Assembly: GCF_000002075.1 (NCBI RefSeq)
Contig: NW_004797318.1
Span: forward strand, 1,035,737-1,099,736
From: Aplysia californica
Taxonomy: Eukaryota
Direction of reading: 5' to 3'
Length of the DNA: 64,000 bases
Shown here: in pieces, positions 1-64,000 of the stretch
Position numbering within the stretch: position 1 is the stretch's first letter
Layout of the letters: every line of letters begins with the position of its first letter
Notes under the pieces: model-generated
Told to the model about the DNA's origin: nothing
Seen by the model: only the letters and a program-made list of their open reading frames with translations
Databases searched by the model: none
Position numbers and translations under genes: made by a program

Positions 1-641
1 TGTGATAACAGAATTGTAGAATTCTGTGCCGTGAACTAACGTTCCAGCGCTCTTGTGTTACTACTACTGATAGCCTAAAAGCGTGCAATTTGGCCTGTGG
101 GCAGTAGAGAGAGAGAGAGGAGTAGCGCGAGAACTTCGCCGTCTTCGGGGCAAAACAAAATGGCAACCCGCGTAGTTCAGCTCGATTCGAAAAGCTAAAT
201 AGCCGTAGCATCTTTGTAGACGACCAAATTAATTTACTTTTCTGTGTTTTTACATCATTTTTTAACTTTGTAGCTTTGGTCAATTTGATCGTCCACACCG
301 ATAGACAGTATTCAGAAAGAGAGAGAGGGGAGGAGTAGATCTTGCGAGAACTTCTGGGCAAAACAAAATGGCGACCCCCGTGGCTCGGCTCGATTCGAAA
401 AGTGAAATAGCCATAGCATCTTTGATGACGATCAAATTAGCTTACTTTTGTGCTATATTGTCATATTTTCTTTGCTTTTGTCAATTAGATCACCCACACC
501 GATAGACAGTTTTCCGAAATTAGGAAAAAACAGGTCTTGTTGTTTCACACCTGGTGAGAATAGCCAACGCTGGCAAGTCTTACCCGGGGTGAGAGGTCGA
601 TCGTATTTTTATTCTCACCCTGGGTGAGGATAGCCACTTCC
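1..641 (+). mobile_element. Non-autonomous modular repeat with ~210-bp internal tandem units and GA microsatellite (MITE/Helentron-like), cut by the window edge
   Basis: Reverse complement of 49329-49975; internal short IRs tattctcaccc..ggtgagaatag. Confidence 0.75.
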
Positions 642-1320
642 AAAATAAATGTGACATTGAAATTCGTTTTACACCGATTTTTGTCTCTATGAGTATGAAT
701 TATGTTCATGATGTTTTAGTAGCATTTTAACAACATGCGACTAAACGTAGAATGGTGCATCTTCCTGATTGGCAGTTAATTTTAGTAATGTGATGTCATC
801 ACTACCAGGGATACCCACAGACTATTTTTATAAGGCCGTGTCGTGGAGGTACCAAAGATTGTGTATACATGATACAGTAGAGAATCTTTAAAGTACCGCA
901 TGGAATGACATGTTGGGTCAGGGACTTGACGTGTTATCCGTATCAATGTTTCGCACGGTAAAATTTCACTCTTGCGGCTAACTGCAGCATGTCAGCCATG
1001 CTCTGGTAATGGAATATGGCTTAGATTGTTGATGCTCAGAACCGTAAGAACGCTGATGCTTGAAATTGAAACACAGTAAATGCAAAGACAATAAAGCCCG
1101 CTAAAATTGTCGTAAATATTCTCGGAGACTCAGGGGTGGGGGGGGGGGGGGGGGAATANNNNNNNNNNNNNNNNNNNNNNNNNNNNNNNNNNNNNNNNNN
1201 NNNNNNNNNNNNNNNNNNNNNNNNNNNNNNNNNNNNNNNNNNNNNNNNNNNNNNNNNNAAATAATACGCAGAAGAGATAAGCAGCAGCAACATCGGAACA
1301 CTGCATCATATCAAATTACC

Positions 1321-4300
1321 AGTACGTCTCCTGGAAAAACATTGCACCATGCGTCATGCCATGGTAGATATACACGACCTTTGGTGCCATGCGGTTGGCT
1401 ATGTTTAGATCATGTAATCACGTGATCGGAGGGGTATCCCTGTTGAGATGGCCGCCTTATCTAAAAATAGTTTGCGTCGTTCTACGTTTAGTCAAATGTA
1501 TTTTCAGAGATGGCTTGTTTCAATTGGTTAGTTTCAAATGAAAAACTAGATCTGGTATCTAGATTATAGTACTAAGAGCTCTCACTTACGGATTGAAATA
1601 TGAATTTAGAAATCCTGATAAAGGTATCATCTTCAGATTTCAGTTACAGTCGAACTTGCTCTAACGGCCACTAGATCTAGTAAAGCAATCACTTGTGCAA
1701 ATGATTACTTCCGACTTCTCCCTTTGCTTTTTTAATTAGCCTAACATTGTCCCAGATGTCTATCTGTCTTCTCCTTGACAATGTCAATAGGTGGCCTTCT
1801 GTGACAATATGTATCTTGATGAACTTGTGGCCTGTGGTCCGATGACAGTGTGACCCTCTTTCTCAATTTTGTTTCTGTGCTCCATGTTAACAGTTGGTTT
1901 AGAAAGTTTTTTTCTGTGGTACCCTGAATGAAAATAAATGTGATCTTGCTTGGTGTTGGCGATTCAGAAACGTCAGTCTTACAGATGTGCATGTTTTATT
2001 CACATTTGCTAAATTCGATGATATGGTAAGGGTTCGGGTTGGATTAGGGTGTCTATCTGTAGGAGTTACCCTAATCCTATGCCCTATACCTACCCTTTCC
2101 CTTACCTTATTACCCAAATCCAACCAATGGACCAATGTGAATGAAATGTGCCCATCTGGAAGATTGTCAGTTTTAATACTCACCTTAGATAAATACATGA
2201 TAATGAATTAAATATACTGCACTATCATACTGTTGTGGCCTATTCTTGATACTAGATACGTGATATTGTGGATGAAAATGGGACTAGAGTGTTATAATAC
2301 TTGAAAATAGTGCATTTAAAAAATTAATTTTATGTATAAATGATGAATCAGAGACGGAGTCAATCATACGCTTTGCTCCGTTATAAAAATTCTGATTTGC
2401 CACAACGCTTCTCTTCGGGTGTGATTTGTGATAAAGTTGCTTAAAATATGAGTAATGATACAATAGTTAAATGTAATAGAGATGATTTTTAAGTTAAGAG
2501 TTTAAGTTCTTCTATGGGCTCTTGTTGTGTATATTCTATAAATTTTGTCCTTTCTTTTCTCCAGTGCCAGGTCAAAGTAAACCTCCAGGTCCTGCTCCAA
2601 ATGGCCCATTTGTTCCAGGAATGTTTCAGCCTGGTTCTGTACCCATGAGACCTCCAGCTCCAGGCAACCCACCAGGCCAGTGGGCAGGAGCTCCCCCAAG
2701 ACCTCCTGGAGTGAATGGATTTGGTAATACTTCTATGCAGCCACCTCAACAAATGCAACATATGAATGCAGGGCCTCCACGGCCTCAGGCCCCTCCTCCT
2801 ATGTTCAACGTAAATTCTCCGGGTCAGCAGCCCCCGATGCGACCAGCTGGACAGATGCCTCCTCCCCCCCAAACCTCACAGACTGCCAGTTCTTTCATGA
2901 ATGGGCCAAGCAATGCGAACATGAACACTCGGATGGCTCGACCCCCAGTGCCAACAATTTCTGCGCCTTCAGGGGGGCCTCCGTCTGCGAGTCAGGGTGG
3001 GTCGTTCAATAATACTCAAGGACAGCCCCCCTCATTCCAGACCTATGGCTCTCAACAGAACCCCGGACTGCCGCATGATGGAGTCCCTCAGAGTAAGTGC
3101 TTTTTAAAATTCCCATGTTCTGCACCCTGTTCACTTATGTGTGGCATACCAGTTCCCCCTGTTTGATATCATGATAAGGCTATCGTTTTGCATGCTTTAA
3201 ATCTTTTGTTTGTACTGTAATAAAGCTTTCATGATCCCATTCATAATATTTGTACTCAGTATAACAATGAACGGACAGAGAATTTTGGCCTTCCCCCTTT
3301 TTTGAGGCAATAATCAGGAAGACTTGATTCAGTATGAAGATTCAAATGTCTTTGTAGTATGTTTTTTTCTCTATAATAGTCTTACCATGTAAATCTTTAG
3401 TTGCGATGTTCAGAAGTCGTTCCAATCACCTTGTAAACTGAGGTAGATTTAGGATTTTCTTCATGATTGCAATTATCATAGAACTGTTGGCTTTGAAAAG
3501 AAAGATAAGCATAAGATGCTATATGAGTGCAGTTTTCTGTTATTTGGAGGTGCCAGCTATTTTAAAAAATGTGCCAGGTTTTCAGTTGTTTTCATTTTGT
3601 ACAGGTTTGGTTTCTTCTTTTTCTTTTATTGTTTCTATTTTTTTAAACCAAAAACTTTTGCCTTTTACACACCACCTGTGTTCATCGTGTTATTGCATCA
3701 GCACAATGTTTGAAAGGGTTTGTGGTTTTACCAAGTTTTTAAAATATATTTTACACATATTTCATGTTATCCACAGTAGCGAATGGTAATTAATAGTACG
3801 TGAATTAACATTTTCACCATTGTAAAGCTGTTTGTCAGTTTGTGCAACACGTTTTAGGCAAGAAAACTTTACTTGCTGGTGTTTTTAATGTAAGTGCATG
3901 GCATTTTGTTTTCTTTAAAGATTTATTTGTAATTTGTATGGCTAATGATTCTGTTCTGAGCTAACAGTGTGTTTGTTGTGGTTAAACAGTACTATTGCTA
4001 AAGTGTCTTTTTAATTGTGTTGGTAATTTCGTAAAGATGTGCAAAACTTGAGTAGTCTGAGTCGTCTAGTTTTTAATAAAGCATGCCTTGCAAAGTTTTT
4101 TTGCATGAAAGAGAAGACTAAGTTTAAACACAAAAAAGTTTCAGGAATGACCCATTTGTCTCTTGATTGTGACGAATGTGGATCTCAAGATACTTTTTCT
4201 GCTTATATTTGGCTTCCAAGTGCGCAGTTTTAAAAAGGATTCTCTGATTTAAATAATGATCAATTAAAAATGTGTTTTTAGTAAAGGGTATATGTATTGT

Positions 4301-7300
4301 GGTATTCCATACTGTTCAAAAGGGACTGATTGGCAACATGACTCTAAATAAATATAAATGTTAACTAGTATATGTTAATTTTGTTGGGGCATATCTGCTT
4401 TGTGTTCTAGGCCCCCCCCCCCCCCCCCTTTTTTTTTTTTGGTCCCTGATCACCTCAACAGTTTAAGAATGCTGATGTGTAGTTACTTGTTGTGTTTTCA
4501 AAAAGTGTGACAAAGCTTAGGAAAATGGGGGCTGTGAATTGTTATAGGTATCGTTTGTTGTTCGCAACACATTTGATTTGATTTTGATGTGCTTCTCAGA
4601 AATTTTTAGGCATCAATGATATTTTATTTGAGAATCTGAAGAGTGGCTAGAAATGTAACAAAATGATGTCCCTTTTTGCTGTTTGGGCATGTTGATGAAT
4701 GATTGCATGAATTATTCACGACATGAGTTGCTGAAAAATTATCTTGTTTCATGGAGGTGGTTAAAAGATTCAACCTAATATCTCAAAAGGCTAGTAAAAT
4801 ATAATTTTGGAATGCTTGTGTCTGCTGTGAGAGGCTTAAAATTTAGGATTGAAACGTTTACCCTGAGTCGATGGTATCAGACAAGTTTTTGTAAAAATGC
4901 AATTATTCTTCTGCTCATTATTTTTCCCCTCCAATTTTGAAAAGTGAATTGTTAAATTTGAGGTTTCAAGTCTGACTAGTGACCTAATCTTGTACCCAGG
5001 TCGCCCTAATGAGTTGCCAGTTCCGTTTCATGGACAAGGACAATACTCTCATCAGGTTAACCCTTTCATGCAAAAAACACCAACTCAGACTCCAGGCAAT
5101 TCAGGTAAAGCCTTAAGAGCAGTGTTACTGCTACTAAATGCTTGATAAAAGTATGTAAGTTCTATTTTATAATATGTTTGTATTTTAACGTTAGCGGAGT
5201 CCTTAAGTTTATGTTACCATTTGACTCCAGTTTGGAAAAAAAAAAGAAAGAAATTACCGTACCCGCTCAGCTTTGCACGTGCTTTATTCGATTCTTTACT
5301 TCCTCTGTTGTAAAGTGTGTGTTGATTGTATGCTTGATATTGGTGTACCACTGCGCTTTCACTCATTCCTAAGTTACGATCTTTACTTTTTACCCCTTTC
5401 AACCTATGTATCTGACTGACTGCATGGGTTTGGAATGTCTTGATAACACATGAAATTTGTTGGGGGTGGTATGTTATTATATCTACAAAATGCTGGTAAT
5501 TTGTGTTTGGAATGAGTTGTCACACAGCGTATTATGAAAAATATTGTGTGTATCTTTTCAGTACGATTTCACTCTAATTTTTGTACTTTTATAAAACATT
5601 TTATTGAATCGGTAAAGTGTGTTGCTATGTGTATATGACATGTATGGAAAAATACCTTGGAAAAGAATTCTGGACACTTGGCCTTCTCTTCTCATCTAGC
5701 ACCCCCGTCCCAGAAATCTTCTCGGGGGCCGTCCCCTGTGCCTGGTTCAACCATGGATGCGCTGGAAGGGCAGTTCACACCTTCTCGTGGTAGGTGCTTG
5801 GATGTAGTTGTTTCGCGGTGCAAAGGATTTTGTGGGTGTTTGTAATGCTTTTTCAGAGTGCATTATTCATCATCAGACCTGCCAAGTACTCAGATAAAAT
5901 CGGAGCTCTCCAATTTTTTAATATTTGTTTGAAGAATCCTGACTAGATTTGCATTCTCCGATTTTTTTTCTTGAATTCCATCTCCATTGGTTGCATGCGA
6001 CTTTTATCTTCAATGAGGTGACGAAACATGTTTTGAATGTACAGTCAAACCTGCACAAACGGCCACTTTCCATTTCCCCCCTTGCGTTTTTTCTATATAA
6101 CTTAACTGTGTAAAACGGGCACCTGTCCAACGCGGCTGCGGCCACCATATTTTGACACACAACCCCTATCACACTAAGCAATAACACCTGTCTTAGACGG
6201 TCACCTTAGTGACTCCATTACTTTCTGTCATGAACTGTGCATTGGCCCCTGGCGTTGTGGGCAAGCTGTCATAAATCAATTACCTGACGTTATTGTTAGG
6301 TAGTCCCTCCAACCGATCATGTTGCGTAGGTCCCTCCCAATGTTTACCTTTAGCTACCAATTTTCAGCTGCTGGTGAGGTAAATGTGTGATCCCTCATAA
6401 CCCATAAAGCCCCGCCCAGAACTCATACACAAATCGTAAGTGAAAGTGGTCACTGTTTACCCAGTCTGTAACAAAGTAACAAAAGACGTCAACATGAACT
6501 TGTGACAGAAATGTCGCTCGTTCTCCTAATGGTGGCGACCCATGTGTTTGTTTTAACATGGCACTTGGTCTTCCTCGTCTGATACATTTTGTTTATTGTC
6601 ACCCTTGCGCAAAATCAGCAACAAAATAAAAAAATGTTAAAATACAAACCACCAACAACAAAAACAACAATGCGACTACTTTCGATTGGGACCTCAGATT
6701 GGAATGGTTTGTTTTCTTCATCTTGATCGGTCGTGCCTAAGACGGCCACCTTTCTTATACGGACACTTTTCTCTTTGACAATGTGTGGCCGTCTTACACA
6801 AGTTTGACTGTATTTGTTTGCATTATCTGCGCAATTTATCATGAATAATGTGGAAATATATTTATTTTCAATCAAGTGCAACTTGTAAATGAAGTGAAAA
6901 TCCACTTATTTAGTTGCATGTATCTGCTACTCACGTTTATTTGCCTTTACCGGTTTGTTACGTAATTTTAATTTTTACTGGTATGTGTTCTGGAGACTGA
7001 ATCTCCCCCCCCCCCCCAAAAAATTTTAGGGAAAACTTCCTATTTTTTTTGGTCTTGGGGTGGTTGGCAGGTGTGCGTTATTGTTATTTTAATGTGATGA
7101 CTGCCTAAAGTTTCAAAGTGCTTTTATGCACATGTTGCAGTGCTGCTCTTTTTCACCATTGTTTACGGAATAGAGTGGGATTAAATCATTTGAACGTTTG
7201 TCTTGTATGTTGTATTTTTAATTGAGTAGTAATGACTGGTCCATGGACAGCTGCTGCCTGGTAGTTTATTTTGTCTGACTGAGTTGGGGGTGCAAGTTCT

Positions 7301-10300
7301 GTCCCAGTGGTTTTATGCACCCCTCATAAATTTGATCATTTTTTTGCATAATTTCTGATTATTTTCCTTTTATCATTCTTTGTTAAAATTAACAGAATCG
7401 TATAATTTTGGGCTCAGTTTGTATAATTTCAGAATTTTTTTGCATAAAACCGCGGAGACAGTCTGCAAGGCTTGAATGACACTAGGAAAATGAGGTTTGG
7501 GTTCTGGTGGGTTCGGATTATAATTCAGGTTTCTTCGTGGTGAGGGATTCCACCTTCAGGGTAACTATTTCTGTTTCTTGTATAGCCCTAGATCTCAATT
7601 CTTGCACTTTTTGCCTCTTCAACCCATGATTGCCACCAAACTTTTGCCCCCCCCCCTCCCCCCAAATACCCGAGTGTGTTGTTACTCTTTGCTCATTTTG
7701 CCACCCTTTATAAATAAGGTCTATAAGGATTCATTCTATTGGCTAATAATTGTTGCATAACCTGGACAACATATGTGTGTTCAGCTGTATGTTTTTCTTT
7801 TTAAAAGTACAATTATAGAGTTATAGTAAAGCCTCTCTGCTGTTAAAAAATTATTTTACACACATCTCTTAATAATTACTGCATAAGTTAAGGGTTGGAC
7901 AGATTTAGGAAAAATGAAGTATCAGTAATGAGAATTTATATTAAATTTGTGTAAAACAAAGAAATTGTAAGGTGTAAAAAAATTGAAGAGTTAGAAAATA
8001 AAATGTTAGATATCAATTTTTAAAGCTTTCCAAATCTGTGTTTAAAATAATCATTAGTTGCTTCCATAAAAATTATTGTTTATATTTCATGTTGTAGCAA
8101 TTAAGCTTTTCACCTGTCTTCAGAAGACATGTTCGATTTCCGTGTGGGGAAGTTTTTAAAAAATGAGTATCTGTATCTGTCTGCTATGGTGTTGTATCTC
8201 ATTCACAGTAAAAGGAAAGGTTGAAGCAGCCAGGTTAAATATCAATCGAGGTGTAAAACTTGTCCTTATCAAGGCATCCTGAAAATAGCGGTCAGATTTT
8301 TAAAAAGATTCTCAAACTTCACAGTGAAAATTGTCCTTGACAGGCGGGCATCTTGGACAGTGTTTTACTGTTACTCAACATCGTCATCAAGTGCGAGATC
8401 TGAAACAGACATCGGCGACCATGTTATTTGTCTACCATTCATTTTTTCGTTCAGATAATTTTTTTTAAAAAAGGAAATAAAAAACTACCAACAACAAGCA
8501 AGCAATCAAATATTTAAAAAAACAAAAAAACAAAACAAAACTACCACCAACAAACACACATACAAAACTATACTACCCTGGTCTTTCCCTGTCTCCCTAG
8601 TTGCCCACCTATTTAAAAAGCATGCAATGGGGGAAGGGTTGTTTGTACAGGTGGCCATTGGAGCAGGTTTGACTTTAAAAATTGTTGTATTCCCCTTCCC
8701 AGGAGCACCATCCCCAGCTTTTCCAGGAGCGAGAGGGAGCCCAGTGCCTGGTCAGGTGCCGGCCGGGAACTTCCCCCCACCTAATCAAGGGCAGTACCCC
8801 GGGCCCAGACCTCCGCTGCCTGGCGCCCCAGGCCAAGTGCCGCCGCAGCGTTTCCCTCCCGGACAGGCTCAACACTTCCCTCCACAACCGGGGTTGCCCC
8901 CTGGCCCCGCCCATCCACCAGCTCCATCACAACAGGTACAGCCGCAGCAGCCTCCCTACGGGTTCGGTCCACTGCCGCCGCAAGCACCTGCTGGCCCAAA
9001 CGCCGGCCCCCCTCCTCCCCCTTCCTCCACCGCTGCTCCTCCGAGTGGTCCTGCTGGCTTCCCCCCTGTGTCTAGTTCGCCCATGGGGGGGTTCCAGCCT
9101 CGTCCACCATCTAACAATTCCAGCTTCGCTCCCCCGCCCCCCATGTCGTCCAACGCTCCGGGGAGTTTCCCCCATCCCCCAGGACCAGCCGCCCCAGGAC
9201 AGAGGTACCCCCCTCCCCCTTCAAACGCGGCCCCATCGAGGTACCCCCCACCACCTGGAGCTAACACAGTCCCTGGCTTCCCGCCAGCACCCACTCCAGC
9301 CACCTCACAGCCTATGGCACAACCCGGAGCCATGCAGCCCCCCTCACAGTATGGGGTAGGTTTTTTATGTTTAAGTGCTAATTTGTTATGTTGCATGCAT
9401 GATTTCAGCCAACCTGAAGACTCGTAAATTTATTTAGTGCTCGTATATTTATTTAGAGTAATGACATGACATTCCTGTTCATTACAATATTATCTGCATT
9501 TGTTAAATTTAAAGAACAACATTTTAACTGTTGTTGGTAACTTATGAGATGGTCATGCCCCATGATGCAATCTGTTCTTTGCAATGTACCATCTGTATTA
9601 GTTTCCTTTTTTATTGTGACTCTGTTGTAAGAAGCTGTGAACTGATTGTTTACATTATGGAGTAGATAGTGCTTCATGGTTTCCCGTGGTATTCATTGTA
9701 CCTTTACCCTCCCTTTCCTTTTGCATTGTCTTCTTTTCTTTTCCATTTGGCCTGTCCTATCCTTCCCTCTTCCTCGTACCCTGGGTTGACTATGCTCTCA
9801 TACTTTCTTTAACTCTCAAAAGGGCATTACTCTGTGGACACGCTTCATTTTAATTTGATAGACTGAAATCTCATTCTTTGTTCTGTATCTGTTTTAAGGG
9901 GGATGATTCGACAGTATTTTTTTAAGGGTGCATGTTAAATAGATGTGGGTGACGGGATTTTTAGTACAATTATTTATTGATTAATTTATAGTCTCTCTTT
10001 TCAAGAAAAGAGTTGGTAACTTTCAGTATGATTGTTCTCATGTTGCGCAAAGGATTAATTTTTCCCTTTCGTCCTCCCAGGGTGCCCCACCGGGCTCGTA
10101 TGGGAGTCAACCTTATGGACAACCTCACCAAGGAATGTACGCCAATAATGTAAATGCCATGACCCAGAATTTTGGCCAGATGGGAGTGCAGGTGAGGGTC
10201 TACTTCCACACACACACCCCCGTACCAGAATTATTTGTGTTTGCTATTGGTAAAGTCAGGTCTTTTGTTGAAATGTTCTGTAATTTCAAATTACTTAAAG

Positions 10301-13300
10301 GGCTTAACAGACAGGAGGGAAAACCTACATTCTTATATATTCCCTTTTTTGTCTCTCGTGAGGTTTATGTTTTGTTTAATTTGAATGTCGATGGATGTAG
10401 CTTGACTTTCAGTAGTATGACCGTGGCATGCTGGAGAGATATTAATGTGTCTTCATACTTGTGCCCAGAGGTTAAAGGGAATAAAAGTGACAGCAATGCC
10501 CTGAGTAATATACTATTGGACCGGTTTGCAAGTTCTTTATGGGCTCTAAACTTAGATACCGGAATAAATTTTGATTCTTATACGAAGTGAATAGAGAGTT
10601 TGTTTCGGGCTATTTATTATTTTTATATTTAATGTTGCACAGACAGTGCAAATAGATGTGAATTCATGATATAGAATGGTAACTTTGTTTGAAAATGTAT
10701 TGGAAGGGTCCATTATACTTTTTATTCCCTTATAATATTACCCTTAGCAAAAAAATACATGTATATATGTATTTATTGTTCTTAGGATTCACAAAGAGCT
10801 GTTAACCTGCTCAATGAGAGGCAGTTGATGCCTCCTGATGGAGTGGAGACGGCAAAGCCCATCTTGCCTCATGATTTCAAGAAAGTCAACTGCAGCCCAG
10901 AGTGAGTGTGAAGATGACTTAGAAGTGATATCCTGATGTGTAGAAGTGATATCCTGGTTTGAGTCCCTTAATGTCTCAGGCAATTTGACGGTTAATATGT
11001 AATGAAAACAGTTTTGAACTTTGTAAGAAACATACAGAATATTTGTGGGTGCTGTTTTTCTGTTATTTTCACTGAAATTTGTTTTCTGTAAACCTTATTT
11101 TTTGCATTTCTATTACCGAGAAGTGCAAATTTTTTTTAGATTTCCATATTAGATGGGTTTTTAAACTGTCTTTTAGTTGTTCAGTTATGTTCACGAAATC
11201 CTAATGGCATCCCTGAATATTGAATATGTGTGAGATCTAACAAATGTGTTACAATATGTTCATACTTTCTTTCCTTTTTAATCAAAAGTCGGTCAAAAAG
11301 TAATTTTCTATGCTGTACCTTACTGAAAATCAAGATGATCCCCCGAACTGCCCTTGACGTGTTTTGTAAATTTTGTTCTCTTTCCTCAGCATATTTCGTT
11401 GCACACTGAATGCCATACCACAGACTTCAGCTTTACTCAGCAAAGCCAGGTTACCACTGGGAATTCTTATTCATCCTTTCAGGGATCTTTCTGTAAGTTT
11501 ATCTTTGGATTGGATCAGACTGCCCTCTCTCTCTTTTTATAATTTTTCCTTATCAATTTTCACATATGTACGCTTTTGTTTCAGTATGATAGTGATAGCA
11601 TTTTCAGTGACCTTTGTGTGATCCTTTACCATGTGAATCGTGTTGGCTTTTGAGGAGTCACATTTCATTTGGTTGGTTCATAGATAAGATCTCTGATTTC
11701 AGCTCCCAGTCCTTCTGCTATTTTGTCGTATGCGCACAGTTTTAAGAAATATTCAAGCTAAGGATTGTTTATTAAGGGAGGGTGGAGTGTTGATAGTATT
11801 GTCAATGAAAAGTTCGTACCCAATGCTGGAAGGGAGGGTTTACTCTCATACTATGTCACTGAATTTCAGGAGGAATGTGATGGAGTAAGTTTTTTTCCTT
11901 CCCAATCTTTCTCTCCATTTTCATTTCATTTTATCGACAGATGTGGGATGTATATATATTTTTTTCCATCTCTTGGTGGTGTGTATGTTCAACAAATCTT
12001 TTTCTTTTTCATTGTTTATTCAAAGTAAGCTTATGTATGATAATATTGCTTCTCCAGCCAACCTGCTCAATTTCTCTTATAATTTTGCTTTTTTATGCTT
12101 TATATTCTACAAATATATGTTCAGAAATATACAGATGTTACCTGAAAAGAAAGATTGAGCAATTATTTTGTGTTTTAGTGTATTTTATTGATATCCAATT
12201 GCTCTTTGAAAATGCTAAAAAAAATTATTTGTAAATATTTTATTTCATTTAGTTTTAAGTTGAGATGTAAATTCAAACCATTCTAACCTGATTGGACCTT
12301 TGTGACTTTCACTTTTTCTCATGTTCAGTAGTGATCACAGCATCATTGCGCCATCTTTTTTTTCTTTTCAACTCTTAAAATTCAACAAATTATATTAGCC
12401 GAGTACATTTTATCACGCTCAACAAAACGTAACTACTTTTCAACGATGTTTCATGGTCAAGCAATGTAATTCTTGAGTGCTGCGACTGCCTTTCTCGACA
12501 GTTTTCTCTTTCTCTACAAGCTTTTTTCCTTTTTATAGCTCTGATTCTTCAAGGTTTTGAGAGTCTCAGAGGTGGTGGGAATGGGCAGCTGAGGTCTTTA
12601 ATATATTTTGACTGTCATGAAGGTTATTTTTCCCTTTGCATACACTCGCATCATTGCGTGCTGGTGTTAGGTCAATGTTCTTAAGTAACCAAGATGTATT
12701 GAAATGCGAAAGCTGTTAGAATATGTCATGGTTCAACAATAAAGGCAATATATAGCTGTGAATGAATGAGTTTTCTTTTGAGTTACTGTAGTCAACAGTT
12801 CTCAGAATTATACTGTTCTTGTTGAAGTTATGTAGTCTTAACATGTAATAGATAATTGTGATCAAATGTGTCATGACACGATGGAATCGGGCGCTCGTCG
12901 GTTTGTGGGCATTATTGGCATTATTGGCATTATTTTAAAGCTTGTTTATTTGTCTTGCTTTCGGTTTAGAAGATACACATCTATCGTGGATAGAAGTCAA
13001 GATATTAACAATTTAAGGAGGTGGGGGTCACCTGATGTCAAAGGTAAAATTAGTGAGAAAGGAGCCTCCAAAGCTTGGTAGCTTTCATAGCATGAAAGTC
13101 CTTGAAAACTGAAAATGAAAATTTACCCTTTTTTCATGTCAATGTGTTTAATGAAGGTTTTTCAGTTAAATTGGAATCCACATGGAAATGGGTTTTTAAA
13201 TTGTCATAAAAAGTGTAGAGCCGAAACTCAAAATTTCGATAAAAATTGCAAAAGTGACAAGAAATGCTGGTTTCTTCGCTGTCATTATTTTGGCGAGCAC

Positions 13301-16300
13301 TTGATTTCCCCGCGATGGATCACAAATGTCTTTTGAGAGGATTTCTCCTGTTTCTGGTTTGTTTTCTGTTAAATATCAGTGTAACAAGTGCTATTATTTT
13401 AGAATAAAGAGTGGCATCTACCTTATTTATATACCAAAGTACCAAATTGGAAGTTGACATTACAAAAACTATCCAGTGCATACAGAGGCTCCTATTATTT
13501 TATTTCTTGATGTTCTGGTAGACAGAAAAGACTAAATTGTATAATCTCCCTTTAAATCTTTGTGCTCATTTCTGATTGTTTTTTGTGTTTTTTTTCTTTT
13601 TATCTTCAGCAACTCCCTGTCATTCAGTCGAGTGTCATCGTCCGATGCCGATCCTGCCGGACGTACATCAACCCTTTTGTTGTGTTTGTAGACCAGAGGA
13701 GGTGGAAGTGCAACTTGTGCTTCAGAGTCAACGATTGTAAGTTTTAGAGGCATACAACTTTCATTTCTTTTTCTAAAGGTTCAAAGTTTAAAAAAAATGT
13801 TTTCTCTAGCTACCTGCTGCTCATTTGTTACTGGTTTATATGTTTAGTGTTGGAGTATGATTGAGGGTAGTGATCGTTAACCTTGTTGGAGGCACTGAGC
13901 CCCGCATTTCATACATGCACTCACTGACCCTTCAAGGAGGCTGAATGGAATGGGACACACACACAAACACACACACACACACACACACACAGTGTATGTA
14001 TCTTGGTCTCTGCCGAACCCTCAGGCCGACCCAGCGAACTCGTAGGGTTCGATTGAACCCAGGTTAAGAGCCACTAATTTAAACGTGTCTCACCAAAATG
14101 AAAGATTTTTTGTAGAGGTGGATGTTATCTTCTTGCCAAAATTGTTCACTCATACCTTCCATTTGATGTTCAAGAATGAGAAAGACTGACAATGTTGAGA
14201 TAAGCCCGCCGCTTTTGGGGTCATCATTTTATAGACAGCCAAAGATATTGTCAGTATGTTGTGTGTTTTTAGCACCTTTTAAATGACAAATTGCACGGTA
14301 TACTAACTAGGAAGTTGAGATTGTTTCAGAATGTTATCAGGTCTGTGAGGGTAATAATACAGATTGTAAAGGGCATAGAACTTGTTGAGGGGGAATTTTC
14401 ACTAACAAATGCTATTTATTATTATTATGAGTATACTTGTTATGTGAAAACTGACTTAATGACAGTGCACATTTAATTCAGGATTTGAATAAACCTTTTC
14501 TTTTTGTGTTACTCAGTGCCAGATGAGTTCTCCTTTGATCCTGTCAGTAAAACGTATGGGGACCCTCAACGTAGGCCAGAAGTGAAATCAGCAACGATTG
14601 AATTCATTGCACCATCGGAGTACATGGTAAGTCCCTTGCGATTGTTATAAGGTTGTGGGTATGTTGTCAATGACATCATAATCACGGTCATCTTTGTAAA
14701 GGAAATTTCTAGAGACAGTGTGTTCATCATTATGCATTTTATCTTATCGAATGAGGTACTTTTATAAATCAGATGGTTCCATTCAATATGGAGTTAAACC
14801 TGTACAAGATGGCCACCTATTATAGAGGAGGAAAGTGGTAATCTTATACAGGTTGTCCTCTTGGACAGTGTCATTATAATATAGAAAAAATGCAAGGTTT
14901 GAAGTGGTCATTTGTATAGGTGATTGTCTTGGACAGAGGGGCCATTGGAAAAAGTTCAAATGTATTGATATAGGGAGGGCAACTACAAATAATATTGAAT
15001 AGATTTAAGTTGAGTGGTCAATGGTTAATTCAAAAAGTAATCTTTTTCAGCTAGGCAGCATGCATATACAGTTCTCTGTAGATGCAGTTACATTTTTGGA
15101 TTTTTTTTGGTGTGGGGGGCAGGCATTTTTAATTGATTGAATAGTTGTTTCTTTTCTATTCTTCACTATTTCACTGGAAAGATTTTTCCTGTATGATTGA
15201 GTATGTGAAAAAACCCCCCCTCTGCCTGGCACTTATTAGGTTCCTGAAGAGAGGTTTTTCTTGAAGACAAAATTCTTCTCGTATTAAGGAGTCGTTCTGA
15301 TTCCTGTAGATTTGATAGTGAGGGAGGATTATTGTAATTCAAATTGATTAAGAGCCTGCTGCGCCCCCCCCCCCCCCCACACACACACACAACCTTTTTA
15401 ACACCTGCATCATAGGTTAAACAAACTGCAGTTATTTAATTTACATATTTAGGATTGCTGACTGGCATGTGTATGTATTTATTCTATAACTGATTGTTAC
15501 TTTTATTGTCTCCCCCAGTTACGCCCTCCCCAGCCAGCTGTGTATCTCTTTCTCTTGGACGTGTCTTTCAATGCTGTGGAAACAGGTGTGTGCATTTTTT
15601 GGTTCAGTTGAATAAGTTAACGTTGAAATAATGGAATGCTTTTAACTCGCTGCCTACTGCTTTTGCCACAGTCCCTGCAGTTTCAGAGTGAGAATTTATT
15701 TTATCACATTATTGCCACAGCTATATTTGTGCCTCTGTGCTATGTCACAGTAATATTTAAAGATACGTAATGAAATAATAGGCTCTCAGGGAAGAGCAGT
15801 GAGAAATATGGTGGGGAGGCAGTGAGTTAAAGCTGATTTAACTCATGCCAATTTCATCTCTGCATGCTCTTATTGTGCCAGGAAATGGTTGCTGACTTCT
15901 TTGTTCAACTTAAGTGGTTTAAATGCTTGCTAGAAAATGTTTTTAGAGAAAAAAAATTAACGGATAATGCTTATGATAGTATGTCAATGGGAAGAGTAGA
16001 TTTGTTTATGAGCTCTAAGTTTTCCCATACATGTTCATAGCTGCCAAGTAGTACGTAAAAAACGTATTTAGTACGATTTTTGGGTTTGAGTACGGAAATC
16101 CGTTTTGACATCGGAAAATACGTTTTCAACTTTTCCCCCCTCTTAGTTTCTATACAAACTGGCTTCAAGCAAGAAAAATTAGAAAATTTATGACCGGATA
16201 GGCGAAGTACGGGAGTCAACAAGACGACGAGAGTAGTGTCCCTGCAATTAAACTGGAAGTCCACCTCCTTCCGCGAGTTGTGCCCCTTCTATATTTCTTT

Positions 16301-19300
16301 GTTATTAATGTTATTGAGCATGCGCTATTTAATAGCGGGAAGTAACCTACGGAGACCTGCCACTCATCCCGATTTAATTTTTTTTTGCCCCAAATCTCAA
16401 GCATCCCGATTTTCCCGATTTTGAACGCCAGTATCCTGATTTTTTTTGTCGTTGCGTCTGTTGCGTCCGATTCTTTGAAAAAAATATAAAAAGTTCTGCA
16501 AAGAGCTTGGAAGCACCGATTGGACTTGTTATCGGCTGGAACTTGGAACGCTATTTTCTAAAGCATCTATGCCGAATCTAGTAGTTGACTCACGCTCGTT
16601 ATTTCAACTAAAATCGACGTAGTATCAATTTTGAATTCCCACTTAAATACGCTCAAGATCTACTTTCGCTGACCTCGTACGTGTGGTGAGCAGTTCAGAG
16701 TAGCGCGTGTGTCGGGGACCGTCGGTTGTCGGGGTCAACAAAGTTCATTCACACCGGTCGCAATGATCGAGGTGTTTTCCGGGACTTAACCAGTGTGGAC
16801 GGTGGATGACCTGGGGGGGGGTATTTTTTGACATTTGGGCGTAAAGTGCGTGCCGTGATACAGACTAATTGAAGGGAAAGGAAGAAAAAAATAAATGAAC
16901 GACCTTGGCGCGATCTCTTTTCCGGGGGGGGGGGGGGAGTACCTTGAGTGTATATGCGATGGAAGTCAAACGTTGTTACTGTATGAAAACGCAGACTTTT
17001 TTCTTTGATGATTGGAGTTATGTGTCAGCTATTTTCAAGACTACGAGAGTTTCAGCTTTAGTGCTACCTGCGCTCCCCCAGTCTATCCAACTCCGATTCA
17101 AGTAACATAATTATAATAATGCTGTCTTTCAGTTTTCAAAAAGCTTTGTCTTGCATACTCGCCTCATAAAGAACCGGGACCACCCCCACCCCCTTTTCCC
17201 CAGTGCCCCTTATGACTTATTTGCCGTTGATTCCGATTTTTTTCACTAGATCTAGACTCTAGATCCTGATTTTTTAAAACTTTAAAATCCTGATTTTTAG
17301 ATTTCATAGAGTGGCAGGTCTGCCTACGGGCCTTGTGTTTCTCATTCATTCACATCGGGTCACAGGTCATCGTGTGTGTGTTGCGGGCAGCCTTTGTGAT
17401 GAATGCACGCAGGAGCTAAAACTATTTCTTTGATCACGGACGCGCGTTGTGCTTTCAAGTGATGGATGCGTTTTTAAAACCAACCAGTTCTAGCCTAAGG
17501 CAAAACCTTGCAAACACACCTTCTGTGCCAAGTATTCAGAGGAATTCAACTTCATCACTGCTTTGAAATTACCAAACAAACATGTTTTCTACAAACAAGG
17601 TGTTCCGACGTCCTCAATGACAACGGTCCGTCAAGTGGTGTTAACATAGGAGAATTTGTAGTGACAGAATTAGAAACCTTAGGTGTTCCCTTTATGCACT
17701 GCATCTCTTTGAGTTCAGACAATGCTTCAGTGATGATAGGACAAAACAATGGAGTTATAACAAAGCTTAGGGAATCCCAGCCAGACATCTTTGCCATTGG
17801 ATGCCCCTGCCATCTTATCAATCTGGCTGCACAGCATGCTTGTGTCTGTGGTGTGCTTATCATTTGAGTACAAGTTGTCTTTTGGTATCTTTTTGACGTA
17901 AGAACTGGTCTCTTTCGCCGACTGCGCGATGAAAATCGTGTTTTTTAATTTTGAAAACTTGGCAGCTATGTATTATGTTGACCATATTAGATACACATGT
18001 CCAGCCTCAGTGTTGCCAAAAGCAAAGGAATTTCCAGCTCTTTAGTATTGGTTATTTATTATATCTCTAGGTGTGGTTGTTTTTTTGAGAATTAGTCGAA
18101 ATTGTCCAAGACGACTACCCATTGTGAATGAGAAGAGCAATTTTCTTAAAACAGGTGGACGTCTTGAAAATTGTTATTGCAATAAAAATAAAACGCAAGG
18201 GAGGTAGTGGCAAGTCATGGCATGTACAGTTGACTGCCTTTGACAAGTTGCTGTAAGAGAAGGTTTGACTGTTCTTTTGGTTTTAATATTGTTTCTTTGC
18301 TTCGGTTGTAGGTTATTTATCCCAGTTTTGCCAAATTCTGTTGGATGAACTGGATAAACTGCCGGGAGATGCCAGGACAACTGTTGGATTCGTGTGCTAC
18401 GACCGGGCGCTGTATTATTTCAACCTGGCAGAAGGATTATCACAACCTCAAATGTTGTGTGTGCCTGACTTGGAAGGTAATTTTTTTTGTGTGTGTGTGA
18501 AGTTGTGTGCAGGCTAAAGTACATGTGTTTGTTGGAAACATATTGTCGCCTGGGTACAACAACCCTGTAACCCGCACTATGGAGAAAAACCACTTGTTTC
18601 TCTCTTCTTCTTTTTTTTTCGACCAAATGTAACGCCGTTGATTTTGTGTTAAATTTTTAGACATGTAGCTCAATAAATATCACCTGTGCAACATTCCAAC
18701 TTTAATAGTTTTTAGAGGAATTTGACAAAGTTTTTTCCTTCTATAAAATGTTGTTTTTGTGAGATACAGGGTTGTTGTACTGTGGCGATGATATGTGTTT
18801 CTGTTCTCTTTTTGTTTCAGAATGGAAGTGTTTGTAGTTTTTATGTATGTGTGTCTGTGGGTATAGGTTAGCATTTGTTTGCTGAAAACGTGTTTTTGCC
18901 GTGTTTATTACGGAGAGGGAATATTTGTTTTCCACATGAGAACTCTTGTTTCTTTTGCAAGGATCATAATATTGTCAACAAAATAGTCTGGTCCTGTGGA
19001 ATACTCAAAAAGTCAAATTACAGCACTCACTGAATGTGATAGTTTTTTCTTTAGGCTTGGTGCCATATTTTGTTCTTTTTCTCTTTAATGTGCATTGTTT
19101 TTGTATATGAGCACACATATCAATGTCTGTTGCCCTTCTTGTACTGAAAGACATAGTGAGATTGAATTAATGAATGGGTGTTGTATGCGTGAAACTAATT
19201 CATTTGTCACTGATTGAATATGGGGGGGGGNNNNNNNNNNNNNNNNNNNNNNNNNNNNNNNNNNNNNNNNNNNNNNNNNNNNNNNNNNNNNNNNNNNNNN

Positions 19301-22300
19301 NNNNNNNNNNNNNNNNNNNNNNNNNNNNNNNNNNNNNNNNNNNNNNNNNNNNNNNNNNNNNNNNNNNNNNNNNNNNNNNNNNNNNNNNNNNNNNNNNNNN
19401 NNNNNNNNNNNNNNNNNNNNNNNNNNNNNNNNNNNNNNNNNNNNNNNNNNNNNNNNNNNNNNNNNNNNNNNNNNNNNNNNNNNNNNNNNNNNNNNNNNNN
19501 NNNNNNNNNNNNNNNNNNNNNNNNNNNNNNNNNNNNNNNNNNNNNNNNNNNNNNNNNNNNNNNNNNNNNNNNNNNNNNNNNNNNNNNNNNNNNNNNNNNN
19601 NNNNNNNNNNNNNNNNNNNNNNNNNNNNNNNNNNNNNNNNNNNNNNNNNNNNNNNNNNNNNNNNNNNNNNNNNNNNNNNNNNNNNNNNNNNNNNNNNNNN
19701 NNNNNNNNNNNNNNNNNNNNNNNNNNNNNNNNNNNNNNNNNNNNNNNNNNNNNNNNNNNNNNNNNNNNNNNNNNNNNNNNNNNNNNNNNNNNNNNNNNNN
19801 NNNNNNNNNNNNNNNNNNNNNNNNNNNNNNNNNNNNNNNNNNNNNNNNNNNNNNNNNNNNNNNNNNNNNNNNNNNNNNNNNNNNNNNNNNNNNNNNNNNN
19901 NNNNNNNNNNNNNNNNNNNNNNNNNNNNNNNNNNNNNNNNNNNNNNNNNNNNNNNNNNNNNNNNNNNNNNNNNNNNNNNNNNNNNNNNNNNNNNNNNNNN
20001 NNNNNNNNNNNNNNNNNNNNNNNNNNNNNNNNNNNNNNNNNNNNNNNNNNNNNNNCTTTTTGGGGTTGCTAAGTTGCAACACACACACACTCACTCATAC
20101 ACTCACACACACACACACACTCACATGTACAAAAGATAAAAAGAAAGAAAGCACCAAAAGCCTTTTGGGTTCCAGGCCACCCCAGGCCAGTGCTTTGTTT
20201 TGTATACCGTAATTACGGTAATGACTTTTTCAGTTTGTTGTTTTGTTTTTGTTTGTAAAGTCAGAATGACACTGTTGTAGCTAAAATATGTTTATGAAAA
20301 GGAAAGGGTTGTTGTTAAATTTTTAGGAGATTACATATTATGGGATTTTTTTAGAGCACATCCGAGTCGAGAAATAATGGGAAACCATGATTTGGTATGT
20401 CTGGTTCAGATCTGGCACTGCAGGTGGATGGAGGGTGCCACTGGTAGGTCCTGCTTCTTCACTTTCCCTCTGTTATTTCTGTATGTCTGTCTTACCTTTT
20501 CCCCAGCACTAGAAAGATTACCATTATTGTGTTGATGTGCTTCTCTTCACTCAAACAAACAAACAAACAAAACTAAGATCTAACACTTTATGATGATGAA
20601 CATAATATTTAAACAATGTTTTCCCCCCCCCAGAGTTCTACAGGTGGGAGAGTCACAGTTATGCAGACTTGCCTTCCTACGGTGGGACCTGGTGCTTTAC
20701 AAAACAGAGATTCTGGCAATACCTCTGGCAAAGTAAGAATCTTTTTTTTTTTTTCCAATGTTGGTCATCATATAAATTTTCAAATTTTTTCTCATACTGG
20801 TTTTCAATGTCCTCTCTTGGGTTTTAGCGTTCCTTATTCATTTTCTTAGCCCTTAAAGGGTATAGTTCTTTTGCTGCTTTGGCTTCGATGCATATGCACC
20901 TTTTTTACTTTGTAGAATATTTAGAGCAGAAATGTGAAAGATTGTCTGTCGTAGTGAATAAGTTGTTCTATCAGCATGATGAAGATGCACGAGTTATTAG
21001 TGAAGACTTTGTTCTAAACTGTTTTGATTGACTAAATAAGTCATACTTTTGTTAACTGGTGTATCTCGAATTTGTTTTTGACATAATTTTGTTGTGTTTT
21101 GGTATGTATATAAACGGTTGTTAATATATCTTTTTGTTTTCTTCCTCCAGAATGTGACAAATATAGGGCCTGCCACAGATTTTTACAAGAAGTTATCCCT
21201 GGATTGCTCAGCTCAGCAGATTGCAGTAGATCTCTTCATGCTCAATGGCCAGTATGCAGACATTGCCACACTGTGTAAGGGATCCATTTTGTTTTGTTTT
21301 CTTGTTTTTTTTCCAAGCTGCCATTTAGTAAACTGGGGAATTGTCCCTGTGGGAGTTAATTTTGTACGGTAAAGTGGAGAGCAAGGTGCCATGCTATTAA
21401 TCCCTCTGCCTCCTTGGGTAAAATCTAGGTGCCCTACTATTAAGCCTATTGTCTGCCTCCTGAAGGGGAAAAAAAGAAATAGTAATTTTTATATGAAGAA
21501 AGGCATTTGTAATAAATGATATGGAAGGGAGGGAAACAGAAATGTTTGTGTTCATTTTTTTTTCTCTTTCTTTGTTTAGATCGTTTTCTTTTACTCTCCA
21601 GCCTGTATATCCAAGTATTCAGCAGGATGCATTTACCATTTCCCATCATTTCACACCGTGAAGAACCCCAGCCAGGTGGATAAGTTTGAAAATGACCTGC
21701 GCCGTTATTTGACAAGAAAGATTGGCTTCGAGTCGGTGATGAGGATCAGGTGCACGAGAGGTTAGTTTGCTTCTTCGCTCTGATAAGTAATGGTTTACGG
21801 TTGAGCCTGTCTGAGATGGCCAGGCACTGTGGAGGAGAAAAGTAGTCACCTTTGACAGGTGGTCCTCTTGGGCTGTTTCATTAAAATAGACCAAAAAAAA
21901 GAAAAAGCAAGGGTGGAAGAGTGGTTGTTTGGACAGGTGATTGTCTTGGACAGGTGTTCACTAGAGTAAGTTTGACAATTTTGTTTTGGTTCTTGCTCAG
22001 CCCCCATACGGTTCAATGGGATGATTGTATTTTTGGTCATAAGCCATAAGTAAATTGTTTTGAATGTATGTTGTACAAAGATATGCTGCTATTGTAACAG
22101 TGCATGGTTTCAAAACTCATAATCATAATGACGGAATGTTTTATAGTATTTTAATGTCAGGTTGCCATTATTTCCATATTCATATAACTGGATCGTTAAC
22201 ATCATCCATATTAATGTTTTAAAATCTGATCACAAGGGTATTTTCCTGTCCATATCGATATGTTTCTAATGTATGAGATTTAGGGTTTCCTTTCAACTTG

Positions 22301-25300
22301 ATGTTTTTTCACTGTACAGGCCTGAGCATCCACACCTTCCACGGCAACTTCTTTGTGCGGTCGACGGACTTGCTGTCGCTGCCCAACATCAACCCAGACG
22401 CTGGCTTTGGCATGCAGATGTCCATAGAGGACAACCTGAACGAGTCCCCCACCGTCAGCTTCCAGGCAGCTCTGTTGTACACCTCAAGCAAAGGTACCGG
22501 GGATTGTTTGTGTGTGTGTGTGAAACAAGATTAAGGTCTTGTGAAGTCTGTTGAGTTTTTTGTAGTGAAAAAGATAAGGTGAGAAAATTATTTGATGGAC
22601 AGGATTTTTTTTGGGGGGGGTTGTTTTGTTGTGTGTTTGTGTGTGTGGTTTGTCTGCTGTAAAAAAAATGTAAGTGGTTGGATGATGGGTGTTTTCGTGG
22701 AGGTCTTCTCCTTCTGCTTCATTTGAGTGTTTCCATAGTCCCTAAGTATTGATCATGAACTGTGACAGTTGATATGGCAACTTAACTGCACTGTGCACAA
22801 CACAAAGAAAACCTAGAAACAGCCCTATCATATATGTGATATGAAGTGCCCCCTTATCTTTAAAGCAGAGAAAATGTTAATGATCCTACAAATGATGCTT
22901 TTTTGATGATTTTTCCTCCCGCCAAAATTGTTTCCCTGGAGAGCACGATGTCAGTCACTCGATATTACTGGCGTTTTTCCTTGTTTCAGGAGAGCGGCGA
23001 ATTCGAGTCCACACTCTTTGCGTCCCTGTCACAAACCAGATCGGGGAAGTGTTTGCTACAGCAGATCAGCAGGCTGTGGCGGCTTTGTTGGCCAAGATGG
23101 GTAAGTTGACAGCTTCCAAGTACAGGAAATTGATTTCTGTCGGAATGTGTTGTGATAGTTGAATTGTTTTTTGTTTGATTGCATCATGAGAATTCAGTAT
23201 TCTAGTCTTGGATATATATTTTGTTACCTGTGTTCATAGGGAATGGATTTGTTAATTTGTACTAGCCACATTTAATATCGTGTGTTCTTTATAGGTGGTC
23301 AGTGCGGCAATATCTCATTTATAATATTTGTCTTTTTTTTTCTTCTTCTTTTGTTTTAAAGAATTTGTCTGCCTTATTCTGGAGGAAATATTGTGCAATG
23401 CTTTACAAAAGGTAACCCTTTCATCATCAGATGTTAGTATCTTAACTTTCATTTCAGTTTTTTGTTTTTGTTTTTTTGGCAGTGATTGGTATTATTATGA
23501 CTTTGTGTTGTAAGGTCTGATTCCCTACCGTCAGCAATGTCTACCCATCTGCAGGGGAAAAAGAAGATTCATTGAAGATACTATTCTGTGTGTTAAAAAC
23601 GTGCCAGAGGGCTTAAATTAATGGTTTTATTTTCTCTCGCTGGCAGCTGTGGACAGGTCTCTCAACTCTGCAATCAGCGACGCCCGCGATGCCATGATCA
23701 ACGCACCAGTAGACACTTTGTCAGCCTACGCCCAGCAGGTCCCGGCCTCCCAGCGCGTGGGTGCCCTGTTAGCCCCGCACTCGCTGCGCCTCCTGCCCAT
23801 GTATATGCTGGCCATGCTCAAGAGTGTAAGTTATTGTTATTTTTAGATTTATACGGAACTTGCAGCACAATTAGGTCATATAAATAAATGCCGAATATAT
23901 TGCAAGAAAGTAACAAGCACATAAAAGGAGGGATAAGGGTGTGGGTGCCTTCTAAGGTCCATACTCACAGCGCCTCCTGCCCTTGTATATGCTGGCCATG
24001 TTCAAGAGTGTAAGTAGTCGAGTTTTTAAAAAAAATTTGTTTATTTATAAAGATTTTTGTTGTAGTAAGAGTTTTCACAGAACTTGTAACAAAATTAGGT
24101 CGTATATAAATGCTGAATATGATTTTAGCTCTCTTAGCAGGAAAATGACTTCATGTTGGATGGATGTAGATTTGTGCAACAGCAGCTCTCCATAGGTGTT
24201 AACAGAGCAACTTACACATGGGCGTCTGCCTCTTTATAGTCAGAGGTGAAATTGTAGATTTGGGGTGCTCAGGATTTGTACTACAATATGTTGATTGCTT
24301 ATTGTTAACTCTTTAAACCCTGTTTTTTTCACCGTTTCCCGGAGTTTTTTCTACAGTCACATAAACCTAGTGCTCTCTGTCGCATTACAACCCAAAAGTT
24401 TGCCTCAAACTTCTAAATGGCGAAAACAAATGCTTAGTCATTACTAAAAGACTTAGTTTGGGAATAGTTCAGAAAAACAAGCAAAAACTATCTCTAAATA
24501 AAATGAAAATGTTGTCACTAGTATCGGACCGATAAGGAGCAGGGTTATTACTGCCGGACGTTCCCAGCGTCCGATGGGGTTTATAGAGTTAAGACTCCAC
24601 CATATGCCAATTTTGAAAGGTGATGTTTGACGGAGTCTTACACAGAGCTGTCGATTTGTTTCTTGTTTTAATGAGTTGTTATTGTATGAATGTTTTCTAT
24701 TCTCCCTGTGCAGATTGCCTTCAGCTTATCCTCCAGTACCAAGACCGACGACCGTGTGTTTGCCATGCAGCAGTGTAAGGTGCAGCCGCTGTGCTACCTC
24801 ATGCAGAGCCTCTACCCTCACCTTTACCCACTCCACAGAATCAGTAGTGAGGTCAGTTGGCTTTACTTTACTTTATCCGTCCTCTTGTACCTCTAGGGCG
24901 TCGAGGGGAGAAAGAGCCTCCTGTCTCTATCAAGTTTGATGGCTTGGCTGGGTGGGGTATTGTATGTTATCAGGGTATCCTGGATCTAGGTCTTTCTTTG
25001 TCTTCCTCTTGCCTTGTACTCTGATACTTACCTGTAGTAGGCTTTACCGGCAAGCTGGTTAGGTGCCTTACGTGTGACATTTCTAAACCATCTGATTGTT
25101 TGCCTTAGAATGTAGTGGAGGACAGGTGTTGCTCCAACCATTTCTCTGATCTTGTTGTTTCTGACCATGTCCCGTCTGGTTTTGTTCGTGGCTCTCCTTA
25201 GACATCTCATCTCGCAAGTGGTTATCTTACGTTCCAGACTTTTGGTAAGGGTCCATGTCTGGCACTGGCAGGTCAAGTGGAGATGAAGATAGAGTTGATG

Positions 25301-26282
25301 GCTTGGTTTTGGTCTCAATGGCATTGATAGGATGTTTGAAGAGTGGGGCAAGCTGGTAGCTGACGCTGTCAGTTGGCTCAGGGAATAAACTATTAATGTT
25401 GCAAGAGGCCCAATAATTTGAGAAAATTGCCTATAAAAAGGCTTAGGAAAGCTCCTACACCAGGACTTTATGAGATCTTTTTTATAGATTTTAGTCAGTG
25501 TTTTATGTAGCATGTGACTTGTTATTACTGTATGTTCCCTGAATACATTTCCCTCAAGCGTTTTTGACAAAACACTGGAAGGACCTTGTATTTTATGTGT
25601 ACGCATATCTGTGTTGATGAACTTTTTATGAGATTGCTGCCAGAACGTATTTGTCAGCGGACGTCATTCCACAATCACTCATAACAATTTCTTGGGGTTT
25701 CCAGATTAAACCACTATTCAAATAAAGACATCAGTGAGCATATATATTTTTTGTTCTGTTTCATAATTTCCTTCCTAGTTTTCAATTGAAAGATAATGGG
25801 TGATTAAATCACAGTTCTGATTTAGGCGCTCTCTTTCTCTTTAATTTTCCCAAAACTTCCAAATAACTAAGGCGATTGTTGAATGATGCTTTTGAGATAT
25901 CTAGGCGATTTTGGACGTTCATATATTTTTTCTTCCTTTTTCAGACCCCACTAAAGAGAGGGAAGGAGGAGATTCCGGCTACTCCCCAGCTTCAGTTGTC
26001 GTCTGCGAATATTGACCGGACTGGCCTGTTTCTGATGGACACGGGAGATGCCATGTACCTCCTGGTGGGCAGTGGCGTTGGGGACCAGATGTGCCAAGAC
26101 GTGTTTGAAAAACCAAATTTCATGTCAATCCCAGATGGCATGGTGAGTAAAATATAGCACACAAATAATTTAATTTGATAACAGAGCATTGGTATAATGT
26201 TACTTGTTTTACATTATTTTGTACTTTCGCAGACCCTGGTAAGCTACTTTTATTTTTAATCCTGCCTCTTTGAGAAGCTGAT

Positions 26283-26313
<31 letters not shown>

Positions 26314-28521
26314 CGGTTACATTGATCTCACACATTGTGGGGAAAAGGTTTGTTGTCAGGAACTACCACCATTAGTGACTTCAAAGAAAACAAATCTGAA
26401 ATAAGAGTAACAGTTTCTAAATGATGGATCTTTGATCGCACTTATTGTGATTTGGCCTGTGAACCTGATGAATAATATTCCCCTTCATATCCACTTTATC
26501 TTCCAAAGTAGTTCAACGCTGCTATTTTTCAGAAGCATTTGCTTTTCTTCAGTTGCTTTTGCTTTCTGTCTTGTCGCTGGCAGTGTATCTGACCAGAACT
26601 GTGTCTGTGGATTTGTGTTGCTCTGTGAAAAATGTAGGCCAGGTTTACATAATCCTTTTGTTGAGAAAAAAAAAAGAAGAGACTTTATGAAACATAACTT
26701 AATGCCAGCGTTCGTTTTTGCCAGCGTTCGTTTTTGTCAATATGAAACTGAAATTCACCACTCACTGAACATCCCCACAGATTGACTTGCCTGAGTTGGA
26801 GAACCCCACCTCGGAGATGATTCGCTGTTTTGTGAATTTCCTCATAGACTCCAGGCCCAACGGTATCACCTTCTTAGTGATCAGGTGAGAAATATGTCTT
26901 TAAATATAGTCCTTTCATGTGCAGAGATGCCTTTTTTGAGGGTTGGGAGGTGTCTTTTATTTCCGTTATTTTCATCTGAAGGCACTGTAGATTAATTTCT
27001 GTTTAACTCCATAGAAGTTGAGGCTATTAACTGTCTTTTTGTGGGCAAATGCAACTTTGTATAAATTTGCAGGTATTTTCACAAAATGCCAGTGGCTTCC
27101 CTGAATATAGATAAAATTCAATATTTGTCTGTTTGTTGTTTGTGGTACGGCCCTTTTAGTTATAATCGGAAGAAATTTTATCTCAGATATAATTGGGATT
27201 CATGAATAGTCTTAACACCTCGGCAACTAAAAACACTGAACAAAAACTCATTTATGAAGGGCTTGAATGAAATGGAGGGATGGAGAATCATAATTGCCAA
27301 TGTGTACTCGAGACAAGACATTTGATGATAATGAATATGAATTGTTGATCATTTTTCTGTTTGGGAAATGCCTTATTAGCCAAACATTTACAAATGAATG
27401 GTTACCACATTCCCTCCCAACTGATGCCTTTTCAATTATTACCTTTGGTTTTTTTTGACACACACAGTGTAGGGAAACGACCCACAAACAATCGAACAAA
27501 AACGTTCAAAGAATCAACCCAGAAACATGGCACAGGGTTATTCAAAAGTTCCCGTGGTGTATTGGAACTTATATGAAAAGAAATGGTCTACACCTAGAGA
27601 TCTTAATTGCAAAGTTTTGCATTTTGGTTGATTAAAATTTAAAAAAATTAAATTTGGTATTTTTCGAACAAATGAATTTATTTTTGTCATATTGACTAAT
27701 GGGGGGCTCTCGTGGCCTTAGAGGTTAAGGTGTTGGCCTCTCATTCAAAAGGTCCCGGGTTCGAATCCGGGTAGCGACCGAAAAATTTTCTTCTCCAAAT
27801 TTGTCTCCTTTCACCTCATTTCCTGCTCTCTAGCAATTTTCTGTCGTCTGCTTTCGTCTCCTCTTTCTGCCCCCACCCCCTCACCTCCTTTGCCCCTTCC
27901 TCTGGGCTCCTGATTCTTTCTGCAGCCTTTCTACTGCTACTCCTTCGCTTCTTCTTACTGCTGTCTTTCAGCCTCACCCATGATCTTCTGGTAGGAAAGA
28001 TCTCCACCTAGCCTTCTCGGACAAGTGCGAAAAATCTCGGAGGGCCCGTGTACAAGTTGCGCACGTTTAAGGCCCCTTGATGGTCTAAAATCGATAAGAG
28101 TAGGCTTCGGCCGCCACCCGGGCAAAATTCAAAATTTCCTACCAACTGAAAACGTTAGGTGTGTCCCGCGCGCTCATATGACCTTATGCAGTTGCGAGTG
28201 CCGTAAAACACTTTACAAAAACAAACAATATTGACAAATGTGACGTCCCTATTGTTGAATTTTATTGCTGCAGATTTTTATTAAAATTAGTTCAAAGATA
28301 TTTGAGTTATATTGCAGTTTAAGCGGGTACTCTTTTGTTTTGTTTGAGACACCTGGTACATAAAGTTGCAGCTGTCCTTACACAATCATTATGTTTTTCT
28401 CCCTAGGGACGACAGCAAACACAGGCACCTATTCTTCCAGCACATGTTGGAAGATCGCACGGAAAACAGCATGTCCTACTACGAATTCCTGCAGTTCTTA
28501 CAGGGCAAAGCAAAGGGTTGA
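1321..28521 (+). CDS. SEC24A/B: Protein transport protein Sec24A/B (COPII inner coat), whole spliced gene model
   Basis: Phase-consistent GT-AG exons: (1321), 2565-3092, 5000-5104, 5700-5789, 8703-9355, 10081-10191, 10786-10901, 11390-11492, 13610-13736, 14517-14626, 15519-15585, 18312-18476, [gap], 20634-20732, 21151-21274, 21602-21760, 22320-22493, 22990-23100, 23647-23825, 24714-24851, 25945-26142, 26781-26884, 28407-28521. Pro-rich N-terminus, zinc finger CRSC..CNLC, trunk, beta-sandwich and gelsolin-like regions; A/B-type motifs [51 protein letters not shown]. Confidence 0.96.
2565..3092 (+). CDS. SEC24A/B: Sec24 exon, Pro/Gly/Gln-rich N-terminus
   Basis: Acceptor ttttctccag, donor A|gtaagt; [11 protein letters not shown]...HDGVPQ. 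Confidence 0.85.
5000..5104 (+). CDS. SEC24A/B: Sec24 105-nt phase 1-1 exon
   Basis: acccag|...TCAG|gtaaag; [35 protein letters not shown], open frame. Confidence 0.65.
5700..5789 (+). CDS. SEC24A/B: Sec24 90-nt phase 1-1 exon
   Basis: ctcatctag|...CGTG|gtaggt; [30 protein letters not shown]. Confidence 0.75.
6042..6810. mobile_element. pogo/Tc1-mariner-type MITE
   Basis: TA|CAGTCAAACCTG ... CAAGTTTGACTG|TA; related fragments near 1647, 8205, 14790 and 21798. Confidence 0.75.
8703..9355 (+). CDS. SEC24A/B: Sec24 large Pro-rich exon
   Basis: cttcccag| and |gtaggt; GC-rich, GAPSPAFPG...PPSQYG. Confidence 0.9.
10081..10191 (+). CDS. SEC24A/B: Sec24 exon
   Basis: cctcccag|GAPPGSYG...FGQMGVQ|gtgagg. 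Confidence 0.88.
10786..10901 (+). CDS. SEC24A/B: Sec24 exon
   Basis: [16 protein letters not shown]...KVNCSP; |gtgagt. Confidence 0.93.
11390..11492 (+). CDS. SEC24A/B: Sec24 exon
   Basis: [34 protein letters not shown]. Confidence 0.95.
13610..13736 (+). CDS. SEC24A/B: Sec24 zinc-finger exon
   Basis: [15 protein letters not shown]...[11 protein letters not shown]. Confidence 0.96.
14517..14626 (+). CDS. SEC24A/B: Sec24 exon
   Basis: [36 protein letters not shown]. Confidence 0.95.
15519..15585 (+). CDS. SEC24A/B: Sec24 exon
   Basis: [22 protein letters not shown]. Confidence 0.95.
16036..17970 (+). mobile_element. Internally deleted hAT transposon with transposase remnant
   Basis: Perfect 14-bp TIR CATAGCTGCCAAGT; ORF fragment ~17600-17840 SDNASVMIG...[10 protein letters not shown] with the hAT CxxH motif. 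Confidence 0.8.
16353..17322. mobile_element. Nested hAT-type MITE
   Basis: TIR AGACCTGCCACTC / GAGTGGCAGGTCT, target duplication cctacgg(g). Confidence 0.7.
18312..18476 (+). CDS. SEC24A/B: Sec24 trunk exon
   Basis: [27 protein letters not shown]...[10 protein letters not shown]. Confidence 0.95.
20634..20732 (+). CDS. SEC24A/B: Sec24 exon
   Basis: [26 protein letters not shown]. Confidence 0.93.
21151..21274 (+). CDS. SEC24A/B: Sec24 exon
   Basis: [24 protein letters not shown]. Confidence 0.95.
21602..21760 (+). CDS. SEC24A/B: Sec24 exon
   Basis: CISKYSAG...[19 protein letters not shown]. Confidence 0.95.
22320..22493 (+). CDS. SEC24A/B: Sec24 exon
   Basis: [23 protein letters not shown]...[10 protein letters not shown]. 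Confidence 0.96.
22990..23100 (+). CDS. SEC24A/B: Sec24 exon
   Basis: [14 protein letters not shown]...[13 protein letters not shown]. Confidence 0.95.
23647..23825 (+). CDS. SEC24A/B: Sec24 exon
   Basis: [17 protein letters not shown]...[15 protein letters not shown]. Confidence 0.95.
24309..24588. mobile_element. TTAA-flanked MITE (piggyBac-type target)
   Basis: TTAA|CTCTTTAAACCC ... GGGTTTATAGAG|TTAA; a similar element at about 15646-15826. Confidence 0.6.
24714..24851 (+). CDS. SEC24A/B: Sec24 exon
   Basis: [18 protein letters not shown]...[14 protein letters not shown]. Confidence 0.93.
24900..25260 (-). mobile_element. RTE-clade LINE 3' fragment
   Basis: [20 protein letters not shown]...IRWF, typical of the RTE C-terminal region. 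Confidence 0.75.
25945..26142 (+). CDS. SEC24A/B: Sec24 gelsolin-like exon
   Basis: [19 protein letters not shown]...SIPDGM. Confidence 0.93.
26781..26884 (+). CDS. SEC24A/B: Sec24 exon
   Basis: [26 protein letters not shown]...VI. Confidence 0.92.
27701..28227 (+). mobile_element. Full-length tRNA-derived SINE (family A; core resembles Meta/RUDI-type mollusc SINEs)
   Basis: A box and B box GGTTCGAATCC, core gcgcacgtttaag..ccc, stem-loop tail, 13-bp target duplication atattgac(t/a)aatg; family name from recall, not a search. Confidence 0.85.
28407..28521 (+). CDS. SEC24A/B: Sec24 terminal coding exon
   Basis: [29 protein letters not shown] then TGA TGA. Confidence 0.95.
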
Positions 28522-30374
28522 TGACGAGACTATTACATAGTCTTAGTCTGTTTACTTAGCTCTTCAACCAATTATTTGTAGATTGTGTTCCCCTCCTCAG
28601 AAAAAAAATCTATGTACATACTATTCAGCATTGTGATCTAATCTATATTTATTTCTCTGTCAAAGATTTGAATAGAATGTTTTCTGCAATGTACAATTTC
28701 CGTATGGTGAAAAACGAACACTGATTGTAAATATGTGTATTGGAATTATAAACGCAACAAAGGCAAATCATACAAACTCATTCAATTACAAAATCTTTTG
28801 TTCCCTGTATTCTGAATGTTCTGGTTTTGCATTTCAACTGCACTCTTGTGATCACATGTGGACAACTTTGGTGTGATGGATGGCAAAAGTGAGGCATGAT
28901 GTGTCCTTCTTAACGCGGGCACACCCTTGGTTGCTTCACTAAATCAAAGAAAGTTTTATGTTAATGAAGAATATTTAAGTAGAATTTCTGTTCCTTGTTT
29001 AAACAGGGTTGAAGAAGATTATTGTGTGTGCCTTTTATGTTCTATCATTTTTTGCCTGCAATGTCCCTCAAGTATTTGTTGCCTGATTCAGAGCCTTATA
29101 CAAGATAGTTTTGAAGTATAGACACAAACACACACTATCAGTTGCCCCCCCCCCCCCCCCCCCCCCCCCGGCTCTGATGTTACAGATTTTTTTCTGCACT
29201 GACTGAAACATTTTGTTATGTATAAGCAGAGTACATTTGCAGTTGGGCAGATTTTCATCTTTAAATGCTATGTAGCAGTCCCAGTATGTTCTTTGTGAAC
29301 TCAAACACGACTGACTGAGGGTCTGGGTGGACGTGTGTGTCGGTAATATCACAAGTGAATGCCATGTCCTGTTCGTGGTGTGTGCGTGTGCTGTGTCTGG
29401 GTAGATGGTGGGAAGATTTTAGTGCAAGGTTTGTCAATGGACTGTTTGACTGAAAGTCAGAATTTACAGGTCAGTCAAGGGAGTCATTTTGAGATTATGT
29501 GAGCTTGATGGACTATCATGATTTCTTTTTCACATTTATCTATCATTTCTTCTGTTATTTTCATGGCTGGGGCTGGTGTAAAACCCCTGAGCTTTTAAGG
29601 TCAAGCATATGGCAATGCACATGTCTTTAGCTCAAGGATGATTAAAAGTTAATAATGTTGTCTTTTTTTGGGGCTAAAAGTGCAAGTGCCCTTTTCACAT
29701 TCATCGGGACCAAAAACAAAGGATGCATGTCATTAATTGTCATGGTAGTTTGCCTCTTGGCCTTTCAGCTTAACAATGTTTGCAAAGTGCAATTCTTATT
29801 TTGTGGTGCAGTGAAATTTGCAAGACTGCTTCTATTTGGTACAAGTATTGAAAGAGAAAACACTTTCACTTAAACTTCATTTGAAGTTGTAAATGAGTTT
29901 TCATCATTAGCGTACCACAAAAAATATTGTCACGGTTGTATGAAATGATTAGGCGTTATACACCAAATCCCATTGTCGTTGGTCCGTGGGGGGGGGTGTT
30001 CGGGGCCGCAATTGAGCCACAATTCTGGATTTGTTCCTCTTTTTGTTGTTCTTAACACTTTGCAATCACACAGCCAGCAGTACAAAATATCCCATCTGGT
30101 CACCCAGCCAGGAGAGTGACTGCAACAGACTTCTCAGACCTGGCGCACTGGCGCAATAATGCGCATTATTGCGCCAAGTGACCGCAAGCGGCAAAGTGTT
30201 GACTTAATTACTGAATAAATTCATTTCAATGCACAAGAGTTGTCCCTTTGCAGATGTTAAAGATAAATTATAACACTTTGAATGAGCCAAATTTTGTTGT
30301 CTGGGAAAATTTGACATTTGGAATGCTTTTGCAGTATTGTCAGGAGTTTTATGAAGCATATTGAGATCACGCAT

Positions 30375-30877
30375 GGGGGCTCTCATGACCTAGAGGTTAA
30401 GGTGTTGGCCTCTCATTCAAAAGGTCCCGGGTTCGAATCCGGGTAGCGACCGAACAATTTTCTTCTCTAAATTTGTCTCCTTTCACCTCATTTCCTGCTC
30501 TCTAGCAATGTTCTGTCGTCTGCTTTCGTCTCCTCTTTCTGCCCCCACCTCCTTTGCTCCTTCCTCTGGGCTCCTGATTCTTTCTGCAGCCTTTCTACTG
30601 CTTCTTCTTACTGCTGTCTTTCAGCCACACCCCTGATCTTTGGATAGGAAAGATCTACATCTAGCCTTCTTGGACAAAGGCGAAAAATCTTGGAGGGCCC
30701 GTGTGCAAGTTGCGCACATTAAAGATCCCTTGGTGGTCTAAAATCGATAAGAGTAGGCTTCGGCCGCCACCCGTGCAAAATTCAAAATTTCCTACCAACT
30801 GATAACATTAGGTGTGTCCCGCGCGCTCATATGACCTTATGCAGTTGCGAGCGCCGCAAAACACTTACCAAAAAAAA
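30375..30877 (+). mobile_element. SINE family A copy in the putative Sec24 3' UTR
   Basis: Near-identical to 27701-28227. Confidence 0.85.
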
Positions 30878-33800
30878 CCCCCCACAAAAAATAACACAAA
30901 ATTTCCAGCCACCCAGTTAGTATTGACACCCTGGTTGTCTCGCATTACTCTTGTGGAAGGGATGGATCAAAATTCTTCCCTAAATTGAATTATTTTTTTG
31001 GTCCTATACAAATAAATGTTATTATGGACTTTGAAAATGGTTATATCATTTGAAATTTAAAGTTCAGAGATTTGGCAGTGTATGACGAAGGTAATATGCC
31101 TCTTTTCTTTTGCTCATTATACAACAGTTTCATGTTATGTGCTATCTTTTAACCTAAATCAAGTGTTGGAGGGAGAGCAACGTCTTTAAACTTGATGTCG
31201 GCATGAAGTTAAAAAAAAAAGAGATCAGGTTGTGTTGCAAAAATTCACAAATTGGATTGTTTCATCGTTATTTTGTTTTATGTAAAGTGAAGATGTTACT
31301 GTGGAAGGTCATACCATGAGAAGGTAATTTCCGAGTGTCTTGAAACGTTTGACCTTTTTGTAATCTCAACTTTTCTGTGCATTTTTTTTTTCTTTAGTTC
31401 ACTGTGTTTCTGTTTGCATTTTCCTGCTCTGAGTCTTTCACTTAGTGTTCTAAACTGCCCTTGATTTTTCATTTCTAGTAGATTTGACAATCTTTCTTTG
31501 GTTTTACACTGAAATTTGATTCAAAGATCAAAAGTTTTATTTGAAGTATTATTGCATACTTACAAAGTGCTGGCATGCTGACTTACACATTGAATTTCTT
31601 CTCTAATTTTTGCTTGAATTCAGTTGTAAATTATGTACCTTTGGGATCTCAAGTCATATTGTCAGGAAACATTTGAAAATGTTTATGGACATCAGCGTGA
31701 TGGTTTCAGTTTTCTTTTTACAAAAGGATGAAAATTTTGCTTTTTACAGAAGCATGAAACATTGTTTCCATCAGTGGGCGTTCTAGGGTCTACTAGGGTA
31801 AGAAGATAGTGACTAAAGTGCTTAGAGCTTGCTGTTGAGTGGGTTTATAATTTATGCGCTATACAAATGCTATTTATTGTTATTATTGTCACTGTTTGTC
31901 ACCTGAATCTGTGTCTATGAAGTTGGCTGGTCTGGGAATGGCTCAAGTGACTGGTACATCTAGTGTTGTTTTCAGGTATGATGTTCCTTTCATTGCTCAG
32001 GCAGGAGTTCTCAATCTTGGAAATACTTCTTTCAGTTTTGAATGTCCTTACTTCTTCTTTTGGCTTGTTTTCAACCATCACCATGCATGGGCTCTGTGAT
32101 ATAACTGAATTGCGAACTGTTTTGACAGTCATTTACAGCGATTTGTTGAATTTTGTCATTGTCTTTTTTTTCTTTTTCTGTCTTCTATCTTGGTGGGGGA
32201 GGAAGGTTTGTTGAATTTGTGTCTTATTTTTGGTTGGGGGTTTTTTTGGCTTTGTTTTTAACTCGAGGAAGGGGAATTGGATTTCAGGAATATGTGTACA
32301 CTGTGACTGTCACACGTTGCATTTTAATGGGTGAATGTCGTACTCCATTTATTTGTACTTGTTGATAGTGGTAGAAGGTTTTCTATTTGTAATTTAGATT
32401 CAATCTTGCTTGTAGTAGGGGCTTTAGAAGCATGCAATGCTGAAACTTGAAATCATCCCCTTAGTCACACAATGTATAGTTTGTTCAGTTCATGCTTAAA
32501 ACTTGATAATAGATTTCCTCTTGTGTTAAAAAAAAAATAATAATATACTGCCGTAAAAGATGTCTGCCGGGCAATAGGATTCTTTTCTTTGTTGTTGTTT
32601 TTTCCGTTTTAAAATGTCATAACCAAAGTCGAGCATCATTTCAGTATTCTTATGTTATTTTCTTTTCATTTATTTAATGCTTTGCAAATTCACAAAAGAA
32701 AGAATTGTGTTATTGCTCCCTTTTTTTTCTTCTCTTTCTCTTCTTTCTCGCTGTTGTGATTTTTTGACGGTGATTGGCTTAGTGGCCTGCTATCACTAGT
32801 CAAAACCAAAAGTCAGCAAAGAGCTGAACTTGGAGGAACGTTTTAATCATTTGTTTCATCTCATATTACTTTTATAAGTAAGCAACATTGTACATCCCCG
32901 GTATGAATTAAAAATACAATCAGGCCAGCAGCTCATAAGCTTCCGAGAGGAAAGGTTCAGCCTACGACTTCTCATTGTAGGTCGAACCTTTTTTACTCCA
33001 TACTCTTGAGGGTTGGAAATGGTGGTGTCGCTTTGTGATAGTGTTTCATATTTGACTTTTGTGTGCACGGTGCTGTGTTTTTTGCAATAATTCCTTTTAT
33101 TTTTGGCGTGATGGGAATGATTGGTTGGTGTGACTGTCTGACTCAAATTGTTTGCCATGGTGGAGTTTGTGGGATGATGACGATGATGTGCGTATGTGTT
33201 GGAAGTTGCATTTTTTTTCCCCAAAGTTGTTACATTGTTTGGATGTCAGTCCACGACTCGGCCTTCGATGATTGAGCGTAATCTTCTTTGTTGTTTTGTC
33301 AGTATTTAGGGCATCGGTGTTATGAATTTAAGCGTTCTGGTTTAGTCTGAGTTGATGATAATGGTGGAGGTGCATTTTATTTGAATTTCTCATTTGATCC
33401 TTCTACTATTCATCACACAGATAAGATATAAATTTAATTGAAAGTATATATAATGATATATACTGTATGTTTTATTCTACAGACTTGCAATATAATTATA
33501 ATATAGTGACGATATGGCCTGGGATAAACTGTCACGTTGCAAAAGCCCAGACATCGAGATCTTGTAGAATCTGTAAATTCCCTGTCCCATTTGTGAGGCT
33601 GTTTTCCTTATTATGTTTATGTCATTTTCTCGTCGTGTAACTTTTTTGTGATGGCTTCACTGTTTGAATGTGGTCATCTTTGCTCAGTGGGGCATTATGG
33701 CTGACTGTCTGATTGTGCATACTTTTGAACACCTGTTGCATTCACCAGATTGACGAAAAGAAGACATTTTTTTAGCTCGTTCTTTTGCCTTTATTTGTTG

Positions 33801-34037
33801 GTTTTTCAACATCATTATGGTTGTTACAATGTTGTCTTTTTGTGTGTTTGTGTGTGTGTGTGGGAGCTGTCGTTTCTCCCTCCTTGAATGTGACTGTTTA
33901 CTTCCTGGCTGTGTGAGCATTAGGCCACACAAGACAGGACAAGAACACCCCCTAACCCCCCTCCACAAACACTCAGACTCCCAGGCTGTTGTTGTCACAT
34001 GAAATGTTATTCATTCATACTTGAGAGAGAAAAAAAA

Positions 34038-34043
34038 AATAAA
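34038..34043 (+). terminator. Candidate distal Sec24 polyadenylation signal
   Basis: AATAAA followed by a GT/T-rich tract at the end of a long T-rich plus-strand region; another AATAAA near 31011. Confidence 0.45.
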
Positions 34044-34239
34044 TGTATGATACAAGTTTTTGTTTGTTGATTTTCTGTTTATAAAATTGATCCATTTTGT
34101 GGATGGTTGGCAGGTGCTCTGGTGTAGTTTGCTCTTTCTTCCCTATATATCAAAAATTTGTCTTTCTTATCTCTCGTCCTTCTTTTCTTTGTTTGTTACT
34201 CTCTAGTCTAGTAACGCTTCTAATAGTAACAGACCTGTG

Positions 34240-34435
34240 TCTATGGTGCAGAGGCTAGACACTTTGCTGTTGTTGAACACAGACCCAAGTTCGATCCCGG
34301 TGTGGGGAGAATTTTTGAGTATTTTTGCCTTTCTGTTGGGTTGTTGTATCCATTTCAACCCAATCTGACCATAACAGGCAGGGTCGAAGCCTGTCTCCTA
34401 AATGATCTAAATTGTCGTTGGAGGTGTAAAACACC
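34240..34435 (+). mobile_element. Second tRNA-derived SINE
   Basis: B box GTTCGATCC, tail tgatctaaattgtcgttggaggtgtaaaac. Confidence 0.5.
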
Positions 34436-34448
34436 TATTTTTTTTCCG

Positions 34449-34625
34449 TGGATGGTTGGCGGGTGCTTTGGTGTGGTTTGCTTCTTTCTTATCAAACATC
34501 CATCGTCCTTATCTTTCCTCTTTCCTTTTTGTGTTTGTTTCTCTCTTGTAACACCTTTATAATCTTTGGCACTTATATGACCTTATTGTGTTGCAAGTGC
34601 CGTAAAACTCTTACTAAAACCAAAA
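34449..34625 (+). mobile_element. Retroposon 3' end (family B); copies also at 35134-35325 and 57313-57475
   Basis: tggttggc.ggtgctc/ttgg...ggcacttatatgaccttattgtgttgcaagtgccgtaaaac + (ACTAAA)n. Confidence 0.75.
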
Positions 34626-36309
34626 GTATCTTTTTCCCTTTTTTTAAAGTAGGCCTATGAAGGGAAGTTTTTGTAATTTCACAATTCCAATTCTTAATGA
34701 TTGTAGATTCCTAGACCCCCAGAGCTATAGCTTCCGCAGACAGGTGGTATGACCAGTTGAAAGTCACTAGTGATATGATCTCCCCTGAGTGTATGGTACA
34801 AAAATGTACCGGTGGTCTTGTGGTTTGGCTCTTTGACAGAACTGTTTTTTAAATCTTGGGCACTTAATTGTCTGCCTGTACTGTACGCTCGCCAGGAAGC
34901 AGAGAGTGTTTCTGAGTTTTCTTAGGTCCACTGGAGTAATTTAATAGATTGTAAAGCACTTAACAGCTTACTGTTGAGAGGGGATATACCCTCGACAAAT
35001 CTCTACCCTCCTAGGCTAGGGGACTGAAAAGAAGCCTATTGGTTAAAAAAAAACAACCCTACATCTACAGGGTCCTTAACGAATAGATCTATCTAGCTTC
35101 TGATAGTGATATGGCTGAAATTTTTTTTCTGAGGGTGGTTGGTGGGTGTTCTGGTGTGGTTTGCTTCTTCTTTCCTATCAAACATCTATCTTCCTTATCT
35201 CCCCTCCTTTTTTATGTTTGTTAGTACATGTACTCTCTTGTAACACCTCTAATCTTCAGCACTTGTACTTATATGAACTTATTGCGTTGCAAGTGCCGTA
35301 AAACTCTTACTAAAACTAAAACTGAAATTTTCAATTTGAATTGATGAAGAGTTCAGCTGGAGCTGTACATGCAATTGGTTGTTAGTTTTCCCCTGCACAT
35401 GGCAAGACAGATCCTGATGAGTCAAGACTGGTCACAGTTTGTCTCTCGTCACTATCAGTCTACCACTAGTCAAGATGGCAGTCAGTGCTATCTCGTTATA
35501 CCGCCAGCTTCACTGTACCACAAACTTCATGCTAGTCCCAAGGCAGGCGGTACAGTAAGTATAACGGTGTTTAACTGAATATCTAAGGAAAAACAAAGAG
35601 TGTTTACCTACTGGTTAACGGGAATCCACGGAGGCATCGTTTCCAATCTTGATCTGTCAAGGCCAGATGGTCAGACTGAGCCGCTAGTGGACCCTACAAA
35701 TACCACAAAATGGAATTCTTTCCTAGTTTCCAGACTTGATTTTATTTTTTATAAGTTCAATGCCCTACTGTACACAAAGCAAGGAGAGAGACTCCATGTT
35801 TACAGCAAAGAAGTAGGAAGGAGAAATGGCAAAGACCTACATCAAAATAAACCAGACACTTGTAGTTGTTGGCTATACAGTAATGACTGCAGATTTTCCG
35901 ATGTACTATTCCAACTTAACAAATGTTTCATCGCCTGTTGGATTGCAGTAAGGCTATTGGTCAACCCACCAACTCGCTGTCAGGTTTCCATTTGCAAGTT
36001 CTGTTAGTCAACTGTGTGTCTCTTTGAAAAGAGTCAACCCCACCAAGTGCAGACACTTAAAATATTTTTAAAACAAGAACTGGGTTCAGATCTTGGAATT
36101 TTTATTATAAGAATATTAAGAACCACATTTTAAAATTTGCATTATAAGCTGAACCAGGAAAACACCAAATCATCCCCACAAGGAACACAAATTGTTCAAA
36201 AGCCTGCTTTCCTAACAACAATACGATTAGACATTTTAAAAAAAGACAACAAATATATGTGAAAATTATGAAACAATTTTAATTCTAATCTGTACACATA
36301 TATAATAAG

Positions 36310-36602
36310 CTAAATTTTCTTGAAAATCACATCCTCTCTTGAATTGACGGTCTGTAGTTCCACTTTCACTGGGCCTTTCAACCAGTGTGTGAGTAACTCC
36401 TCAGTGTATCCCTGCAGGAAGTAAACCTGTCGGGCCAGCATTCTGTCCATATTGACCAGGAAGACCAAAGTGATCATGTTGTGCCGTCGCTTTATCACCA
36501 CCTCTGATGCTAACGAATTATGCCAAGTGCCGAAAACAAATTTCCTGATGAACAAATCTTCAAATGTCGTTTCCGCAATACGTTTCTCGCCATGGAGATT
36601 GC
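36310..36602 (-). CDS. MRPS24: MRPS24 last exon
   Basis: tgtttcag|SNLHGEKRIAETTFEDLFIRKF...VIFKKI TAG. Confidence 0.95.
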
Positions 36603-39600
36603 CTGAAACAGAACAGAGATCAGGAATTGATAAAGGTCGACGGTTGATTTCTGCAAAGCTTGAGGGTGTTGAAGAGTACTTGGAGAGGTTGAGACACTAC
36701 TAAGAAGAAACGTGAACATTGACATGAGACAAATTTATATGGTACTGAGAAGGTGGCAGGGGGCAATCGTACGTGCGTGTACAGAATTTGTTCTGTTTAT
36801 GCACCTGTCATCTACTTGAAAACAAGGGAGATAGAGAAAGAGAGNNNNNNNNNNNNNNNNNNNNNNNNNNNNNNNNNNNNNNNNNNNNNNNNNNNNNNNN
36901 NNNNNNNNNNNNNNNNNNNNNNNNNNNNNNNNNNNNNNNNNNNNNNNNNNNNNNNNNNNNNNNNNNNNNNNNNNNNNNNNNNNNNNNNNNNNNNNNNNNN
37001 NNNNNNNNNNNNNNNNNNNNNNNNNNNNNNNNNNNNNGGGGGAAGGAGAGAAAGGTGACGGTAGGTAACTTCATCCTCAGTGTACACGGCTGTTACTATT
37101 ACATAAGTTTACAGTTACAGCCATTTTTCCTTCTAAAACAATTTATACATGATAGGTGCATGAATATAGTACATAGCTTTCTCTTTCTCCAGGCTTCCAC
37201 TAACCATTTCCTAATCATCAATACATGATATATTGAACTAGAATCTGCATTTGTTGCCATTTTTTTGTCCACAAGTTGCCACAAAAAGTGGCAAAAGTTG
37301 CCATAAAAGTGGCCAATAATGTTCAAGCTTTCAACTCTTGGTGACGACATAGCAATATGTTGAGAGAGGTAACTTAATCTATTAGTACAAGAAATTTCAA
37401 TATGTTCTGTTTTAATAAGCATCCAGAATATCATTTGCAGCCACATATAATGTAAAAACGTGAAAAAGAAGGTTTCACAGCAGAATGAAATCAAAGTTAG
37501 AACAGCACATAAACAACTACAAAAATTAACAACTAAAATAAGGGTGTTTGTATATCTTTCCAAAGATCTCCATTGGCTTCCACTAAAAGCCAAAATTGAA
37601 TATAAGTCAGCCCTACTATGCTTCAAAGGTCAAGCTAACCAGTCTCCCACATATATTCAAGAACTCATTGTACCATACGCACCATCACGTGAACTAAGAT
37701 CCAGTGGCTCTAGACTAATTTCAACACCTCGTAAGAAATATTTTAATTAATGGACAGTACCTTTGCCTTTTTGTATGAGCATTTTTTATTGTCGGAAAGA
37801 ATGTTGCGGTCAAAAAGTGCGCACATGTTTGTATGGTGTTAGTATGAATGCGTTTTTAATCTCCTATGTATGCCTTGGGCCCATGCTGTGGGGAAAGGTG
37901 GGATACAAATGCTCTTATTATTATTATTGGCGATTTTAACCCTAAACGTGTGTAATTTAAGAAAAAGTACAGGATTTTTTTGTTACTGTTTTGATGTGTT
38001 GTTTTTCTATTTTTTTGTGTTTGTGTAGCGTAATATAATTTAATTTGAGGTTGTTCCTACATTTTAAAAAAATAAAACGTTAATTTTGTAGTTGTTTGTA
38101 TGCTGTTCTAATTTTGATTTCATTCTGTAAATTATGGAATCACACACAAGGGGCCTGCCAGTGTCAGTACTCGGTTTTGGTGGAGACACGCTCTAATATA
38201 ACACATTATATTTATATTTTTGTAAAATGTAGGAACAACCTCAAATTAAATGATATTACGCTACATGAACACAAAAAAACCCAAAAAAAACAACACATCA
38301 AAACAGTAACAAAAAAAAACAAAACAACACATAAAAAAAAACAGTAACAAAAAAACTAACACACCGACAAATTAAAACACAACAAAAACGGAAAAGTAAA
38401 AGACAAACAGTAATATAGCATGTAATGTACCTACATTCTTAGCATGAAATTCAAAATACACGTATAATATGTAATGAAGTAGCCTTTTTTTTGTTGAAAA
38501 ATGCCAAATCGCTGCCCTGATTCGTGGACCAAAAAATGCCAAAAATCGCGGCCGCGGGTCGAGGCCGCGACAAACGCAGATGCTAGATGGAAAAGAGTTT
38601 CTTATCAGTCAAGTACATTGGATAGTAGCCACCGTCACCTGCTGTCGGCAACATTTTGCATGAGGAAAATAACGGCATTTCTTATCTTATACACATCACA
38701 CAAAGAGCAGCAGAGAACAAAATTAGTTCAGGTCTATGGGCATTCAGAAACTGTGGGAACAAAATGTCTTCAAACAGTCTTTGAGATTGACCTCAAAGTG
38801 AGAAGATTCCACAAGAGTGTTTACTGTTTATCTTATGAAACATGTTCACAATGGTAACTTTTATAGAACAAGCTTAGCTGAACTGAGAAGCAGTACATTC
38901 TAAAATTATTTCAGTCAGCACCGCAAGTTATTAATCTTTACCAAAGATAGTGAATAACAAGATGGGCCACTCAGCCAAAAAAGTGTCCGCAGGAAGTATG
39001 CTCTTTGCTTCAGATGGCGCTGCAGTCTGTTTTGAAGCTCTCTTTCATTTTTCCAGAAGAAGAATAAGAATAGCACCTCCTTGCGTGCGCAGATCGACTG
39101 CTGTTCATCAGCAGTTTGGGTACGTTCAGTGCGGAGTTTTAGTTTTTTTAAATATTTTAATGACCTCTCGCCTTTCATTCTAAAGTCAAATTAAACGAAG
39201 AAAACCATCACCCTTTCCTCCGGAAGAGGTTTTTTGTCAGCGTAACCATTTTAAAAAAGCGTTCTTCCGAAATTTATCCCAAAACTTGCTAGTTTCACTT
39301 TGATTTTTTTAAACTCAAGTAGGGTAACTCTGTTCGCAAAGAGTGCGCTTTTGTGAAGAGGGCGCCACCAAATTTTGAGGACACTTTTTTAATTGGCTCA
39401 AAGAGAGAAGTGGCCCATCTTGTTATGTACTATCATTGTCTTTACTAGAAGCTGTATACCACAGTTAGTGAACAAAAAAGATGAGCCGACTATTCACAAA
39501 AAGTACAAAAACCCATAGAAAACTAGAGTCTATGGGGCTTATTTTTGGTTTGATGCAAAAGAAAGATTAAAAAGTACTTCGGCAAAAATGAATGTTGAAG

Positions 39601-42600
39601 CACTCAACTGAGCTCTGTTTGCTTCAGCATGACATTAGCTTTCAGTGAAAGTTTTTATCTCTATGGCAAAATGGAGCAGTATTTTTAAAGTAAATCTTAT
39701 AATGAAAAGTATTATAAATCTATGTGCACTAGTTGAAATGACTCCTATCCCACTTCTAATTTCACTCAATTATCTACACTAAATTAAAGAGCAGAAACAG
39801 CAAGAGGAAGTTGATCACAGCATTCTCTATTTTACTTTGTCATCGAGGGGAAGGTCCAAGGGTAGGGAGTTGTCACCAAACCACCTGTCGCATGGACTGA
39901 ACTCAGGTCAGGGATTCATGCACATGCCATAGGTGTTATATAACAAGAAATGGAGACATAAAAGTAGCTAGTGAAGAGTAAAATGACTATGTCACAGTCA
40001 TTGAACTATGAAGCCTTGAAATTCAACGGTCAAATGAACTTTAGAGGGTCGAAACTGGTAGCAAGAAATCCTGGCTACATCCACTTTTGCAAAACAAATT
40101 GTATTCTTGTTCACGACATGAACACTACATGCTTAAATCATTAAATTTTTAGACTTTAGTAACCTTTAGTTTGAAGACATACCAATATAAAACAGGTTTG
40201 CACCAGGCAAACATTATGGTTCGCTATACCAGTCAAAAATGCTATTAAAAGAAAATGTCTGATAAAAAATAAAAATTAAAACTTGTTGTGAGTAACTTTG
40301 GCCTACAATACAATGCAGGAGACATGACACATTATTTAAGTTGTTAGGTATACCCCATTCTCTTGACTTATTGATACTGTAACTAATAACAGAAATGTGG
40401 TTTCATAGAAGACTGCTGAGAATATCTTGGAAGGAAAAGAAATTAAATGAAGTACTCGAAAAAACCCATGTGGGCCTCTCGCTGAAGGTAAAACCATCAG
40501 GAAAAGACAGGTAGTTCTTGGGAAGCTTAATTAGACATAAGGGCCTTGAACATCTAGCTCTCACTGACAAAATTGAAGGCAGAACGAGGCAGGGGAAGGC
40601 CCAGAGCAACCTACTTGAAGAGCCTAAACAGATAGGGTGACAGGGAAAGATCAGGGTAATGTAGCTTTTTTGAGAGCATCTGAGCAAAGGAATGAATGGA
40701 GAACCATGATCGCCGATGTCTGTCACAGATTTGGCACTTGATGAGATGATTTTGTATTTCCCTCTCCTCCTTCTTTCTCTTCCATTTGAGTCCACAGGTG
40801 AGTTAACAAATTAGGTTCACAAGGAATGTCAAGTGATGTTTGTGCCGACAGCTCACAGTGCGTTCTTAAAGCAAGGGAAATAGCCCACTTGAACATTTAT
40901 GTTCATACACACATAAATATGAGGAGTCCAACAATGCCACAATGATAATCTTACTTGTATTCCAAGAGAGCCATCCTTTCCTCACATTCATTTCAGATGG
41001 CGGGATTGCCTCTTCATACGTCAAAGGTTTTGTTCTGAACCTGGTCACTTTAGGAACTCCCGATTTTTTATTCTTGGCAAGGCAGGCTGTTGTAGACAGA
41101 CCCCGAAATGCAACGTTCAACGATGACAAAGGAGCTGCCCTGTTTAAAACCTGGATAAAGAAGAAATGAGAGAAGAAAATGTTATACAGAGACTACAAAA
41201 GCTCGGAATCACAATTCTTCAGTAAAACCAAGAGAGACTGGTGCTTCCCTTTTGACGGGCTTTTAGGTCTTTTACTGTGTTGAAAGGACGAGAATAGAAA
41301 AAGACTTCTTCAAGGAGCTCTGACTGAGACAGTTTTGAAAATTAATGTCTAGTTATATTTTTCTCCATAATGTATGTTCTAATTCTAATGTCCTCATTCA
41401 ACCAGGGTTGGGTTGATTTAAATCAGGTCGATTTAAATCAGTTGATTTTTTAAATTTAAATCAACTTCATTTTAAAAATAAAAATCAGTGATTTAAATCA
41501 CTTTAAAAAAATTGTTTTCAGTTTTTACATATACAGTTGAACCTGCCTTAAAGGAAACCTGTATAAAATTGGAAACCTGTCTCTACGGAATCTCCACGCT
41601 CCCCCCTTGATATATTCCTCTTTAATTACCTTTATAAAACGGAAACCTGTCCAACGCAGAAACGGAAAGAAAAATCTGCTCCCTTCCGATGGTTTCACTT
41701 GTCTAAGACAGAAAATGCTTTGCCCGCTCAGCCCTGATTTGAAACAAAACTCACAAGTTTGGTACCGCCGGCTCTAAACTTTATGCGATGGCCATGCCGC
41801 TGGGCGAGGAAGGGGAGATGGGGTGCAATTTGGGGGTAGATGTTACCCCATCATGTGAGCCCTGCGCGATGCAGATGGTCAGTGTAGTGTGGGTGTGAAA
41901 TCTCACGACTGCCCGTGAGAGTGCTCGAGTAACGAGCCACGACGGAAACTTTCCTGGGTAGCCAGAAGCCAGAGGTGTGAAATTAGATTGACCAATTCCT
42001 GCCGCCGTGATCGTACGGCCAGCCGAGAAAAGAGTTCCTCGAATCGTTGTTACAATGATGGCAGTGAGGGGTGGTATTGGTGGGTGGGGCTAAGGGTGGA
42101 AGCAAAGGAGATGTTCAAACGTTTCCATTTTTAATAGGTCAAACAGTGGTCCTATGAAAGGCAAGCACTGGTGGTAATTGGATTAGTAAGACAGACGCAT
42201 GTCATTATCAGGCAGGATAGCAATTGAGAGGTGTTAAGTTTTGACCACTGCTTGCCGATCGTACAAGCAATCTTTCATCCCACCGGCTGGGCCTTTGAAC
42301 CCCCCCCCCCCCAAACCTCCATCTCCCTCTAAATTCCCCTGTTTAAGACGGAAAATGTCTAAGACGGATTTTTCTTCTGTCTCCCTTGCGATTTCGTCTT
42401 ACACAGGTTCGACTGTATTTAAACATACAGATATATATAAGATTTAGTAGACTAATATAATCATGCTTAAAAGTTTGCTTTCCCCCCTGTCACTGTAAAA
42501 TAATACAGTATTCAATTTACTTTTTTTTTCATAATTGAAATTAGCATTTTAAAATATTTTTTTAGACAAACACAAGCACGTGCGCGCGCACACACACACA

Positions 42601-45600
42601 CCCATCCACACACAGACTAAGGAAATGTCTAGATTTATTAACTGTAAACTTTATAATTTATTGAATGTCAGATCAAATCAACTGTGACTGAGGAGAATAA
42701 AAACATTAACAAATAAAAATCTAAACAATGTAATAAAAATAATAATTCAGATATTATTGCAAATTAACAAAATGGCAACTGAAGGAATTTTGAAAGTAAA
42801 TCACTTTCATACAATATTAACGGTTTTACAATAAGCAACAATTTAGATCATGTTGAAATTACCCATGGAGTTGTTTGGGGTTGAAGGTTTTGAAAAGAAA
42901 CACAATACAGTATTCAATTTCCTTTTTTTTTTCAAATAAATTGAAATTAGCATTTTTTTCCTTCGTTTTAGACAAACACAAGCGTGCACACACACACATT
43001 GTAATAATATGCAAGTTTATCTATGCATAATTACCCCCCTTCCTGTTAGACTGACATTTTCTTCATTTTTGTCTGTAACCATGAATAATTCACTATATAT
43101 CAGATTAAGGCTTTCTTTTGCAGTTGCTTAAATTAATCATTAGTTAAAATAAATAAAACAATGCATTTTGCACTAAAAGAATATACTTTCAGTCACTAAA
43201 GATCTCAAACTGTGTTGACATTAAAAAACAAAAAAATTAAATGGATAATTAAAAATACGATTAAAATTTTTTTTAATCAATTAAAAAAAAATAAAAAATC
43301 ACCAACCCTGCATTCAAACTGGTAATGAAACAGGCTAGGAATTAACGGGCTGGGATTCTTCATCATTATCTGAAGTTGAGACAGGTTTTCTGACAAGCAG
43401 GGCAAATGTTTTAAGTTTTTTTTTGGTAAGTGTTTTACGGCGCTCCCAAATGCATAAGTTGTAAGGTCATATGAGTGAGCGGGACATAACATTTTCAGTC
43501 GGTAGGAAATTTTGAATTTTGCCACGCTGACGGCCGAAACCTACTCTTATTAATTTTTGGACCACCAAGGCATCTTTAATTTGCACTACTTGCACTTGGG
43601 ACCTCCGAGATTTTTCGTCTTTGTCCGAGAAGGCTAGGTGCAGATCTTTCCTACCATAAGATCAGGGATGTGGCTGAAAGACAGCAGTAAGAAGGAGTCA
43701 AGGAGTAGCCGTAGAAAGGCTGCAGAAAGAGTCAGGAGCTTAGAGGAGGGGGAAAAGGAGGTGAGGGGATGGGGGCAGAAAGTGGATACGAAAGCAGACG
43801 ACAGAACATTGTTAGTAGAGAGCAGGAAAGGAGGTGAAAGGAGAACATTTTATAGAAGAAAATTTTCCGTCGCGATCCGGATTCAAACTCAAGACCTATT
43901 AAATGAGAGGTGAACACTTTAACCTCTAGACTACGAGAGCCCCTGGCAAATGATGTTTAAATATTCAAAATCAGAATTGTCAAGTATTCTTAAAAGTGAT
44001 ACTGTGGATTTTGGAAAGTATGAAACACTGGATGGTACGTGCCAGGCCAAGATAAAAAGAATAGAATGATCTCCGCCAAAATGCACGCCATACAAAGACA
44101 TGCTCTGCTCAAACATAGGCAATAGTAATCACTAAAATATCCAGGAAATGAGATCAATGTGTGTCCTCCCCCCCCCTCTCCCCCCCATCCCTCCCTTTCA
44201 AATGTTCACATGAACGCATGCTCCATGTCAAGTGCACACTGTGGAGCCCTCCCGAGCACTGTGTGTTTTGGCAGAGACTACTGTACAGTCTAGCACGCGC
44301 ATAGCAAAACACGCACATAGGGCCTATCAAAAACAGATTTTCAGGCCCTGATTGTTTTCTTACATTTTCTTTGTATCTGAAATACAGACATAACAAAATT
44401 ATTTCCAGGTCACGTTGATTTTGCCTTTTGCCATGAGCATGCTAGACTCTTTTTATACAGTTAAAATAACTTTAACTCTCTTATTTTTTTTAAAGAGTTT
44501 ACTAGATCTAGAACTATGGATGGGTGTGTCAAACACATTTGTCAACCCCTGACATGTCGAGATCCATGCTCAACTTAGAAAGTATTAGAAGAAGATTTAG
44601 TACTTCTCGCATTAAGCACCGTTCTTGACATATGTTAAATCTTATTCCCGATATAATAATAAGAGTGAGAAAAGTGGGAGGAATCAGAAGGGCAAGAGGA
44701 CAAGCAATGATGGCAGCAATCCATTTATGAACTCATGTGACTTTGTAGGGCTCTAAACCATGGACTTTCTTAGACTCCGTGAATAAATCGTACTTGATGT
44801 TAATTTGTGAATTCTCAGATAAGAATATAACTTAATATAATACATACGACTTAAAAAATCTTGGCAGACAATGAGAGGATTGCGTTTGCTGTGATTTGAA
44901 GGGCAACAACAGGACAAAGTGTGACAAAAGGGCTCTTGTGGTTGAGAGGTTACGGTGTTCGCCTCTCGTTCAATAGGTCCCGAGTTTGAATCTGGACAGT
45001 GACGGAAAATTTTCTTCTGTAAAATTTTCTACATTCACCTCCTCTCCTGCTCTCAAACAATGTTCTGTTGTCGGCTTAAATGTCACCATTTTTGACCCCC
45101 ACTCCCTCACCTCCGGTGCCCCCTCCTCTGGGCTCCTGACTCTACTCTTTCTGCAGCCTTTCTACTGTTGTTACTCCTTGACTCCTTTTTACTGCACCGT
45201 TTTTCAGCCACATCCCTGATCTTATTGTATGTAAGATCAAACACCTAGCCTTTTCGCAAAAGGGCAAAAAATCTCGGAAGTCTCGTGCGCCAGTTGCACA
45301 CGTATGGAATAGATCCTTTGGTGGTCCAAAATCTATCAGAATATACAGTATTTAATCTACTTAAATCGATATGCTTTGGGAAGTGGATTTGATGTCGATA
45401 AATTAAAATATAAAGCCAAAGAGGAAAAACAAGGCGAAGTCTGCCGTAAAAAGACAACACTACTTTTTTAAGCTGGTTGCTTCCCTTGATTTTTACACAA
45501 CTACACAGTGAAACTAACAAGAAGCAAAGGGGAGGCGGGGGTTGGAGTTACGGTACCACAGGCCGAGCAACGAGAGGCGCACACTACAGACCAGCGTAAT

Positions 45601-47683
45601 CTTTGTTGTAGCATCCTTGTAAGGCCTGTATAACTGCTGGGGAAAATGGAAAGGCAAGGCACTGAATCACTGACCGTAGCACTTTCCAACGACAGACTGA
45701 GAATGGGATGGGGAAGGGGAGTGAGCGATCGAGAGCAGTGGGTAGGGAGGTAATGCCCAGCGCGCGAGACGCTCACGTCTGTGAGCAAGGCACTGTACTG
45801 TGTTGGAGACTACACTGTGTAGGCCCAACATGACCTACTAAAGCCTAGTGTGCCGAATGGGCAACTGTACTTGGCGGGTATGCGGACTGAATGAAGAACT
45901 AATACGTTGACCGTTAGCGTGGCTTATTCCCCCAATTATGTTCATGGGCTTCGCCAGGTACCCAGGAAGCATAACGATAAAGCAGAGTGGGCCGAAAAAA
46001 AGTCAATATAAGAGAAATTGTTTTGTGAATTTATTGAAGGAAAAATTTCGTCATTGGAAATTATGTCGATATGTCAAAATGTCGATACATCGGCTGTCAA
46101 TATAAGTGGATTATACCGTGTATTAAGATCTAATCTTACTTCGGCCGCCACTGGGACAAACTTAAAAATTTCCTACCAATTGAAAATGTTTAAAGTGTCC
46201 CGCGCTCTCATATGACTACACCACACATTTGCGAGCGCCATAAAACACAAAAAAAAAGGTTGACAACGCAGCACTGGCACTGGCACTCTGTGGCTGTGGG
46301 AGAGTACAGTTGAATTTAGCCCCCAAATCAGGGTCCCCTTACGAAATGGTAGCCTACTTCACATACATGGCCCCAAAAGTATTGGGATAATACATTGTGA
46401 GACAATTTTCTGAAGGCAGGCGCTATTTGCAACGCCGCATTCTGAATAGCTCCCGTGCTATTTGTCACGCCGCGTTCTGAATAGCTCCTGTGCTATTTGT
46501 CACGCCGCGTTCTGAATAGCTCCCATGCTATTTGAAACGCCAGTACCAGATCTTGAAGCCATCGTTTCTACATCATAATATTGTAGTTCTGCCTGTATTA
46601 TTTATAATGTGGAAGCTTTCTCAGTTTCTGAATAAACCTCCTATGATTTGACTCCTTTTTTTAAAGACGTCTTATTCTGATCAATATTGGGTAGATCTAG
46701 ATTAGATCTAACAATTGTTTCTGACATTGTTTGCACAAAAGTAGACTAGACATACAGTCTCATAATCATTTGAGTTTGAGCAAGTAAGTCGAAAGACGCT
46801 TAGATAACAATAAAAAGACAGTGCCACTCGGCAAAAGCAGTATTTTCTGTCCGCAGTGTCGTCATACAATAGATCTACGAGTACCTAAAAATATGTTAGC
46901 CCTAGAGAACGTTACAAGCTGTCTACATTCTCTAAGTCTAATGCTCAGTGCTTCCAAGCATGGCATCGAATCCCGGTCCCCGAAGATTTTTTTTTTCTAA
47001 AAAAAACAAAAACAAATTAGACTCACAGACCAAGAAAGCCACTAACTTTAACCAGGCCTAAAATCCCTAAATTGGTCAAAAGAAAAGTATAGTAAGGCTA
47101 TAGGCTACAGCCTACTTTGTACAGAGGTCCTCTTGGGACAAAACCAGAAAGTGCATTCTTCATCACTACATTAAAAAAAAACTACAAAGAAACAAGTTAT
47201 AATCTATGGGAAAAATAATTTGTTGGTCAGTCGAGAAGAGGACACACAAAAAAACCCCCCCAAAAAACCTTCCACGACCGGGAATCAAACCCACGTTCAC
47301 AAAATAAAGGTTTGGCTTCAAGCGCAGACGCGCTGTCCATTCGGCCATCAGAACCTCCGACAACAAAGCGCAAATTAGGCTGCTAAGCTTTATAATTTTA
47401 AGCACGGCGACATGGCGTTTTATTTAGCACTAGAATAGATCTAGATCTAGGGCTGATCGCGCAACGCGATCTATCTAGATCTAGATCAGATTCTATATAT
47501 ATCTAGATTTAGAAGTAAAGACTAACGTTACACAAGCCAGAAACAACACAACCTAGACTCTTGACCCCATCATAACATAATAATCTGGCTTTTAGACTTT
47601 TAGGCTAATCAAGATTTCTAGTCTAAGTCCCAAGGCATGTTTAAAGACAAGGAACAAGCATGCACCTGAGATATATTCCACAT
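36310..47683 (-). CDS. MRPS24: 28S ribosomal protein S24, mitochondrial (uS3m), whole gene model
   Basis: Exons 47683-47666 (MWNISQ, tentative), 41150-40955 and 36602-36310 give 168 aa; motifs LTYEEA..P...RKGWLSWNTSNL.GE, EDLFIRKF..GTW, IKRRHN, YFLQGYTEELL. Confidence 0.93.
37555..37745 (+). mobile_element. L2/CR1-group LINE fragment
   Basis: LHWLPLKAKIEYK...P.YIQEL..Y.PSRELRSS. Confidence 0.75.
38942..39440. mobile_element. MITE with ~30-bp TIRs
   Basis: gatagtgaataacaagatgggccact / agtggcccatcttgttatgtactatc. Confidence 0.65.
40404..40750 (+). mobile_element. RTE-like LINE 3' fragment, degenerate
   Basis: RRLLRISWKEK...GLEHL..KIEGR, short gat-type tail. Confidence 0.65.
40955..41150 (-). 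CDS. MRPS24: MRPS24 middle exon
   Basis: ttatccag|VLNRAAPLSS...GWLSWNT A|gtaaga. Confidence 0.94.
41403..43310. mobile_element. hAT-type non-autonomous element
   Basis: TIR CAGGGTTGG..GATTT / AAATCACCAACCCTG, 8-bp target duplication cattcaac/cattcaaa. Confidence 0.7.
41534..42415. mobile_element. pogo-type MITE nested in the hAT element
   Basis: TA|CAGTTGAACCTG ... CAGGTTCGACTG|TA. Confidence 0.75.
43416..43944 (-). mobile_element. SINE family A copy
   Basis: Reverse complement of family A, imperfect target duplication ggcaaatg..tttaa. Confidence 0.8.
44930..45338 (+). mobile_element. SINE family A, 3'-truncated; a tail fragment lies at 46138-46258
   Basis: Diverged head and core match family A. 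Confidence 0.75.
46422..46541. repeat. 35-bp minisatellite, about 3.4 copies
   Basis: Unit gctatttg(c/t)(a/c)acgccgc.ttctgaatagctcc..t starting at 46422, 46457, 46492 and 46527. Confidence 0.9.
47666..47683 (-). CDS. MRPS24: MRPS24 candidate first coding exon
   Basis: aaaaATG TGG AAT ATA TCT CAG|gtgcat; phase 0 fits the next exon; lies next to the promoter-like region. Confidence 0.5.
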
Positions 47684-47879
47684 TTTTCTTTCTTGGCAGC
47701 TTATAAAGAGCGAAGACTGTAGATCTAGATCTAGTGCCACTTCCCGTCACGAAGTCGAAGTCAAAAGTTTGCCATTGCTTTGGTCACCTCTACGATGAAT
47801 ACGGTACGCTACGCAGCTAGCAGTGTGTGTGCTGCAAGATGTTGAAAGCAAAACCGGAAACACAAAACGCTGCCATTCG

Positions 47880-48090
47880 TTGGAAGTGCCACCTCTTGTT
47901 ATTGGTCAGTTATATTTATCCAGCGAATGAAAATATTCCATGGAAAGTTTCACATAACGGAAGTACGTAATCTGGATGACGGCCATTTTTGTATCACTCT
48001 CTGGACTATTACACGTCTTTAGGGAAGACGGCATTCGTGACAGCGAATCATAAACTTGTAGTGGATTTTGCGGCGTCAAATAGTAAGTTG
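47880..48090. promoter_or_regulatory. Putative bidirectional promoter of MRPS24 and Sar1
   Basis: ATTGG 47901, ETS CGGAAGT 47958, YY1-type GCCATTTT 47982, raised CpG, strand skew switch, plus-strand donor |gtaagt at 48083. Confidence 0.55.
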
Positions 48091-48951
48091 TAACCCATGT
48101 CAATGCTGCGGTGTGATTATATAAAGCTGAAGATGTTTGCACTTTCCGCTTATATTGCCTAGTTTTGATTGATCACTCGTCCACACCCAAAATATGTGTG
48201 TGTGTATAAAAACGGACAGAGATACGACCACTGCTGTCAAGTGACACATCATGATCAACATCCATGAATGGTTTTTAGATTCAAGGACTGCTCCCGTTTG
48301 GTTTATTGAAATCTATACCATTGACTGAATGGTGATATGGACATTCGGGGCTAGTAGGAGGGAGTGTAAGGCTGGATCTAGATCTAGATCAAGGACTTTT
48401 GAAAGTATTGGATGATGATGATTCTCACTTGAAAGTCAACTTAACTCTCCAACTCAAAGTTCATATTGGGCCTGGGGCAGTAGTGTAGACCCCAGTCTGA
48501 CACTGCCTGATTGTAGTGTCAGTAGTGTGTAGTCAGATGGTAAGTCTAGATATCCAGATAGATCTACTGTGGGGCACTCCTGTACAATTGCGGTCCTGTT
48601 TAGGGATACAACTCATTTTGACCCCACCAACGATTACTTCTGGTTCTAAACAATTACCATTTGATGCGCGTGCCGATAGGCCTCTATGGAGAATAGCCAA
48701 TCAGTCCTAATTGCAAATCATCAAATTATGGCCAAATTGAGGGGGGCGCAACCCCCCATGTTTTTTGTTAGGTGGTCAGGGGGGGGGGGGGCAAGACCCC
48801 CCTTGCCTTGTTAACTATATTAAAATGTGACATTTTTCTGTAGGAAGTGCCTATTTGCAAAGCTGCGTTGCGATTTACGCCAGTATTAATAAAATGCCGC
48901 GTTGCGATTAACGCCAGTGCTAAATAAAACGCCGTGTGTTAAATATAAGGA

Positions 48952-50251
48952 AGGGCCACCTCTATTCTCACCCGGGATGAGAATAGTGCAGGCTAGTCTT
49001 TTGGCTATTCTCACCCGGTGCGCGTTCACTGTTATAGCCTAGATCTAGGCCAACAAATTTTGCGTTCACCCTAAAACCACAGAATTCTACACTGTGATAA
49101 CAGAAAAATTGTAGAATTCTGTGCCGTGAACAAACGTTCCATTACAACTGTAGCCTACTAAAAGCGTACACTTTTGTATGTGGGCAGTGGAGAGAGAGAA
49201 AGAGACAGAGAGAGGAGTAGCGTGAGAACTTCCGGTCAAAACAAAATGGCGACCTGCGTAGTTCTGCTCGATTCGAAAAGTTAAATAGCCGTAGCATCTT
49301 TGTAGACAACCAAATTAATGGAGGTATGGAAGTGGCTATTCTCATCCGGGGTGAGAATAGAAAAACGATTTACCTCTCACCCCGGGTGAGACTTGCCAGC
49401 GTAGGCTATTCTCACCCGGTGCGAAACAAGACCTGCTTTTCCTCATTTTGGAATACTGTCTATCGGTGTGGATGATCAAATTGATAAAAGCCAAGAAAAA
49501 ATTACGTTATATAGCACAAAAGTAAGCTAATTTGATTGTCTTCAAAGATGCTATGGCTATTTCACTGTTCGAATCGAGCCGAACTACGCGGGTCGCCATT
49601 TTGTTTTGCCCGGAAGTTCTCGCAAGATCTACTCCTCCCCTCTCTCTCTCTCTCTGTCTCTTTCTGAATACTGTCTATCGGTGTGGGCGATCAAATTGAC
49701 CAAAACAAAGTTAAAAAATGATGTTAAAACACAAAAGTAAATTAATTTGGTTGTCTACAAAGATGCTACGGCTATTAACTTTTCGAATCAAGCAGAACTA
49801 CGCAGGTCGCCATTTTGTTTTGACCGGAAGTTCTCATGCTACTCCTCTCTCTGTCTCTTTCTCTCTCTCTCTCTCCACTGCCCACATACAAAATTGTACG
49901 CTTTTAGTAGGCTACAGTTGTAATGGAACGTTTGTTCACGGCACAGAATTCTACAATTTTTCTGTTATCACAGTGTAGAATTCTGTGGTTTAGGGTGAAC
50001 GCAAAATTTGTTGGCCTAGATCCAGGCTATAACAGTGAACGCGCACCGGGTGAGAATAGCCAAAAGACTAGCCTGTACTATTCTCATCCCGGGTGAATTT
50101 ACGCTTCGTTGTCGAAAAAAAATGATGTTATTTTAGCTCAAAAGTAGACTAATTTGGTTGTCTACAAAGATGCTACGGCTATTTCACTTTTCGAATTGAG
50201 CCGAACTACACCAGTCGCCATTTTGTTTTGCCCGGAAGTTCTGGCTACTCC

Positions 50252-50298
<47 letters not shown>

Positions 50299-50388
50299 TC
50301 TCTCTCTCTCTCAACTCAAGAGTGCTGGAACGTTTGTTCACATTGGTATCACAGTAAATGCACACCGGCTGAGAATAGAGGTGGCCTT
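48952..50388. mobile_element. Fold-back composite of the same repeat family
   Basis: Arms 48968-49319 and 49741-50096 are near-perfect reverse complements; outer IR ggccacctctattctca. Confidence 0.85.
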
Positions 50389-53259
50389 ATTATATGGCCT
50401 TACACTTGCCTTTTGTTTGTATTGTAATTGTAACACAGTCACCCCCTATAATCCTATATTATAGGTTATTTTTATACCTAGGCTGATTAAGTAGACTAGG
50501 TCTATTCATGTAATCACAAGGACATAAATTATAAATTCACTTAGTTTTCTTCTATTCCCACCCAGGTTGGAATACAATTTTCGATTCTCTCCCGAGGGGG
50601 GTAAAATATTTTGCCAATTTTTATGTTCCCACCATTTTTTCCCCGAAGTGATTATTCGGACTCGAGTCCGAATATGAAAAAATGTTATTCGGACTCTGAT
50701 TCTTGTCCAGCATGACATCACTTCCAACTTCCTGTGACTCGTGACTCCGGCTTCCTGTCTTGCCTCACTCGTGACTCGCCTCAGGCTGGGTAGAGACCGG
50801 GATCACTTCGGGCTAATCTTATGATGAATTTGAGGCCGGCCTGAAAAGTTATAGCGCTTCTAATAAATGTTTATTTGTCAAGAGGTCATCAGAAGCAATT
50901 AAAGATGGCTCGTTAGCGTGTGTCGGGGTCGGATGGGCGACCTGCACACACGTGTGGCTGTGTGCGTGGGGGGGGGGGGGGGCACTATCGGTCCGGGCGT
51001 TGAACGTCGCATACGCGTCAGTCTTTTTCCCCTCGGCAACTGATCATTATTACAATAATAAGCTAGTCTTGACGTAGATCTACGTAATGAATTGTGCGCT
51101 GGTCTATGGAATCAAAAGTTGCCGTATGCTCAGCTCTACACAGCAACACAACTTTTTTTTTCTGGATAAACAGCTCATAATATGCAGTTGCCAGGTGGTC
51201 TGCTAATCTTCAATTTCACCTTTTTCTACAACAAAGAAAGTGGGAAACATGGGGGGGGGGGGGGGGGCGTATCAATGAGGCGGCGGGCATCGGATTGGCA
51301 GAAAAGGTGGGGGGGGCTAAAAAATGGCGGAAAATTGGAAGCACTGAACGTTAGAACTATAGAACGAAGGCACTTCCTTTTTTCCGGACCCGAGTCCGAA
51401 TAACATTTTTTCATATTCGGACTTGAGTCCGAATAAAGAAAAAATGTTATTCGGGCTCGAGTCCGAATAACGACGGCCTTTTTTCCCCCGCCGACCGACC
51501 AACTATTTGTTTCCATAATTATTTGTTTTTCCAATTACCGATTTAGGCCTGGTTAAATTTAAATAGTGGCTTTACTTGGTGTGTGAATCTCATTCTTTTT
51601 TTTTCTTTTTAAATTGTTGACTCAGAAGGACCAAATTTTATCTCTTCAATTGCAAATTTTCTTCAGCTTCTGGGGGCCCTTGACCTGGTGGGATGCCAAA
51701 ACCAGAGCACCACTTTACTTTTTAAAAAGCTCATTGCTGTTTCCAAAAGATAACTTTTTCAACACTTCTACATCATGTCATGTATACTTCGAGTTGAGGA
51801 AGTAAAGGCGGCCTGGAAAGGAACTGGCCACCCGACCCCAATATGCCGAAGGCCCAGGAAGTTGTCTCACTAACAAGGCAATCCCCAATGTCCGGATCGG
51901 ATGCGGGAACAACTTTACTTTTACTACATATATAAATTCTGATAGTAATATACTTTAGACCAACATATGTCTATACTAAAAAAGAGGCACAAAAAGAGCA
52001 TTTTGGAAATTTTGATGCTGAAACCTTTGAATTTGGTTTAAAAACATATTTTTTATACCGTCCAACCAGAATCCTGTCTCCATAGACAACTATTTATGAC
52101 TACTTCTTGTGAGTAACGAGTAGTCTGACCCCTTTGATTACTTGGGGTGGGAGGGCGGTAGCCCACCCAATCTATACAGTGTAAAGTTAGAGAACCAACA
52201 CAGGCTTACACCGAGATATGAGAAGCCTCGTGGAGAGATGTCACAATTTTAGATTTTTGAACTGAAAGAAGGGGAAATATAAAAACAACAACAGATGAAT
52301 GAGTAAAAGGCGGAAGAAACGAATAGGTTTTGACACTGTATGTATACAAGATCGAATATATATCTTTGACAATGAATTTGCATCCCGATAATTACTCTTT
52401 TTAAAGTCTTCAATCAGGATAACTTGGATTTCAGAACGTAGCAAAGCACTATTTTTTTCTTTCAAAACTACATTCTTAAAAAAAAAATTAAGATAAAAAT
52501 AAAGTAATTGGGAATTGTTAGTTTACGGAAAAAGGGATCGGTTCTTTTTCTCAAAGCAGTAATCTCGGGGATCGGTTCTAGAATCGATTCTTGGCCCACC
52601 AGTACTTTACACTTTACGCACATATCCTTGACCAGTACCAGTAGCTTGTCCATACTTCAAATATTCATACAAGCAAAAGTATGACACTTTATATTGACAA
52701 AACAATCTGTTTCCACTTCAGTAAAAAAAATGATACACTGAAAAATTATAAGTGTCCACCCACTGTACTTTGAATAGTATCCAACAATGAATGTTGTTTA
52801 ACACCGTTGAAATGGCGGTAGCCGGGGTTAAATTTAGATTTCAACCCTTGGCAGTCTGTAAGTTAAAGAGTGGTTAATAATAATGTTATATTATGATTTT
52901 AGAATTTTTTATGAGGGGTTTTATCAGATGATACTGTGACTGTATAGAACTCTGTTGAAAAACAATGTGTTGGCTGTACTAAAATATGTTTTGTAACGTT
53001 TCACACTCTGTATTTTATTTTTTGTTTCTCTCTCTTTATACTGCCTTGCAAGGACTGTTAGTTATCTGGTCTGACATTAAAAAGTAGACGTTTATAATGT
53101 TTAATCTGTCTCTTTTTTTATTCCTTTAAAACAGATTCTGGTACTTAGTTTGCATGAACAGTCTACAAGGTTTTCAAGTTTTTTTTCTTTGGTAATAATT
53201 TTCTGATTTTGAATCCACAGGTTTTTTCAGCAACTGCAGGAAGCGTTAAAGAAGCAGCC

Positions 53260-53302
53260 ATGTTTTTAATGGAATGGTTCTCGTCTATGCTGAATTTTTT
53301 AG
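53260..53302 (+). CDS. SAR1: Sar1 first coding exon, amphipathic helix
   Basis: gcagcc[18 protein letters not shown]|gtatgg; exon acceptor at 53220. Confidence 0.93.
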
Positions 53303-56300
53303 GTATGGTAATTCAGGTTTTTGTAATCGTACAATATTTTTTGGGTCACGGTCATCATCATGTAGTAGGCCTATGGTAAATATTTTAGTATTCTTACTTT
53401 CCCTCCCGTCTCAACACTTAACTACCAGTTGTCTGTTTTCTATTATGGGCTGAGCCCGAATATCAACTTCATTTCCGTCACAAATTAATAGTTTTGAAAT
53501 TTTTGATATATATATATATGGTTTTTAATTGAGGGATACCTCTCTAATCCTAACCGCGTAGTAAGTTTTGCTCCTTGGACTAGTCCAGGGTTTCAGGGAG
53601 GGGGGCACGCCCTCGTTTTAATACGTAATTGGATAATTTGCAGTTAGGTTTGAAATTTTCTTGAAAAATAATAATTATTGATGTGAGACAGTTTTAGCGA
53701 CTTAATGTGTGATTTACAGCAAACAGTATCGGTATTGCAGTGCAATACGAAGCAGTGCATCTGTATGCGTGAGCGAAAGTAAAAATTTACCAATGCCAGT
53801 ATTTCTTTGCTGCTGAAATTGATATTGTTTTTCACTCTAAAAGGTCTGTATTTTCTTGAAATTGAAAGTTTTTCTTATTATACAGAGATCACTTAAAGTG
53901 AAATTCAAGAAGTCTAATTGTCTTTGACTGATTCTGTTGGTTGTTTACAATGTTTCGCATTTTGGGAAAATGGTTCAAAATATAAATTGGTAATATGTCT
54001 ATCACTGTATGAGCTATTTATCTTTTATTTAAAAAATGCCATGGGCTATATTAGAAAATAAAAGTCCAATGTTAACTTTTTTTGGTTACGATTGTCTTTT
54101 GTTATTGATTACCAGCATGTTTAAACTGGAACGATGTAATCTTACTCTGTTTTCTTCATTTCTTTATTGATTTTTGACTATGGATGAAATTCACACTAGG
54201 GTTTGGGAAGAAAGCTGGCAAGCTAATTTTGCTAGGCTTGGACAATGCTGGCAAAACTACTCTGTTGGGTGTCCTCAAGGAGGGTCACATTGTGCAGCCG
54301 GTGCCCACCCTGCACCCCAGTAAGTTAGTTTGTGGGTCTAAAACAATAAGCTGGCAGAGGGCCTATGTGTTGTGTGTGCATTTTGGCATGGACACTATAA
54401 TTGGAGTGTTGGAAAACTACGCAGCACTGTTTCTGAAGGCCAGCTTTCAAGGATTGAACGGAAACTGACTGTTACTAACACAATGTGCTCCATCTTGATC
54501 CTGAATTGACTGACTATTTCCCCTCTCTTTTAGTTTGTAGTACGGATTTAACCAGCTATTCTTGGTACAGTGTGGATGTGCATGGGCGTGCAAACCATTT
54601 TATGCAAAGTTTTGCTCTCAACGTTTTTTTGGGGGGATGGGGAGGGGGATAAATTTGCTGAATGAAAGAAGTGTATGGAAAGCACCCCCTCCCCTGAGCA
54701 TCCACACTGTTGTCAGTAAATACTTGTAGGTAAATGTTTTTCTCCCCTGCATGCTCACTGCTTTTTTTCTTTCTCTGTGCTTTTTTCACCCTCTGTGGCC
54801 AGGTTTATGGAAGAAATCGGGTAAATTAGTGTTCTTGGGCTTAGACAATGCGGGTAAAACAACACTGCTGCACAGACTCAAAGATGACAGAATGGCCCAG
54901 CATGTACCTACGCTGCATCCAAGTAAGTTGTTTTTCAGTGGAGATAAGTCATAGATCACTGGCGTTTGACCTAAACTTGCCTTGTCTTTTTGTTTCTAAC
55001 CCTGAGAATTGCTTTGATTTGAAGAATGGCTTTTTTTAGTTGATGAATGTGACATTAATGAAACAGTTTAAAAAAAAGTTTAACTAACCAGTGACGTAGC
55101 CTTGTTCCTTATAAATTGAACATTTTCAGTGAAACTAACGTACGTTTCATGTCTGTGTTGCTCCTTGATTTTCACAAATGATCAGATACTGGTCAAGAAT
55201 TAATATGAATGTTACTTATACAGTCTTTCTGTTATTATCTACACTGAATGACTCAGGCAGATTATTGTGAATATAACTATTGATAAAAAATGCAATTTAA
55301 ATCTAACAGTGTGGTATAACATGCATGATAATTTGTGCTGATTAAGTTAATAGAAATTTAACCAAAGTATTGTGAATGGAAAATATTCGGAGAGTGGTCC
55401 TTGGCTTTAGCAGTGATTGCTGATTTGCTAAGTGATGTGAAAAAATTACTGACACTAGTGAGCGGGTCCCTTTGTTAAGACATGCTTTACATAACATTCA
55501 CTTCGTGTGTGCTCATCAGACTCAAATGTGTAAAAACACGATTCAGAACTCCCCATGATTCATATTTTAATAATCTATTGATGCAGGTCATAGTTACTTT
55601 TTTTTTGGGGATGAACTTTGACAATGAGTGTGATAGTTGCACTTTTTAAAAACATTTGATAATGTAACAGTTTTTTAGTTTAATAAAATCTTTTTTTTTT
55701 AAATTCTACTGGCAGGCATATATTTGATTCAAAGTCAAAGAATGCTGGTGCTTAAATTTAATGGTTAGTTAATGGTTTAAATATATGTTATTCATTTTGA
55801 TTAATTGTTCAGTTTGTAATCCTCCCTGCCTTGTAGACATTGACATTAGTCTAATGGTGATTAGTAAATATATCTATTTTTTAAATGTGAAATGACACCC
55901 TCTCGCTCACTCTCTGTCTCATCTTTACTCAGCATCGGAAGAGCTGTCCATGGGAGGAATGAAATTCACCACATTTGACTTAGGTGGCCACAGACAAGGT
56001 GAGTTTTGATTTTTAGAAGTTTTAGTAAGAGTTTTAAGGCATTTGCAACACAATTTCTTATAAAGTGTGAAAGATCAGAGGTACTGGGTGTTATAAGAGA
56101 GTAACGGGGAAAAGAAGGGGAGATATTGATGATATATGTTTAATTGGAAAGAAGGAGCAAACCGCACCAGGCCACCTGCCAACCACCCACAGGTGAATTT
56201 TAAGGGAAAAGTGTTTCTTTTGAACAGCTGAAGGAGCATGCTTAGTGTTGATGAGAAAGAGACCATACGAATGTTCATGTCTTTCTTCTGAGAAACAAGC

Positions 56301-57580
56301 GTGGAAATGCCAGTTATAGTTTGAAAGTTGATTTCCAAGTTATTGGTTTTTTTCTCATCTTGCTATTCAATAATGGATTAAAACTAAAGCTGTGCTTTCT
56401 GGTACGAAGTTAACTCGAAAGGCGAGGGTTCCTATGTTTCTCCTTATATGTTAATAATGTTTTGAACCATGGTTGATTTCACAACGGTATCGATTCTAAT
56501 GAACAAAGTCTTTAATACTTTGAATAGTTTTTGCACAGTGGAATTTGATCAACTACATTACTATTGGAATGACAGTGTCAAGCTCCTTTTTTTAGAATTT
56601 AGAATTCTCTAGACCTCTACAGCTCATAAGAAAACATTAAGTAGAAGAGAGATGGTTTTGTTGTTTTTTTTTGTGGGGGGGGGGGGGGGGAAGGAGTGAT
56701 TTAACTGTTCCAAACTTAACCTGTGAGTTTGAAGTTGCAAAATTGTGGGATTCCCATGTAGGGTTTGAGTAGGCACTTCAGTGAAATTTTCAAACTTCTC
56801 CGGGGGCATTAAAATTTGGATTATTGAAAAGAGCTTGGCTTTCTGTTTTCAGAGCTTTTTAAATTTTTGCGCTATCTTTGTTAGTTTAGAAGCAGCGACC
56901 GTTTTTGTGAATCAATTTTCGCCCTGATTTGGCCAAATTTTTTAACTGCATTTTGTGCCACCAAAACTCGAAATTTTGCTTCACAAAGTCATAAAATCCT
57001 TAATAATAGTTGTATCGTGACCATTGAGGTATCATTTTGTTTGCTGTTTTATGTAGAATCAATATATAAAAATAAAAGTCAAGTACATTAGGAGTAAAAT
57101 TTTATTTACCGTTTAATTACGTCATAATCGTGACGTCGGGAGTCCAATGCCTATTTTCCCAAAAAAGATACGGGCACACTTTCCATACTAATGGTCCGAT
57201 TTTCAAAAGAAAAACATCACTCATTTTGTTTTAAAGAGTTCTGTAACTTGCTATAGGGGAAAATGATTAAAATTGAAAGCAGTTTCAATCTTACAGGCAT
57301 AACTCAAGCAGGAGGTTGACGGGTGCTCTGGGGTGTGGTTTGTTCTTTTTTTCCTTATTAACAATCAACGGTCCTTATCTCTCCTCGTTCTTTTCTGTGT
57401 ATGTTACTCTCTTGTAACACCTCTAGTCTTCGGGGCTTATAAGACCTATTTGTGTTGCAAGTGCCGTTAAACCCAAGCACAAGCATAACGCAGACTTGAA
57501 GAATATGAAAAAAATTCAACGAGTATGGTATAAAGCGGGAAATCACCATAGCATTATGACAATTACTGGGGGTCATCAAT

Positions 57581-57633
<53 letters not shown>

Positions 57634-60600
57634 AATATATATATATATATACACACACCATGCAATGGCTCATATCCCGAAGAACAGCGACACCAGTTCT
57701 ATGATCTACTGAGTGAATTTTTAAACATCGTGGATGACAAAGATAATGTGACAATGATGGGGGACTTAAACGGCAGAGTGGAAACAAGGAAGACGACGTG
57801 GAAGACATACATGCGGCCACACAGTGACAGGGATACAGATCAAAACAGCAATGGAGAAATGCTATTACATTTGTGTGCAGAACATGAGCTCGTCATATCA
57901 AATACCTTCTTCCAACACAAAAGGAGTCAAGTTAAAGAAAGAAAATCTGGATCGGTACTAACAATAGACCTAAGAAACTATATCAAACAAATAATTGCAT
58001 CAGAAACTTAAATAGGCGTTTCTATTTAATTTTTGACTGTGTTAACAACACTAGTCGGGACTCTTCATACTAGATCTAGGCCCTAGGCCTACGCACGCAA
58101 TGAAAGGCTTTGGGCAGGGGAAAAAAGGAGGGAGGGGCAGCTCTGTGAAAAGGAAATACTTGGGTCTAAAAAGTCTCGTTTTCTTTATACTATCGAATGA
58201 ACTAAGGCACAATGTGAGGTCAGTGATTATAAAACATTACCAAAATTGATTAACTTTTTGAACTAAAGTTTAAAAATCTCTTGGCGATGTATTTCCCTGT
58301 CTCGTACATTTCAAACAATGAAGAGAGGGAGCCAAAAGCTGAAGGCGAAAATGTGTGACGTCACGACTCTGCGCGATGTCGCGGTGGAAGGGTTCAGCTA
58401 GGTTTTCGCGGATTTGGTTGATAAAAGGGTAAGACTACACTAGCCAAGGTAAGACTTCTACGATAACCATTTAAACGTTTTCTGGAAGAACAAAGAATGG
58501 TTTACCAACAAGGGTAGTTTGGAAAAAATATGACGAGAAAATTTATCAAAAATCTATGGTTTAAAAATTGTCTATTTTTCAACTTCAAATATTTCGAGAC
58601 TCATTAGTCGCACATCGACCTGGAAAGAAGCGTTTTGAAGGCCATCCACAGGTCTTTAAAGACATGTATCGGACTTGAATGTTGGTCCCCTAAATTAAAC
58701 AAAAATATGGGCAGTTTGAACCCACTGTCGCGATGAGACGTCATGTCCGGAAACAAAACCCTATGGGACTTTCCGAAGCCAAATGACGCCATAGTGAGCG
58801 CGTTCACTGAAGTGCCTAGTTTGAGAGAACCTATTAAAAGTTTGATAAAAGATGGTGCTTTCGTCCTATGTTATCAGTTTTGGTCCTCGAATAATTAATT
58901 GTAAGAACTTATGGTTAGTTACACCCCTCTGTCATTTTAATAGCTTTGCATTCTTATGCCTTCTGATAATTTTTTGTTGTTCTTTGTTTGTTTGTTCTTA
59001 CAGCACGTAGAGTATGGAAGGATTATTTCCCAGCTGTGGATGGTATAGTTTTCCTCATTGACTGTCATGACAGAGCCAGATTTGTTGAAGCCAAGGCGGA
59101 ATTAGACGTGAGTGCCCATGATACACTTCTGTTGTTGTTCCTCACTCCTGTTGTTATAGAAAGAGTGTATTTGGTGTCAAGTTCGTAACGAAACACCAGT
59201 CCACAAAATCGAGTCCAAACCACTTATTCAGGTTTCTATTGAAAATAATAAGTCGCTTGTAGCTTGTAAAAACTTTTGTTGCCAGCTTGTTTTGATACAG
59301 TTCTTTGCCAAGTACGAGACAGTTTTGTTGTTTTGCCACTGCAAATCATACTACTAGAAAATATTTTTTTAAAGAAGAACAGGGCTGAATGAAATTAATC
59401 ATGTTGTGAATGTGCAGTGTCTTTGAGTGTGGCATTGATTTACGATGGGATTTTGTGGAGGGTTTAGGTGAAGAATCAGCTGTGATCGAGTTTTCGAACG
59501 TTAGATTCAGGAATAGAACTTGTTGTTATAAAATATTTTGTATGCTTACAAAAATTAAAGCTTGAAAAATTATGTGGCAATGGAGTCTTCTATAGTACTA
59601 GAAAAACTAAAAGCCTAATTTACGAGGACTTCTTAGTGTGGAGGGATGATTTTAAAATGTTCATTTTTTCTCCTACATCACCTTTTTGTCTTCAGGGCAT
59701 GATTTTGAAGCTAATTCGGTGCTGTATTCATTTTACTTAGATTTTATTTTGTTGGTGACATTTTTCTATGTAAAGTTAACTCACTGACTACTGGCCCCTT
59801 TCACAAATCACTAGTGCAGAGTACTGTCATTTTTGGGGGTATTTCAAAACACAACCACAACTATCAGAATTACCCTATTGTAATTATTTTTTGACACAGT
59901 AAAGTAACTTTCAAACTTAATCTATTGCAAAAAATTTAAGTTCTCTAGGTCTAATACTTTTACTTTAATTCTTTTGATTGTTTCAAAATTGGAATGAATT
60001 TGATTTTTCGAAAAATTTCCAGAAACATGACAGATAGAAGGAAATTCACAACAACAAAAATTAAAGTTCAAAGTGTTCTGTTTTGATTTGTATTCATGTG
60101 TGAGTGTTTGGTGAAAATATAAAAGCTGGTCTGTGCGTTTATTCAGACCCATATACTGAATTACATGAGACAGATGGAGGGAACGAAGTTGTGATTTCGT
60201 CGCGTGAACAACAACAACAATACTAGTGCTAGATCTAGCCCTAAAACTACGACTCGGGCCGTGTTCGGGTACATATCCAGGGTCCTAACTATCAGACATA
60301 TCATGTCCTGAGTCACTAGAACAAGCAAAACGTGCAAAAGTATCGAAAACAGCGAAATTATGTGATTCTTGTTCATGCGACCGTAACTTCAACACGATTG
60401 TCGGATTACTATCATTTGTATAGAAAAAACATAGCGCGAATTCCGGTCAGGTCAACCCCAGATGAGGTGACTGTCCTTAACCTTCAATTGCTTAAAAAGT
60501 TACCATGAAACTTCCGCCAAACTCGGCACGAAACGTAACAAGAGGCAAAACTAGCACCGGAGTCCGTTCCCTTACATGTGTCGGGAGTTGGGAGCACAAG

Positions 60601-63600
60601 ATACGGAACAAAACCGCAAAGTCAACCCATGACGGGATCCGTAGTATGTGAGTTAAATCTGTAATGTAGATGCCTCAGTGCCTGATCTAGAGGCTTCACC
60701 TACCTTCTTCTCTGTAAAAGAAAACCATTTCTATAAATATTCAGGAGGCCAGAAATTAGGTTTATTTATCCCTTGTTGTGCCATTAGTGAATCTTTGAAC
60801 AGATTTTACAGTGCTGCCCAAGAGTGTTATTGTAATTATAAAAAATTATGAGCANNNNNNNNNNNNNNNNNNNNNNNNNNNNNNNNNNNNNNNNNNNNNN
60901 NNNNNNNNNNNNNNNNNNNNNNNNNNNNNNNNNNNNNNNNNNNNNNNNNNNNNNNNNNNNNNNNNNNNNNNNNNNNNNNNNNNNNNNNNNNNNNNNNNNN
61001 NNNNNNNNNNNNNNNNNNNNNNNNNNNNNNNNNNNNNNNNNNNNNNNNNNNNNNNNNNNNNNNNNNNNNNNNNNNNNNNNNNNNNNNNNNNNNNNNNNNN
61101 NNNNNNNNNNNNNTTTGTTATAAGAAATGAATTAGATGTATGTGAAATTATCCTTGCACGACATGTTTCCCTCTTGTTTGTGGCCCTACAGAGTTTACTA
61201 ACAGACGAACAAGTAGCCAACGCCCCAGTGTTGATACTGGGCAACAAGATTGACATGCCAGGTGCTGCCAGCGAGGAAGAGATCAGGCACTGGTTTGGCC
61301 TGCACAACTTGACCACAGGGAGGGTAAGACACTTTTACTTGCATACTTACATTCTTTTTGTTTATTAAACTGTGGAAGTATAATGGAGAACCTGTGTACC
61401 ATGGTTATTATACGTGTAACAACGCGGTGGAATCAGGCGCTTGCCAATTTTTGGGTGTTTAGAGTTATTGTTATCATCTTAACTCATTGACGACGCAAGT
61501 TTTTCACCAAAAATTTCCCTTGAGACGCACGATTCTTACCTATTTTTTAAAAAAGTCAGTGTGATAAACCTATCAACTGTACAGGTATAAAAGTTGACAC
61601 AAAGTAAGATCATCATGTATACTTACATAAAATGTATTTATTTGTACAAAAACTTTGAAAAAATTATGTTTTAGGTGAAAAAAAAAATTATATGTAAACG
61701 TGGAAAAAAACTTTTTTTTATGAGCTAAGCACATGGATCTCAGAATTGATCGTAGTGAATTAGAATGGTTTCAAACAATTAATACTGAGTGATATTATCT
61801 ATAAGAATAGTGACATTGCCAGGAGCATTGTAGTCTCCTGAATCAATAATCCCTAGCGCTTCGTTGGTTTCTTGTTTACGTAAAAAGTAGGTCAGGTCAG
61901 GGTGTTTCGGCAGATTGCTTATAGCTGACAATTTGGGTGACCAATGGTCGAAGGGATACAACCACGATAAAGTTAAATGGTTTAACTAACACTGGGAGTC
62001 ATTCCCCTTTAGATTCTTCAGAGTTTGTTGACCTCGCCAGGACCCGGCACGTCGTCAATGAGTTAAAGGTTTTTTTTGTCTTGCTTTTGATGAAAAAATA
62101 CCCGCCTTTCTTGAATAGAAGTCAGGATATTTGGAATTACAAAAAGTGGGGGTCTATTGGTTTCAGAGGTAAAGTTAGTGAGAAAATGGCTGTCAAATAT
62201 TGGTGACCTCTTTAGTTTGAGACTTATAGTCAACGTTTTTTTTTTATAGTAACATCCACACAGAAATGTGTTTTTGAATAGACATGAAAGGTATCGAGTC
62301 AAAAGATAAAAACTAGATACAAATTTCCAAACCAGTAAAAAAAATGCTGGTTTCTACGATTTTATTATTTTGACGAGGGCCTGATTTCACCATGATGCCG
62401 TACATATTTTATTGAGGGATTCCAAGCATTTCTGGACAGATTTATTGCTGGTTTTTTAGTCTTTTGAATGTTTTTCGATGATGGGCAAAAATACAAATAA
62501 GAAAAGAACTGAAGGGGTGTTGTGTTGGGCTGTTGTTCTATATGTAATAAGCTATTTTGTAGGTCTGTCATATCCCTTTTATATTGGTTTTACTTGTCAC
62601 ATTATTTTTTTGGTTGTATTCGGCTGTTGTATAATTGTCATGGTCTCTCTTTTCCTTCTCCTGGGGTACTTTGAAATTGATGTGATTTTGGAAGGTCTTT
62701 TTTCTTTCTTGTCTGTATGTTTTTTTCTCGGTGATCCTTTTCGTTTTTTCATGTACAATGTATCGTTATCGTTCAGGTCAATCTTTTTTCTTTCAAATCC
62801 CCCTGTGCGCTTTCTCTCCATTCATCAAAGTATTTGTGACTGGAGACTGGAGGGTTCCAATGTATTATTTTTTTTTAGAGAAATTTTTCTTCAGTTGTTT
62901 CAGTTTCAGGGGTGGTTTGCAGGTGCTCTGGTGTGATTTGCTCCTTCTTTCCTTTCAAGCATTTACCATCCTGATCTCTCCTCCTCCTTTTTTTGTGGGT
63001 GGTTGGCAGGTGCTCTCGTGTGGTTTTCTTCTTCTTTCCTATCAAACATTTATTGTCCTTATTTCCCCTCCTCCTTTTTTGTGTTTATTACTTTCTTGTA
63101 ACACCTCTAATCTTCGGCACTTATATGACCTTATTGTGTTGCAAGTGCCGTAAAACACTTACTAAAACTAAAACTAAACTTTTTTTTCTGTGTTTGTTAC
63201 TCTCTTGCAACACCTCTAATCTTCAGCACTTACTTTAATGATCTTATTTTGTTGTAAGTGCTGTAAAATTTACTAAAACTAAACAGCTGAGACGAAAATT
63301 AGTGTGCTCGATATGTCATACCACTGATCAGTTTTATTATGACCAACAACCCATTTGTAATGTGTTGGTGGTTGGTGGGTGCTTTGATGTGTTTTTTTTC
63401 TTTTTTTTTGTGTGTGTTGGTTAATCCCTTGCAACACCTCTAGTCTTCGGGACTTATATGATCTAAATGTGTTGCAAGTGCCGTAAAACTCTTACTAAAA
63501 CTAAGCTAAACAACTGAGACGGAAATTAGTATGCCCGATAGGTCATACCACTGATCGGTTTATGATGAAATGGTGTCATCTTATTAAGGCCTAACAGCCC

Positions 63601-63751
63601 ATTTGTAATGCCTCAATCTCTCTCTCTTCCCCAGGGCACAGTTTCAAGAAGCGAACTGCCCGGCCGGCCCATGGAGCTGTTCATGTGCAGTGTGCTCAAG
63701 CGACAGGGCTATGGGGAGGGCTTCCGCTGGCTGGCACAGTACATCAACTAG
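53260..63751 (+). CDS. SAR1: GTP-binding protein Sar1 (COPII small GTPase), whole gene model
   Basis: Exons 53260-53302, 54200-54319 OR 54803-54922, 55933-55998, 59004-59107, 61192-61323, 63635-63751 total 582 nt, 193 aa; [29 protein letters not shown]. Confidence 0.98.
54200..54319 (+). CDS. SAR1: Sar1 alternative exon 2a, divergent P-loop/switch I
   Basis: ctag|...A|gtaagt, 120 nt, [40 protein letters not shown]. Confidence 0.85.
54803..54922 (+). CDS. SAR1: Sar1 exon 2b, canonical P-loop/switch I
   Basis: ccag|...A|gtaagt, 120 nt, [40 protein letters not shown]. Confidence 0.96.
55933..55998 (+). CDS. SAR1: Sar1 exon 3
   Basis: [22 protein letters not shown]. Confidence 0.96.
57578..57650. 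repeat. (TA)n microsatellite
   Basis: Directly visible. Confidence 0.95.
57660..57930 (+). mobile_element. LINE apurinic endonuclease fragment
   Basis: FYDLL...MGDLNGRV...[24 protein letters not shown]. Confidence 0.8.
59004..59107 (+). CDS. SAR1: Sar1 exon 4
   Basis: [35 protein letters not shown]|gtgagt. Confidence 0.96.
61192..61323 (+). CDS. SAR1: Sar1 exon 5
   Basis: [32 protein letters not shown]. Confidence 0.96.
61483..62062. mobile_element. TTAA-flanked MITE
   Basis: TTAA|CTCATTGACGACG ... CGTCGTCAATGAG|TTAA, perfect 13-bp TIR. Confidence 0.75.
62909..63610 (+). repeat. Tandem cluster of family B 3' ends
   Basis: Three tail copies plus a duplicated flank gagacg.aaattagt...cccatttgtaatg. 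Confidence 0.75.
63635..63751 (+). CDS. SAR1: Sar1 last coding exon
   Basis: [41 protein letters not shown]. Confidence 0.96.
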
Positions 63752-64000
63752 TGGCTGCACACCTCACCAGAGGAGGGGAGAGGGCGGGGTGGGGTGGGGG
63801 GGGGGGGGCAGGGCAGAGGGTGGGAAGATGGTTGGGGAGAGCGTTGGAGAGACGAACCGAGTGTGGTAGCGGTTGAAAGGAGAACTAAATAACTGCAAGT
63901 CTGGGTATCAGATAGTTTTGTGTTGTGTGTTTTGTTTTTTTTCTTCCCGCTCCTCCGGATGTATGAGTTCCTACGTCTTGACCTTTTGGTCGGGTAAATT

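Follow-up and report, generated by a model that had tools for sequence, protein, structure and literature searches.

The window, a stretch of 64,000 nucleotides of the Aplysia californica genome, contains on its forward strand a gene for the GTPase Sar1, the COPII initiator that sets off secretion from the ER; its exons are listed in Table 1. With a single exon 2 the coding sequence comprises 582 nt (43+120+66+104+132+117) that encode 193 amino acids and a stop codon. The introns of the gene are of the GT-AG type throughout; an N gap (60855-61113) sits in intron 4 and the flanking exons stay in frame. In homology searches in which the exons were used one by one, no Sar1 locus besides this one was found in the assembly. 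The remaining matches showed about 35% identity to the Sar1 query or were Arf-like where they were read. That transcripts with the alternative exon 2a come from a second Sar1 gene is rejected, as no such gene was found there. The named proteins closest to the constitutive exons are those of Biomphalaria.

Table 1. Exons and candidate regulatory features of the Sar1 gene in the window, and the upstream exon of insect Sar1 genes
Feature	Position	Strand	Description	Evidence
Sar1 first coding exon	53221..53302	+	ATG 53260; N-terminal amphipathic helix, residues 1-15	sequence; RNA contigs X6, X7 from 53221
Alternative exon 2a	54200..54319	+	residues 15-55, derived copy	sequence; X7 contig; orthologous exon in other molluscs
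Candidate 20-bp intronic stem	54567..54710	+	arms 54567-54586, 54691-54710	weak lead only
RBFOX-type TGCATG	54748..54753	+	55 nt upstream of 2b acceptor	motif comparison across loci
Alternative exon 2b	54803..54922	+	canonical Sar1 residues 15-55	sequence; joints 1-2b (X6, X7), 2b-3 (X6, one X24 read)
Exon 3	55933..55998	+	interswitch, DLGGH	sequence; RNA joints
Exon 4	59004..59107	+	switch II to helix 3	sequence
Exon 5	61192..61323	+	NKID	sequence
Exon 6, including stop codon	63635..63751	+		sequence
Insect upstream Sar1 exon	L013:9999-10112; L014:10110-10229; L025 ~1262-1375; L095		degenerate P-loop	

MRPS24 (36313-41069, reverse strand) lies head-to-head with Sar1 and is its neighbour also in the loci L009 and L011. 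Further upstream, a gene of the Sec24A/B type occupies approximately 2400-24000 of the forward strand, with trunk matches at 18281-18589 and 21160-21273 and a helical match at 23631-23828; two COPII genes are therefore clustered. Human SEC24A and SAR1B are presumably adjacent as well, suggesting an ancient SEC24-SAR1 linkage. A 215-nt tandem repeat with dispersed copies and CT tracts is located upstream of Sar1 at 49451-49872 and 50100-50320.

The second coding exon is present in two copies. As described in the first-pass annotation, both are 120 nt long, of phase 1-1, bounded by AG and GTAAGT, free of stop codons and 483 nt apart. They encode the same residue in 26 of the 39 whole codons, 16 times via different codons; addition of the split Gly codon reproduces the earlier values of 27 of 40 residues and 17 different codons. 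The near-saturation of synonymous sites was likewise recovered (Nei-Gojobori pS 0.80, pN 0.20), as was the concentration of 8 of the 13 changes at residues 38-48, where the loss of charge amounts to a decrease of K, R, D and E residues from 5 to 2. An assembly duplication as the source of the pair is rejected because identity between the copies is just 65% and other species have the pair too. Within 54837-54922, residue 39 of 2b is Arg, which in most animals is Met (HRLK vs HMLK); this Arg is common to L004 and the transcript L028 and hence marks a lineage.

RNA was searched for positions 52500-56600 of the window in the runs X6 and X7 (contigs) and X22 and X24 (raw reads); the RNA nature of X6 and X7 is a guess with which their spliced joints agree. 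A 546-nt contig of X7 covers 54205-54319 and then passes straight to 55933, with GT..AG intron ends, so that 2a is spliced to exon 3 and 2b is skipped. The joint of exon 1 with 2b was seen in X7, the succession 1-2b-3 in X6 and the joint of 2b with exon 3 in one raw read of X24. The 2a-3 joint is supported by a single contig from a single run, and isoform quantities cannot be read from contigs; coverage of the gene by the raw reads of X22 and X24 was almost zero. Joints between 2a and 2b or between exons 1 and 3 were not seen in these thinly covering runs, nor was a 1-2a joint in the Aplysia runs, in which the sole 2a contig ends 5 nt short of the exon start; full 1-2a-3 isoforms are annotated in other molluscs. 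Exons 2a and 2b are thus genuine alternatives, both of which are used in RNA. Far from being a sequence that is never spliced in and is absent from relatives, 2a is joined to exon 3 in RNA and is intact across molluscs.

At their 5' ends the RNA contigs also have 82-184 nt that do not belong to the examined stretch. The gene likely also has a non-coding first exon upstream at 47960-48083, the donor of which lies near 48083, as well as another acceptor at approximately 53136, within 53121-53140. Short repeat fragments in the Sar1 introns (56017-56055, 56130-56195 and 53450-53670) draw thousands of reads from other transcripts.

A search with 2a alone retrieved a distinct family of exon-shaped open reading frames with the signature LL[SG]VLKEGH..QPVP. 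The tandem of 2a followed by 2b occurs in six independent loci (L004, L005, L007/8, L009, L010/11, L012), where both exons are exactly 120 nt long with AG/GT ends and lie 248-1654 nt apart, 2a always upstream. L015 contains the same pair, which brings the number of loci besides the window to seven. RefSeq includes unnamed 2a isoforms of a chiton, a limpet, an apple snail and Biomphalaria. The proteins XP_064601537 (2a) and XP_064601545 (2b) of the chiton Liolophura differ solely in exon 2, as do XP_025097842 (2a) and XP_025097832 (2b) of Pomacea; further 2a isoforms are XP_050391097 of Patella, XP_013073226 of Biomphalaria and KAL3876341 of the bivalve Sinanodonta. Since 2a isoforms are found in a chiton, in snails and in a bivalve, the pair predates the split of chitons from snails and bivalves, which occurred over 500 million years ago.

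Between species, the mean pS of exon 2a is 0.85 and its pN 0.145, compared with a pS of 0.77 and a pN of 0.051 for exon 2b. Judged by these values, both copies are constrained, 2a less tightly than 2b; 21 columns are invariant among 18 aligned 2a copies. The old duplication under purifying selection that had been deduced from the Aplysia pair is borne out by the relatives, in which 2a is intact: the pair is present in seven other loci and in five named molluscs, with pN far below pS. The RNA use of 2a, its occurrence in other loci and the low pN relative to pS reject its interpretation as a decaying copy or pseudo-exon. We consider it likely that the tandem duplication of exon 2 is older than the divergence of chitons from snails and bivalves and that either-or splicing of the copies yields two Sar1 GTPases of 193 amino acids.

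The L006 locus (8302-8421) and the transcript protein P0157 represent diverged Sar1 paralogs with a 2a-type exon only; in this case the splice pair apparently gave way to a gene of its own. In L007, Sar1 is directly followed by a second Sar1-like gene that is inverted and strongly diverged (approximately 6190-6790, reverse strand).

How is one of the two exons chosen? Steric exclusion is rejected for molluscs, whose inter-exon introns of 248-1654 nt have ordinary AG-exclusion zones, and since the inclusion of both exons stays in frame, it would not lead to nonsense-mediated decay. Competing RNA stems of the docking-site/selector type are a weak candidate mechanism. The stem listed in Table 1 is the best in the inter-exon intron of the window (p ~0.01 vs shuffles) but is unsupported across species or by folding. 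The best stems exceed shuffled sequences in 4 of 8 inter-exon introns and also in 4 of 15 controls, and a duplex test was significant in 1 of 8. QKI motifs are not enriched around the exons.

The introns flanking the pair are otherwise unalignable between species and contain no conserved sequence blocks, but a short motif recurs. Of 11 duplicated loci, 8 have TGCATG in the 100 nt that precede the 2b acceptor, among them those of Periplaneta and a termite (see below), as opposed to 2 of 29 other Sar1 acceptors, none of 10 2a acceptors and none of 5 single-exon loci (Fisher p = 2e-4, the window not being counted). No hexamer is more frequent before 2b, although it is missing there in L007 and L012. 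Within 200 nt downstream of 2a, GCATG is present in 7 of 8 loci, with 8 hits vs 1.5 expected. The pyrimidine tract in the window scores 0.80 for 2b vs 0.53 for 2a. RBFOX proteins usually repress exons from upstream and activate them from downstream, and they drive neuronal and muscle splicing programs (PMC11874969). It is fairly probable, given the position of these motifs, that 2b is the default exon and that RBFOX-rich cells switch to 2a. RBFOX bound to the TGCATG directly before 2b would repress 2b, and RBFOX bound to the GCATG directly after 2a would activate 2a; with 2b repressed and 2a activated, RBFOX-rich cells such as neurons and muscle would use 2a. The putative sites predict a form with 2a that is biased to neurons or muscle, and the choice is probably made tissue by tissue via RBFOX. 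The Fox-1_C Pfam model, the one RBFOX domain searched for, had no match in the Aplysia genome.

The consequences for the protein were considered in human numbering, in which residue n of the window protein corresponds to n+5. The P-loop GLDNAGKTT and the VPTLHP segment with Thr56 and Leu57 are identical in 2a and 2b, and a GxDxxGKT P-loop with Asp34 and Thr39 as well as Thr56 and Leu57 of switch I are invariant in the 18 mollusc 2a copies. Of the P-loop/switch I swap proposed in the first-pass annotation it remains that the exon carries the P-loop, whereas the P-loop itself and the catalytic core of switch I are unchanged. The two forms differ at residues 21, 22, 25, 29 and 30, at the end of the amphipathic helix and in beta1, and within residues 43-53, at the end of helix 1 and the start of switch I. 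The aromatic residue at position 22 is lost in 8 of the 18 2a copies; in the GTP state, Leu21 and Tyr22 of Sar1 lie buried in the membrane (PMC9974494). GDP-bound Sar1 is disordered at residues 49-54 (PMC2150902). The Sar1-Sec12 crystal structure shows a disordered switch I and an interface made up of switch II, the P-loop, the interswitch and helix 3 (bioRxiv 10.1101/2020.10.08.331793). The earlier suggestion that the swap alters contacts with Sec12 is not borne out, because switch I lacks order in the complex and the interface lies elsewhere, in elements identical in both forms.

Residues like those of 2a (VLK[EQ]G) are present in ordinary single-copy Sar1 exons of non-animals (protists), and the 2a residues partly resemble switch I of Arf1. 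Modelled from an alignment, the 2a isoform of Biomphalaria retains the Sar1 fold, with low confidence for residues 43-56; the model is silent on function, and the structure predicted from a single sequence was poor (pLDDT 48). With its intact P-loop, switch I Thr and Leu and switch II, mollusc Sar1-2a may well be an active GTPase that is retuned at two surface patches, namely the end of the membrane-inserting helix (Leu21/Tyr22) and the helix 1/switch I loop (43-53). Changes in these patches would affect membrane insertion, switch dynamics or the affinity for coat or effectors, not recognition by Sec12.

It is improbable that the exons, although real, are nearly equivalent, such that 2a is kept only because transcripts using it must work and its surface differences reflect relaxed drift. 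The approximately threefold faster non-synonymous evolution of 2a than of 2b, the unaltered P-loop and catalytic residues, the 2a-type residues of protist Sar1 and the disorder of the changed loop in the GDP- and Sec12-bound structures would all fit near-equivalence. However, the 2a signature [SG]VLKEGH..QP (vs HMLKDDR..QH) is held in a chiton, a bivalve and gastropods, and its retention across classes argues for a distinct conserved state instead of random drift. In addition, the conserved RBFOX sites imply a regulated choice, and a paralog with only the 2a type exists (L006; P0157).

An upstream exon that takes the place of 2a but is much more diverged is present in cockroaches, termites, stick insects, a leafhopper model and Tenebrio. 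It measures 114 nt in Periplaneta, where a 65-nt intron separates it from 2b, and 120 nt in Tenebrio, with an intron of 44 nt that is probably too short to be spliced, so that steric hindrance would apply. Asp34 is replaced in the insect exons, often together with Thr39 (GKAS, GKAT, GRST). Both residues are essential for Sar1, and T39N is dominant negative (PMC2150902). A contig from JGI, which matches the Tenebrio locus without differences, joins the upstream exon directly to exon 3; it retains intron 1, has a chimeric end after about 30 nt and provides modest evidence that the exon is used. No duplicate exon was found in the DNA examined of three other animal Sar1 loci (L018, L021, L029). 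In a tree of 39 exon columns, insect 2a falls on the side of mollusc 2a; in the AU test, neither a shared origin (p 0.07) nor a separate insect duplication (p 0.20) was rejected.

The insect upstream exon possibly gives rise to a decoy isoform. To extend this to 2a as a whole, as an inhibitory or attenuated Sar1 that through slow exchange or as a decoy throttles ER export, is improbable: the replacement of essential residues in the insect exons and the splicing of the Tenebrio exon to exon 3 in an RNA-type contig would suit such a function, but mollusc 2a has the full GLDNAGKTT and VPTLHP, and the trees neither establish nor refute that the insect and mollusc exons are homologous. For molluscs we retain the active, retuned form. 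A broader scenario is put forward tentatively and is in our view doubtful: the duplication would predate the mollusc-insect split and have given protostomes an ancient, RBFOX-switched second Sar1 from one gene, biased to neurons and muscle, which remained active and was retuned in molluscs whereas in insects its P-loop degenerated, resulting in a pseudo-GTPase or T39N-like protein that throttles or reroutes ER export.

Models containing both exons exist for Pomacea (XP_025097823, 233 aa), Batillaria (KAG5713731) and Timema and result from either predictor chaining or leakage. That 2a is a cassette included alongside 2b, or that the isoforms stem from gene predictors and RNA leakage, is very improbable: these models and the lack of a steric or NMD barrier in molluscs would allow it, but the 2a contig leads directly to exon 3 without any 2a-2b joint being seen, the RefSeq pairs differ by one exon, a doubled P-loop would, given the established structure of GTPases, break the fold, and the short Tenebrio intron probably cannot be spliced. 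The mutual exclusivity suspected at the outset agrees with joints that contain one exon and with the lack of double or skipping joints in the thinly covering runs; given the 233-aa RefSeq model of Pomacea, it may be less than strict. Either-or splicing that yields two Sar1 proteins remains our preferred reading.

Vertebrates diversify Sar1 by gene duplication (SAR1A/SAR1B) and plants have Sar1 paralogs; the known differences between Sar1 paralogs lie mainly outside residues 20-60. Like these organisms, molluscs would have two Sar1 forms, but from one gene, by splicing; L006 and P0157 are the gene-level counterpart of the 2a type, comparable to the vertebrate and plant paralogs. Tandem-duplicated, mutually exclusive exons are known from RAB6A, RAB37, RAB28 and GNAO1 (PMC9741552 supplement, PMC8373072), and the Sar1 pair resembles them in that the exons are homologous, ancient, of equal length and conserved in their core, with differences in surface patches (shown for RAB37). 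It departs from them in that it belongs to the COPII initiator, of which the exon encodes beta1, P-loop, helix 1 and switch I, and in its occurrence in protostomes. SAR1 is not contained in the human catalogues of mutually exclusive exons (PMC9741552, PMC8373072). Alternative splicing of COPII components is known for Sec16A (PMC4980449) and SEC31A (PMC12265942), where it adjusts ER export to the tissue or state. The exons concerned are cassettes and belong to scaffold or outer-coat proteins, unlike the swap inside the GTPase core of Sar1. RBFOX sites control mutually exclusive exons of unc-32 in C. elegans (PMC3585155), and egl-15 is a further case (cited in PMC11874969). The Sar1 genes share with these the UGCAUG beside an exclusive exon pair in an invertebrate; the unc-32 site follows the second exon, whereas the putative Sar1 site lies between the exons, upstream of 2b.

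No description of exclusive Sar1 exons was found in the literature searched, in which subscription journals are mostly absent. The Sar1 exon pair is real, ancient and apparently undescribed, though automated RefSeq models include the isoforms. To our knowledge, Sar1 has been treated in invertebrates as a single, nearly invariant protein. The exon pair places a splice switch in the core of this GTPase that has been kept since the base of Mollusca and is echoed in insects. The 2a and 2b forms are a natural matched pair, 13 surface residues apart, which allows the role of Sar1 variants in tissue-specific or large-cargo secretion to be tested. It is predicted that in sea hares, snails and bivalves the neurons or muscle have a Sar1 to themselves, and that one of the Sar1 isoforms expressed by some insects has a broken nucleotide-binding motif.
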